A stretch of DNA of 63,986 nt, filler included, from Conidiobolus incongruus B7586 (lineage: Eukaryota): assembly GCA_000697335.1 (NCBI GenBank). It is 6 parts of 6 records of this genome, joined end to end, with 100 filler letters (N's around TTAATTAATTAA, not from the genome) between each part and the next. Parts side by side here need not be neighbours in the genome. Positions count along the whole stretch, not along the records: positions 62,292 to 63,986 come from JNEM01006102.1; 5 more parts are not named here. The stretch is one strand, 5' to 3'. The position numbers were made by a program, and so were the translations under genes. How positions within the stretch are numbered: position 1 is the stretch's first letter; the number at the start of each line of letters is the position of its first letter. The notes beneath the pieces were generated by a model that was not told where the DNA came from, made no database searches, and worked only from the letters and a program-made list of their open reading frames with translations. Positions 1-63,986 of this stretch are shown here, in pieces.

Positions 1-520
1 TATACTGATGTGATAAATTCAATTTTTGCAATTAATTTCAAGTACTCAGACATCTTTCTCTATCAATATCCAATCGACAAACTATTGGAAAAAACTACCT
101 TATCCTTTGAGTATAAGATAAATTATACCATAATATAAATCACTTGACATAAAAGTTGAATGCCGTATATAATAAAATACATTTGAGCCAAATATTAAAT
201 AATAATATTTATTTATTACATATTTCAAATTTATAAAATTTAATTCATTGGTTGATTAAAAATTTAAAAAATTACATTCATTATTGATAAATAACAGATT
301 ATCCTTAGGTGAAAGTATCTCAGTATTTATTCTTTATAATATAATCTTACTTAAATATATTTATTCTTATTGAAAAATTAAATTTCTAAAAGAATAAAAT
401 TTACGATTAATTAGTGATTGAATATAGATAAAAGCATATATTTCAACATCAATACAATTTAAAGATTGAATAAATAAGTAATCATTATTTCAACAAATAC
501 CTTGTTTGAATTTAAGATAT

Positions 521-790
521 TGCTGATCTCCTGGAAAGTAGACTTACAATAAAAATCACGTAGATTCTATAAAACAGGCCAAGCACGACTAACGATATAC
601 TTTAAAGGAGTTTTACTAAAATATCAAGGTGTGTTTAGTTCTTCGCCAATGTGTTGAAGCTCCAATTACTATTATAGTCTGGAATTTTCTATTGTGCAAG
701 GATTACGCCTAGTATTTGTAAGTAGATTACATTCGGAATCATGACGGACAGTTTAAGTTGAATGGAGAGCGGACCTTCCTATCCTTGACA
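521..790. mobile_element. Solo LTR (270 bp)
   Basis: GC-richer island with TG(CTGA)...(TTGA)CA termini flanked by ATAT on both sides (517-520, 791-794); no internal ORF. Confidence 0.55.
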
Positions 791-3700
791 ATATGTATTT
801 CTAAGTTGGAATAATAAGGGTAATAATAATAATGTAATTGAATGATTTTACATATTTCGAGATATATTATACTCCTAATTAAAACATATAATTAAAAGAT
901 AATATAATCAGGATTTATATATACATATTGAAACATAAGCGTCATATAGGAATGATCATTGCTAATTTAGAATCTAGAAATATTATATAATGCTAAAACA
1001 TATTTATATTTGATTACAATTATTAAAATCACTAGTCTTGGATTAGATAATTTTTGAATTCAAAATTATAGTTATATATGATTTACATAAAGTGCAATTA
1101 CTGTGTTATAGTTTATTATTATTGATCAATTAACCCTTGAATTTATTTATTTCAATATTTGGTTATCATCTCATTATATTGAAATACGTAGAGATTATAT
1201 CAATTAGTTCAATATTGCTAACTTTAATTTTCTTAAATTTATATAAATTATTATAACAATTTAATATATTATATATTAATATATTAATATATTAATAAAT
1301 AATTCTAATAATAATATTGATATAATATATTTCAACAATATTTTAGAGATTGATTATTTGTAGTACTAAATTCATAAAATAATTTATTTAATATATTATT
1401 AAGGTAAATTCAGTTGCACCAATTAATCAAGCTTTAACTACTGAGTTTGAATATGGACTAATCATAATATTACCAACGCAACAATTCGATAAAATTATTC
1501 TGTATATTTGTTTATAGTATCTATTTGAACTAAAGTTTGAAACAAATAATTTATCAATTCTCTCTCCTTAAGCCAAATGCACTTCATTTGGATTGGTAAA
1601 ATTATATGATTCAAAAAATTTTTCTAATAAATTAAAGAATGTAATATTCATTCAACAACTATGATTCACTGATATTAACTATGTTACCTTGATTTTTAAT
1701 TTGACCCCTATTTTAAACGTTTTTACCCAATAAAATTTTGATATAATTTAAATTATTTTATTTTGATTAGTTTCGAAATAAATTTCATATAAATATATTG
1801 GCTGAAAAATAGAAATATCAAGTATAAGCCATTAATTCATATTCTATTTTAAATATAGCTAGATAATAGATTTATTTGGTATACAATCAAATTCAAGAAT
1901 ATGCAATATAAGTAGTCAAAAGGGAGAGTAATTAATAGTTTTCTTTACAGAAATATTCTAATATATTAATCCAGATATAACTGTAATAAATTAGATATAA
2001 TATAACTTGATTAATAGGAATAACGATTTTGCAAGCAAGTCTTTTCATAATAGAATGCTGATTTTTAGATTGTATTATTAAATCAATGAATATGAAATTA
2101 TTTATAAGATCTATATCAATATACTAATTTTGTTTTTAATAAAAATACACTTCTCAATGAACGTTTTTCATATGACAATACAATATTCTCTCCCCCTTTA
2201 AAATTTAGTGTAATTTAAAATCACAAAATAATAATGTACTTAATCGAATATCAATTGATTATTCAATAAAATATTGTTAGAAATTTTAGATTTCTCAATG
2301 CATTATAAATATAAAGTAGTTATCTAAGAATAAAAACAATGCTATTTAATTTTAATATATTTAGCTGATATGATTTCAAAATATACGGTAATAAAATACC
2401 AATAATTTAGCAGTAATAATCAGTAATTAGTTTAGGCTACGTAATAAATTATTCCAAATGACATAATTAGATTAAACAGTTGATTTATTAAGCTGTTTCG
2501 TGTATACTCTGCAAACTGATATTTTGCAAAAAATAATTTAAAAATGGATGCATAATATAGAAACTAACTTACTTTATTTAATTCGATTAATGATTAGGCA
2601 AAGTATTTTAAAGATCATATTAAATAATTTGAGTAAATATTTTCGTATATATTCATTCAATTCATGATTGAATTTTCAAGCTTTAAAATATCTAAAATTG
2701 AAAATTATAAATTCGATCTAGGAATTCTAACGTATTTAATATCAACCTTTGAAAATAATTAATATTATGAATTCTCTCAAGAATAATACGGTTAATAATT
2801 TTTAACTTTTGAATATATTTGACCAAGCTATATATTTTAAATATGATAAATATAATCTTTCACAATCGTTAATTTTAAGTAAGATATTTATCACTGAATA
2901 TTATTTTCTGAATTGTATTAAATTCAAAATTTCGGGTATTTCTATTAATATATTTGAAATTGCGGCCAAATAAAACATTCTTTTGATTGCATGAAATTTA
3001 TTAGCTTATAATTGGTTAATAATAGTCAATAAAGATATTTTTCAAATAACCCATGATTACCATACAAAAACTAAATACATTACAATATTTCTATTAGGAT
3101 ATTGAAAAGTATTGTTATGGAGTTATAATTTCATAATTGATATATTTATTTATTTATTTAAAATAAACCCTCATATGATTCACCTTTAGGAATTAAATCG
3201 TTCTGATGTTGGATTAGATAATGAGGATTTATCATTGATTAAAATATTTTCTGATAGTGTATATAATATTTATTTTTGAATAGAAAAAAAATATTGAATA
3301 TTTGTATTCGATATCATGAATGTTCTATCAGTATATAATGAAAACTAGATATAATATAAATTAATAAGTATATTTTAGTCAAAGTCATATTAAATAATAA
3401 TTAATATTTGAAATCAACAACTCAGATAATAGGTCGATATATTTTTTAGTCAGACTGGAGAAGTTCAATAAAATTAAATACATAATTTTTTAATATTACA
3501 TTAATATTTAATTAATTAATATTTATCAATTTATATAGTAATGATAATATAATGTTTCGGGTAAAACTTATAGAATGAATAAGAATTAATGCTATCCTTA
3601 AGTTTTCACATTATCTACTTCACCATATTTTTTAAACTCGATATATTAATTCTAAATACCACACAATTGAAGTTTTTTAACCAATGTAATAATTATAGTC

Positions 3701-4741
3701 CAAATAAAACATATTTATGCAAAAACATATCCTTGACTATTCAACAATCAGTTATCATAATTTATTAACAATAGTTTATGTTATTCAAAAAGATTGAAAA
3801 GCAGATCATTTATCAAATATGAACCAATACATAGCTAGCAAATCATTGAATGGTTTCAAACAGGATTTCACTTACTGAAAATCTTATAATCAAATACTCC
3901 GAAGAAATTGTGGTGTTATGTGATTGATTTTTAATCAAATTCAGTTAAACAAATTTATCAAATAATGCAAAAATTTACTTTGATTTTTGTAATTTTTAGT
4001 AATATATTTGTAATATTTAATAGTATATAAAATTATATATTAGATTGATAATTTCAAAAGTATATAATTAATTTTATTGAAAATACTTTATCTATTTCGA
4101 GCATTTTGGGATTACCTAGTTAAGGATTAGTCTATCCAATTATTTATATTAATAATATTTTCAATATTGGTATTATTGAATTGATAGTGAGATAAGTGAC
4201 AAAAATTAATAAAGTTTAATAGTTACTGACTCCTACATAAATATATTCTTAATATTTATTTTAATACGAAATATGAAACCTTGGGATCGCTATTAAGATA
4301 TTGTTTAATATTATATATTCCAAAAACAAGTTTACAAATTATTTCAAATTTTTCTAAGTTTTATATAATATTGTTTGAGAATAAGTTACTAACTTATTTA
4401 ATTGTAGGTGGTTAAATATTTACTAGTACTTATCTCACTACTTGATTAACAATATTATGATATAAATTAATCAATCAACTCTATCTTAAAAACTCAATCT
4501 AGAAATTATATTCTACTATTAAATTAAAGTGGAATGTTTAGTAATTTGAAAGATATTTTCTAATATAAATTTAAGATTAACTATGCAACTTATTCGCATT
4601 TAATGAAGCGTAATGAAAGGGTAAAAATAAAATTTAAATTAAATATTAAACTTAAAATATTTAGTTTAGTTGTTAATATAAAAATGTTTTAATTAAAATT
4701 TTATTAAAAATTTAGATTCAACATAATTGATGCAATAATCT

Positions 4742-5075
4742 TGTGATTACCTAGATGGTAATCCGCCCGACCAACTTCATCTCGCCATCTATTACCTTAT
4801 AGAGATAAAATTTCGGAATACCCATCACATCACTTCAAGCTTTCATTTTTCTGAAAATTTAATACACTCCTTCACACTATTTACGACAGACGAATGGTGT
4901 TTAAAATAATCATTGTTGGAATACATTTTCATTATCACCTCCGGTCTTATGTGAAGCCTATTAAACCATTAACAATCCTTAATAAAGCATCTTAACACAA
5001 ACTATCAAATAAACCACGAGAAAACCGCTCTCTTCCCTATTAACAACATCCAACTAGCAGTCGGTAGAACCATAA
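4742..5075 (+). mobile_element. Probable degenerate solo LTR
   Basis: GC-richer non-coding island starting TGTGAT, with AATAAA motifs, ending ...CATAAC; no clear TSD. Confidence 0.35.
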
Positions 5076-5217
5076 CCTAAATATATTCAATCGATCTTAA
5101 TGCTAGAATTTTTGTGTAATAAAATATAACAGTTTATTCATGTTCATCATTTAAACTATATAAATTAGCTATATTTTTCATATTTTAATATCTACGCAAT
5201 ATCGATTTAATAATATG

Positions 5218-5218
<1 letters not shown>

Positions 5219-5263
<45 letters not shown>
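5219..5263. repeat. (TAA)15 microsatellite
   Basis: Read directly. Confidence 0.95.
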
Positions 5264-5265
<2 letters not shown>

Positions 5266-6262
5266 TAGCAAACTAGATATTAAACCATTATATTATATAA
5301 TGCGGTCTATATAATAAATAAATGTCATATTTCTGACTATATTAAATGATAATATATAATTAAACATTGATTTAAATTTTAATATTGTTCTATATTATAT
5401 TCAATAGTGCTTAGAATTGAGATAAATAAACCTTATCATTAATTATTTTCGTAATATTTTTAATATAAATAGAAAGATCAAAATAATTTACACTCATTAT
5501 AATACCTTGATTGAATTAAATAAGAAAATAACTAGATAATCTAATTAATAATGTGATCTATCTCATATCTAAGTTTCTACCAATAATTTATTTTATTTGA
5601 AAAAGAGCTATCAAGCCATCAAAATCTTTAACTATAAACTGTGAATAATTAGTTATATAAGACCATTACAATTTAATAATTAAATTTTCAATTGTCTAAA
5701 TCATATTTAAAATTTATCTATTTTTATAATAACTTGTTTAATATGTATATTGTATTGAATCTTTCACATTTTGGTGATTTAGATCTATAGCAATAAATAG
5801 TTGTCAGAAGCATTGCTAAATATAGAAACAGTTTTAATAAGTTTTAGGATTAAATAATTTTATTCAGTTATTTGAAAATATTAACTATGAAAATCATAGT
5901 TCAAAATAATAATTGAAAATAGTTGGTTAAAAACGATATCATTATATTATAAAAACAATAATAATAATAATAATAATATATAAAAATAATTTTTCTAATA
6001 TAAGTTCATTCACATTCCTTTAATAATTATAGTTAATATCCTTAATATATTTAATTTAATATTTCTAGGTAAAAATAAATAGATAAATTGTTATCAAATC
6101 TATTGTTATAAATAAACATGCAAAATATTTTAGAAAAACTTGTTATTTTTTTAAATTTTAAAGCTTTTGAGAACAATTCAAAAGGTTTCAAAGAAAAAAG
6201 ATTGAGTATAACTAGGTATACTGTTATTCAAAAATTACTAAGTTTTTACTATTAAATAAGAC

Positions 6263-7690
6263 ATGGATTCCGATACTGAATACAGCCAAGATGATCTCGA
6301 TTATAGTCAAGACGAATCGCAACCAGATGATCTATTTCCTAATTACGACCCTTCTATTTTTTTATGGAGCTTAGGACATGTAGTTAAATATTGTTCCCCA
6401 AGAGTGTTAAAAAACCTACGTCTCGTCAACAGCGAAGCCAAGCGTTACTCTGACACTAAGTTATTTCAATTCATGCAGTTTGATTTCAATTGCATTTCAG
6501 AATACAAAAATTTACGAGCAAATTACTTCGAGAATATCAACAAATTCATCCAGCGCTCACAGCTTTACCGTTCGTACGTTGTATCTTTGAGCTTCCATTA
6601 TGAACTATCCCCTCAGCTTCTTACGGAAATATGCAGAAGCTTCCCCAACATTAAATATTTGACTCTCTCTGATTTAAACATGTCAGAAACAGAGATTTTG
6701 AAACCAATCTCTGGATTGAGTCAATTAGAAAAATTAAGTTTAAAAAATTCTAAAATTTTTCGTGACCCAGATGCTACTCCACCAATCCAACGCATTGACC
6801 TTCCACTTTCTTTACAAGTGGTCAGTTTAGAGTTTGTTGAGCTATTAAACAATCCAATCCATTTTATTGATTCGTTTTCTCATCAACATTTCTCCAAGTT
6901 TGAAATCAAGGAGGCTGAAAGCCTAGAATCGGTTTTCTTGCTCTATGGAACCTCCATTAAAGCCGAAAAAATAAGTATGCAACTCCCCTCTATCGATACG
7001 AGTTTTGTCGTTTCTGAGGTTTTGGGTAGAAGAAAAGAACTGAATAGTTTTGAATTGGAATGCGAGAAGCTGAATCAAGAGATAATCAACTCGATCCAAT
7101 CCAATCATAACCTCAGAAGCCTCAAGCTTATTAACCCAATAGACGCTTACCGCATTCCTTTGGAACCTATTCCCATTGTGGCAAATACGTTCAAGTATTT
7201 GACTTGCTTTACTTTCCATCATAATATTGGATACTGCGAAACACTTAATAATTTATTATCGAATATGCCGTATCTAAAAAAATTATCTGTTGGATCTGGA
7301 TTTTTGGGCGAAAGTGTAATCGAGCCTCTTCGTAATCATTGTGCAATGTTAGAAGACTTATCCTTGGTTAAAATCCATAAACCAGGTGGTATGGTCCCAC
7401 ATAAACACTCTGGTTTATTTTTTCTCAGTGTATTCGATCAAAAATTTTTGTGCTCTGCTACGTTGAATAAGCTAACTATCCAGCGCATTAATTTTATTGG
7501 ATTTCTTCCTCAATACGCGAACTTATTTCCTAATTTAGAAATTATAAAGTTCATTGACTGGTCCGAAAAGCTGGAAGAAAAGCCCACATTTGAAAGGTTT
7601 GAAGAATACCTTGAAAATTTTGACGATTACTGGGCTGAATACCACGAAACTACCTTTTTACAGTCTGTAATCCTTCATAAAATCCATTAA
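6263..7690 (+). CDS. F-box-like / RNI-type leucine-rich repeat protein, 475 aa
   Basis: Intronless ORF: acidic N-terminus, F-box-like segment (LWSLGHVVKYCSPRVLKNLRLVNSEAKRY), repeated LxxLxL motifs (FPNIKYLTLS, LSQLEKLSLK, NLRSLKL, MPYLKKLSV, FPNLEIIKF). Confidence 0.75.
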   Translation: MDSDTEYSQDDLDYSQDESQPDDLFPNYDPSIFLWSLGHVVKYCSPRVLKNLRLVNSEAKRYSDTKLFQFMQFDFNCISEYKNLRANYFENINKFIQRSQLYRSYVVSLSFHYELSPQLLTEICRSFPNIKYLTLSDLNMSETEILKPISGLSQLEKLSLKNSKIFRDPDATPPIQRIDLPLSLQVVSLEFVELLNNPIHFIDSFSHQHFSKFEIKEAESLESVFLLYGTSIKAEKISMQLPSIDTSFVVSEVLGRRKELNSFELECEKLNQEIINSIQSNHNLRSLKLINPIDAYRIPLEPIPIVANTFKYLTCFTFHHNIGYCETLNNLLSNMPYLKKLSVGSGFLGESVIEPLRNHCAMLEDLSLVKIHKPGGMVPHKHSGLFFLSVFDQKFLCSATLNKLTIQRINFIGFLPQYANLFPNLEIIKFIDWSEKLEEKPTFERFEEYLENFDDYWAEYHETTFLQSVILHKIH

Positions 7691-9879
7691 GTTTGCTTTT
7701 TATAATATTAATAAATAAATTGCTATACTTATTATTAACTATTTCTTTATATATATGACTTCATATACAATTTCATCATTGATTTACTAGCTCTTTAATT
7801 AATTTTTACATTGCTAAATGACAAAATAATTTCGAAGAACTATATGAATATGCTAAACCATTAATTCGAACCTTTGATAGGTCATTATATTTATTTAAAT
7901 ATTTTTGAAGCAATTTTAAGGTTATATTATAACATTTTTATCATGAATATAAATCTTATAAATACGGCATTAATGGAATATTTCATTTATATTATCATTT
8001 TATTATAGTATTGACAAACTTTTGAGTAAATGCCTAAATCCATGAATATAACTATAATAAATGATGATATTATTATAATTATATTATTTCCTATTATAAT
8101 TTTTGATTTTAATTCAATAAGGAGTGGTATGTTTTGAATAAGTTATAATAATCTCGGAATTAATTTAAAATATAATCATGATCAAAAGATTTATTAAAAG
8201 TATTTTTTGATTATTTCTATCTTAATTCAATGGTAATTAATTATATAACAATATTATTAATTATAATTTTAAAAAATGGTCATATTAATTGTATTTAATA
8301 GTATTTTTGATAATTTCATACATGCCAATCTAATTAACACATATAAATCAAGGCAATTTTCGTTAACTCGGTTTTTAGAGGGATATATTTACAAATTTTC
8401 AGAACCCAAATTTAATTAGAGTATTTGAATAAAATTCATTTTATTGAATATAACCATAATGATTTTTTGTGTGGATATAATAATTATAGACTATATCAGT
8501 TAAGTATTTTTTTGAAAAACTTGTCAAAATTGCTACAAATTATTACAGAATTATATATAATTTCACATACAAATCAAATAATTTATTCAAAATCTGAGTG
8601 TTATGTTATTTATCACCCACTTCCAAATTTAATCAATGGAATGGGATTAATCACAAGTTTAATGACTATTTATAAGCATTAAATTACAAAATACATATTG
8701 GAATTTGATGTCATTTTGGATAAAAGAGTAATCAAATTATACAAAATTTTAATATAATGATTATAAACAAACCCATTATAAGTTTTAACAATTTTATTAA
8801 TATTATATTATTTCATCAAATGTCTATTACAATATATATTAATATTTATATTGTAAATTCATGGATAGTGTTTTAGTACATTTATGTGATATATAGGAAC
8901 TTTTGAATGTTATGTTTCTTACTTGAATTTGTTAAATTCAAAATTAATTTATATTGTCAAAATTCACCTCGAATATATTAAATTAATAACTAGTACTTAT
9001 TTTGTAAGCATTTTGAGATGAGGATATATAAAAATTCTTAAATTAATTCGAATTTACTATTGTAGAATAAAGCAAAAAAAATTTTCATATACCTAGTATT
9101 TGATGTAAAAGCAGAGAATATAGTCTGAGTTTCATAATGTATCTACTTCAAATTCGTTTGAATGTTAAAATAAGCTTTTCATCTAATTCTACATATTTTT
9201 TAACGATTTCTATATCCATTTTACCTATTAACTGTGATAAACCTAAAATATAATACCATTGTAATTATAATAGGAGATGATTTGATAAAATTATAAAATA
9301 TTTAATTATCAAAAGCTTGAAAAAGCGATATAAATCGGCAATTGTTAAAGTTAGAGGAGTGATATATTTATTAATTCAGAATACAGTATTTTATATCACA
9401 GTATTTCTGGAAGAAATTTTTATTAAAATTGTTTTATATAATACAAATTATAGTTTTATGCATTATAGAAAATATAATCAAAAGCAAGTATATTTAGATG
9501 GAGAGCCAATTATGGTGACACCATTAAATTGTTATTGGGAATTGAAGTCAATTTTTCAATCAAACGTAGCGCTAACCAACTCTAACTCTTTGCTTAAATA
9601 TTTGATAATAAAACTCTATTATTATTATTATTATTATTTCAAACTATAAATGATAATCCTGTTATATTTTGTTGAGTTTCAATTTACTTTAGCACAATAA
9701 TTTTATATAATTTTACGGAGTTTGAAAATTGAAAAGGGACACAGTAGTGGATGGTTGATTAATTTAGTTTGGATAAATTTTATTACAATATATATTATTC
9801 TATATTTGATAAATATTTAATAAATATAGTTAATACAGAATTGATTTGATTCAAATTTAAGGGATTTATTTTATACTAC

Positions 9880-10209
9880 TAATATTAGTTGGGAATGCCC
9901 TGTTCGGATTAGTTTAAATAAGTGAAAGAGTTATGAGGAATTCCAGGCAACTGTTAAGGAGAGAAGGAATTTATTGATGTAATCAGATAGCTGGGAGGAC
10001 CCAGATCGAGCTCATCTTGTCAAGGATAACTTCAATTTCGGGTTATATATAGAATGTGTTAGGCAAGGAAATTTATGAGGTTCTCCGGTGGCTTGTATTA
10101 TCAGCCAATTAAAAGATAGAGAAGTAGCTAATATGTGAGGAAGGAATGACTCTTATATTAGGTTGACGTAAGTATAATTAGTAAGGGAGGAGTCACCTGA
10201 CTCATGACA
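9880..10209 (-). mobile_element. Solo LTR, family A copy 1
   Basis: Homologous to 13809-14143 and 32478-32805 (shared CCAGATC, CCAATTAAAAGAT, GGAGTCACCTG); minus strand starts TGTCATGAG and ends ...ATTA; 4-bp TSD CTAC/CTAC. Confidence 0.8.
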
Positions 10210-11237
10210 CTACATTTATTTAATTTATCAAAATTAACTTGAAAATACCAATTGATATTTATTAATATATATCTCTCAAAAAACATTATTTATATTTCAT
10301 TCAATTTATTAAATAAAATTCCAATTATCAGTAATTAATTATATTGTGTTTTTATTTTCTAAATTATGCAAAGGTGAAAAAGGATTCCAAGTATAGTTTG
10401 AAAATTTAAAATCAGATTTATTAATCATATAGGAATAGAGTGAATATTTTTCCGTTCCTAAAATCAATGAATATTGTTTTTTGATTCATACAGAAAATTA
10501 CCAAATTTAATATTTTTAGATCAATATAAATTTGATATCAAGATATTTTGAAAAGTTCAAACTTATTTTAGTTGAATTTGATGATATTTAAATATTATAC
10601 GGTATATAATATTAAATAAATTTATTTTGAAATATGCATATATTGTTATTAAATCTGACTTTAATAACTATAACTTGAGAATGAATTTAATAACTTAATT
10701 TTGGTCTACCTTAATTAGGGATAACAAATTTAATTCGATCCTTATATTAATTTAAATATTTCTGTTTAAAAACTTTTTAAAGCTATTTGCTATTTAAGTT
10801 AATTATTATTTATTAACATTCTATATAAAAACCAACGGACTTTAATAATTGAAAAAATTATTAAAATAGTGCCCATTTTAAAAATAATGATAAAATATTA
10901 TTAAACTAATTATAATCAAAATGCTTATAATATAGATACTTTTGGTGAAATTGATTACTATTTTTAATAATTATGTCAGAATATACTCTAATATTCAGGA
11001 TGTTATATCAAACTTTATATTTATTACCAATTGAAAACTCAGTTCAATATTATAAGGTAAATTTAAGGATTTCAGTTCAAAATAAAATCATAATTTAATA
11101 TGTATCATAAAATTCAAATTATCATATAATGTTATATCTTTATATTACAATTAATAATGAGAGAAAGGCTTCAAAATAAAAAAAAATGCCCTATATAAAA
11201 ACCATGCATTTTAATTTATCTATTTTTAACATTGTAA

Positions 11238-11337
11238 NNNNNNNNNNNNNNNNNNNNNNNNNNNNNNNNNNNNNNNNNNNNTTAATTAATTAANNNNNNN
11301 NNNNNNNNNNNNNNNNNNNNNNNNNNNNNNNNNNNNN
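11238..11337. other. Assembly gap linker
   Basis: N44-TTAATTAATTAA-N44 spacer with stops in all six frames. Confidence 0.98.
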
Positions 11338-13808
11338 TTCCAATTAAAATTTTTATATTATTAGAATATTTTCTTTTGATTTAGCTTATATATTTATATT
11401 TAAAATAAATATGGTAATCAATTGAATATAGTGTAGGAGAAGACTTAAATTAATGATGACGTAATAAAATTAATATATCAGTAGAGTTTATTCAAGCTTT
11501 TGATATATTGATTAATACTAAATACTAAATAATATCAATATATAATATAAAAATGATAAAAGTAATCTCAAATCTTAGAAAATAATAGTGATTATTAACG
11601 ATCAAAGAATAATATTAAGATATTGAGAGAGAGAAAAAGAGAGGAACTATGCTTTTAATTTAATCAAAGTTATTTATATAATTAAATTGAATTTAAATTG
11701 GATTTTTAAAATAAATCTGAATAATTAATTAAAAATTAATATAAAAATAGAATTATATATGAAATTTAAGAACCAGTTTCTTGACAATAAATATTCTAAT
11801 TATGATTAAAAATCATTCAAAGTTCCAAAGATAGATATTTTTCAACAATATATTAAAACATTTATAATTTGATTATATCATCAAATATTAATATTAAATT
11901 TAATTAGAAGTTTTAAATTTAATTTGTCATTATACAATTTATATTTATGACTTATTAAACCTAAAGAAAGATCTGATTCAATCAAAGAATAATAATAAAA
12001 ATTTTAAAATTAAAAAATAGTTGATAAAGAATAAAGGTTTTTTCTAAATTATGGTTGATATATTTTAATGATATTTAAAAATATTAAATAATTATATTTT
12101 TATTCCCAAATATTTTAGGTATAAGAATATTAATTTGATTGACATTCAAATTCTTCAATAATATTTCAATTTTTATTCTTTATTTAATAAGTTTAACAAA
12201 TGTTGTAAAACTCCATTGTTTACATTTCTATAGGGTTTAGGATGGCTAAGATCAACTTTGTGGTTAACGTCATGTGAAGTCATTCTATCGAAAGGAAAAT
12301 ACTGTCAATTCTTTTGTATGTGGGTTTGATTGAATGTTAAATATGAATAAAACCAAAAAGGCGTCCTTTATTGTTCAAAATATAGAATTTGCTTTTATAT
12401 TGCAACTACACACTACTAAAATATCAGATGCTTTTTATCAATGCATCATCTATTAACATGAACATATTTAAACTGTATGACTCATAAAAACAATAACAAA
12501 TAGTTCAAATTCATAAATATAAAAAATTATCATTTTTGAGTAAAGTTGATAAAATAATAAAAATTATTTTAAAAGAAAATTTTGATAATTCTTATTATAA
12601 ATAAAAGATTATTAAAATAGCTATTAAATAATATTTAAATACTATTTTAATTGATTTTAACAGTTATCTTTAACATTAAAGGTTCATTCTATCTTTATAT
12701 CTTAAATTAATTATATCTAATAGAATTTTACCTAAATATAATAATATTTGATAAAAATATATAAAATTCAAAATTATTATTTCCTTGGGAGTTTATAATG
12801 ACTTTAAATTTTGAATCAAAACACTTTTAAACTTTTATTTATATTTAACTGATTAAGGTTGATAAAAGTTTTTTGAAATAGAATATTCATATAGAAGAAA
12901 AATTTTAATAAATATAATTCAATATATTTTATTATAAAATTTAAAGTATTTAGAGTATTAGGTTTTCAATTATTTTGAAATATTATAACTATATACCAAT
13001 TGAGTTGATATCAAATTATAAAAATATTAAACTATCAAAATTATTTTGAATTTAAATTATAATATCTAAAATTGCTATTTTGAATATTTAAGATCTTGCT
13101 TGAATTTCTTTGGTTGGTATAAATGTAAAGCAAAATAATTCTTTGTATGAGATTATTCAGATTAGAGTTAATTAAAATAATTTACGAAATTATGTTTTCA
13201 AGTCTTTTTGACATAAATCGTTAATTCCAAGTTTTTATAGATAATTGATATACAACAATATTCATAGCATGGCATTTTGATATATAATCTTTGTTCAATT
13301 TCGCTAAATTATAAATTTCATTATTTAGTTATTTGGGTTTTGATTGAAATTTATATGAAAAGTTTTATTCTATAAATAATGAATATGATGAGTGATTTAA
13401 AAATTTATGATAGTTTCAAAAAGAGGTCCTGAAATACCAGTGAAAAAAAGATTATTGATCAAATATTGATGGGTTTTAATACGGGGCTTAACTTTGAACC
13501 ACTGTATATGTATATAAGCAACTCGTACAAGAGATTTTCATAATATCTATAAATTTATTTAATATTAGTACAAATATATTTAAATATTATTAAGTCATTC
13601 TTTTGAAAAAATAAAAACCAATATCTCAAATTAAATAATATTAATAATCTATATATTGAATTTTAAATATTTTCACTAATTTCAGATTTTGGAAATCAAT
13701 TACCACTAAATAAAATATAAATTCAATCATTCAACTCTGATTTGACTTTAAATATATAAATAACACTATATAATTAATTGATTAGATAATTATCAAATAT
13801 AATATATC

Positions 13809-14143
13809 AAATACTTACACGTCTTGGGAAAGCTGTATCCAGAGCAGTTTAGTAAAGGAGAGATCTGGGGAATTCCGGGTAAGTTTTAGGGAGATAGGAG
13901 GTTTATTGGTTTAAGTAAAATTGCTGGGAAAATCCAGATCAAACTCGTCTTTGTGAGGATAGCCCTAATCTTGGGTTTTATATAGTGTGGGTTGGGTAAG
14001 GTGATTCATGATTCTTCGGTGACTTACATTTTCAGCCAATTAAAAGATAGAGCCGGAGCAGATGGTATGCGAGTGAGAAATGACTTTTACATTAGGTTGA
14101 TGTAAAAAAATTTGGACAGAAAGGAGTCACCTGGCTTGTGACA
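13809..14143 (-). mobile_element. Solo LTR, family A copy 2
   Basis: Colinear with copy 1; minus strand starts TGTCACAAG; flanks TATC/AATC. Confidence 0.8.
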
Positions 14144-16307
14144 AATCAAATTTATAAATATGAGGTAAAAACAACATATTTGCAGAGTGCATGATATATG
14201 CAAATTAAATTATTTTAACTGAGTACATATAATTTTCATGTTTTTGATTTTTAAAATATTAATTGATAAAATATTATAGTTATCAATTGTATTAGAGATT
14301 TTTAGTCATATAATCTTACTATTCCATGAAATTACATAATAAAAATAATCAGTATAATATTATACTGTTCTTTATCAAACTATTATATCTTTTTAAATTT
14401 TAAAAATGATGATCTTATGATTGAGTTATTTTAAAACAAATAAAAAGTAAAAAAAATTTGTAATAATTAAATAAGTTATTTTAAATTTCTCCTGAAAAAA
14501 GATAATGGTAAGTTGATTAGTATACAAATATCCTAACACAAGGCAATGATCCAAATAATTATAACTGTAAATTGGATGATTACCAATAGAATATAATAAA
14601 TTAAGAATTATAAAATTAGTGAAGTATTATAATAGTATAATTTACAAATTTATTTTTGGAGAGTTTATAGTGATTGCTTATGAAATTCTGAGTTATAATA
14701 TATATTTCAAACTTTGAGTATATGTATAGAAAAAAAACTTTTCAACCTATCAATATATCACCCTTCAATTTGATTTACCTTTAATCAAATTCATATTGAT
14801 AAAATAATAAATTTATTTTAATAATGTATCATATATAATTAGTACCCTCTTCTTTCAAGTAAACATGAACAAAGAACCAATTTTGAGAACCATCACAAAA
14901 ATACACCATTATTTAGTCACACCCCCATAAACTCCTAAATAACTGTAAAATAAACTAGTTACTTCTATCCTAAAAGTTTGATTTTTGGTTTACTAATCAA
15001 AATTACACTTCTACAAATTATCTTCTTTACACTTCCTAGTGTGTCATCTCTATCGTAATGTGTTATTAAAACCATTTTTTTACCCTATTTCAATATATTG
15101 TGTTCAACATATTTCTTATTATAATTAAATGCAATGTTGCTACAACCTCTTCTTGATTTTATTTATTGTTGTATAACTTTATATCATGGACTTCATTTGT
15201 TCTAATTTGCCTAATTTATAATTAAATATAATGAAGCAATCTGTCTAGTCATTGTGACTCAACCGGTCCTCCTGGTTCCTAGAGTTCTGGACCACATAAG
15301 TCACCTATATCTCTGACCACCGAGATGAAATTGTAGAGTTGACATTGGTACCCCTTGCCAATTCCTTAATATTAGCATAAATTCAATTGAAATATTGAAT
15401 TACAGCGAATTCTCTTAATATTGAGAATTTTTTTTAATCAACTTTAAATCTGAAAAAATAAACAATCTCTAGTCACTTCATTTGCTTGTCAAAATCAAAT
15501 TTATAAAAATATTTTTAAAGAACATTAAAAACTAATCAATAAATGCTTATAGTACTAAGAGTCGAAAATGAGCCAAATATTTTTATATATGAGTTGCTCA
15601 AATTGAAAAATTCTAAATATAAGATTATGCAATTAATGAAAAATTCTAATATTTATTAATCTCCTCTATTTTTTATTAGTCATATATTTATATAAAACAT
15701 TATAATTAATTAAATATATCTAAAGTAGAAATACTACCATAAAAATTTATTATATATTTGGTAAGTATTTTTACTTAAAATTGATGGCATTATTCTATTA
15801 TATTAATTTAAAATTTAATTGAAAAATGTATTAGTTTTGCATCTTGCAAACCAAATCAAGGTAATAATGGAATCATTACATAAATTTTAATCCCTTCAAT
15901 ATAGCGTGATATATATATAGTTTTTGATATTTGGTATTTTGATAATTGATCTGTTCTTTAAGATATTTTTAAGGCGGAGGGAATGAGTTCGACACTCTAA
16001 GATTTCATTCTTCCATTGGACTTTTATATAAGTTGATAGCATTGATTTATCTTTCTTGAGTATTACAATAATTTTCCTTTAGACAATGTGCAAGGGTTTT
16101 TTTATTTAGATATATTAAATCATTGTTAATCCAAACTCCAAATTTAAGTAATTATCATTTAAATCTTAATCTAATTCAAATTATTTCAAACATTATCTAC
16201 CCTATAATACCATAAGTCTTCCTTTAAAAATAATAGCTACGATAATGGTATATCACATTTTATACATTAAATTTCAGAATTTACATTTGTGAAATCACCT
16301 TAATAAC

Positions 16308-16731
16308 ATCATCCAAATCTCAAAACAACCTGATTTCTGCTGTTTATTTTTTTATTCTGATTTTTAAGTAAATTAATTTATTTGGATGATTTCACTTCAA
16401 TTGAGTCAAACTAATTTATCTAACTGAGTGATTCAATTGTGACATCATTCACAAGATTATTCACTAAACAAACCCTAATTGAATCATCCAAAGAATTCAA
16501 TACAGATAGATTATTAGTTTAAATATGAGTTTAATAGGTTGAAAAATTAATTAGAAAACTTTAAAATTGCAAAATGCTGAACACAATCCATTGAAGATTA
16601 CCTTGAGCCCTTAAAGAAATAGTACCTATAAAAAACTACTGATTGACTCTAATAACATACCTTTATAGAATTAGGGTAACTGATTTTGACACAAGTTTTA
16701 AAGAAACCCTAAATAACTGAATATCATCCAA
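16308..16731. promoter_or_regulatory. Motif cluster upstream of the amino-acid permease
   Basis: ATCATCCAA at 16308, 16382 (reverse), 16483 and 16723; Gcn4/CpcA-type TGAGTCA at 16402-16408. Confidence 0.45.
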
Positions 16732-17005
16732 TTTGGAATGAATTAATTTAGTTAAAATTTGACCCCCACATCTAATTATTTCAATTCACATTGTCAAAAT
16801 CTAAAATTGTTGTGATTTACAACGCTGTTGGAGGTAGTTTTAGGTATATAAGGACATAATTTCATCATTATAGGCAAAATTTTATCATTATTATAATATA
16901 ATAATTGATTTATATTACATTCCTCTTAATATCAAGTTTTTTGGATTATTCACTACATTAATTAATTCTATTAATTTATAATAAAGAAATATTAAATTAT
17001 TCAAA

Positions 17006-18640
17006 ATGAGTGCTTCAAATATCGATGTGAATGCAGAGAACGCCAACTTTGAGAAAAAATCTAATCAGTTTAATAACCAGCTTGAAGTAAGGGAACCAAG
17101 GAGCCCTGCAGTCGTGCGAAAACCTAGTGAATCCATTTGGAAATTTCAGTTAAGGCGCTTGTTTGCCACTAGGAGAATTGAAGATCTGCTGGCTGAAACT
17201 CAGACTGGTGGTCTGAAGGCTACGCTCACTTGGTACCAGCTACTCGCCCTCGGCATTGGTATTATCATTGGAACGGGTATCTTTGTGTATACGGGAACTG
17301 TTGCCGCCAATAATACGGGTCCTGCTATTTCTTCGGCATTCGCTATTGCCGGTGTTGTGTCAGCTTTATCCGCTTTGAGTTTTTCCGAATTGGCTAGTAT
17401 GATCCCGGTCGCAGGATCTGCCTACACGTATGCTTATGCTACTATGGGTGAGTTAATCGCTTGGATCATTGGATGGAATTTAATTTTGGAATATATGGCT
17501 GGTTCTGCAGCAGTTGCAGTAGGCTGGAGCTCCTACATGGTTACTTTTCTCAAGCGTATTTCTCCTCTCCAGCCTGCCGAAGCAGTTATTAATGGCCCTC
17601 TCAAATGGAGTCAAGAAACTTTGAGCTTTGAAGTAACTTCTAACGTCATTAATATTCCAGCTGTTATCATTGTACTTGCTATTGGGACCCTACTTGTCAT
17701 CGGAACTAAGGAATCTGCCTGGGTTACATCTATTATCGTCGCTATTAAAATTATAGTGGTATTACTCTTCCTTATTGTTGCTGGGCCTTACGTTGACACA
17801 TCTAGATGGCATCCCTATTTGCCTGAAGCAACTGGCACCTATGGCAAATACGGGGTAGGTGGTTTATTCAAAGGAGCTTCAATTGTATTCTTTGCATATA
17901 TCGGTTTTGACTCGGTATCGACTGCCGCCCAAGAAGCAAAGAATCCCGGACGAGATATGCCTATCGGTATTCTTGGCTCTTTGACAATTTGTACCATACT
18001 TTATATTGCAGTATCTATGGTCATGACGGGAATTGCAGACTATACAACACTCGGCACTTCAGATCCAATAACTCAAGCGACATCCAATTTGGACAAACCT
18101 TGGCTCGATGCAATCATTGCATTCGGAGCAGTAATGGGATTGACAAGTGTAATGCTAGTTCAAATTATGGCTCAAGCTCGTGTGTTTTACAGCATGGGTC
18201 GTGACGGCCTACTCCCATCAGTCTTCTACAAAGTGCATCCCAGATTTGGAACTCCATGGATCTCGACAATAATCATTTCAATCATTGTAGCAATTATGGC
18301 AGCTATCCTCCCCACCGAATTTTTGGGCGAAATGACGAGTGTTGGCACGTTGACAGCTTTCTTTTTCGTGAATATTGGTGTAGCTGTTCTTAGAATTAAA
18401 GCACCCAGCCATCCCCGAAGATTTAAAGTGCCTTTTGGACCATACATCATTCCTCCTCTTGGTGCAATTAGCTGTCTCTTCCTCATTGGAGTGTCTTCGG
18501 TAGATACCATCTATCGATTGCTAGGATGGATTGCAATCGGTTTAATTGTTTATATTTGCTACAGTAGAAGATATTCTAAAATCAATCATCCAGAAAAATG
18601 GATAGACATTGATGTGCCTCCTGCAATGGATGCACATTAA
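17006..18640 (+). CDS. APC-superfamily amino-acid permease (CAT/YhdG-like), 544 aa
   Basis: Intronless ORF with about 12 or more hydrophobic segments; motifs GIIIGTGIF, ELASMIPVAGSAY, FFAYIGFDSVSTAAQEAKNP, ARVFYSMGRDGLLP. Confidence 0.93.
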   Translation: MSASNIDVNAENANFEKKSNQFNNQLEVREPRSPAVVRKPSESIWKFQLRRLFATRRIEDLLAETQTGGLKATLTWYQLLALGIGIIIGTGIFVYTGTVAANNTGPAISSAFAIAGVVSALSALSFSELASMIPVAGSAYTYAYATMGELIAWIIGWNLILEYMAGSAAVAVGWSSYMVTFLKRISPLQPAEAVINGPLKWSQETLSFEVTSNVINIPAVIIVLAIGTLLVIGTKESAWVTSIIVAIKIIVVLLFLIVAGPYVDTSRWHPYLPEATGTYGKYGVGGLFKGASIVFFAYIGFDSVSTAAQEAKNPGRDMPIGILGSLTICTILYIAVSMVMTGIADYTTLGTSDPITQATSNLDKPWLDAIIAFGAVMGLTSVMLVQIMAQARVFYSMGRDGLLPSVFYKVHPRFGTPWISTIIISIIVAIMAAILPTEFLGEMTSVGTLTAFFFVNIGVAVLRIKAPSHPRRFKVPFGPYIIPPLGAISCLFLIGVSSVDTIYRLLGWIAIGLIVYICYSRRYSKINHPEKWIDIDVPPAMDAH

Positions 18641-19286
18641 TTAAATCAATTGCAGAATTGTTTATAATTTGAATACTAACTTTGTATATATATATATATT
18701 ATCTGAATATTTTTTTTAATATTAGCATTTTTGTAATAAATATTAAGAAATTTATTTTTATTTATTTAAAACAGATTATTTTTTTTCTTATCATATTATC
18801 TAAATATTTGATAATTCATACAATTGGATATTCTTTACTTCTAATATTATCAAAGAAAAAAATAAAAGTATTACTTCAACAATATCTTTTTATATTGATT
18901 TCATGAAATTATAAAGTTTTGTAAATTATTTGTAATATCAAAAATAAAAGACTGGATATTAGAACAAATATATAGATGTGTTATCAAGAGATCAAATATT
19001 TTTGAATATACCGCCCTTATTTTAATTTTATTGCAAATTTTATAAATATTTTGAAATTATAAATTTTAATAATATACTGCGATAAATTAAAGTATGTGAA
19101 GTTGCTTATATATTTATAGTATAATTATTTTAGTATCTGAAATAAAACAGAATATAATATTATTAAATTAATGATTTTCTAAAATCAAAAAAATTCCATC
19201 AATCAAGCAATTTCCTATCTTGAGATTTAAGCAAACAGAGACAGAGAAAATATTTAGAAAAGATTAAGAACAATTAATTATGTATG

Positions 19287-19781
19287 TGTCAACGGCCTCT
19301 AAGATCCGCTAATGAGGGGCTGAAGAATTCGTCATGAGGTCATCACATCGATGTATAAGAATTCCCCAGTTCATTAGTAAGCATAGGCGCATGATCCAAC
19401 GATTAATCCCGGTAGTCAACCAAGTTTCTCCCCAGCTAAGCGTTACACATAGAATGGCGACAACGAGTACAAATGTGGACACCTGTGTAGGCTCCGCAAG
19501 GGGGACTTACTTTAAGACTGCAGGGGAGAAAATATAACGAAACATTACCATAGTATATATTCCTTATTATAAAGTACTTTGATCTTGTGAAGAAGAGTTT
19601 ATTTGTTCTTTTGGATCTTTCAAGGAATGACCAGAATAGTTGAGTGAACTATTCTGGTGTGTTCTTTTATGTTTCCTTATTATATACTAATTGTTTTACT
19701 TATTTTGGCTTGCTTCGGGGACTTTTGTTTTGTGTTATTAATATAACCTTGTTTCGGATAATGTCACGATGGGTCGTGACA
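19287..19781. mobile_element. Solo LTR (495 bp), different family
   Basis: TGTCAACGGCC...GGGTCGTGACA imperfect terminal inverted repeat; 5-bp TSD GTATG/ATATG; internal TATA/AATAAA-like motifs. Confidence 0.8.
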
Positions 19782-19901
19782 ATATGAATATTCGGATAAC
19801 AAATATGAAAAATAATATCATCAGGAGGATAAATTTTAATGAAATGATCAATAAGTGATGTCATTCATATAATATTGTTTCATTTGCTAAACTAAAACGA
19901 T

Positions 19902-19974
19902 TGCCTTCTACCAGAATCAAACTGGTGACTTTCAGCTTACTAAGCGGATGCTCTGCTAACTTAGCTAAGAAGGC
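19902..19974 (-). tRNA. tRNA-Thr(AGT), probably a pseudogene
   Basis: Minus strand GCCTTCT TA GCTAAGTTAGCAGAGC A TCCGC TTAGTAA GCTGA AAGTC ACCAG TTTGATT CTGGT AGAAGGC A. Acceptor and T stems are perfect and the anticodon is AGT, but the T-loop is TTTGA instead of TTCGA, the D-loop GG is lost, and the D and anticodon stems have mismatches. Confidence 0.8.
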
Positions 19975-20872
19975 TTTCTTTATCTATTAACCAATTAACT
20001 TTAGAAATCTACAAAATTCGCCAATTTTTTGCTATACTTGTTCCTATTTTATTTTAATTTGAACTTATCAATCAATATTAAAATCCTTCTTTACTCAAAA
20101 TATTATATTCTTTTTGTATATGAAATTAAAATATAGTTTTTATTTTTACTATCCTTGATTCATCAACCACTATAATAATTCAATTTCTAAATCTTTGAAC
20201 TTTTTATTTAGTATAATCAAACCTGGTTTAAATTATTTTAAACCTTTAATATATTTGTATTTACTGGTAATATTTCTAATTATTTTATTAATATCTAAAC
20301 AAACAGTTTCAACTTGTCCCATAACCACTGAATTATTTTCTCACTATTTAATTATACTTTTATTTATAACATTTAACATAACAAAAGAACCAGGTTTTTG
20401 AAAATATAAAATTACCATTGTTTAATTAATATGCAAGAAAAAACATTAACTTAAATTTCACCACCTTTGTTTTTATTAAGAGATTAGTTTTTAATATCCC
20501 TATATATTTCTATATAATTTATTTAACTATAAATTAATAAATTTATATTTTTAAAATTAAATTAATTAAATATATAATAATAAGTTATTTAAAAAAATAT
20601 TTTTTTCCTATTATTTCTAAGATTAAAACTATATATTATTGAAATTATAATATATTAATATTATCTAATATAAATCTTAATTTATTAATATTGATTCATT
20701 TGTTTATAAAGCTTTATTAAACTTTGTTTAAATTTATAATATTTAATTATATTATTAATATAGTCTTAAAAACCATATTATATTTATATTAGATTTTTTT
20801 GTATTATATTAAAAACCTAGTTTTTTAAAACCTTATATATATTTATATAATCTAATTAACTATAAATTATAA

Positions 20873-20972
20873 NNNNNNNNNNNNNNNNNNNNNNNNNNNN
20901 NNNNNNNNNNNNNNNNTTAATTAATTAANNNNNNNNNNNNNNNNNNNNNNNNNNNNNNNNNNNNNNNNNNNN
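20873..20972. other. Assembly gap linker
   Basis: N-TTAATTAATTAA-N spacer. Confidence 0.98.
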
Positions 20973-22525
20973 ATAAGTTTAAAATTAAAAATACTTATAT
21001 TTTTACTAATAACTTAATTAATATTTAATAAAATAAACTTAAATTAAATAATTAAAATCTATTATATTTATTAATTATATATATTATTAAATAATGATAT
21101 TTAGTTATTAATTGGCTAAAATATAAACCTTTAAATTTTACCTAGGGTAAATTATAAATTTGTAGGTTTTTAGTGATAAAAAAAAATTAAAACTTAATAT
21201 ATCTACCTTTAACTTTTTTAACTTCTTTAAGTTTATAGGATATAAAATCAATTAACTTTTTACACTAAGAAAAGTTAATCTTGTTCTATACTTCTTAAAC
21301 ATATTTCTAAAGTTGATTTAAATTTTTTATTAGGGGGAAAACTTTAATAGCTTTTTTAATTAATCTTAAAGGTGTTTAATTAGATTAAAGTTTAAAAATT
21401 AAAGAAGCTATTTTATAACTATTATCTAGTTATTTTTAAGTTATTTGGTAATAGAAGTTATAATATAATAAAAAGCATTATCTTACTAGAAAATAATATC
21501 AGATTTATTTAACCTATATTATTTAATAGTTTTTTTCAATTTATTATTTAGAATACTTTAGTACATTTTAATATTAATTCCCCTATTAACTTTATAAAGG
21601 TATTTTACATCTAAAGATAATATATATCCCTAAACAATAATTAACTTATTATTATACTTTTAAGTAAAATTAATATAATGGTTATAAAGTAATTCTATAT
21701 TTTTTCTAAAGCATTTAGCTTTTTTATCAAATCTACTAAAATATATTTTTGTTTCATTAAACTAAATAACTTTATTTTAATTAGTTTTAATTTAATATTA
21801 GTGGTGATATTTAAATTCCTATTTAACTTTACAGTAGGATTTCTTTAGTTAAAGGTGTTTTTTCTTAAAGTATAAGTGGTATCTATGTTAATATAAAGTA
21901 TATATAATAATATCAATGCTAACTAATATTCTTGTATAGTTTTATAGTCCTTGTTATATTTTTACAATAGTACTACACTTACCTATATTAATTAACTTAT
22001 AGATATACTTCTTATCATATTTATCTATGATTTTAGTATATTTAAGTTTAAGTTTAAATGTTTCTTTATTGCTATTCTTAATAACTTTAACTATAGTAAA
22101 CTAACTAACACTAGTAATTTTAACAATATTATAAGTTGATTTACCTTTTTTATAAATTTAATTGATACACAAGTAGATTTTTTTAGAGAGGGATTTAAGT
22201 ATAATAATATTATTAAAAAAAATTTAGTATATCTATAAAATATTATATAAAATAATAATAAAAAAAGAAAAAAGATATAGTTATATATTGTTAAATATAT
22301 CCCCTTATCTCAAAAACCCATAAATTTATGACTTATCTTAATTAAATATTAAGGGCTAATATTTTTGCTAATAGTTTACTAAATATATCTAAATATATTT
22401 ATTTATTGTCAAATAATATACCAAATTATATATTATAGTTTTAGGTAATTTGATATTTAGAATTGTTTTAGTTATTAATGAAAATATATATATTTTTGAT
22501 TTTATGATTTTTTTATAGGTTAGTA
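20973..22525 (-). mobile_element. Hypermutated Tc1/mariner DNA transposon, copy 1 (left TIR clipped by the gap)
   Basis: Colinear with about 62390-63944; right TIR ...TTTTATAGGTTAGTA followed by TA. Confidence 0.88.
21187..22202 (-). pseudogene. Tc1 DD34E transposase relic (copy 1)
   Basis: Undoing transitions restores VIWSDETK (GTT ATT TAG TTT AAT GAA ACA AAA), FQQDNA (TTC TAG TAA GAT AAT GCT), WPPQSPDLNPIEHLW and the C-terminal KGGYTKF*; many stop codons. Confidence 0.88.
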
Positions 22526-24020
22526 TATAATTAAAGTGATTATAATTTTTTTAGTAATTAAAAAATATATTTATAAAAGAATAATCTCTGTCAATAATTT
22601 ATATTAGTTTATAAAATATCAAATTTCAGTTTTTTATAAAAACCTATTCTTTCAATATTAATTACTTATCAAAAATATAAAATTATTATATTAATAACAA
22701 AAAGAAAATTAATTCTATATTTTATGTTAATATCTTTGAATCAGATATTAATAGTTTTATTTGATTATAATTATAAAGTTTTTTAATATTGAATTTCTAT
22801 ATTATTAAATTAATATTATAAATAATTTATATAGTTTCATTTTTGATTATTATTTAAAAATAAAAAATAATTTTTAAATAACAAATGAATAACTAATATA
22901 GATAATATAATGTTTGGTTTTAATAATAAAAACTATATTTTGAATTATTGGATATTTTAGGTAATTTTTGATAAATTATTTATAATCAGTTTAAAGAAAT
23001 ATAGTTAAAAAGTTATATGACAAATTTAGACCAAATTTGGCCTATAAATATCAGGGATTTTGATTATAACATATTACTGATTTTGATTTTTATATATTAA
23101 TAAAATATTCTATATTATTCTAATCCTATAATATTTATTATAATTAAAGTTTGAACTTATCCATTTTTAATATTTAAATAGTTATTAAATTCCCAACTTA
23201 ATTTTTTTATAAATTAAATTGATTGAATTTATTATAGTTAGGTATAATACAAATATATTCAAAATAAAATTATATCTTTATAATAATATTGTTAGTTTAT
23301 AGCTATTATTAGAGAAAAATTTAAAAATTTATATTATATTTAATAATATCTGAATATATATTCTCAAAGAATAAATAAATCTTTTTCAAATTTGAGATAT
23401 TAAATAATGTTAATAATATTAATAATTTGATATTAAACTGTTGTACATTTTGTATAAAAATTAAAAATCAATTGTTTAAATAATTTATTTTGAAATAATA
23501 TTAGAAAATTGAATTTAAAATTATATCTTTAATTTGATAAAGACTAGCTATAAAAAATATCAATATATTGATTTTTTAAGTTTGATGGAATTGAAAAAAT
23601 AAAGCAATAACTCTTGTTTTATAAATTACAAAGAATATAACCAGCCTTCCTGGTAAATTACAATTGTCATAATGATCCACAAGTCAGATTCATCTATATT
23701 TATGCTCATAAAAGCATAAAAACAGCTTTTGAATACCTGTTAATATTGATTAATAACCAATGGTAATAAAAATTAGACATAAATTATTAGTTGCATTATT
23801 AACCAAAATGGAAGGTCTAAACTTATAATAAACACATCAAAACAACCTGCAATAAATTATTATAATAAGGGTAAACAAATTGAACTAATGTTTATTTGAT
23901 ATTCCAATGATAGATTTTGTAAAATAAATAATAAATTTATAAAGGGATAATGGAGATATTTTAAAAATGGTATAAATAAAATAAAACATTGAAGATTTTA
24001 ATGAATTATAATGAATTTAT

Positions 24021-24461
24021 AGTAGCGATGGAGAATAATCCTGTCAATTACTCAAGAAACTCCAATTACCACAGGATTTGAGAAGTCACATTGGAGATAT
24101 CACATTCCATGAACTAGTTGATCCTATTACTTTCCACCTGTAAGTCATTCATGTCCACAAAAATCAACAATGGAACCTAATATAAGATTATCATAAGCAA
24201 ATTAATAAACACATCCTTTTATCTTCATTTTCAAAAGTATACAATCTCTAAGTTTTCTCATAACACTCACAAAAAGTACTGAGTCGTGACGAGCGTGAGA
24301 TACTTACTTTATTCAAAGAACCCGATTCATAAGAAGCCATTCTCAACTAATTTGGTGAACCCCATTAATTTCCCCTAATTTTGTGGTAACCTGGCGATTA
24401 CCACTGGCGATTCCCCGTTTAAGCTCTAAAACCTATTTCTTCCCACGGTTACAACCCGACA
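24021..24461 (+). mobile_element. LTR-like island
   Basis: GC-richer non-coding block with TATA/AATAAA-like motifs ending ...GGTTACAACCCGACA; 5' end and TSD unclear. Confidence 0.35.
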
Positions 24462-25213
24462 ATAGCATATATGAGATAATGAAAATTTTAATGATCAAGG
24501 TAATTTGATTTATTTTGTGTGAGTTTATCTTAAATTTTTCAATTTTTGAATAGATTTTAATTTGCCAAGAGAAAATTGAAATTTGTAAAACAGTTTGAAA
24601 ATTACTCTGCCAATTTATAAGATCAATTATTTTTGACAAAAATATTAGAATTAAATTCGTCCAATATTACTAAATAATGCAGAATAAAAAGCTGGTATAT
24701 TTTTTACAAGTACAGTTAATTTTAAAATTAATAATTAAAAATATTATTATTATGATCAATAACTTTTATAAGGATAATTGGTTAAAAAATACACAATTAA
24801 TGAATTAAAATAAAAAATTTAGGATGATATAATATTTATATTTTTAGAAATAGGTTTGCATATTAATTAGGTTATATAAAATTATATATTAAATTCTATA
24901 ACACTATATTTTATATCAAAAATTATATATATTAAATATCGAAAAATGCTATTTTTAACAAATTATTAAAGTATATACTAATAAATTTGATTTTAGATTA
25001 ATACATGGCTAAAGGAAGAATGATATTATTGCAAATCAATATAGTAAGGTTTATAGATCGATTTGAATATTGAGTTTTATTTCTTAATTAAATTTTAGTA
25101 TTTTAGTAATTAATATCAACTTAACATTGTATTCAAGCTAAATAAATAAATATAAAAGGAGCTATTTCTTTTATAACGTTTCAATATTAATATTGAACTT
25201 GGAATATTGTAAA

Positions 25214-25621
25214 ATGAAATTAATAACTATATTAACTGGTTTGATCTCATCTACATCTCTGTATTCAGCTACTCCATCTGAGCCATTATCTCCTCTTATT
25301 CCTTCTCCATGTCCTTATGGTCAAGAATGGGTAAAACTACCATATGGAGGAGGTGAATGTAGACCAATTGGACCACCAGGTCCAATTGACCCAATCCCAG
25401 TTGAACCCATTGGGCCTTTCCCTGGTGGGCCTTTACCTAGACCATTACCTGGACCTATTCCTTATCCACACCCTTATCCCATTGGTATCCCTGGCCCTCA
25501 CGCTATACCTCTAGCTTCAGTTCCTGCTGGAACTGCTGGTACTCCTAATATTTATAATCCCAATCAAGTTTCAACTGGCAAACAAGGTCTTTTGAACAAA
25601 ATTTTGTTTGGCTTAAAATAA
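25214..25621 (+). CDS. Small secreted Pro/Gly-rich protein, copy 1 (135 aa)
   Basis: ATG at 25214 (MKLITILTG..., same start as its paralogue), signal-peptide-like N-terminus, one Cys pair, PGP-rich tail; TATAAAAGG upstream. Confidence 0.85.
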   Translation: MKLITILTGLISSTSLYSATPSEPLSPLIPSPCPYGQEWVKLPYGGGECRPIGPPGPIDPIPVEPIGPFPGGPLPRPLPGPIPYPHPYPIGIPGPHAIPLASVPAGTAGTPNIYNPNQVSTGKQGLLNKILFGLK

Positions 25622-28494
25622 ATGACTTTAGATGGTTACTATTTAGGTTAAGCACCATTAAATTTAACAATAAATTTTTAAAAGTTTATTTTTTATATTT
25701 TTTTCTGAAACTGATAATATGCTTGAAAGATCCGATATTAATAAATTTCTCATTTCTTCGATTCTGTGGTAATAATATTAATAAAGGTTTCTTTAATATC
25801 TTATATTTATTTTTAAATTAATATATTTAATTCAGTTAATAATTAATCAGTGAGCCAGAAAATAAATTATTTAAAAACAAATTTTATAAATTAATTTTAA
25901 TATATTTAAGACTAATAAACTTCTGATATAATCTACTCATTTTTAAGAGAATGTTTATTTAATGTTGAAATTATTTATAAAGTTGAATATATCATAAAAG
26001 AATATATTATAAATATCAAAGTATTATATTCTAAATATCTACATATATCAAAGTAAATATTAATTCAAAAAAGATAAATAAAATAAATTAATTTAATATA
26101 GAATATTAAAAGATTAGTTTAATACGGATATATTAATATATAATTTATCGGATTCAAATAAATTATATTTTTAATATTAAAGAATATCTGATAGTAAAAA
26201 TACTATATTTGAACTTGTAATTCAGTAAAGATAGGATTTTTATTTTCCTTTCGAATAATGAAATTAATGTATGAATTTATATGACAATTATAATAAATTA
26301 TATAATAAAAATATCGTTAAATTATTCAAAATTTATGATAGATTTTGTTTAATCACTTGATATAAAAAATTTCAAATAACATCGATTGAGGAGTTATATA
26401 ATAATAAATTTTAGTTAAATATAATAAACTGAATTTGAATAATTTAATAATATTTATTAAATATGAGCTTTTAGTCATATTATATGAATAATCATTGAAA
26501 ATTTAAATATGATGAAATTTATTTGAGTTTTTAATAGAAATTTTGGGATAATTTGATTTTAAAACTTATTGACTACGTTTAGCTTTGGTACTTGATCATT
26601 TATAGTAATTTAATTAGTTAAACCAAGTTTGAAAGTGAATCTATATACTTCTCAAAAATTACTTTATAAAGAGTATCACAATTACGCATATTTCCTCTTA
26701 TAGAATTAAATTAGAAAATTTTTATTTAATTGTAATGATATTCAAGCAGTCAACTTTTGTTGTATTGTTTATAAATCTTCTGGAGTTCATTTTATATATA
26801 CTAGATTCAACCTAAATCTAAACCAGTTAATAATAGACATCAATTTTTTAATGTCATTTCAAAAAATTCATGCAGTTTAATTATCTATATATCTTGGTGA
26901 ATGGTTAATTTTTAATATCATCAATTTTAGGATATTTTTCTTGAAATTGATTTATTGCAATCGTAATGATTTATTGCTTTTAATTGGGTTTATATATATA
27001 TCAATAATCATGATTTCAATTTTATAGCTTTTCAAATATTATTCAATATGATTTAATCAAGAATATACATTAATATGGTATTACGATGGTTTTATCAAAT
27101 AAACAATGTGATATATCAATCAGTTATGAATACGTTATTTAAATTATTTTATCTATTTTCTAGAAATAAAATTATATTGAGGTCCAAACATTAAGACAAT
27201 TATTAGTCAATATTATTCATTCAAATACAATAAAATTTAAAATGTTTTTAAATTATAAATTATATATATAAATCAATAGAGGAATTTTAATATATACTTA
27301 AACAAAAATATATAATTGAAACATTAATATAGTTATATAATATTTTTGATATCTATTAGATATTAATGTAATTATATAATTGAATATATTGAATTTCAAA
27401 ATTATTGCTTAAATTCAACTATTTAATCGAAATTTAATGATAATATATCTAATAAAATTCTTATAATATAAAAATCAACTTATATTAAAATCAATATTAT
27501 TGTTATATAAAATATAAAGATTTAAATATGCTTTATGTCTAAAATCATCATAATTATATATATAGAATATCCTGATATTATATATATATATATACTGAAA
27601 TAATAGACTTTATTAAATAATTTTTTAAAACAATTCATTTCCTTTTAAAACTGAGGTGAGATCAAAAGATATTTTATAACAAAATTATAGTGATAAATAA
27701 AATATATATATATAATAGAATTAAATATTTTAAATTGATTTTAAATGAATAAAATATATACAAGTGACTTCCTTTAGATCGAAATAATGCAGTATTTTAT
27801 TTATATGATTTTAAATTATTTTCATTATTCCAAGTAAGGAATCGATTTGATAATGAGATTTTTGAATCGACTGGAACAAATTATTGATTAGCCAAATTAG
27901 ACCTTATCAATATTCTATCAGTCCATGTCCAAGTGACCTCACTGTTACTCAGTCATTGCACACTTATCCCTATATATATCACATGTTACTCTGAAAAAGA
28001 GGAGTAAGTTTTTAAAAATAAATCAAACAATAAACCAAGTTAATTGTCTTTGAAATTACTTGTTTACAAAGAGTATTCATTAAAATACACATTACATTCC
28101 ATATTAGAAAAATTTTGAAACTCGTTGAGCTTTATATAGAAACTATAGCTAAATTATGACAAATGGTAAATAATTTTGTGTTATACTCTATATTATTATC
28201 AATGACAACGCACAATGAAAGCTATATATAATTTATACTACTGTTATTTTTAAATTGTTATTTTTTTAAAAACAGTTCCGAATAATTTTTGGCTGAATGT
28301 TAAAAATGTTTGAATTGAATCAATTTTTTAAAATTATTAGGCTGATTTGAAAATTAGGTTTTACTAATAAACCTAAGATTAGCATTCAATCATGATAGTT
28401 ACTTGACTATTAATTTTACAGGATATAAGCGAATATAAAAGGTGCTATACTTTAGCGGGTTTTAATATTAATATTTAATTGAGAATATTAAGAA

Positions 28495-28902
28495 ATGAAA
28501 TTAATAACTATATTAACTGGTTTGATCTCATCTGCATCTCTGTATTCAGCTACTCCATCTGAGCCATTATCTCCTCCTATTCCTTCTCCATGTCCTTATG
28601 GTCAAGAATGGGTAGAATTCCCATATGGAGGAGGTGAATGTAGACCAATTGGACCACCAGGTCCAATTGATCCAATCCCAGTTGAACCCATTGGGCCTTT
28701 CCCTGGTGGGCCTTTACCTAGACCATTACCTGGACCTATTCCTTATCCACACCCTTATCCCATTGGTATCCCTGGCCCTCACGCTATACCTCTAGCTTCA
28801 GTTCCTGCTGGAACTGCTGGTACTCCTAATATTTATAATCCCAATCAAGTTTCACATGGTAAACAAGGTCTTTTGAACAAATTGCTGTTTGGTGTATTCT
28901 AA
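28495..28902 (+). CDS. Small secreted Pro/Gly-rich protein, copy 2 (135 aa)
   Basis: Near-identical coding sequence to 25214-25621; TATAAAAGG upstream. Confidence 0.85.
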   Translation: MKLITILTGLISSASLYSATPSEPLSPPIPSPCPYGQEWVEFPYGGGECRPIGPPGPIDPIPVEPIGPFPGGPLPRPLPGPIPYPHPYPIGIPGPHAIPLASVPAGTAGTPNIYNPNQVSHGKQGLLNKLLFGVF

Positions 28903-29588
28903 ATTTGATCGATTCAAATATACTTTTCCAACCATATTATTACATACCAAATTGATAAATTTGCATTTTAATCCAATTTGAATCAATCCGGTATTGATAG
29001 TTTTTTTACCAAGAAATTTTAATAAAAATTCCTTAGTTATAAAATAGATAAATTTCAAATTGGTTTATTATTATGGGTATATCAAGTGTAATATAAAAAA
29101 TAGTTATTTTTTATTTTTTATTATTTAATAAAATTGTTCAATTGCAATTCTGATAAATTTATTTTAATATTTTTCAATTTTAAAAATTTATATAAGGTAA
29201 ACCTTTTAAAACTTTGCCACTTTTACTATGGATTCTATCCTTTATCTAGCCTTTAACATAAATTTGCTTGTAAAATCATTAGTACTGAATCATGCACCAA
29301 ACTTTGGAATTCAAAAAAAGTAAAATTATGATATATTTATTCAAATTAGATATGATGAATTAATTTAGGATTTTAATATATATAGGTATGACTATATCAA
29401 AATGAAAAGCAGTATAAGGTCGTCATATTTATTGATAATTTGAATTCATTTAAATTGATAGAAAATTTATTGATCTATTAACTAGTTTTGAGAATATGGC
29501 ACCTGTTGTGTTTTATAATATGTTTTGTAAATAAAGCTGGTTGCTAGAAAAATACTCGTAATACAATTTAGTAAATTATTTATAAGCT

Positions 29589-29690
29589 TATTTAAATGGT
29601 TGATTCAGTGAATGTTATAATCTATCAAATAGTATTGCCCTAACCATCCAATCGAAATCTACGCTTAATTTTGGAATGCAACACTATAAA
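29589..29690 (+). repeat. ~100-bp dispersed repeat, copy 1
   Basis: Aligns to 31396-31497 (AGTGAATGTTATAATCTATC...ATCCAATCGA...AATGCAACA). Confidence 0.8.
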
Positions 29691-29994
29691 TTACGTTATT
29701 TTAAAATTTATTATTGCATTAGTAAAAAAAATACAAATTAATATATAAATTTGAAAGAATTTAATATGGAACAAATAAACTGTAATTCATGGTAAAATGA
29801 ATTTTTATTACTATTAGCATGATAGTGAAAAATTATAAAATTAAATGTTTAGACTGATTTATTTTAGAGCTATTATGATTTTAAAAATATTTATTAAATT
29901 CTTGTAAGTTATATACATTATAAAATATTAAAATGATAATTAACGGATTAAAGGATAGATGAGTAAGTTCAGCCTTTGGTACTTGGTAAGTGCT

Positions 29995-30753
29995 TTATAT
30001 CACAGATAGTAGAGGACCTGTTTCTCCTGATAAGACTGTACGTGGATGCTGTTGCGTAGCAGGGTTCGGTACTACCAATTGTGTGGAGGGTGTGCCCACG
30101 GTTACTACCTGAGGTTGGGCGGCCTGCTGAACCTGAGGCTGAGGGTTTATTGTTGTTTCAAGAATTACTGGAGGTGAATTAGTTGTTTGCAAGAATGTTG
30201 GTACTGATCCTGATTGAGGTAGAGAAACAATTTGGGGAATTGTATTGGTTCCTGAACCAGGTTGTTGGTAAGGACGACAGGGAAAATCTTCTCCAAAACC
30301 TAATGGATCGCAATGATATTGAGAATCATGATGATGGTGATGATGTTTTTTGTGCTTCCTCTCTTTATCCTCATCGTCTTCGTCATTGTCATCGTCATCG
30401 TCATCAGAAGCTGTTTCGATAATAATTCGAGGTGCGCTATCATCTCTGTCTTTTTCTTTATGGCTATATTCTATCTCTTTTGCCTCCTCTTTAGGAACTA
30501 GAACATATTTCGAATTATCAAAATCTAATACATTTTCATTAATAATCTTTTTATCAGGATGTTCATAAACATCTATAATTTTTGGGTCTGAAGGAGGAAC
30601 TGGCTGATTGGGAGTATTGGGAGTATTGGGAGTATTGGGAGTATTGGGAGCATTGGGAACATCAGGAGTATTTGCTTCAATTGGCCTCGAGTATACAAGA
30701 CCCAGCAAGTTTATACCATAATACAATAAATGAGATTTATTTGCAAATTTCAT
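29995..30753 (-). CDS. Secreted low-complexity protein (252 aa from ATG at 30753)
   Basis: Signal-peptide-like start MKFANKSHLLYYGINLLGLVYS, (PNT)n repeat, Asp/Glu tract, His run, one Cys pair, Gln/Pro/Thr-rich tail. Confidence 0.8.
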   Translation of the reverse strand: MKFANKSHLLYYGINLLGLVYSRPIEANTPDVPNAPNTPNTPNTPNTPNQPVPPSDPKIIDVYEHPDKKIINENVLDFDNSKYVLVPKEEAKEIEYSHKEKDRDDSAPRIIIETASDDDDDDNDEDDEDKERKHKKHHHHHHDSQYHCDPLGFGEDFPCRPYQQPGSGTNTIPQIVSLPQSGSVPTFLQTTNSPPVILETTINPQPQVQQAAQPQVVTVGTPSTQLVVPNPATQQHPRTVLSGETGPLLSVI

Positions 30754-31395
30754 ACTAATAATTAAAACCAAACAAATGGTTTAACTCATGCCATGAGTAG
30801 TGGCATTTATAAACTACTTAACATTCAGCCTCATACAATATGTAATATTTCCATTCAATTCCTTCAGCCTTCTAAATTCCTTTTTTCAGCTTTCAATTAC
30901 AAAACCAAATTACTAATCATTTCTATATTTAGTAATTTTACGAGCCTTTTGTAAAGTAAAACTTTTTAAAATAAAATTAAGTAATATGATTGGTGTAGGA
31001 ATGAAAATATTTTAAATGATGATTAATTCAAAATAAAAGCTCAATAAAGTGTTAATATACCATCCATATGATAATATAAAACATATCTAATACTTTATCT
31101 CAAATTTAATTTCAATATTGACAATAACTCAAAATTTTTCAAAGGATTTATCACCTATCCACATATCAATTTAATTATATCAACAAAACAATCACTATAA
31201 CAATATTGTAAATACATATTGAGAAAATACTAGCTAAAAATATTAATGAACGATGAATAAATTATAAATGTACAATTGAATATTGAAAAAAAAGTTGAAT
31301 GATTTCAATTTTATAGTGAAAATTATTATTATTATTGTTAATGTTGTTGTGATTTATAATAAGATTTTTCAAAAAAAACACGGTTGATAATAAAT

Positions 31396-31497
31396 TATTT
31401 AAATAGTTAATTTAGTGAATGTTATAATCTATCGAACTGTATTGACTTAACTATCCAATCGAGATGGACAGGTAATTTTGAAATGCAACATTATAAT
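31396..31497 (+). repeat. ~100-bp dispersed repeat, copy 2, followed by an (ATT)n tract
   Basis: Direct repeat of 29589-29690. Confidence 0.8.
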
Positions 31498-32477
31498 TAT
31501 TATTATTATTATTATTATTATTTATTATTTATTATTAGGTAATCTAAAATATAAATAGCTGAAAAATAAGAAATATCAATACAATTGAATATGAATGAAG
31601 ATTATTCAAATGATAATATCGTTATAATGCAAAATCAACTAAATATTTATCTTGATATGTTGTTTCACAAATTTTAAAAGTTTTATTAAATATCAAAAAA
31701 ATTGAAATTTTATATTTGGTAAATTTATAAATATAAATCTAATAAGATTAAAATTGAAAATAAATATCCTTGACTATATGTCATATGATATTCCTAACTC
31801 AGTCTTAAAAATTGAATTGAATAATAAATAATTTTAAACTATCAAATTATCGCTATATTTTCCTTAATTTATGATAAAAAGAAATTATCTGTCAACTCAA
31901 GTTAAAAATTTTACTAAAAAATATTATTGAAATATACCATATTTCACAATTAATTTATTAAAAATTTGATATTTAATATTAATTTGTATATTATATATAA
32001 ATATATCCATCTATATATTAAATTTTGAATTAATTTTTATTAATATTTTATAAATTTCAATAGTGGAACAAAATAATTAGAATTGAATATATCACTATAA
32101 TTATGTGGAATATCTTGAATATATAATAATAATAATAATAATCAAAATTCAATTTTTATTTTATTTAATTTTGATAATCATATGAATAATTTATCAATAT
32201 ATATTAGTTTATGATAGTTGAAAATGAATTAGAAATTGATAGATATATTTGAAATATCAACATTTTCTCAATTTTGTATATTATTTTATAATCTCATTAT
32301 TGTTATATATTTAACCATTAAATAGTGATAATTAAAGTGGTCACAAATTCTAAAGAACGATCAATGGAATTCTTATATTAATATTTTAGTTCAACTTAAT
32401 TGACCGAATAGTAAAGTTGAACACCTAAAGACATTGAATTGAATATTTTGAAATTCAAAGCTATGTTTGAATGGTAT

Positions 32478-32805
32478 TAATATGTGCTAAGAAAGCGGTG
32501 TTTGGATTAGTTAATAAGAGAGAGATCTGGGGAATTCTAGGTATTTGTTAGAGAGGAGGGTTTTATTGGTTTAAGGTAAATGACTGGGAAAACCCAGATC
32601 GAGCACTTATACTTGAGGATAGTTGTAACTCAGGGTTTTATGTAGAGTAAATGGGATAAACAAATTTATGCGTTCTTCTGTGGCTTGTATCATCATCCAA
32701 TTAAAAGATTGAGCTGAAGTGGCTAATCTTGCGAGGGGAGAATAACCCTTATATTGGGTTGATGTAAGTATAATTGGTAGCAGAGGAGTCACCTGACTCG
32801 AGGCA
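32478..32805 (-). mobile_element. Solo LTR, family A copy 3
   Basis: Colinear with copies 1 and 2; flanks GTAT/ATAT. Confidence 0.8.
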
Positions 32806-33171
32806 ATATTATCAGTCATCATAACTGATGAATACTTAATTTGATTGGAGTGTTAACTTTGATTTAATTAAATAATAAATTAGTTTACCCATAAATACAA
32901 AAAATCAATCTGTTTTGAAAATAGAAAGATAGGATATAGATAAGAATAGCATATATGATATAACTTGATAAAATATTATAATATACTTCATTTAATCGTT
33001 AGTAATCAAAAAATTAATTTCTTAGCCTGATATTAAAAAATATTTTAATATATTTTAACATTACAATTATGAACAAATTTAATATTTCTAATTAATTGGT
33101 ACGATTGATGAATAACCAATAAAGGACAAGTTTATAAATATAAATAAATGAATTTGATAATGTTTGACTAT

Positions 33172-33217
33172 TGACGTCAGTGAAATGGCCTAGTCTCCAT
33201 TTTGAGAAGTATAAATA
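33172..33217 (+). promoter_or_regulatory. CRE (TGACGTCA) plus TATA box of the methyltransferase gene
   Basis: Perfect palindrome at 33172-33179; TATAAATA at about 33210; ATG at 33288. Confidence 0.5.
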
Positions 33218-33287
33218 AGGATGAAATAATGATTCAATTCTGCAAGTTCATATTTTAAGAAAATAATTAAAAAGAAATAAGATTAAC

Positions 33288-34298
33288 ATGATTAATAACG
33301 ATAATGTGTTAGCCAAATCTATGGTAGATTATAATGATAATTCCAATTTTCAAAATATTTGCAATAAAAGAGCTGAAAAGTTATTTGAAAAATACTTATC
33401 GAATACCATGAACCAATCTCAATTGAATATTGGAGATTTGGGATGCAGTCATGGTAAAAATTCGATGATTTTGATTAATAAAATTTTGGATTGCTTAGTT
33501 CAAAGTAATTCTAAAATTGATGAAATTTCTATAATACATGAAGATCTACCTGAAAATGACTTTGAATTGGTACGAAAGTGTGTTGAAGATCGCAATATAG
33601 GGTATTTACACCATTCTCTTTCCAGTCATACCAAATTGACTCCCATTATGGTTGGTAAATCTTTCTATCAAAATATCAAGCCAGAGAATGTGGGCCCTTT
33701 AGATATTGTTTTCAGTTTAAATACTCTCCACTGGCTGCCATCTAAACCTTGCAACGTAACTCGAGGGCTTCATCCTAATGAGAGATCACTGTCAGAATCT
33801 GATAAAAAATTATTTGAAGAATTTGCTGTGGATCTACTGGTCCAATTCATGAAATATCGATATGAGGAGATGAGATCGGGGGGCTACTTATTCTTCAATA
33901 TCCATAGAAAGGCAAATATCTTCGACACTGAAGATGATATTTGGGACGAGCACTTGAAAGCTCATAATTTATCACACGACACTTTCAAAAGTTTAATGAT
34001 GCCAGTTTACTGTCGTTCGGAAGCCGAAGTACGTCGTGCTTTTGATAAGGTTCAAGATCTTTTTGAACTCGTCCACTTTGAAGAAGAGACCGATGGAGGA
34101 CCTTCTTTCGACATTGGTATTGTAAGAGCTGCTCATCGTATTCAAGTGATCAATGGATTGAAACCTTATCAAAATCAATTCCAAAGTGAAGATCATTTAA
34201 TTCAGTTCGTGGATGAATATTTCGATAGATTAGGTGTTTGGCTTCAATCTAACACTGCATGGGTCAGTAACTTTTGGGTTGTTTTGAAAAAGAGATAA
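33288..34298 (+). CDS. SABATH-family (Methyltransf_7) SAM-dependent carboxyl methyltransferase, 336 aa
   Basis: Motifs YNDNSNFQ, IGDLGCSHGKNS, EDLPENDF, VGKSFY, FSLNTLHWL, RYEEMRSGG, PVYCRSEAEV match the SABATH motif series. Confidence 0.88.
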   Translation: MINNDNVLAKSMVDYNDNSNFQNICNKRAEKLFEKYLSNTMNQSQLNIGDLGCSHGKNSMILINKILDCLVQSNSKIDEISIIHEDLPENDFELVRKCVEDRNIGYLHHSLSSHTKLTPIMVGKSFYQNIKPENVGPLDIVFSLNTLHWLPSKPCNVTRGLHPNERSLSESDKKLFEEFAVDLLVQFMKYRYEEMRSGGYLFFNIHRKANIFDTEDDIWDEHLKAHNLSHDTFKSLMMPVYCRSEAEVRRAFDKVQDLFELVHFEEETDGGPSFDIGIVRAAHRIQVINGLKPYQNQFQSEDHLIQFVDEYFDRLGVWLQSNTAWVSNFWVVLKKR

Positions 34299-34656
34299 AT
34301 ATATTAAGTTATCTTAATTATTAAAAGTTTTAATGGTGAATTAATATTTTAATCGATTGTCAAAATATATTGACAAATATTGAATGAAAAAGTTATGAAA
34401 ATTGTTTGGGTTTAATAAAACCTTTGTTTATTACATTTTATACTCAAAAATATATAATTGGAATTAAATTTTGAATGGTTGATTATTTTTATATAATGAT
34501 CAATAGATTTGAATAATAGACATAATAGAAAAATATAACAATATCTAATATACATCCTATTTAAATATTTTAGTAGTTCTAATTTACGAAATTTTTATTG
34601 AATACCTATAAATTTAATTAAAACAAAGAAATTGTAATAATTTGACTATTTTTAAA

Positions 34657-34682
34657 ATATATATATATATATATATATATAT
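34657..34682. repeat. (AT)13 microsatellite
   Basis: Read directly. Confidence 0.9.
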
Positions 34683-34942
34683 CATATAATTATTGTTAAA
34701 ATTTTATTGTATACAATTTGTATAACTTATGTAATTTATATAATTTATTTATTTAAGACCAAACATTTATGATATAAAAATTTAATATAATTTCAACTTG
34801 GAAATATAAACTAAACTCAGAAATAAATTTCAAGATTGAATTAATTTTTACCAAATACTTCTCAGTTCAAAAAGAGTGGATTGCATTATAAGCTATATTC
34901 AATCTTATATATTTTTTAATTGAATAGATATTTATATAGTAT

Positions 34943-35264
34943 TGTTACGAGAGAGGAGTCTCTACTCCCATCAAGCATCCTTAAATCAATTCAATGTAAA
35001 AACCATCCGTCCCACACATACGGATTCACTTTATTGGTTGATTGGCAATTCAGCCAAGCCATCAGAGTAACTCCAAAATCACTTTACCTCACCTAAATTA
35101 TAGCAATTCAAAATTTGGATGATTCATACTAAGTTCAATCGGATCTAGGTCCTCTCCGCTATTTGAGAAAATAAAACTCTCTTTCAACTCACCTTTTAGC
35201 CGAATATCCCATATCAATTTCCTTTACTAATTTTGATCAGAGCACTGCTTTCTCTGTTAGTATA
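34943..35264 (+). mobile_element. Solo LTR, diverged family A relative in the opposite orientation
   Basis: Starts TGTTACGAG; GATCTAGGTCCTCTCCGCTA matches the reverse complement of family A; flanks GTAT/ATAT. Confidence 0.65.
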
Positions 35265-35640
35265 ATATCAAAGATAATTCAAAAATATCAATTTTCTAAT
35301 TAATACATTTATATATTGATAAGTAGATCGAAATTGTAAACTATTTTTTTAGTATTAGATATATAAAGAAATCAAAGTGTATACTTTCCATTTGAATACA
35401 TATATTATAAATATACATTTTAATATCAATATCAACTTATCAATTAAATGATTACTGAAAATAGATATTCAAATATAATACTATTAATCTGATTTTATTC
35501 AAATCTTTGGCTGATAAAAATATTCCAAATATATTCATAATCAAATGATTTTTTTAGATTTATACTTATGAAAAGATTTTATATAAGCATAACTAATCCA
35601 AAGTATAAATTTACCAGGATTTTAACCAATCTTTAATATA

Positions 35641-36905
35641 TTAAGTTATAATATTATTAAGATACTCAATCAATGCTACTACATAGAATATAAAATGTAT
35701 ATCAAATTGGAGTGGTATATTATGAGATAAAAACAAAGAGAATATATACCCCTCCAAAGGTGAACTAATTGCATGTGAAATACAGGTTATTGTGTTTGAA
35801 TTGCTTTTTACGAGTCCTGATATAGAACTTGGAGAGACTAAATTATCTAGTAAAACTTTATATGAATTAAATGCAAACATCCATATCATGAAATGGATTA
35901 TAAAAAAAGCTGAAACTAAATTCTTGCTCCAAAAAGATTCAAGCAATATAATAGAGGATATGAAAGGTGTCAATACATAGTATCATGAAAAATCAGCAAA
36001 TTTACTGATAAATTTTAATATATCCAGTTTTCACTTGACTTATGCAAATGCTGTAAATTGGATTAAATATAGAAATTCTTTGGCATGCATGAAACTTGCA
36101 AAATCAATAGTATCAAGACTTAAACCACCTTCGCTCACCAGCAGCTTCCTAGAATATATTAATTCGTCGAACATGACAATAAATAATAGAAGTGTTGCTT
36201 TGCTGAGGATACAAATCCTGTGCTAAGCGGGATCGATTGTTTTACTTCAATATTTGATGTTTCAGCGTAAGTAGTTATCTTGGCAGTACTACAGTGTTTT
36301 GGTAGATCGATAGCTATTCCATTGTGATTAGACTCATTAACTAAATGAGTAGTGTGATAATTATTGGATTTCTTAGATTTTGAACCTTCTTTTAAGAAAA
36401 TATTATCAAATATTAGTGAAGAGATACTCAGTTTAGCATCCATTGAACATAATAAAAAGTATGTGAATTTCGTCTCAGTAATTAAATTGTGAACAATAAG
36501 CTAGGCGAAAGTTATGAAGCTTTGAATAAGAACCCACTCAGTCAGGGCTTAATAAAGGAGTTGAATGCCAAACTAAGAGCCATATTGTCCAAAATTATAA
36601 GTATATTGTTTTTAATCTATAAGTTCCTTACCAATCGAGATCACCACGCCAATATTGCCATTGAGAATGCTACTCATACTTCAATTGATCAATGCCAAAG
36701 TTTAGTTGGGACTCGATCCACAAATTAACGAACAGATTATAGAACAAAATAAACTCACCAAAATAGCTGGTTTATTTCTAATGCTATCGGATAAAAATTC
36801 CCCACAGAATGGATGTAGAGGCTTCACTAATTTCACAGTAATTAGAATACCTAATAAAGTTGGAATTTCAGTTTCGTCCTTGACAATTCTAAAATTAATT
36901 ATCAT
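35641..36905 (-). pseudogene. MFS transporter pseudogene 1 (paralogue of 41946-43503)
   Basis: Fragments LSDSIRNKPAILVSLF, LNGNIGVVISI and GYIFS..FDIHFIFYVVALI are separated by frameshifts and stops. Confidence 0.85.
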
Positions 36906-37219
36906 TGAAATGATATAATCATTAATTAAACAATGAAATATTAAGTAATGAAAAAATTCAAAAAATTTGCAACCTTTGTATGAAATAATGTTTACAATTA
37001 TTAATAAAAGACATTTTTATTAAAAAAAATTTAATAATTTCATTTAATTGAAATATTATATTAACATAGTTTTCGAAGTTCTCTAATTCCAATAAAAACT
37101 AATTACTTTGAGTGTATTCGCCTTAATTTTTGCATTAACATCATTGAAATTTTTAAATTGCTTTCACACATAGCGGTCATTTGATAGCCCATAATTCTTG
37201 AAGTCAAACTAGTTCATAT

Positions 37220-38340
37220 TTAAAGAGTATGGTGGGCTTGGAAATCAAGCCCTTCTTTTTGATTTAATAAGGTCTTTGTAAATGTTTGATTTATGCAGCT
37301 AGGTGTTATTATGAATGATTTGAATCCTTTGAATCTAATATAATTAGCATTATTTTGTATAACTTTCTCTAAAAGTGTATTATATATCATATTATATAGG
37401 AAGATCCTTAGTGGTGCTAATAGTATAAAACATATTACTTTAAAATCAAAACGAATAATTAAAAGATTTTTATGAATATTTAATAATAAAAAATAAGATT
37501 TGGCCGTTAAAATAAACATACATTAGGTTATTGAAAAAGTAATGGTGTACAAAAGAATATCAGTTTTTATCAATAGTAGCAATAAGTTTTAATCTCCTTA
37601 GAGTTGTTTATTTCTTTTGAAGCTTTAAGTTGCTATATTTATTAATTAAGAAACTAATGTTATTTAGTATATTATTTGATAGCTTTTCAATCCTATTCTA
37701 CTTTTCAATACAAAATAATTAAACCTATATATAATATTCAATCTCCAAAATATATCTTATGAAAATTATAATTTTTTTACAAATTTGCATTTTGTGTATA
37801 TTTATTAATATCGATTGATTGTGAAGGCCAGTCTTAGACTTATCTTGGATGAAGTATTATTTTAGTTTAAGTTTTTTTACACAATGATAAATATTACCAA
37901 CAGAAAGAACCATTTTTCGATATATTTTCACTATATCATAATGAATTTTGCTTTAAAGTATATTCAAAAAATAACTAAATATCATTAGAGATCTTTGATG
38001 TAATTCATCTATGATACAATAGTTCAAGACAATATAAGTTATTTATAATAGATTATGTAGCCCATCGATGGCATTGATATTAAATATTCTCAATTTATGC
38101 AAAGTGTTGGGTTATTTGATAGCGGGGTATATATATAGAACAGATGAGGTAAAATCTCAGTTTATCTTTTATTCTATGTTAATTGGACAATAGAAATTTT
38201 ATATTTCGAAATTTTTGTCATAATCTGAAAAATGTAAATTAGTATATCCATTAAAAAAATAAAAGGAATCACCATTGTAAATCCAATATGATTAACAGGT
38301 TGAAATATAATAAATAAATGAAGGATATGGCGAAGCTATA
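37220..38340 (-). pseudogene. Highly decayed MFS transporter pseudogene 2
   Basis: PYP...VNHIGFTMVIPFI near 38260-38330 matches PYP...VEPIAFTMVFPFM; the ORF at 37220-37519 (YNTLL...SCINQTF...GLDFQAHHTL) resembles the MFS C-terminus. Confidence 0.55.
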
Positions 38341-39001
38341 ATTTCTTTGATTTGACGAATATTTTTCTTCCCAACTATGTATATCTCTCAATAAATCTTG
38401 AGTTTGGAATTTTTACCATTCATAATTTTTACATGAATTCTTTAAAATCTCTCGATGTTTCACAAGGATTATATCCTTTGAAATGAATCTGTACTATTTA
38501 TGATATTTATATTTAACCTTGAATTATAGATCTTAAGGTGTTTACATATCCGATTTCAATTTTTTAATACTATGAATTTATTTTTCCAATTACTTTTTAA
38601 TTGTATTTTGTGTAATTTGATTTAATATTTAAATAATTTTGAAATCTTTACATTAAATAAACCATTTTCAATAAATTTTAACCTAATAAAAAATAAACTA
38701 TTTTCATTTCTAAACTTAATATGTACTATATACTTGATTTCATCACTAACTAATAAATTAATACTAATTTAATAGGTATAATCTTATTGTTTTTGATCAA
38801 TTTTAATTCATTCCCAATAAATCGAAGATTGAGAAAAATATTTATTATTGCTATATTGCAAACTGGTAAGGATGATAATAATAGGTTTTTTTGATTTTAA
38901 GATATATATAGATAGGTTCAATTGTATTAAACTTAAAGTTTTTATTTTAATAAAAATCTCTATCATTTCAAAATCAGGATATTTTGCCTAATCTTCAAAT
39001 A

Positions 39002-40492
39002 ATGATAATGAATTTTAATTATTGTAAGAATTCCAGTTTATCGATGGAAGCAAACCAAGTAAAAGAAAGCTAGAACAAAAAAATAACATCGTTGCCGTAT
39101 CTCCAATTCATAATCCTTACCTTGACGAGACTTGTAGAGCCAATCACTTTTAGTAAGGTGCTTTTTATTTTGTAAGTGATAAAGTAGTACTTTTCAGTTT
39201 TGAGATAATTATGTGTTGGATAATTTACTTGGTGCGGGATTTTGAAATCGTTACAGAAGATTATCAGATCTCATATTATGTAGGCCTTCTCAATGCTCTA
39301 TTTGCAATTAGAGAAGCTTGTACATCCATATTATGAGGATTATTGTCGTATCGCACTGGAAGGAAACCTGTCATTTTGTTCGAATTATTCGGATTGACAA
39401 TCAGTTTGTTGGTGTTTGAATTAAGTCCTAACTACACTATAGCACTGATTACTCGAAGTATGAGCGGCACTCTCAAAGGCAATATTGGCGTGGTGATCTC
39501 GATTGTTAAGGAATTTATGGATGAAACCAATTGCCTAGAAGCTTTCGGATACTTGGCTCTCTTGTTTAGATCCGGGACTGTTGTTGGGCCTTTGATCGAT
39601 CGCTTATCAAATCCCGCAATGAGATCCCCAAGTCTATTCGGGAATAATAGATCTCTGGAACGATTTCCCTACTTTATACCTTGTGCATTCAATGCAACGT
39701 CATGCTTTTTGGCATTGGTATTTGGTGCAATTCTTGAAAGGAGCTGTGAAACCTAAATATTCTAATAATATAGTAATCACTCCATTGATTAATGGATCTG
39801 ACCAGATTAGAGAACATATTGAAAATTCCAATTACAGTGCTCTCAATAATTCTAACAACTCTACAGATACTTCAATCCTAACTTCAATTCAATTAATTGC
39901 TTCTATCATTCGAATATATATTCTCATCTCAGCAATGCTCTTGTTCTTTGTACATTACTATGAAGAAACAATGATACTTTGGGGAGCACCCAGCGAACGC
40001 GAAGGTGGTCTTGGTCTCCAATCTCCTGATTTTGCAAGCTTTATGGCCGCTGTAGATACCTCAATATTCCTGATTCAATTAACATTATTTACCGTAATTA
40101 AACAAAAATTCGACATGCTGTAAATATTTCATCTCATCCTTTTATTTTTTGTGGTGTTGAAAATTTTGACATCTTTTGTCACATCCATTATCCAATTTGG
40201 ATCTAGTATAGTAATAGTCTGTTCGCTCTACATGGTTCGATCCATGATTGAAATGTTCGCATTCAGCAGTTACAACACCTTCCTTGCGAATTATATCCCA
40301 AGCAATTCTCTGCTGGGACTCGTCAATAGCATTTCCATCACCATAGCATGTATTTTCCGTGCATTTGCTCCAACTTCGGTAGGTTTTACTTTCTCGTGGC
40401 CACTTTCAAACCGTTGGTGCTTCTCTTTCAATATTCATTTCACATTCTTTGTAGTAGCTTTGATAACTTATATTAATCATCTTATTACTTAG
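39002..40492 (+). pseudogene. MFS transporter pseudogene 3
   Basis: SLPYLQFIILTLTRLVEPITF, RTGRKPVILF, LKGNIGVV and CIFRAFAPTSVGFTFSW are colinear with the intact gene; in-frame stops (for example W>TGA near 39334) and frameshifts. Confidence 0.88.
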
Positions 40493-41945
40493 TACATTAG
40501 AGATGAATCCAATTATTTTCGAATTTTGTGGATGGATTTAATAATATAATTAACAAGATTTTTATAAACAAATATAATTTTATCAATTTTATGTATGGAA
40601 AAATGGGTTAAACCATAATATAAATACAAAAAATTTGAGCTATTTAAATATATCTTATTGATATGTACACTTAAAAACTTGGCCAGATATAGTGTATATA
40701 CCTGATAATGAATAATATACATCAATAGTTCTTTCAATATTTAATTCTAAATAAAATAAATAATATAAATAATATTACAAACTGAATTTAATATTCATTA
40801 ATCATATATAAGAATTAACAAAAATTTTCATAATTTATTAATAAATCCTCAATACTTCTTAAATTCATTAATTTAATCTTACATAAAAAATCATTTATTT
40901 TTATCAATTGATATATTTTGAAAAAAATTACAAAATTTTTGCTTCAATTTATCATCCAAAATTGCCATAAGAAATCTATTATACATAAAACCAAATCTGA
41001 AATTATAGCCATACATTATTAATTTATCATTTTTTCATGTATTAATACCAAGCCCTAACACCATATTTAAACTAATTTTTACCTAAATTCTAAAAATAGA
41101 CAAGAATTATTCAATTTATTTCGCCAAACACTATGAATACATCATATTTGCAGTTTTTCGAAAATAATTAATAATAAAAATTAATTACTTAGAATGTATT
41201 CGTTCAAAGTATGCACTCATGTATTTGGAAATTATAAATAATTTGATAACAATAGCGAAAAAAGTAGTCACAATGTAGTATATAACAAAAGTGAAAAGAT
41301 GTATGCAATGAAAATATAATATTAACCAATTTAAGAATAATTGATATTATAGAAATTAAGCCCTTAAATTTACTTCTCTTTTCACATATTTCAATAAGAT
41401 GCATAGTTATGTATTAAGGGTGAATATTATTAATCTTGCATTTTTTTAATACCTAAATTTGGAGAGATATTAAAATTTTAATTATATTTTAATTTGAAAT
41501 TCCATGAAAACTCAAAAAGAATTTTGACAATGTTTATACTGAAAATTCAATAAAATTGTAATATTTTATAATTTAAAACCAATATATTTTTAATACTTTT
41601 TTTTATTATTGTTATACTCAGTATTATTTTAATTTTAATCTCATAAATATAAAATATTTTCAATTATTTTTTTAAATTAAAATTTACTCAATATAGAAAT
41701 TTTAATCAACCACGTTTTATTAATTACTGTATAAAATTTCCAAAATTTGAATTGTTGATGAAATTAATTCAATTAAGCCTATCTTTGATTTGATATAAAA
41801 GAGATTAAAATCTTGAAGAAAAATATAAATTATTTAATTCTAATAAATTCAACTGAATACAAGCATAAAATTAACAAGATTGATTATAGATTTATTTTAT
41901 TATCTATTTAAATTTAATCAATAAAAATTAAATAATAATTTAATT

Positions 41946-43503
41946 ATGTCACGGAATTCTACCAACAATAAACCAAGTTCTTCAAGTTCTACAATAGTGA
42001 ATCAAGTTGGGGAATCTAGTACCGAAGAAATTCAAAAGTGTAATCCTCTACCATATCCTCAGTTTCCAATTCTGGTGTGTGTCAGATTCGTTGAACCTAT
42101 TGCTTTCACTATGGTATTTCCTTTTATGTACAAGGTAAATTATTTAAGACATTCATATTATTCAGTACTAATGATTTCAGATGGTAGAAGGGTTCGGCAT
42201 AGCCAAAGACAATACCCAAATTGCATATTACGCAGGACTATTGACATCTGCATTCGCAGTTTCAGAAGCTAGTACTTCCATATTTTGGGGTGTGTTGAGT
42301 GATAGGATCGGTAGGAAACCCGTTGTATTGTTTGGACTGTTTGGAACTGCACTAAGTTTGTTCGCGTTTGGCCTCAGTCCCAACTTCACAGTGGCTTTTG
42401 TTGCGAGATGTATGAGTGGTCTTCTGAACGGTAATGTCGGCGTTGTCAAGTCTATGGTTGCCGAAATGACAGATCAAACTAACAGGGCAGAAGCTTTCGG
42501 TTACCTTTCCCTCATATTTGGTTTGGGATTAATTGTGGGACCCGCAATTGGCGGATTCTTGTCAGAACCTGCTGATACGTTCCCCTGGCTGTTTGGAAAA
42601 GTTGAACTCTTGAAGAAGTACCCATTCTTTTTGCCTTGCGCCGTAGGATCTGCTCTATGTATCGGCGCAATGATTTTTGGTGCATTCTTCCTCGAAGAGA
42701 CCTTGGAGTCTAAGCGTAAGAAGTTATCTGAAGCCTCCCCACTTCTGGAGGATGCAAACGCCACGGAACCTCTCGTAGGTGCTCAGAATTACGGCGCTGT
42801 GGAATGCCCACCCGAATCTGTTGAGAATTTGTCAAATTTAGCTCTCATTAAAACTTTCGTTCTCATCAAAAAGATCCCTCTCAATGCATGGTACGTCATC
42901 TTCAGCTACGCTCTCCTACTAATGTTCGTAGTGATGTTCGACGACACCATCGTATTTTGGGGCGCTACGAAAGCTGAGTACGGCGGATTTGACCTCAAAC
43001 CGAAAGCTTTGGCAACTATCTTCATTTTTGGAGGCTTATCCATGTTTGTGATCCAATTCACAGTCTTCACCAAATTCAAACAAAAGTTCGGCATTTTGAC
43101 CATTTACCAAAACATTTACATCCTCTTCGCAATCCTGTGCATCCTGACACCATTCGCAACTTCTGTAGCACCTGTCGGATCTATTTGGGCCAATGTACTG
43201 ACGAATTCCTCATACATGGTCCGAGCTATGCTGGGTCAATTCGCTTTTAATATATGTAACGTTCTCCTTGTCAATTCGTCACCTAGAAATTCTATGCTAG
43301 GTCTCATTAACGGCGTGTCGCAAACTCTATCGTGTATTTCCAGAGCTGTTGCACCCACCGTCGCAGGCTATATATTCTCGTGGTCTTTAGTCAATGGTAT
43401 TGGATTCCCCTTCGACATTCATTTCACTTGGTTCGTCATCGCTTTTGTAGCACTTGCCAATCATATTTTAACTCAGTTAATTAAGAATAATCAGGAATGT
43501 TAA
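41946..43503 (+). CDS. MFS transporter (ZIFL/TetA-like drug:H+ antiporter type), 503 aa; exons 41946-42134 and 42181-43503
   Basis: 46-nt GT-AG intron with CTAAT branch joins the two ORFs in frame; MFS motif A WGVLSDRIGRKP, GLLNGNVGVVKS, GLIVGPAIGG. Confidence 0.92.
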
Positions 43504-43747
43504 TGTAAATTTTGATAAATTTTGATAAATTTTGAGATAATCAGGATTAATATATATCTGATAGATTCACCTTTGAATTATTTTTTTAAATAATATAAGA
43601 TTTTAAGATAATGAGCCTGAATTTTTTATTCATTTGAAAAAATTATTAAATTTAATAATTTTGTATTTAAAAAGTAATTATATTAAAATTAATTTTATAA
43701 GAAATTATATAAAAAGATAAATTCCATAAAATTTATTTTATAAAGAA

Positions 43748-44428
43748 TTAAATATTAGATTTAATTCTTTCTAATTCTGTCTTTAATTCTTCCTGACTGG
43801 GCTTAGTAGCTGGCCAACGAATTCCTAATCCTTCTTCAGCATTAGGTTTGGGAATAATATGGAAGTGGACATGATCAACTTCCTAATATTGTGTTAGTAT
43901 TAATGAATAATAAGTTGATAATATTATGCTACTTGGTGAGCTAAACGACCATTATTCTAAAATTATTAGCTGGTTAATAGCATGATTCTAAAACAATATA
44001 TAATTAAATTACTTGGAGTAAGTTATAATTTTCAGCTCCTAAAGCCTTAACGATCTTATTAGCAGTAGGCAACAAATCAGCTAAGTAATTATCGGGAACA
44101 TCGGCTATTTTGGAGGCGTGAACTATGTAGTTTAAAGTTATTAAGGAATTTGCTCATGAGAGTGTAGTAATGATATTACATTTAGGAATCACCAACTAAA
44201 ATCAATGATTAGTAAAAATTATATCAAATAAATTATTAAATAAACTTACTGTATGTCCTTTACTCAATGGTCCAATATCCAAAAAAGCATAACTATCAAC
44301 CAAATTAATACCATATAAATATAAAAATATATAAAAATTTACGTTAATTCTGTTTCAATAACTTTATGACTAGGAATTGAACCTTCAATAATTTTACAAA
44401 ATAAACATGCAGCGTTTTTTGCACTCAT
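43748..44428 (-). CDS. HNT1: HIT-family nucleotide hydrolase Hnt1/HINT, 137 aa; exons 44428-44343, 44292-44250, 44195-44180, 44122-44013, 43956-43933, 43882-43748
   Basis: Not in the ORF track. Splicing five GT-AG introns (50-57 nt) gives MSAKNAACLFCKIIEGSIPSHKVIETELTYAFLDIGPLSKGHTLVIPK...LLQNNGRLAHQEVDHVHFHIIPK with the HxHxH triad. Confidence 0.95.
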
Positions 44429-44926
44429 TTTATTTCTACAAAATAATAATTGTTATTATTATTAAAAAAGTATTATATATATATTTAATAACTTACCAAC
44501 TTTTTTTTAAATAAAAATAAAAATTTAATATTAAAAATGACGTATTTAAATAATCAAAAATAATAAATAATGATGATTTCAGTAAATTAATTACAATTTA
44601 TGGGTTATATATATATATTTATGATTAAATTATCATGTGATTTAATTACTTTTTTATTACTTGGTTTAATTAAAATATAAACATAGGTATAAATTATTAA
44701 AAATAATATATGATAGATTGATAATAAGAGTAAGATGTAATTAATTTTACAAAGGCATGAAAAATAAATTCAAAATTTTTAACCTTTGATTATATGGAGG
44801 AATTTATTATTAATATATATTAAAAAATATTATAAAAAATTATTTAATTTAAAAATAATTACAATTGAAATGGATAAGATTTTCACTATTTAATCAAAGT
44901 ATAAACTAAAAAAATCTATTGAATTA

Positions 44927-46392
<1,466 letters not shown>

Positions 46393-47464
46393 CTTTTCCT
46401 TTGTTTATTATTATGTTAGTAATTAAATATATTTATAAATAAATATAAATATAGATATAAATATATATTTATTTAATATTGAATAAAATAAAATTTATAA
46501 TTGATAGATAATTAAAATCTAAATTCTTGGTAATTAAGAATAATTTATATAATTTTTAATTTTTGATTGTGGGAATATGGGTCATAAAATTAATTAGTTT
46601 AATTTCGTTAAGCATTTGGATGAACTACGTAAAAATACCAGAATTGATCCATTATACATTTTCCAAATAATAAATTCATTTACAAATTGGGAAATTGGAC
46701 AATTTTCCTTATTTTCAGTAAATTTGGTAAAATTTTTTGCACAGTTATTATAATATTACAGTTTGAACAGTTTTTTATATCATTTTCACTGTACCTATTT
46801 CTGATTATAACTAAGATTATGATAACATAATCTAATTTTGAGATTATCAATTTTAATCCCAAATTGAACAAAATAATTTTTACACGTTTTAAATATTGCG
46901 GAAATATGATTAAATAATTAATGTAAAATTTAATAAAAACAAATTTGCAGGAATTGGAATAATAGATAAAGCTTATGAGGATAGTAATATTATATTGTGA
47001 TAATGCTTCCATTAGTTGAATTATTTTATTTCACAGTATATATATTTCTTTAAATTTCAAACTCAATATCATCAAATTCGAAGTTTTTGGATTAATTGGA
47101 TTTAAATACGAAATTAATTTGTATATATTAAAAATTTGATTATAAGAAATATTCCAAGTCACAATTCAATGCCCAATGTAAATATAAACAATATTTTATA
47201 TGAATATTTAATAATGATAATAATGATAATAATGATTTATACTTTGAAATTATAATCTATTATTTTTTTAAATTTATTATTTTAAATTCTTAAATCATTA
47301 TGAAACTGAATAAAGACTAAAATGTGGCAAAGAATAAATATTGTATCATATTTATCATGAGTTTAATCAATATAAATAAATTATATATAATAAAAAACCC
47401 TTAATTCTTTATTATTATATATTAACCAATAATTTTTATACTTAACAAAATTTTAATTAACATT

Positions 47465-47734
47465 ATGGTCAAATTATCAACATTTACCTTGTTTCTAACT
47501 ACTTGGAGTTGCGCATTCGGTGCAACTATTAATCCCACGAAGCCTTCGGATGTAACAGAGCCCAAACAAGTGTCTGAAGCTTCGGTGGTTCAAGCAATCA
47601 CTCAAGAAATTAAACAAGCTTTGGACAAAATCGACAAAGACAAAGACGATCTTTTGAAGAATTTCAATGCAATACTTGCTAGTTGGTTCCCAGCTACCGC
47701 AGCTGCGAGCGAATTATCCAATATTATGAAATAG
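47465..47734 (+). CDS. Small secreted protein, 89 aa
   Basis: Signal-peptide-like N-terminus; coding-like GC in an AT-rich background. Confidence 0.75.
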   Translation: MVKLSTFTLFLTTWSCAFGATINPTKPSDVTEPKQVSEASVVQAITQEIKQALDKIDKDKDDLLKNFNAILASWFPATAAASELSNIMK

Positions 47735-48786
47735 GACAGGTGATGGTGAATTATTTAGATTTAAGTGTATTATTTTAAAATAAATATTCATTATTTATTA
47801 TTATTGATAAATAAAAATTAACACTATTGCACTCAAGCAATCTACTAAAAATAATTTATTTAATAATAACATTGAAAGTTTAGTTGATTGTAAAGATATA
47901 TATCGCAATCAAACTGTCCATTTGATATTAAACCAAAAATTTAAACTATACATTGTATATTTAATCCAGATTACTTAATTGAAGATGAAATTAAGTAATT
48001 TGAATATAGATTTCTTTAAATAATTGAAATAAAACGATTGTCAAATTGATAATTAGCATTATTTAACCAATATGAATATCCAAATCAATTAAATATATAT
48101 TTTGATATAATAAATATAATTTTGCTTACATCAATTGCATCTAAAATATTCAGTATATATTAATTTTATAGAGATTGGATTATTGTATATAGTATTAAGG
48201 ATTAACATTGTTCACTTGGATAATTATCAAGTAGAATATCTAAAATCTTATTAAAATATTTTGATCAATATATAAACCAATGAACTTGATAAAAAGTTAT
48301 AAACAATCAAATATAATTGTGGCTGTGACCAACAAAATTACCCAATTTGGATTTATTTAATTCATCAATGAAATCACAAGTTTTTTAAGGCACTGTACAA
48401 TTCAATAATCTTATAAAAAACATTTTAGTAAATATCTAAGGTAACTTAGTCAATCCGAATATATTATCTAAAATGCAATATATATTCCTAATATTATTAT
48501 TTATATAGAATTCCTCTTGTATTTAACAATTTTTTAAACAATATTATATTATTCAATTGTAAATTGGTTCAATTTTTTTACTAATTTTTGGTATCAATTT
48601 GAAAAACAAAATAATTTTTTTATAAAAATTTTATATGAATAAATTATGGCAAAGGTCACAATTTGTGAGATATTTAAAATAGTATTTATATAAATAGAAC
48701 TATCTAAATAGTTGTAGTTTAGAAATTTGCTTTGTTCAAGTTTTTGCAGTAGTGAAATACTAATCGAAAATTAAAGATTTCATAAA

Positions 48787-49068
48787 ATGGTTTGTTTTAA
48801 TAAAATCGCTTTAGTCTTAACATTATTAGGTTCAGGATTGTATTGTAATGCCAATTCCCTTAATGGTTTGGAACGTCGTGATACTCCTTTAGACAGTCAA
48901 CAGACCAAATTGAATGCACTCTTGGATAAATTCAATGAATTGCTGAGTAAATTCAATGTGAATGATCCCACTCAGCAAAGTAAGATGGCTCATGCAATTC
49001 AAACTTCTTTCTCCCTACCTGAAAGAGAACTTTTGGCACAAGCTTTTGGCAATTCCGGTTTAAAATGA
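48787..49068 (+). CDS. Small secreted protein with putative Kex2 site, 93 aa
   Basis: Signal peptide, LERR|D, amphipathic helical body. Confidence 0.75.
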   Translation: MVCFNKIALVLTLLGSGLYCNANSLNGLERRDTPLDSQQTKLNALLDKFNELLSKFNVNDPTQQSKMAHAIQTSFSLPERELLAQAFGNSGLK

Positions 49069-49904
49069 GAACGTCAACACTATATATACAAAATGATATT
49101 TCTCAATTTTTCAATTAAATCAATTATTACAATTACCTTTTATGATTTTTACTTATTTATACAGAAAGTTGATATCATAAGTATTTAATTAATTTCATTT
49201 TAATGCTATATCGCGTTCTTAATATTATATTGAAATATTATCTAATATTATAATTATCAAAAATTTACAAAGTTTTTTGCCTCTAACTAATTAATTTTTT
49301 CCTGATTTCTTTCTTCAAATTATAGATTCAAACTTAAATTTAATCTTTTAGTATAGAAATTAAATAATGGCAAAATTATAAAAATTAAATAAAATCATTA
49401 ATATATATGAGCATTAAAAATCAATAAACATTATAAAATTAATATTCTCTTTTATTATTTATAACTCGTTGACAAATACTTACTAACAAGCTTCTAATAC
49501 TTAAAACAAAATTTTTTTATTAATGGCTAAAATTTAATAATTTATAAATTAACTTATAGGAATTTTTTTCATATAAATATATTTTTAAATTTCTTAAAGT
49601 ATTTATAATTATATAAGATATAATCAAGTGAATATATTAGATTTATTAGCTTTTTTGAATTTTTTTATATAAACAATCTTTTATAATATTAGTTTTATAT
49701 ATTTTATATAAATTATATAAAATAATAAATATTTATAATATATAATAAAAATATTAATTAAAAAGTAATTTGTATAAAAAAGATATATAAATCTTACTTT
49801 ATAATAATTTATCTTAAAATTAAAAAAACCATATATAACTAAAGTTTATTATTACTATAAGTATTTATTTATAGGAATTTATAAGATTATATTAATTTAA
49901 CCAA

Positions 49905-50004
49905 NNNNNNNNNNNNNNNNNNNNNNNNNNNNNNNNNNNNNNNNNNNNTTAATTAATTAANNNNNNNNNNNNNNNNNNNNNNNNNNNNNNNNNNNNNNNN
50001 NNNN
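49905..50004. other. Assembly gap linker
   Basis: N-TTAATTAATTAA-N spacer that truncates glucosidase II. Confidence 0.98.
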
Positions 50005-52218
50005 CATCAATGTTATAGGTAGTTTGTCATTAGGAAATTCCAAGAACAAAGGACGCATAGGAGGGATACCGGTATTGGAAGCTTCAAAGAATAAGGCATA
50101 CCAATAGGGTAACAAGGCATATCTTGATCTGATAGCATGACGAACCATTGGAATGTGATCTTCTTGAAGTAACCAAGGCTCTCTTCTCTTAGTATCGATA
50201 TGAGCATGAGCTCTGAAGAAAGGTTGGAAAGCACCAGCTTGATACCAACGAACCATTAAGTCGCTACTGGGATCACCAAAGAATCCGCCTACATCAGCAC
50301 CACTGAATCCAATACCACCCAAACCTAAGCTTAATAACATGGGAACTGAGGCTTGTAAATGTCCCCAATTAGCTGCATTATCACCAGTCCAAATAGCACC
50401 ATATCTTTGAGTACCAGGAAAGAATGCACGACTGAGAACAAATGGACGTCTATTAGGATTTTGGCGCTTGATTTGACCAACAGCAGTGGAACGATGCATC
50501 AAAGATCCATAAAGATTGTGGATTTCTCTATGTTCAAGAGTTCCATTGTTATGTAAAACATGCTTGTGCATGGTGATTTCAGGTCCGTTGAATACAGAAG
50601 GTTCATTCATGTCATTCCATGTGTATAGGTATTTAGTTGATTTATCATATTTATCAAATCGGAATTGTTCAGACCACCAATCACAAACTTCATCCCTAGT
50701 ATAATCTAACCAACTGGAGCTACCGGGCCAACACCATCCATCGAAATCAGATTTGTGTTCATTTTGAACAAAGTAACTCTTTTCCGTAGCCTCTGTGTAG
50801 ATTCTGTACCCATCCTCTCGCTTGATGTGGGGGTCAACAATGGTGACCATTTTACGACCCAATTCTCCAAGAGTGTTTTGCATCAATACAGGATCAGGGA
50901 ATTTGACAAGGTCCCAGGTAAAATATTTCTTACCATCGGTGTGCTCGATATCTAACCATAAAACATCGTAGGGAATGTCATATTCATCGAATTTCTTGTT
51001 GACAGTTAGCACATCATCCTGATCAATATAATTCCATCTACACTGGTGATAAGAAATAGAGAAAGAAGGAGGAAGAGCAAGGGTTCCGGTGAGTCGAGTG
51101 TATTGAGTGACAATGTCTTTTGGTTGGTTACCCAAGAAAACAAATAAGTCGACGATACCAGATTCACTAATCCAGTGAGTTTGAACTTCATTTTTAGGTT
51201 TTTGAATGTCAACCCACATCTCTGCACTATTCATCCAGAAAACACCAGCTGCAAGATTTGGATTGTGTCCTAAAGCGAATGGAATGGCACCATATAAGGC
51301 CATTGGAGAGTCTAATTCGTATTCAAAAACATCCAAGTTGTAGAGACGGTAAGGTTCGTCGTAGTTCCCTTCTGATCCATCGGTGGATTTAAGACTGAGT
51401 GAGCTTGCATGTTCTGGAAGACCATAAACATGCTCAATACTGTGAAAAGATACATCAAGACCAATAGAAGAGGGACCATTGGGTTTTAAATCTCTATGCC
51501 CGTTAAATGTTTCTTCCCAAAGGTTTTGTTCTAATTCAGAATTATTGGAATTATTACCTTCATTAGAATCCGATTTATCTTGAGCTTCTTGTTTTTCGCG
51601 ATAATGTTCAAAATTGAATAAATTCTGGTCATTAAAGCTTAATACAAGTGTATTTCCTTTATAAAACTGTAATTTGAAAGGATCATAACTGATTTTAACT
51701 TGAAGCTTAAGATCTGGAGAATAAGAGATGATGTAACCTTGAGAGCCGTCAGCTTTAGCTTGAAGATTATCAGAAGACTGGACTTTAGGTTGGCTTGCTA
51801 AAACATGACGCTCTAAATCTTGAAATCTAGGTTTAATAGGATTATATTCGTCAATTATCACTCTAAAAGAATCGCCTTGTAAAGGAGTTAGTTTCAATTT
51901 GAAAAGAGCGTCATTGTTTTTGTTTTTGATTTGAGCTTCGAAAGCCCCTTCATTTTTCCATTGTACAGTATCTTTAAGAATAGCATAAGGAGATTTGGCC
52001 TTATTCTCACGAATAGATTTAGCCAATTCACGATTACGTTTACAAAAACCAGAATCGTTACAACGTTTAAAATCTTCTTTCTTAACAGCTTCAGCTATTG
52101 AAAGAGATAAAATTGTCAATAATATGAAATAAATAAGTTTCCTAGTAAAAGAAACGCTTTTACTAGTCATCTTACTAAATTGAGGCTCGCCTTGTTTAAG
52201 TGCAGCCAAAACTTCCAT
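50005..52218 (-). CDS. ROT2: ER glucosidase II alpha subunit (GH31), 3' end lost in the gap; the true start may be the ATG at 52170
   Basis: AVKKEDFKRCNDSGFCKRNR, YGLPEHA, PYRLYNLDVFEY, WLDIEHTDGKKYFTWD, catalytic WNDMNEPSVF, WTGDN, FFRAHAHIDTKRREPW. Confidence 0.95.
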
Positions 52219-52359
52219 TTCAGTATTAGAACTACTTAGTTTTATTCAACTTATATGAGTTGGGTCTGAAGAATATTCAATCAAAAGAATATGAAAAAAA
52301 ATGAATCAAAAATTAAAATTAGAATAAAGAATATTAAACAAATATAAAATTCACTAAAT

Positions 52360-52380
52360 GCAATATAATTGAACCACGTA
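52360..52380. promoter_or_regulatory. UPR-element-like site upstream of glucosidase II
   Basis: GCAAT-N9-CCACG (the ERSE consensus is CCAAT-N9-CCACG); contains TACGTG on the minus strand. Confidence 0.35.
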
Positions 52381-55032
52381 ATCAATATCAATCCTATTTT
52401 CTCAATTTAAACCAGTCCAAATTTCATTTGTATGATGTCACTTTCAAATTTTATAGTTAGCTAAAAACTCTATGATTATTCCTTTTCATCCGGTCGTTGT
52501 ATAATATGAATGATTTATAATATTCATAAAGGTTAATATAATAACAATATTAATTTCAGTTCAACAGTTTGATAATAAATGGATATAATGTGTAAACGTA
52601 ATAAATAAATATTAATTTTGAGTAACATATTATTTGATCAAATATATCATTTATTTAACTATTATTCAAATACTTTTATAATTTTATAATAAATTTTATT
52701 GCTAATGATAATTCCATAATTTATTTTAATAGCCTTATAATATACCCAAGTTTGATTCATTTGAGGTAAATGACAATCAATCATAATTACTTTTAAATTA
52801 CACCAATTATTTTGTCATTAATTTTCTCATTTTTATATGATTAAATTATTGTTTTGATATATATGTGCTTAAAGTTAACTTTATGCTTACTAATAAAATG
52901 AATTGAAACAACTACAATAAATAAACTTATAAATTATAATTTCAAAAATTAAAAATTGTAACTTTGAGATTACTAATAATGTGAAGGTAAATTATATTAT
53001 ACTTATCCAAATTATCGATTATTAAAAAATATTGGCTGCGACTCATTTTATTGTAATTTAAATATACCATTTTAATCTAATTAATTTTAAATATGTATTT
53101 TATAAATTATGCAAATAAACTATGATTATATATATGTGTAAAGAATTCATTGATCATAATATATTATATTATAGATTTATTTCTAAGAACAAATATATTT
53201 AATCGTATCATGGTAAGTTAAATTTTAATTATATTATCAATAACTATTATATTATTTTTGCAATTGTTAAATTTATAAAATATAAATTTCAATATTTTAT
53301 AATTAATAACTGAAATGGAATTGTTTTATCAAAAACATCTCAATATAGATAACAATTTATATATCAAATTCAATTATTTATAATATTTATACATCATCTG
53401 AATATAAGATATTGTTTGATATTACATTAATATTTTCTCAATAGTATCAAATATCATGATATATTATAATTAAATCAAATATATTTTAATAAACATTTAA
53501 TTACAAAAAATTTGATAAAAATATTAGAATTGAAAATAATGAAATAATATATTGGTAAAAGTTCATTTTAATTTATTAATAGTAATTGTCATTTTTAAAC
53601 ATATTAAAAGTATAAAATATGGAAAAAATATTTACAATTATATTTAAAGTAGTGTATTATTATTGTTGTTATCATCATAAGAATGTAATCAATAGATTTA
53701 ATTTTATGAAATTTTATTAGTAATAATGGAATTATAGTATATTTTGATTAGTCGATGCTGTATTAATTAAATAATATTATCGGGTTTCTTTATTCAATCT
53801 AGTTTGCCTATAATAATTAACAAAAAAATAATTTAATTTTATACTGTTTAATTATATTAAAATATTGTATTAATAAAATACACACACACACATATATATA
53901 TATATATAAAGTTAACAAAACCATGATTTAAACGGTGTTTATTTATATTGAAAATTAAGGCAATAAAATTAAAATATTTATATTTTATATGCTCAATGTA
54001 AGTTGTTAATCAAAGTATCAAACAATAAATTAATATATTAACATACTTCAGATAACAGAATATAGTGCATTATATACTTTGAATAATACAAAATGATAAA
54101 ACGGTTGTTAATATTAATTGCTAATATAAAAATGATCAAAGACTAAAAATGGATTTTTTGGTAGAATAAAACATTTGAATTATTCTAATTAATTTTATAT
54201 ATTCAAAATATTGAGTTAATCAATTTTTAATCATATTTTAGTTTAATAATATTTTTTCTAAATTATTTATAATATATGAAAATATTTTGATTATTTCATT
54301 ATTAAAATCAGTATCATTAATATTATATATCTTTTGAAATATACAATGAATAATGAATATAAGTCTTAATGCTATATAGCTACCTCGAAAGTATATTGCT
54401 TTGTTAAAATCCCTAATTCTTCTTGCATCATTTCTCCAATATGTCATTTCAAATTATTTACAAGTGAATAAAATTATCTAAACAATAATTATTTCATACT
54501 TTGCTACTGATTCCAGATAAATAAAAAATTAATAACGAAGAACTCATCTTGTAAATCATATATGATATTGAATTTCATTTCACATTTGTTAAGACTTATC
54601 GATTTAAATTTGGGACACATAAAATGGATTTGTCTTGAATAAATATACAAGTCTAGTAATTAGTGGTTTAAGTATTTTATGTAAAATAGATAATTTATAC
54701 CATTTGGAATTTCGAATACAAAAATAATTAGTAAAATCAGAATTTATATAAAAAATAAATATAATGTTAATATAGTATTAAATATCAAATTGAAATATCT
54801 TGATAAAGATTATTTATCTAACTCTTAATTAGCTAAATAATATTGATTAATTTTATTATTTTCATGATTTAAATACAAAAAAGATTGGAATTTTTAATTA
54901 AAAAGTATTTGTAATACTAAAAATTATATATAAAATTTTTAATTATTGGGATGAATGAATAAATTCTTTTATTAAATGCTAAAAATAATTAAATATTTTA
55001 ATGATTGTTATTAATAAAATAATACACTAGCG

Positions 55033-55036
<4 letters not shown>

Positions 55037-55064
<28 letters not shown>
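55037..55064. repeat. (AT)14 microsatellite
   Basis: Read directly. Confidence 0.9.
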
Positions 55065-55682
55065 TCCTAAATAAACTTTATTACTATAATAATGAGTAGT
55101 AGTTATATATTATTACTGAATGAGGTCAAATTGTGATTATTATGCTGGATATACTATTGTATAAAACTTAAAATATATATATACTGTTGCAAACTATATA
55201 CATTTCGCTAAATATAATTAAAGACATTAAATAAAACTCAATTTCAAAAATAATATTATATACTCCCCACATCTGTTTAGTTTAATTTTAAGCTGTTGTA
55301 AAATAATTTCTCTAATTAAAATAAAATTTGAATGATAATTAAATAATAAATTGTGTTAAAAATTTAAAATATTTTCATAATGAGCTTTGATTTGAACAAT
55401 AACTCTTCTAATTACCCAATAGAAATTAATATATTCCGTTGTAAAATATTAATAAAATGATGATTTGTTCAAATGTTGGATTATAACACCAACTAATTTC
55501 TTTAATAAAAATATATATATATATTATATATTAGAGTTTGGACGATTTCTAAAGTGTACAACTTCTACAGGGGAATTTGGTTAGTATGTTAAAAATGAAT
55601 GATTGGCATTCATTAAATACGGTTGTGAGACGAAACCTTTATTTTACTAAGTTCTTGCGAGGCACGGGTAACCATCAGAAAC

Positions 55683-56102
55683 TTAAGCCTGTTGTTTCTT
55701 AAGTGCAGCAACTTCCTTGTTGAGGATGGCACGACGTTGCTTGCGTAATTTCATAAGCTTGAAACGATCGAAATCAGTCAAAGTAGCACGCTTGGCACGC
55801 TTAGCTAATTTTTGGGCCCAGGCGGAGGCTTCCCACTTGGAAACAAGTTCAGCGGATTCAATAGCCTTCTTTAAACCAGCGGAGCGGATACCGCGGGGGA
55901 GCTTGGGGAGGGTGTAGGGAAGGAGTCTGAGGTTCTTGAAGGAGTGGGCGTGACGAGGGACACCAGTGGTGGGTCCTTCAATCAAGGCACGGTTGTGATC
56001 GATGATTTCGACAATGACGGCAACTTTGTTGTTGTACTCACCACCGTTGATGAGGACGGCACGGCCAACTTCGACAACACGTTTGAAAACACTGACAGTC
56101 AT
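55683..56102 (-). CDS. RPL14: 60S ribosomal protein eL14
   Basis: FKRVVEVGR, VIVEIIDHNRALIEGP, LTDFDRFK; strong high-expression codon bias. Confidence 0.97.
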   Translation of the reverse strand: MTVSVFKRVVEVGRAVLINGGEYNNKVAVIVEIIDHNRALIEGPTTGVPRHAHSFKNLRLLPYTLPKLPRGIRSAGLKKAIESAELVSKWEASAWAQKLAKRAKRATLTDFDRFKLMKLRKQRRAILNKEVAALKKQQA

Positions 56103-56160
56103 AGCTGAAGATAGTTAAATGGATGCAGGCTCAAGGTTGTTGAATTTGCCTATAGCAGTA

Positions 56161-56326
56161 AAGAGAAGGGCCATATCTTTAAGTTAATACAACGGATTAA
56201 GGACATAATTCACTACTAACAATTCCGAAATTCACCGTTTGTGCATATTAGGCCAATTAAATTGCATAAATTGGTTATCCAAAATCTTTACACCAATCAG
56301 AATTCGATTTTTACCAATATCACGTG
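56161..56326 (-). promoter_or_regulatory. RPL14 promoter: CCTTCTCTT, GGCCAATT, TCACGTG
   Basis: Motifs at 56161-56169, 56251-56258 and 56320-56326, in the same order and similar spacing as at RPL2. Confidence 0.6.
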
Positions 56327-58247
56327 GTTTTATTCAAAATTTTTTCGCGTAAAACATTTTTGATAAATAGCTAATAATAGCTAGAATACTATTTCAAGAT
56401 ATTGGTAGGTAAAATATATAATCAAATTTGTAGCTTGTATATTTTTAATGATCGAACGTTATTTAAAGTAAGTTTCCTAATAATTTTATTTTAATTAAAA
56501 TGTTAAAACTATTATAGCTATCAGATTTTATTCAATAATTTATTAATAAATAATTCAGATATTATTCTAAAATTTAATATATACTCCCTAATACTTGTGC
56601 CAAGTTACATCATTTTATCGAACTATTTTTCAATATATTGTATTTAAATTATTAGTATTTCGTATATATGTTAGAACTCACCAATTATACTATTTGTGAT
56701 ACCATGATGCATAGTTCCATATTTTTAAAAATTAAATTAATATTTGTATTATGTTTATTCAATTATTAATGATCCAATAAAATAAAAAGTATAATTATAT
56801 ATCTGGTTATTTTAATATTATACCAGATAATCACTTATACATTCACTTGATATACATTTTATCTATTATCCAAATGTAAAAAATGATTCCGGGTAATATC
56901 TTTTAAATCACTTAGGTAAATTCGCACAAAAATTTTTTTCTCAATTTGACATTTAAAATCAAAGAGAAATATTAAAAGCTTTATACAATCATAATTTTAA
57001 GAAACTCAAATATCAAAGTTTATGATTATTTAATATATCCTTTATAATTTTTCCAATTAATAATATACAAATTGTTTTATTTAATGAACTTTATTACTCG
57101 GAATGTATTAATATCATTTATGAAAGTTATCAAAATTATAATGAATACTTTGTTATTTTCACATAACTGATAGTGAATACAATATCTGACACCAAAAATA
57201 ATTGATTATTTTGATTTTTGTTTGTTATAGGATACCATATGCAAATCTATTTGAATTCATTTTTTAGTTTCTATATAGTTGTATTGCTAGAATTGAGATC
57301 CAAGATCATAGATAGTACAGGCTATTTTATCTAAAATGATTCATTTAATCATATTTTTTATTTCAAGTATTTGATCAGATCATTAATTTTGATAAAACAA
57401 CTTAAATATTTTTTAATATACTCGAATAAATATAATCTAAAATGATATGCGGATAATGAGTAAAGAATATTGATATTTAAAAAATATCATAGCTTTGTTA
57501 CAATAAACTCTTTTCAAGCTGTGGCTGCTGTAAAGATATAAAATCCATTTGACAATAAATATTAAATCATACTACTAAAATATCTAATATAATACTTTCT
57601 TAATTTTAATGAGTTTTGCAATATAAAAATCTTTGTGTTATTTTAACTTTTATAATGATAGTAATTAACATTTATAGTATAAATATAGTTAAAAAGAATA
57701 TTATTAAATAACAAACCTATATAATATTTGATCAATATTATATTGTGATATAATAGACTTTTATTATTTTGAAAATTTGTATTTAATTTGGATTTAATCA
57801 CCAAGAATCATTTAATTTCTATAAGCTATCAATATAATAATAGTTATTTAATTAAATACAATCTAAATAAAGAATATATTTATTTTTAAATTTTGAATTT
57901 ATATATATTTTATAAGAATATTACTCTTGGGTTAAATTTTCAATAGATTTTATTAAATTTTATTAAAGTTAAGAGTTAATAATATTATAAATAATAATGT
58001 TTTTAATGCCAAACAAATTTTAAAATAAATTGGTCTGATAATTTAATATCTTTTATAAAAATTAAATAATAAAATATTTTTAAATTTGAACAGAGATATT
58101 AATATATAATTTATAAATATTAAATTTTTATCATAATTATTAACTTTTGGTTATATTTTTGATATATTTTTAAAACTTAATAAATAGGTTTTTTATTAAA
58201 AATTAAAATTAAGATTATATAAATTAAATTAAATTATTTATATTAAT

Positions 58248-58347
58248 NNNNNNNNNNNNNNNNNNNNNNNNNNNNNNNNNNNNNNNNNNNNTTAATTAAT
58301 TAANNNNNNNNNNNNNNNNNNNNNNNNNNNNNNNNNNNNNNNNNNNN
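58248..58347. other. Assembly gap linker
   Basis: N-TTAATTAATTAA-N spacer that truncates RPL2. Confidence 0.98.
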
Positions 58348-58788
58348 GATACGGGTACGACCGTCTTCGTTGTGACCAATGATAGTGGCGTAGGAACCGG
58401 AAGTACGGGCTAAGGCACCACGATCACCAGGCTTTTCTTCAACGTTACAGACGATGGTACCTTCGGGCATAGCGTTTAAGGGAAGAATGTTACCGACGGA
58501 AAGGGTAGCCTTCTTACCGGCATAGACGAATTGACCGGTGTAAGTACCTTCAGTAGCGAGGAAGGTTTCGGTGCGGAGCTTGTAGCGGTAAGGATCACGG
58601 AAGACGACCTTGGCGAGGGGAGCACCTCTACCGGGATCGTGAACGATTTCCTTGACAACACCACGGATGTAACCTTGACGTTCAGCGTAATCTAAAGTAC
58701 GGTGCTTGGCGGCACCCTTGCGGTTTTTGTTGTGAGACTTGAAGATACCTCCGGCACCCTTTCTCTGACCACGAATGACACGACCCAT
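58348..58788 (-). CDS. RPL2: 60S ribosomal protein uL2 (L2/L8), 3' end lost in the gap
   Basis: [48 protein letters not shown]. Confidence 0.97.
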
Positions 58789-58809
58789 TATGAACTATAA
58801 AATACTAGA

Positions 58810-59051
58810 CTAAAAAAAAGTATTGTTAGATCAATCGTTCACATAAATATATAATAAATATGAAATAAATTTTGCGTTAGGTTTTGGATAAGTTGATGGT
58901 TGTGTTCTTGAAAGTTGGTATGATCTAATGTACATTGCTGATTTACTACATATTATTATTTTATTATATTATACTTTTCAATCATCTCTTATATTATTTT
59001 TCATTATTCATTCTAGTTGTTGTATTGCTGCTTTGTAAGTAGGCCACTTAC
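58810..59051 (-). other. Putative 242-nt 5'UTR intron of RPL2
   Basis: GTAAGT donor at 59051, TCTAAC branch and a T-tract/AG acceptor at 58810, 21 nt before the ATG. Confidence 0.65.
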
Positions 59052-59092
59052 ACGAAATTGAAAGTCAACGGTCGTTCCTATAACGGAAATGG

Positions 59093-59263
59093 AAGAGAAG
59101 GCAATTAAAGCGCTATTTTGATCATGTTAAGTTGCCCCCATTGCAAATTTGATCTATTTTGCAACTGGGAGTTGCCGGCCAATTTTACGAAATTCCGTTC
59201 ATCCAATCATATTTAATTATTTCAACTTTTCTTATTGTTGAATAGTTTTTTCCTAATCACGTG
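59093..59263 (-). promoter_or_regulatory. RPL2 promoter: CCTTCTCTT, GGCCAATT, TCACGTG
   Basis: Motifs at 59093-59101, 59177-59184 and 59257-59263. Confidence 0.6.
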
Positions 59264-62191
59264 AATTTCTTTATTTCACTCACAATTTTATTTTATTTTG
59301 TAATTATATATTATATCTTTTCTAGATATTTTTATTAAAATTTGAATATTATGTTGAATTCTTTAATAAATATTTATTCATAGTATATTCTTTGCACTAT
59401 TTTTATTGATGTAATTATATAATTATATAACTGTTTGTTACAAATTGATTAGATAATTCAATTTTTTCGAAATCAAAAATATTAAACTATTTCTACTACA
59501 ACAGATCGCTATATTCATATATGTATTTATATAGAACTATTATATTGTCTTCTATTTTTATTATTGATTATAAAATATGTAGATTCGAATATTTAAATTA
59601 GAGTAAAAACTGATTATGAAACTGCTTGGATAATTAATATTTTAATATTTTTTCAATTATGAAATCAGATTTATTAAGCAACTTAAACTGATAAATATTG
59701 TTTGTTTGTATATATTTTATAACTAATATAAATTATTTTATATAATTGTATTAATCGAATAAAGAGTAAATAAATATAATTTATTGATATTTAATAAATT
59801 CAAGTTTATTATGAATATCATTTGAGTCACATAAATGATAGTTAACAAAGTTAAAATCAGCACTAAATTGCTAGCAATTAGTTTACTGATTAATACTTGT
59901 TTTAACTATGTAGTCTTTGATATTATAATTATAATAAATAAAACCGTTGTTTAATTAGTATTCATTTAAATAAATTAGAATATAATATTGTATTTTTGAA
60001 AAAAATATAACAGATATATTCTGAATTAAATTGTTTTGTCTTAATTAAATGTTCACCATCCAGTAAACGAATAATTTCAATAGAAATTAGAAGTTATCGC
60101 TAATAAAATGGTAACTAAAATTTATCTAAGCTGTATAAAAATATCTTAATTTATTAGGAATTAACTACTAAACATATTAATTCCTTTTTGCCAGCTTATA
60201 TTTTTTTAATACATAATATGGCTGAATTAAAAAATTTCAATTTCATTTCCTAAATTGTGGGTTGTGTATCTTTTTCAAAAGCTTTTAAGACAAGTAATTT
60301 AAAATATTAAAATTAGCAAATACGTAATCTAGTTTGTCAAGGTAATATATTTTTATATCTGATATAATATTCATTTTTTGATTGAATGGCATTATTTATT
60401 AATATGAATAATGATTTATATTTGATTTAATTGAAAATTCTTCAAATGGATAAATTTTTATAGAATAAAAATTGCCAAAGTATTATATTTATTTATTTAT
60501 TAATATCAAATAATATTATTAAATCACGTTCTATTGAATGTCCAATATCTAGTAAATAAAAATATATAGTTATCAAATCCAGTTTAAAATTATCAATTTT
60601 CATTCAGTATTTACGAAATTAGTTAAGTTATTCAAGCTATATATAACTAGAATAACTCCTTACATAATCCTTTCAAAAGCCAAAATATTTGGAATCCCTA
60701 GATTATATTTGTTGAATAAGCAATATGTGTATATTATAATATATATCCATTTTCGTAAACAGTATTATTTATTATGATTTAACAATAGTATTCATATTTT
60801 TAATATCAGGTTAATAATTTGAAATGATATGATTAACAGAGTAAAACTTCGGAGAACTACTACATTTGATTATGTTCCAGTATTATTTAATCATCAACAT
60901 TGTAACAAAAATATTTTAACAATCATTTTCATAGATTTATTATCTTATACAACATTAGATTGGTATTGAATATTTCTTATATATTTTAGAAGCATTTATG
61001 ATATTAATAATATTTATAACATGTATAAGTTTCTATTATAATATCCGTAATTTTTCCAGCAATGATCATACGTTTTTATCACTATTTTCAACCAAGTTTC
61101 GTAAATGTATTAATTAATTAAAAAAATATTTTTAGTTGATTAAAATGAAGTTGTTCTATAAAATTATTTCTTTTAGATTTCTATCTAACAGCCAAGTTAT
61201 ATTTTTCTTAACCTCATTATATATTTTTGCTTATAATATTTTTTTAATGATTAAACAATACTACACTAACTATAACGCTAATCCTAAATCTATACTCTGT
61301 ACTATATAAAACGTGAATTTAATATTAACTTTGGAGAATTATTATTATATTTCAATAATTATTCGACATTAATCTTACGTTAACTTTGAAATAACTAACA
61401 TTGGCAATATTCATATATTAAGTTTTTATCTTTTAAACAATTTTCGATTGGATTTTTGAAATAAATATAAATATTCTCAAATCTTTAATATAACTATTAA
61501 AAATGATTATATAACTTTACAATTTTTCAGTTGCATTCAATTTGAAAAATTTGATTAACTTTGATAAAATATTTTATTATATTCAGAATTAAATCAAATA
61601 TATCTAGTCTATTATAATATAAAAGCATTCCTAAATTAAAAATATAATTCCATCTTTTAATATCAAATTTAGATTGGTTATTTTACAAAATACATTTATT
61701 TTGCATATATTACTCTAGATTTTGAATAATAAGATTTTTTAAAGATTGAAAATAAATAAACATTTAAATATATAATACAAAATTAATACTTTGTTTTATT
61801 ATAAATAATTTTTTCCTATATTTTTAGTATATTTTAATATTTAAAAGTAATTGATTTAATTACAGATTAAAATTTAATTTTTAAAAACTAATTTAATTTA
61901 TTTATTAAAATTTTTCTTATTAATTAATTTTGAATTGCTTAAGATAATTATAATCACATAAGTTATAATTTAGTAAATATATTAAATATGGTAGTCTTAT
62001 CCAATTATTTTCTATTAGAAATTTTTTCCAACTTTATAAATTTTATTTTTAATACTCATTATATAAAAATTTAATTAAAAAATATTATATAATTTATTTT
62101 CCCTTAAAAGATAAATAGAAATAATATTTATATTATCATTCAATATAAAATATCTTTATATTAGAGTTTATAAAAAGGATCATTTTAATTT

Positions 62192-62291
62192 NNNNNNNNN
62201 NNNNNNNNNNNNNNNNNNNNNNNNNNNNNNNNNNNTTAATTAATTAANNNNNNNNNNNNNNNNNNNNNNNNNNNNNNNNNNNNNNNNNNNN
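62192..62291. other. Assembly gap linker
   Basis: N-TTAATTAATTAA-N spacer. Confidence 0.98.
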
Positions 62292-62374
62292 AATCAAATT
62301 TAATTATATTTATATTTATAGCTTAATTAATTCCTAATTTATTTAATCTAAATTTAAATATAAATATTATTATA

Positions 62375-63944
62375 CATTAACCTATAAAAGTGAGTTATAA
62401 AATCAAAAACATTTATATTTTTACTAATAACTTGATTAATATTTAATAAAATAAACTTAAATTAAATAATTAAAATCTATTATATTTATTAATTATATAT
62501 ATCATTAAATAATGATATTTAGTTATTAATTAGTTAAAATATAAACCTTTAAATTTTATCTAAGGTAAGTTATAAATTTATAGGTTTTTGGTGATAAAAA
62601 AAAATTAAAACTTAGTGTATCTACCTTTAACTTTTTTAACTTCTTTAAGTTTATAGGGTATAGAATCAACTAACTTCTTACACTAAAAAAAATTAATCTT
62701 GTTCTATACTTCTTAAACATATTTTTAAAGTTAATCTAAATTTTTTACTAGGGGGAAAACTTTAATAACTTTTTTTAACTAATCCTAAAGGTGTTTAATT
62801 AGATTAAAGTTAAGAAATTGAAAAAACTACTTTATAACTATTATCTTATTATTTTTAAGCTATTTAATAGTAAAAGCTGTAGTATAACAAAAGGTATTAT
62901 TTTATTAGAAAATAACATTAGATTTATTTAACTTATATTATTTAATGGTTTTTTTCAATTTATTATTTAGAATACTTTAGTATATTTTAATATTAATTCC
63001 CTTATTAACTTAATAAAGATACTTTACACTTAAAAATAATATATATCCTTAAATAATAATTAACCTACTATTATACTTTTAGGTAAAATTAATATAATAA
63101 TTATAAAGTAGTTCTATATCTTTTTTAAAGTATTTAACTTTTCTATTAAATCTACTAAAGTATATTTTTGTTTTATTAAATTAAATAACCTTACTCTAAT
63201 TAGTTTTAATTTAATATTAGTAGTGATATTTAAACTCCCACCTAGTTTTATAGTGGGATTTTTTTAATTAAAGGTGTTTTTTTTAAAGTGTAAGTAGTAT
63301 CTATATTAATATAAAGTATTTATAATAGTATTAGTATTAATTAATATTCTTGTATAGTTTTATAGTTCCTGTTATATTTCTACAGTAGTACCACATTTAC
63401 TTGTATTAACTAACCTACAAATATACTTTTTATTATGTTCATTTATAATTTTAACACACTTAAGTTTAGGTTTAAATGTTTCTTTATTGTTATTCTTAAC
63501 AACTTTAACTATAGTAAACTAACTAACACTAGTAATTCTAACAATATTATAAGTTGATTTACCTTTTTTATAAAGTTGATTGATGCACAAATAGATTTTT
63601 TTAGAGAGGGATTTAGGTATAATAATACTAATAAAAAAAATTTAGTATATCTGTAAAATATTATATAAAATAATAACAAAGAGAGAAAAAAGATATGGTT
63701 ATATATTGTTAAATATATCCCTTTATCTCAAAAACCTACAAATTTATAACTCACATTAGTTAAATATTAAGGGTTAATATTTTTGCTAATAGTTTACTAA
63801 ATATATTTAAATATATTTATCTATTATTAAATAATATACTTTAATTATATATTATAGTTTTAAGTAATCTAATATATAATTGTTTTAGTTATTAAGTAAA
63901 ATATATATATTTTTGATTTTATAACTTACTTTTGTGGGTTAGTG
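62375..63944 (-). mobile_element. Full-length hypermutated Tc1 DNA transposon, copy 2 (1570 bp, TA target duplication)
   Basis: Left TA|CATTAACCTATAAAAGTGAGTTATAAAATCAAAAA and right (reverse complement) TA|CACTAACCCACAAAAGTAAGTTATAAAATCAAAAA terminal inverted repeats; transposase relic inside. Confidence 0.92.
62605..63620 (-). pseudogene. Tc1 DD34E transposase relic (copy 2), about 338 aa ancestrally
   Basis: (M)PKSLS..HTH-like N-terminus, KHGGGSIIVWGC, FQQDNAPCHT, WPPQSPDLNPIEHLW and DSMP..KGGYTKF* are recoverable by undoing transitions; the D (62899-62901) and E (62794-62796) are 34 residues apart. Confidence 0.9.
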
Positions 63945-63986
63945 TATTATAACTTATAATTTTATTAAAATATATTTTAACTTTAT

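Follow-up and report, generated by a model that had tools for sequence, protein, structure and literature searches.

RIP-like C-to-T hypermutation of a Tc1 transposon in a Conidiobolus genome

Two decayed copies of a Tc1 transposon in a Conidiobolus genome raise the question of whether repeats are targeted by C-to-T hypermutation in a fungus outside the Dikarya, and by what kind of process. Signatures at CpA and CpT have been associated with RID-bearing ascomycetes and those at CpG with basidiomycetes (Amselem et al. 2015, PMC4352252; Horns et al. 2012, PMC3318451), and among 10 Dikarya genomes the CpA/CpT type was encountered only together with RID-class genes (Amselem et al. 2015, PMC4352252). 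A kingdom-wide screen detected repeat-induced point mutation (RIP) signatures only in ascomycetes (Badet and Croll 2025, PMC12543289), and all eight of its eight Zoopagomycota, C. coronatus included, were scored as no-RIP. In Zoophthora radicans, 24.2% of the genome has been reported as RIP-affected on the basis of indices, with caveats stated (Stajich et al. 2024, PMC11105155), and DNA transposon load is said to vary widely among Conidiobolus genomes (Muszewska et al. 2017, PMC5751038). Our literature search found no report of RIP-like mutation in Conidiobolus, and a C. coronatus genome paper never mentions 'RIP'. The initial annotation of this DNA pointed to such a system outside the Dikarya, an idea that is not entirely new: RIP in the Entomophthorales was proposed in 2024 from dinucleotide indices, and the evidence here is direct and at the level of alignments.

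The window, that is, the whole stretch of 63,986 nucleotides that was analysed, is made up of six contigs with GC contents of 16-26% per contig. The spacers between contigs consist of 44 N, TTAATTAATTAA and 44 N (for example 11238-11337, and the four other joints), and the GH31 and RPL2 frames that run into spacers are cut by assembly. The two transposon copies, A and B, are located on separate contigs, where A opens a contig of 28.9 kb and B fills most of the last one, which is 1.7 kb long and without genes. A Conidiobolus-like host had been suggested, and this is borne out by the identities of the glucosidase II alpha (GH31) protein, by the best match of an amino-acid permease (Table 1) and by a quick GH31 tree of 19 chosen rows, in which the protein of the window is sister to that of C. 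coronatus (SH-aLRT 100) with an Entomophthorales clade around them (98). Judged from these protein comparisons the host is a Conidiobolus (Zoopagomycota), distinct from the named C. coronatus record. Beyond C. coronatus, the permease matches listed consist almost entirely of unnamed or bacterial-type APA antiporters (50-54%), a single one coming from Geosiphon, and an old transfer of this gene from bacteria is possible; at 70% identity, a match labelled Bacillus cereus MAG is perhaps a mis-binned fungal contig.

An origin of the mutated copies in a contaminating ascomycete, or as an assembly artefact, is extremely improbable. Such an origin might be considered given the short, gene-free contig of copy B, the placement of the host markers on other contigs, and a tie of the copy A contig to the host that is drawn from like composition and a shared repeat of about 330 bp and not from a tree of its own genes. 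That contig, however, has a GC content of 24.9% against 25.5% and 25.2% for the marker contigs, and the repeat is common to it and the permease contig; no ascomycete name appears among the 120 GH31 matches listed, and the abundance of the element in sequencing runs (see below) fits the main organism. Contamination by an ascomycete, which the annotation had named as one of the findings that would overturn its reading, is thus contradicted by GH31, by the permease and by the likeness of the copy A contig to the marker contigs.

Table 1. Positions of the transposon copies, host markers and control sequences in the window
Feature	Position	Strand	Remarks
Tc1 copy B, complete, 1570 bp, C>T hypermutated on both strands	62375..63944	-	TA each side, inverted ends, GC 16.9%, 0 CpG
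Left-hand TA of the copy B target site	62373..62374	.	sequence
Right-hand TA of the copy B target site	63945..63946	.	sequence
Left long inverted repeat of B, IR/DR layout	62375..62590	+	12-bp direct-repeat motif, outer 62390, inner 62565
Right long inverted repeat of B	63729..63944	-	motifs at 63929 and 63754
Dead transposase gene of Tc1 copy B	62605..63620	-	ATA at start, 20 in-frame stops (mapped part), one single-base frameshift
Tc1 copy A, first ~31 bases missing at contig start	20973..22525	-	GC 15.9%, 0 CpG; TA at 22526-22527
Dead Tc1 transposase gene of A	21187..22202	-	23 in-frame stops in main frame; single-base frameshift near 3' end
Flank of copy A, CpG-free with normal CpA	22528..24026	.	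0 CpG vs 8.6 expected, substrate 1.43, product 0.92
Proline-rich gene duplicate, first copy, control	25149..25611 (gene 25142-25621)	+	frame open, not hypermutated
Proline-rich gene duplicate, second copy, control	28432..28892 (gene 28492-28902)	+	frame open, not hypermutated
~330-bp G-rich solo-LTR-like repeat, control	32475..32806 (+), 9877-10209, 13849-14144		71-74% pairwise, not hypermutated
Glucosidase II alpha (GH31), host marker	50032..52218	-	identity of 85% with Conidiobolus coronatus and of 57% with Entomophthora muscae and with Neoconidiobolus
Amino-acid permease, host marker, intronless	17006..18640	+	C. coronatus is best named eukaryotic match among those listed (70%; its matches 69-71%)

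The inverted arms of copy B are about 230 bp long and 72% complementary (236-nt comparison), and their outer 35 bp differ from each other by four transitions and no transversions. For homology searches the translations of both copies were read with X at stops. The copy A translation matched an intact 338-aa protein, P0127, at a phmmer E value of 2.4e-44 in a search with 126 matches; P0127 carries HTH_Tnp_Tc3_2 and DDE_3 domains, its second D and its E being separated by 34 residues (DD34E). Copy A is colinear with P0127, and copy B is linked to P0127 through copy A. Five frames read in this way (three of B and two of A) gave no transposase domain in Pfam, apart from one weak match to HTH_7 at E 0.24, and a word-index search with copy B returned no relatives, which were found by the full HMMER search alone. 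By its homology to intact relatives, on which membership rests, the element is assigned to the Tc1 (DD34E) DNA transposons, and this homology, together with colinearity, the TA target and the inverted ends, sustains the earlier identification. The element resembles Tc1 elements with IR/DR ends in having TA as its target, a transposase laid out over 338 codons, and long inverted ends that contain two direct repeats, and differs from them in that both Conidiobolus copies are dead and their catalytic motifs degraded. No close unmutated DNA relative was present among 72 metagenome loci, the best (L003) reaching 54% over 512 columns.

Copies A and B are 88.5% identical over 1583 columns of one alignment. 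In a comparison of the whole copies over 1554 columns, 1382 positions are identical, and the rest hold 153 transitions, 11 transversions and 8 gaps, so that 153 of 164 substitutions (93%) are transitions; these are split into 85 C/T and 68 A/G, and both strands are about equally affected. Several statements of the initial annotation are confirmed by this comparison, namely that the copies are colinear, that a 320-nt hand alignment (21883-22202 with 63301-63620) holds 37 transitions and 2 transversions, which is exact, and that the C and G residues lost are not the same in the two copies, B retaining 47 C and 36 G lost from A, and A retaining 38 C and 32 G lost from B. The reported absence of CpG also stands, with none in either copy where 11.2 and 9.8 are expected from composition, as does the conversion of codons to TAA and TAG: in-frame stops are exclusively of these two kinds (16 and 7 in A, 14 and 6 in B) with no TGA, and all five conserved Trp codons are TAA or TAG in both copies. 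The ATA at the start, described as a former ATG, sits at the Met position of P0127. Copy B has a RIP product index of 1.39 and a substrate index of 0.44, copy A has 1.27 and 0.50, and both copies pass the cut-offs for the two indices (product at least 1.1, substrate at most 0.75; PMC6714961). The composite RIP index is at least 0.48 in all 22 of the 500-bp windows inside the copies, and outside them it exceeds 0 in 24 of 577 such windows, with a maximum of 0.51.

The direction of change was determined against intact relatives at 67 codon columns, each conserved in no fewer than 60% of the 46 full-length sequences that were retained by length from the 126 matches of the copy A search. At these codons copy A has 29 unchanged, 34 that differ by C>T/G>A only, none in the reverse direction and 4 others; for copy B the numbers are 28, 34, 0 and 5. 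In a shuffled null, codons with C>T/G>A changes only averaged 9.1 and never exceeded 18, against the 34 observed. Of 84 positions where C or G is obligatory, 46 are gone from A and 43 from B, with 32 in common, and part of these shared losses may be older than the split between the copies. Transversions between A and B amount to 11 in 1546 columns (0.7%); set against these losses, this indicates that the copies are young and yet have about half of their cytosines gone. Over the coding match, eight intact metagenome relatives have 46-57% GC and 46-86 CpG, compared with 18-19% and no CpG in the two copies.

The sequence context of the changes can be read from sites visible in the two copies, a count that skips sites lost in both and so understates the fastest contexts. 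Here 57 of 86 CpA, 85 of 175 CpT and 8 of 60 CpC sites are polymorphic; CpA and CpT together differ from CpC (Fisher p 3e-9), CpA exceeds CpT (0.66 vs 0.49, p 0.008), and the 5' base has little effect (fractions of 0.39-0.59). All 153 A/B transitions are at non-CpG or undetermined-context sites and none is at CpG, whose rate is not rankable from two copies as every CpG has already been consumed. CpG was formerly a target, since the copies read TAT, TGT, TGC, TAC, CAC or TAA at positions where P0127 has Arg. The order of contexts is CpG (all gone) > CpA > CpT >> CpC. Of the targets proposed at the outset (CpA, CpT and CpC), the first two are upheld, the third is largely spared and CpG must be added; with CpC largely spared, deamination in all contexts, as the annotation had phrased one option, is not supported. 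Runs of CC appear to have been consumed stepwise from the 3' C (CCA>CTA>TTA), and erosion that starts at the 3' C would explain why Trp codons became TAG or TAA and never TGA.

APOBEC/AID-like enzymes read mainly the 5' base, and a cut-and-paste Tc1 element has no single-stranded replication intermediate. The pure C>T spectrum of the copies, with its context rule on the 3' side, would suit a cytidine deaminase of this or another type that attacks the transposon irrespective of methylation; the slight influence of the 5' base, the near-equal load on the two strands and the mode of transposition make this explanation very unlikely.

The excess of transitions is not a property of repeats in the window at large, as other repeat pairs have transition to transversion ratios (Ts/Tv) of 0.5-2.3. 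The proline-rich duplicates, 3.3 kb apart, are identical at 434 of 463 positions (94%) with 14 transitions and 13 transversions, two MFS pseudogene pieces have 31 and 25, a short repeat pair at 29.6/31.4 kb has 11 and 11, and the ~330-bp repeat, found on three contigs, gives ratios of 1.7, 2.3 and 1.5. This repeat, for which 'LTR-like' is a reading from size and ends only, retains 5 CpG in each copy and a GC content of 38-40% amid surroundings of 20%. A further pair (49423-49743/61767-62097, Ts/Tv 0.5) is of low complexity and was excluded from the pooled controls. The Ts/Tv of the element differs from that of four pooled control pairs at a Fisher p of 2e-15, and the ratio of transitions per C/G site to transversions per site is 66 for the element and 2.7-4.8 for five control pairs. 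Non-coding DNA of the window has 20.7% GC, and among 49 overlapping 1.5-kb windows of non-coding DNA there are 11 that match the element in AT content, yet they keep 4-12 CpG and a substrate index of 1.16-1.67. Since neither control pairs nor GC-matched windows resemble the element, a genome-wide AT bias, which the annotation had conceded would undo its interpretation, is excluded, and its description of the neighbouring DNA as normal applies both to genes and to GC-matched non-coding DNA.

The C>T hypermutation is real, strong and, within the window, confined to the transposon. At the end of copy A the loss of CpA and CpT stops sharply, the substrate index being again 1.27 within about 100-400 bp, and the losses are not clustered by strand (p 0.22 for either copy in a runs test). 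The flank of copy A (Table 1) is one of three stretches that are poor in CpG and normal in CpA, the others being 14150-15100 (1 CpG vs 10.2 expected) and 16000-16900 (2 vs 13.7); these are possibly CpG-methylated patches, and in the flank the methylation may have spread from the element. Plain CpG methylation with slow spontaneous decay, acting on old copies against an AT-biased background, would agree with these depleted stretches, with the total absence of CpG from the copies and with the low GC of non-coding DNA. It is nonetheless highly improbable, as the A/B transitions lie at sites other than recognizable CpG, the few transversions mark the copies as young while half of their C/G positions are gone, the 11 GC-matched windows have kept CpG and CpA, and older repeats remain at 38-40% GC. 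Decay restricted to CpG is largely refuted by the non-CpG counts.

The pattern extends to the family of the element. Four runs of one sample contain 73-76% of its words, and contigs on copy B number 39,061 of 1,490,999 in run X1 and 29,871 of 493,904 in run X2, mostly at 90-99% identity. Transitions make up 393 of 418 variable places in X1 and 387 of 411 in X2 (94%); in X1, 194 of the 268 C/G of the covered stretch read T/A in at least 3% of depth, and among the 40 of 427 variable rows listed 36 are transitions and none is at CpG. Both runs stem from the same sample, possibly the source of the window, and so extend the finding to the family and not to an independent organism. Runs X5 and X7, from other samples, yielded no contigs on the element, which does not establish that it is lacking there, and no RNA run was among those listed for its words. 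The Tc1 family is high-copy; this is as far as the claim goes, because summed contig depth is no copy number.

What process is responsible had been left open between a RIP-like mechanism and deamination of 5-methylcytosine (5mC); the data lean towards the second and do not separate the two. The account that we consider somewhat better than even is that a DIM-2/DNMT1-class methylase marks the silenced Tc1 family and that deamination follows, where we infer the methylation, the class of enzyme and the targeting to silent chromatin. The family would be silenced and its cytosines marked at CpG, CpA and CpT, and the marked cytosines would be deaminated to thymine on both strands. Targeting would proceed via the silent chromatin of the transposon and not by repeat pairing. 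Two layers can be seen, a CpG loss that spreads into the flank and a CpA/CpT loss that halts at the element end. Methylation is favoured because the complete loss of CpG reaches 1.5 kb into the flank of copy A while CpA is normal there, as expected of spreading methylation, and targeting by transposon chromatin because the linked, near-identical proline-rich gene pair is spared. The Pfam family PF00145 also takes in the tRNA methylase DNMT2. PF00145 proteins are reported in all entomophthoralean sets (PMC11105155), DIM-2 is reported to favour CpT for methylation and to occur, outside the Ascomycota, in Phycomyces (PMC13297926), and in the zoopagomycete Linderina 5mC is located in repeats (PMC11258239). 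The accessible portions of PMC11258239, PMC7862722, PMC13297926, PMC12387763, PMC10538959 and PMC11969663 hold no methylase inventory for Conidiobolus.

Several observations count against the methylase reading. The sharp boundary of CpA/CpT loss is closer to RID-type mutation, which is confined, than to the DIM-2 type, which spreads (10.1101/115501), and the ~330-bp solo-LTR-like repeats are transposon-like and yet unmutated. Dim2 of Zymoseptoria tritici has a different spectrum, CpA/CpT signatures elsewhere accompany RID-class genes only (in the 10 Dikarya genomes mentioned above), and the Zoopagomycota are described as poor in 5mC (PMC11258239).

RIP operates within limits of about 400 bp in length and 80% identity. 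True RIP, in which DNA homology between repeats would be sensed in the zygospore stage and answered with a burst of mutation by a RID-like or other methylase-like enzyme, is unlikely, although it would fit the sharp confinement to the element, the rank of CpA as the most polymorphic surviving context, and spared repeats that are short or diverged (~330 bp at 71-74%, and 463 bp) and so near or below those limits. The GC content and indices of copy B also match the means of Neurospora RIP regions (GC 16.0%, product 1.59, substrate 0.44; PMC6714961), and index-based RIP and RID-like domain layouts have been reported in Zoophthora and Entomophthora, though the authors state that these candidates are not readable as RID homologues (PMC11105155). 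RID/Masc1 homologues are described as limited to Dikarya, an exception in a chytrid being ascribed to probable bacterial transfer (PMC5751038), and none was present among the 13 window proteins scanned. The proline-rich pair speaks against RIP in that its 360-bp core, with 6 mismatches, has kept 48 CpA/TpG and 48 CpT/ApG, 96 targets in total, but as a test of RIP it is of borderline length, and youth, selection or gene conversion may explain its sparing. RIP also sits poorly with the attainment of high copy number by the family and with the lack of strand clustering, which many rounds would erase. A more specific version, homology-sensing RIP that operates in Conidiobolus without a RID orthologue, either predates the Zoopagomycota-Dikarya split or evolved twice, and has its own CpG/CpA/CpT signature, must be regarded as doubtful.

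Compared with known systems, the hypermutation works like RIP in its outcome, while membership in RIP is not established. It shares with Pezizomycotina RIP (Neurospora, RID pathway) the C:G>T:A changes on both strands, a GC content of about 16%, indices in range and confinement to repeats, and with its CpA+CpT variant in Botrytis, Sclerotinia and Magnaporthe (PMC4352252) the choice of CpA and CpT as targets; it differs in that Conidiobolus lies outside the Dikarya, CpG is also fully consumed and a linked gene duplicate is spared. Zymoseptoria tritici Dim2 mutation (PMC8016269) and the DIM-2 arm of RIP in Neurospora, as it affects old repeats of the genome (10.1101/115501, PMC11969663), offer a parallel in their >90% C>T changes at non-CpG sites of transposon DNA. 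In Zymoseptoria, Dim2-dependent mutation is mitotic, with >95% C>T in methylated repeats and >98% at CpA with CpG spared (PMC8016269), whereas in Conidiobolus CpG is gone and CpA and CpT are both heavily hit, so the near-exclusive CpA pattern is absent. Hypermutation in Pucciniomycotina (PMC3318451, PMC4352252) is likewise repeat-associated, C>T and accompanied by CpG loss in fungi without RID, but it is a CpG-only process there; the visible differences between the Conidiobolus copies are non-CpG, and their excess is not limited to CpG or TpCpG as in the Basidiomycota. The index-based 'RIP' of Entomophthorales concerns the same order and has a positive composite RIP index, and the portion of that report available to us gives 1-kb window indices only and no value for Conidiobolus (PMC11105155), whereas the copies here were aligned, polarised and internally controlled.

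Repeat-confined, non-CpG C>T mutation in Conidiobolus is thus as strong as in RIP regions of Neurospora, against the no-RIP score given to the Zoopagomycota. The top 8 tetramers of that screen (PMC12543289) are enriched 1.08-1.74-fold in the copies over AT-rich non-coding background, under its bar of 2-fold, and tetramer screens would therefore probably overlook the process where genomes are AT-rich. If the interpretation is true, mutagenic defence against transposons would be older, or reinvented more often, than has been assumed; in a fungus that can be cultured and forms zygospores, one could then investigate which methylase acts and whether sex is needed.

Other genes of the window are of some interest in themselves. 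The proline-rich tandem pair is short, probably secreted and without a Pfam match, and each gene has 2 CpG where 17-18 would be expected, a shortfall that may be due to codon use (GC3 0.17). The MFS genes consist of one intact transporter and two decayed paralogues, one of them inverted (35641-37522 (-), 39250-40500 (+) and 42175-43503 (+)), and the decay of the paralogues has an ordinary Ts/Tv. A low-complexity His/Asp-rich protein at 29995-30780 (-) has no Pfam match, and there are an F-box/LRR-like gene at 6260-7690 (+), a kinase in several exons at 44927-46190 (-) and two small secreted-looking proteins at 47426-47734 and 48775-49068 (+). An intronless gene at 33288-34298 (+) encodes a SAM-dependent carboxyl methyltransferase of the SABATH type (Methyltransf_7, E 4e-28), a family best known from plants.
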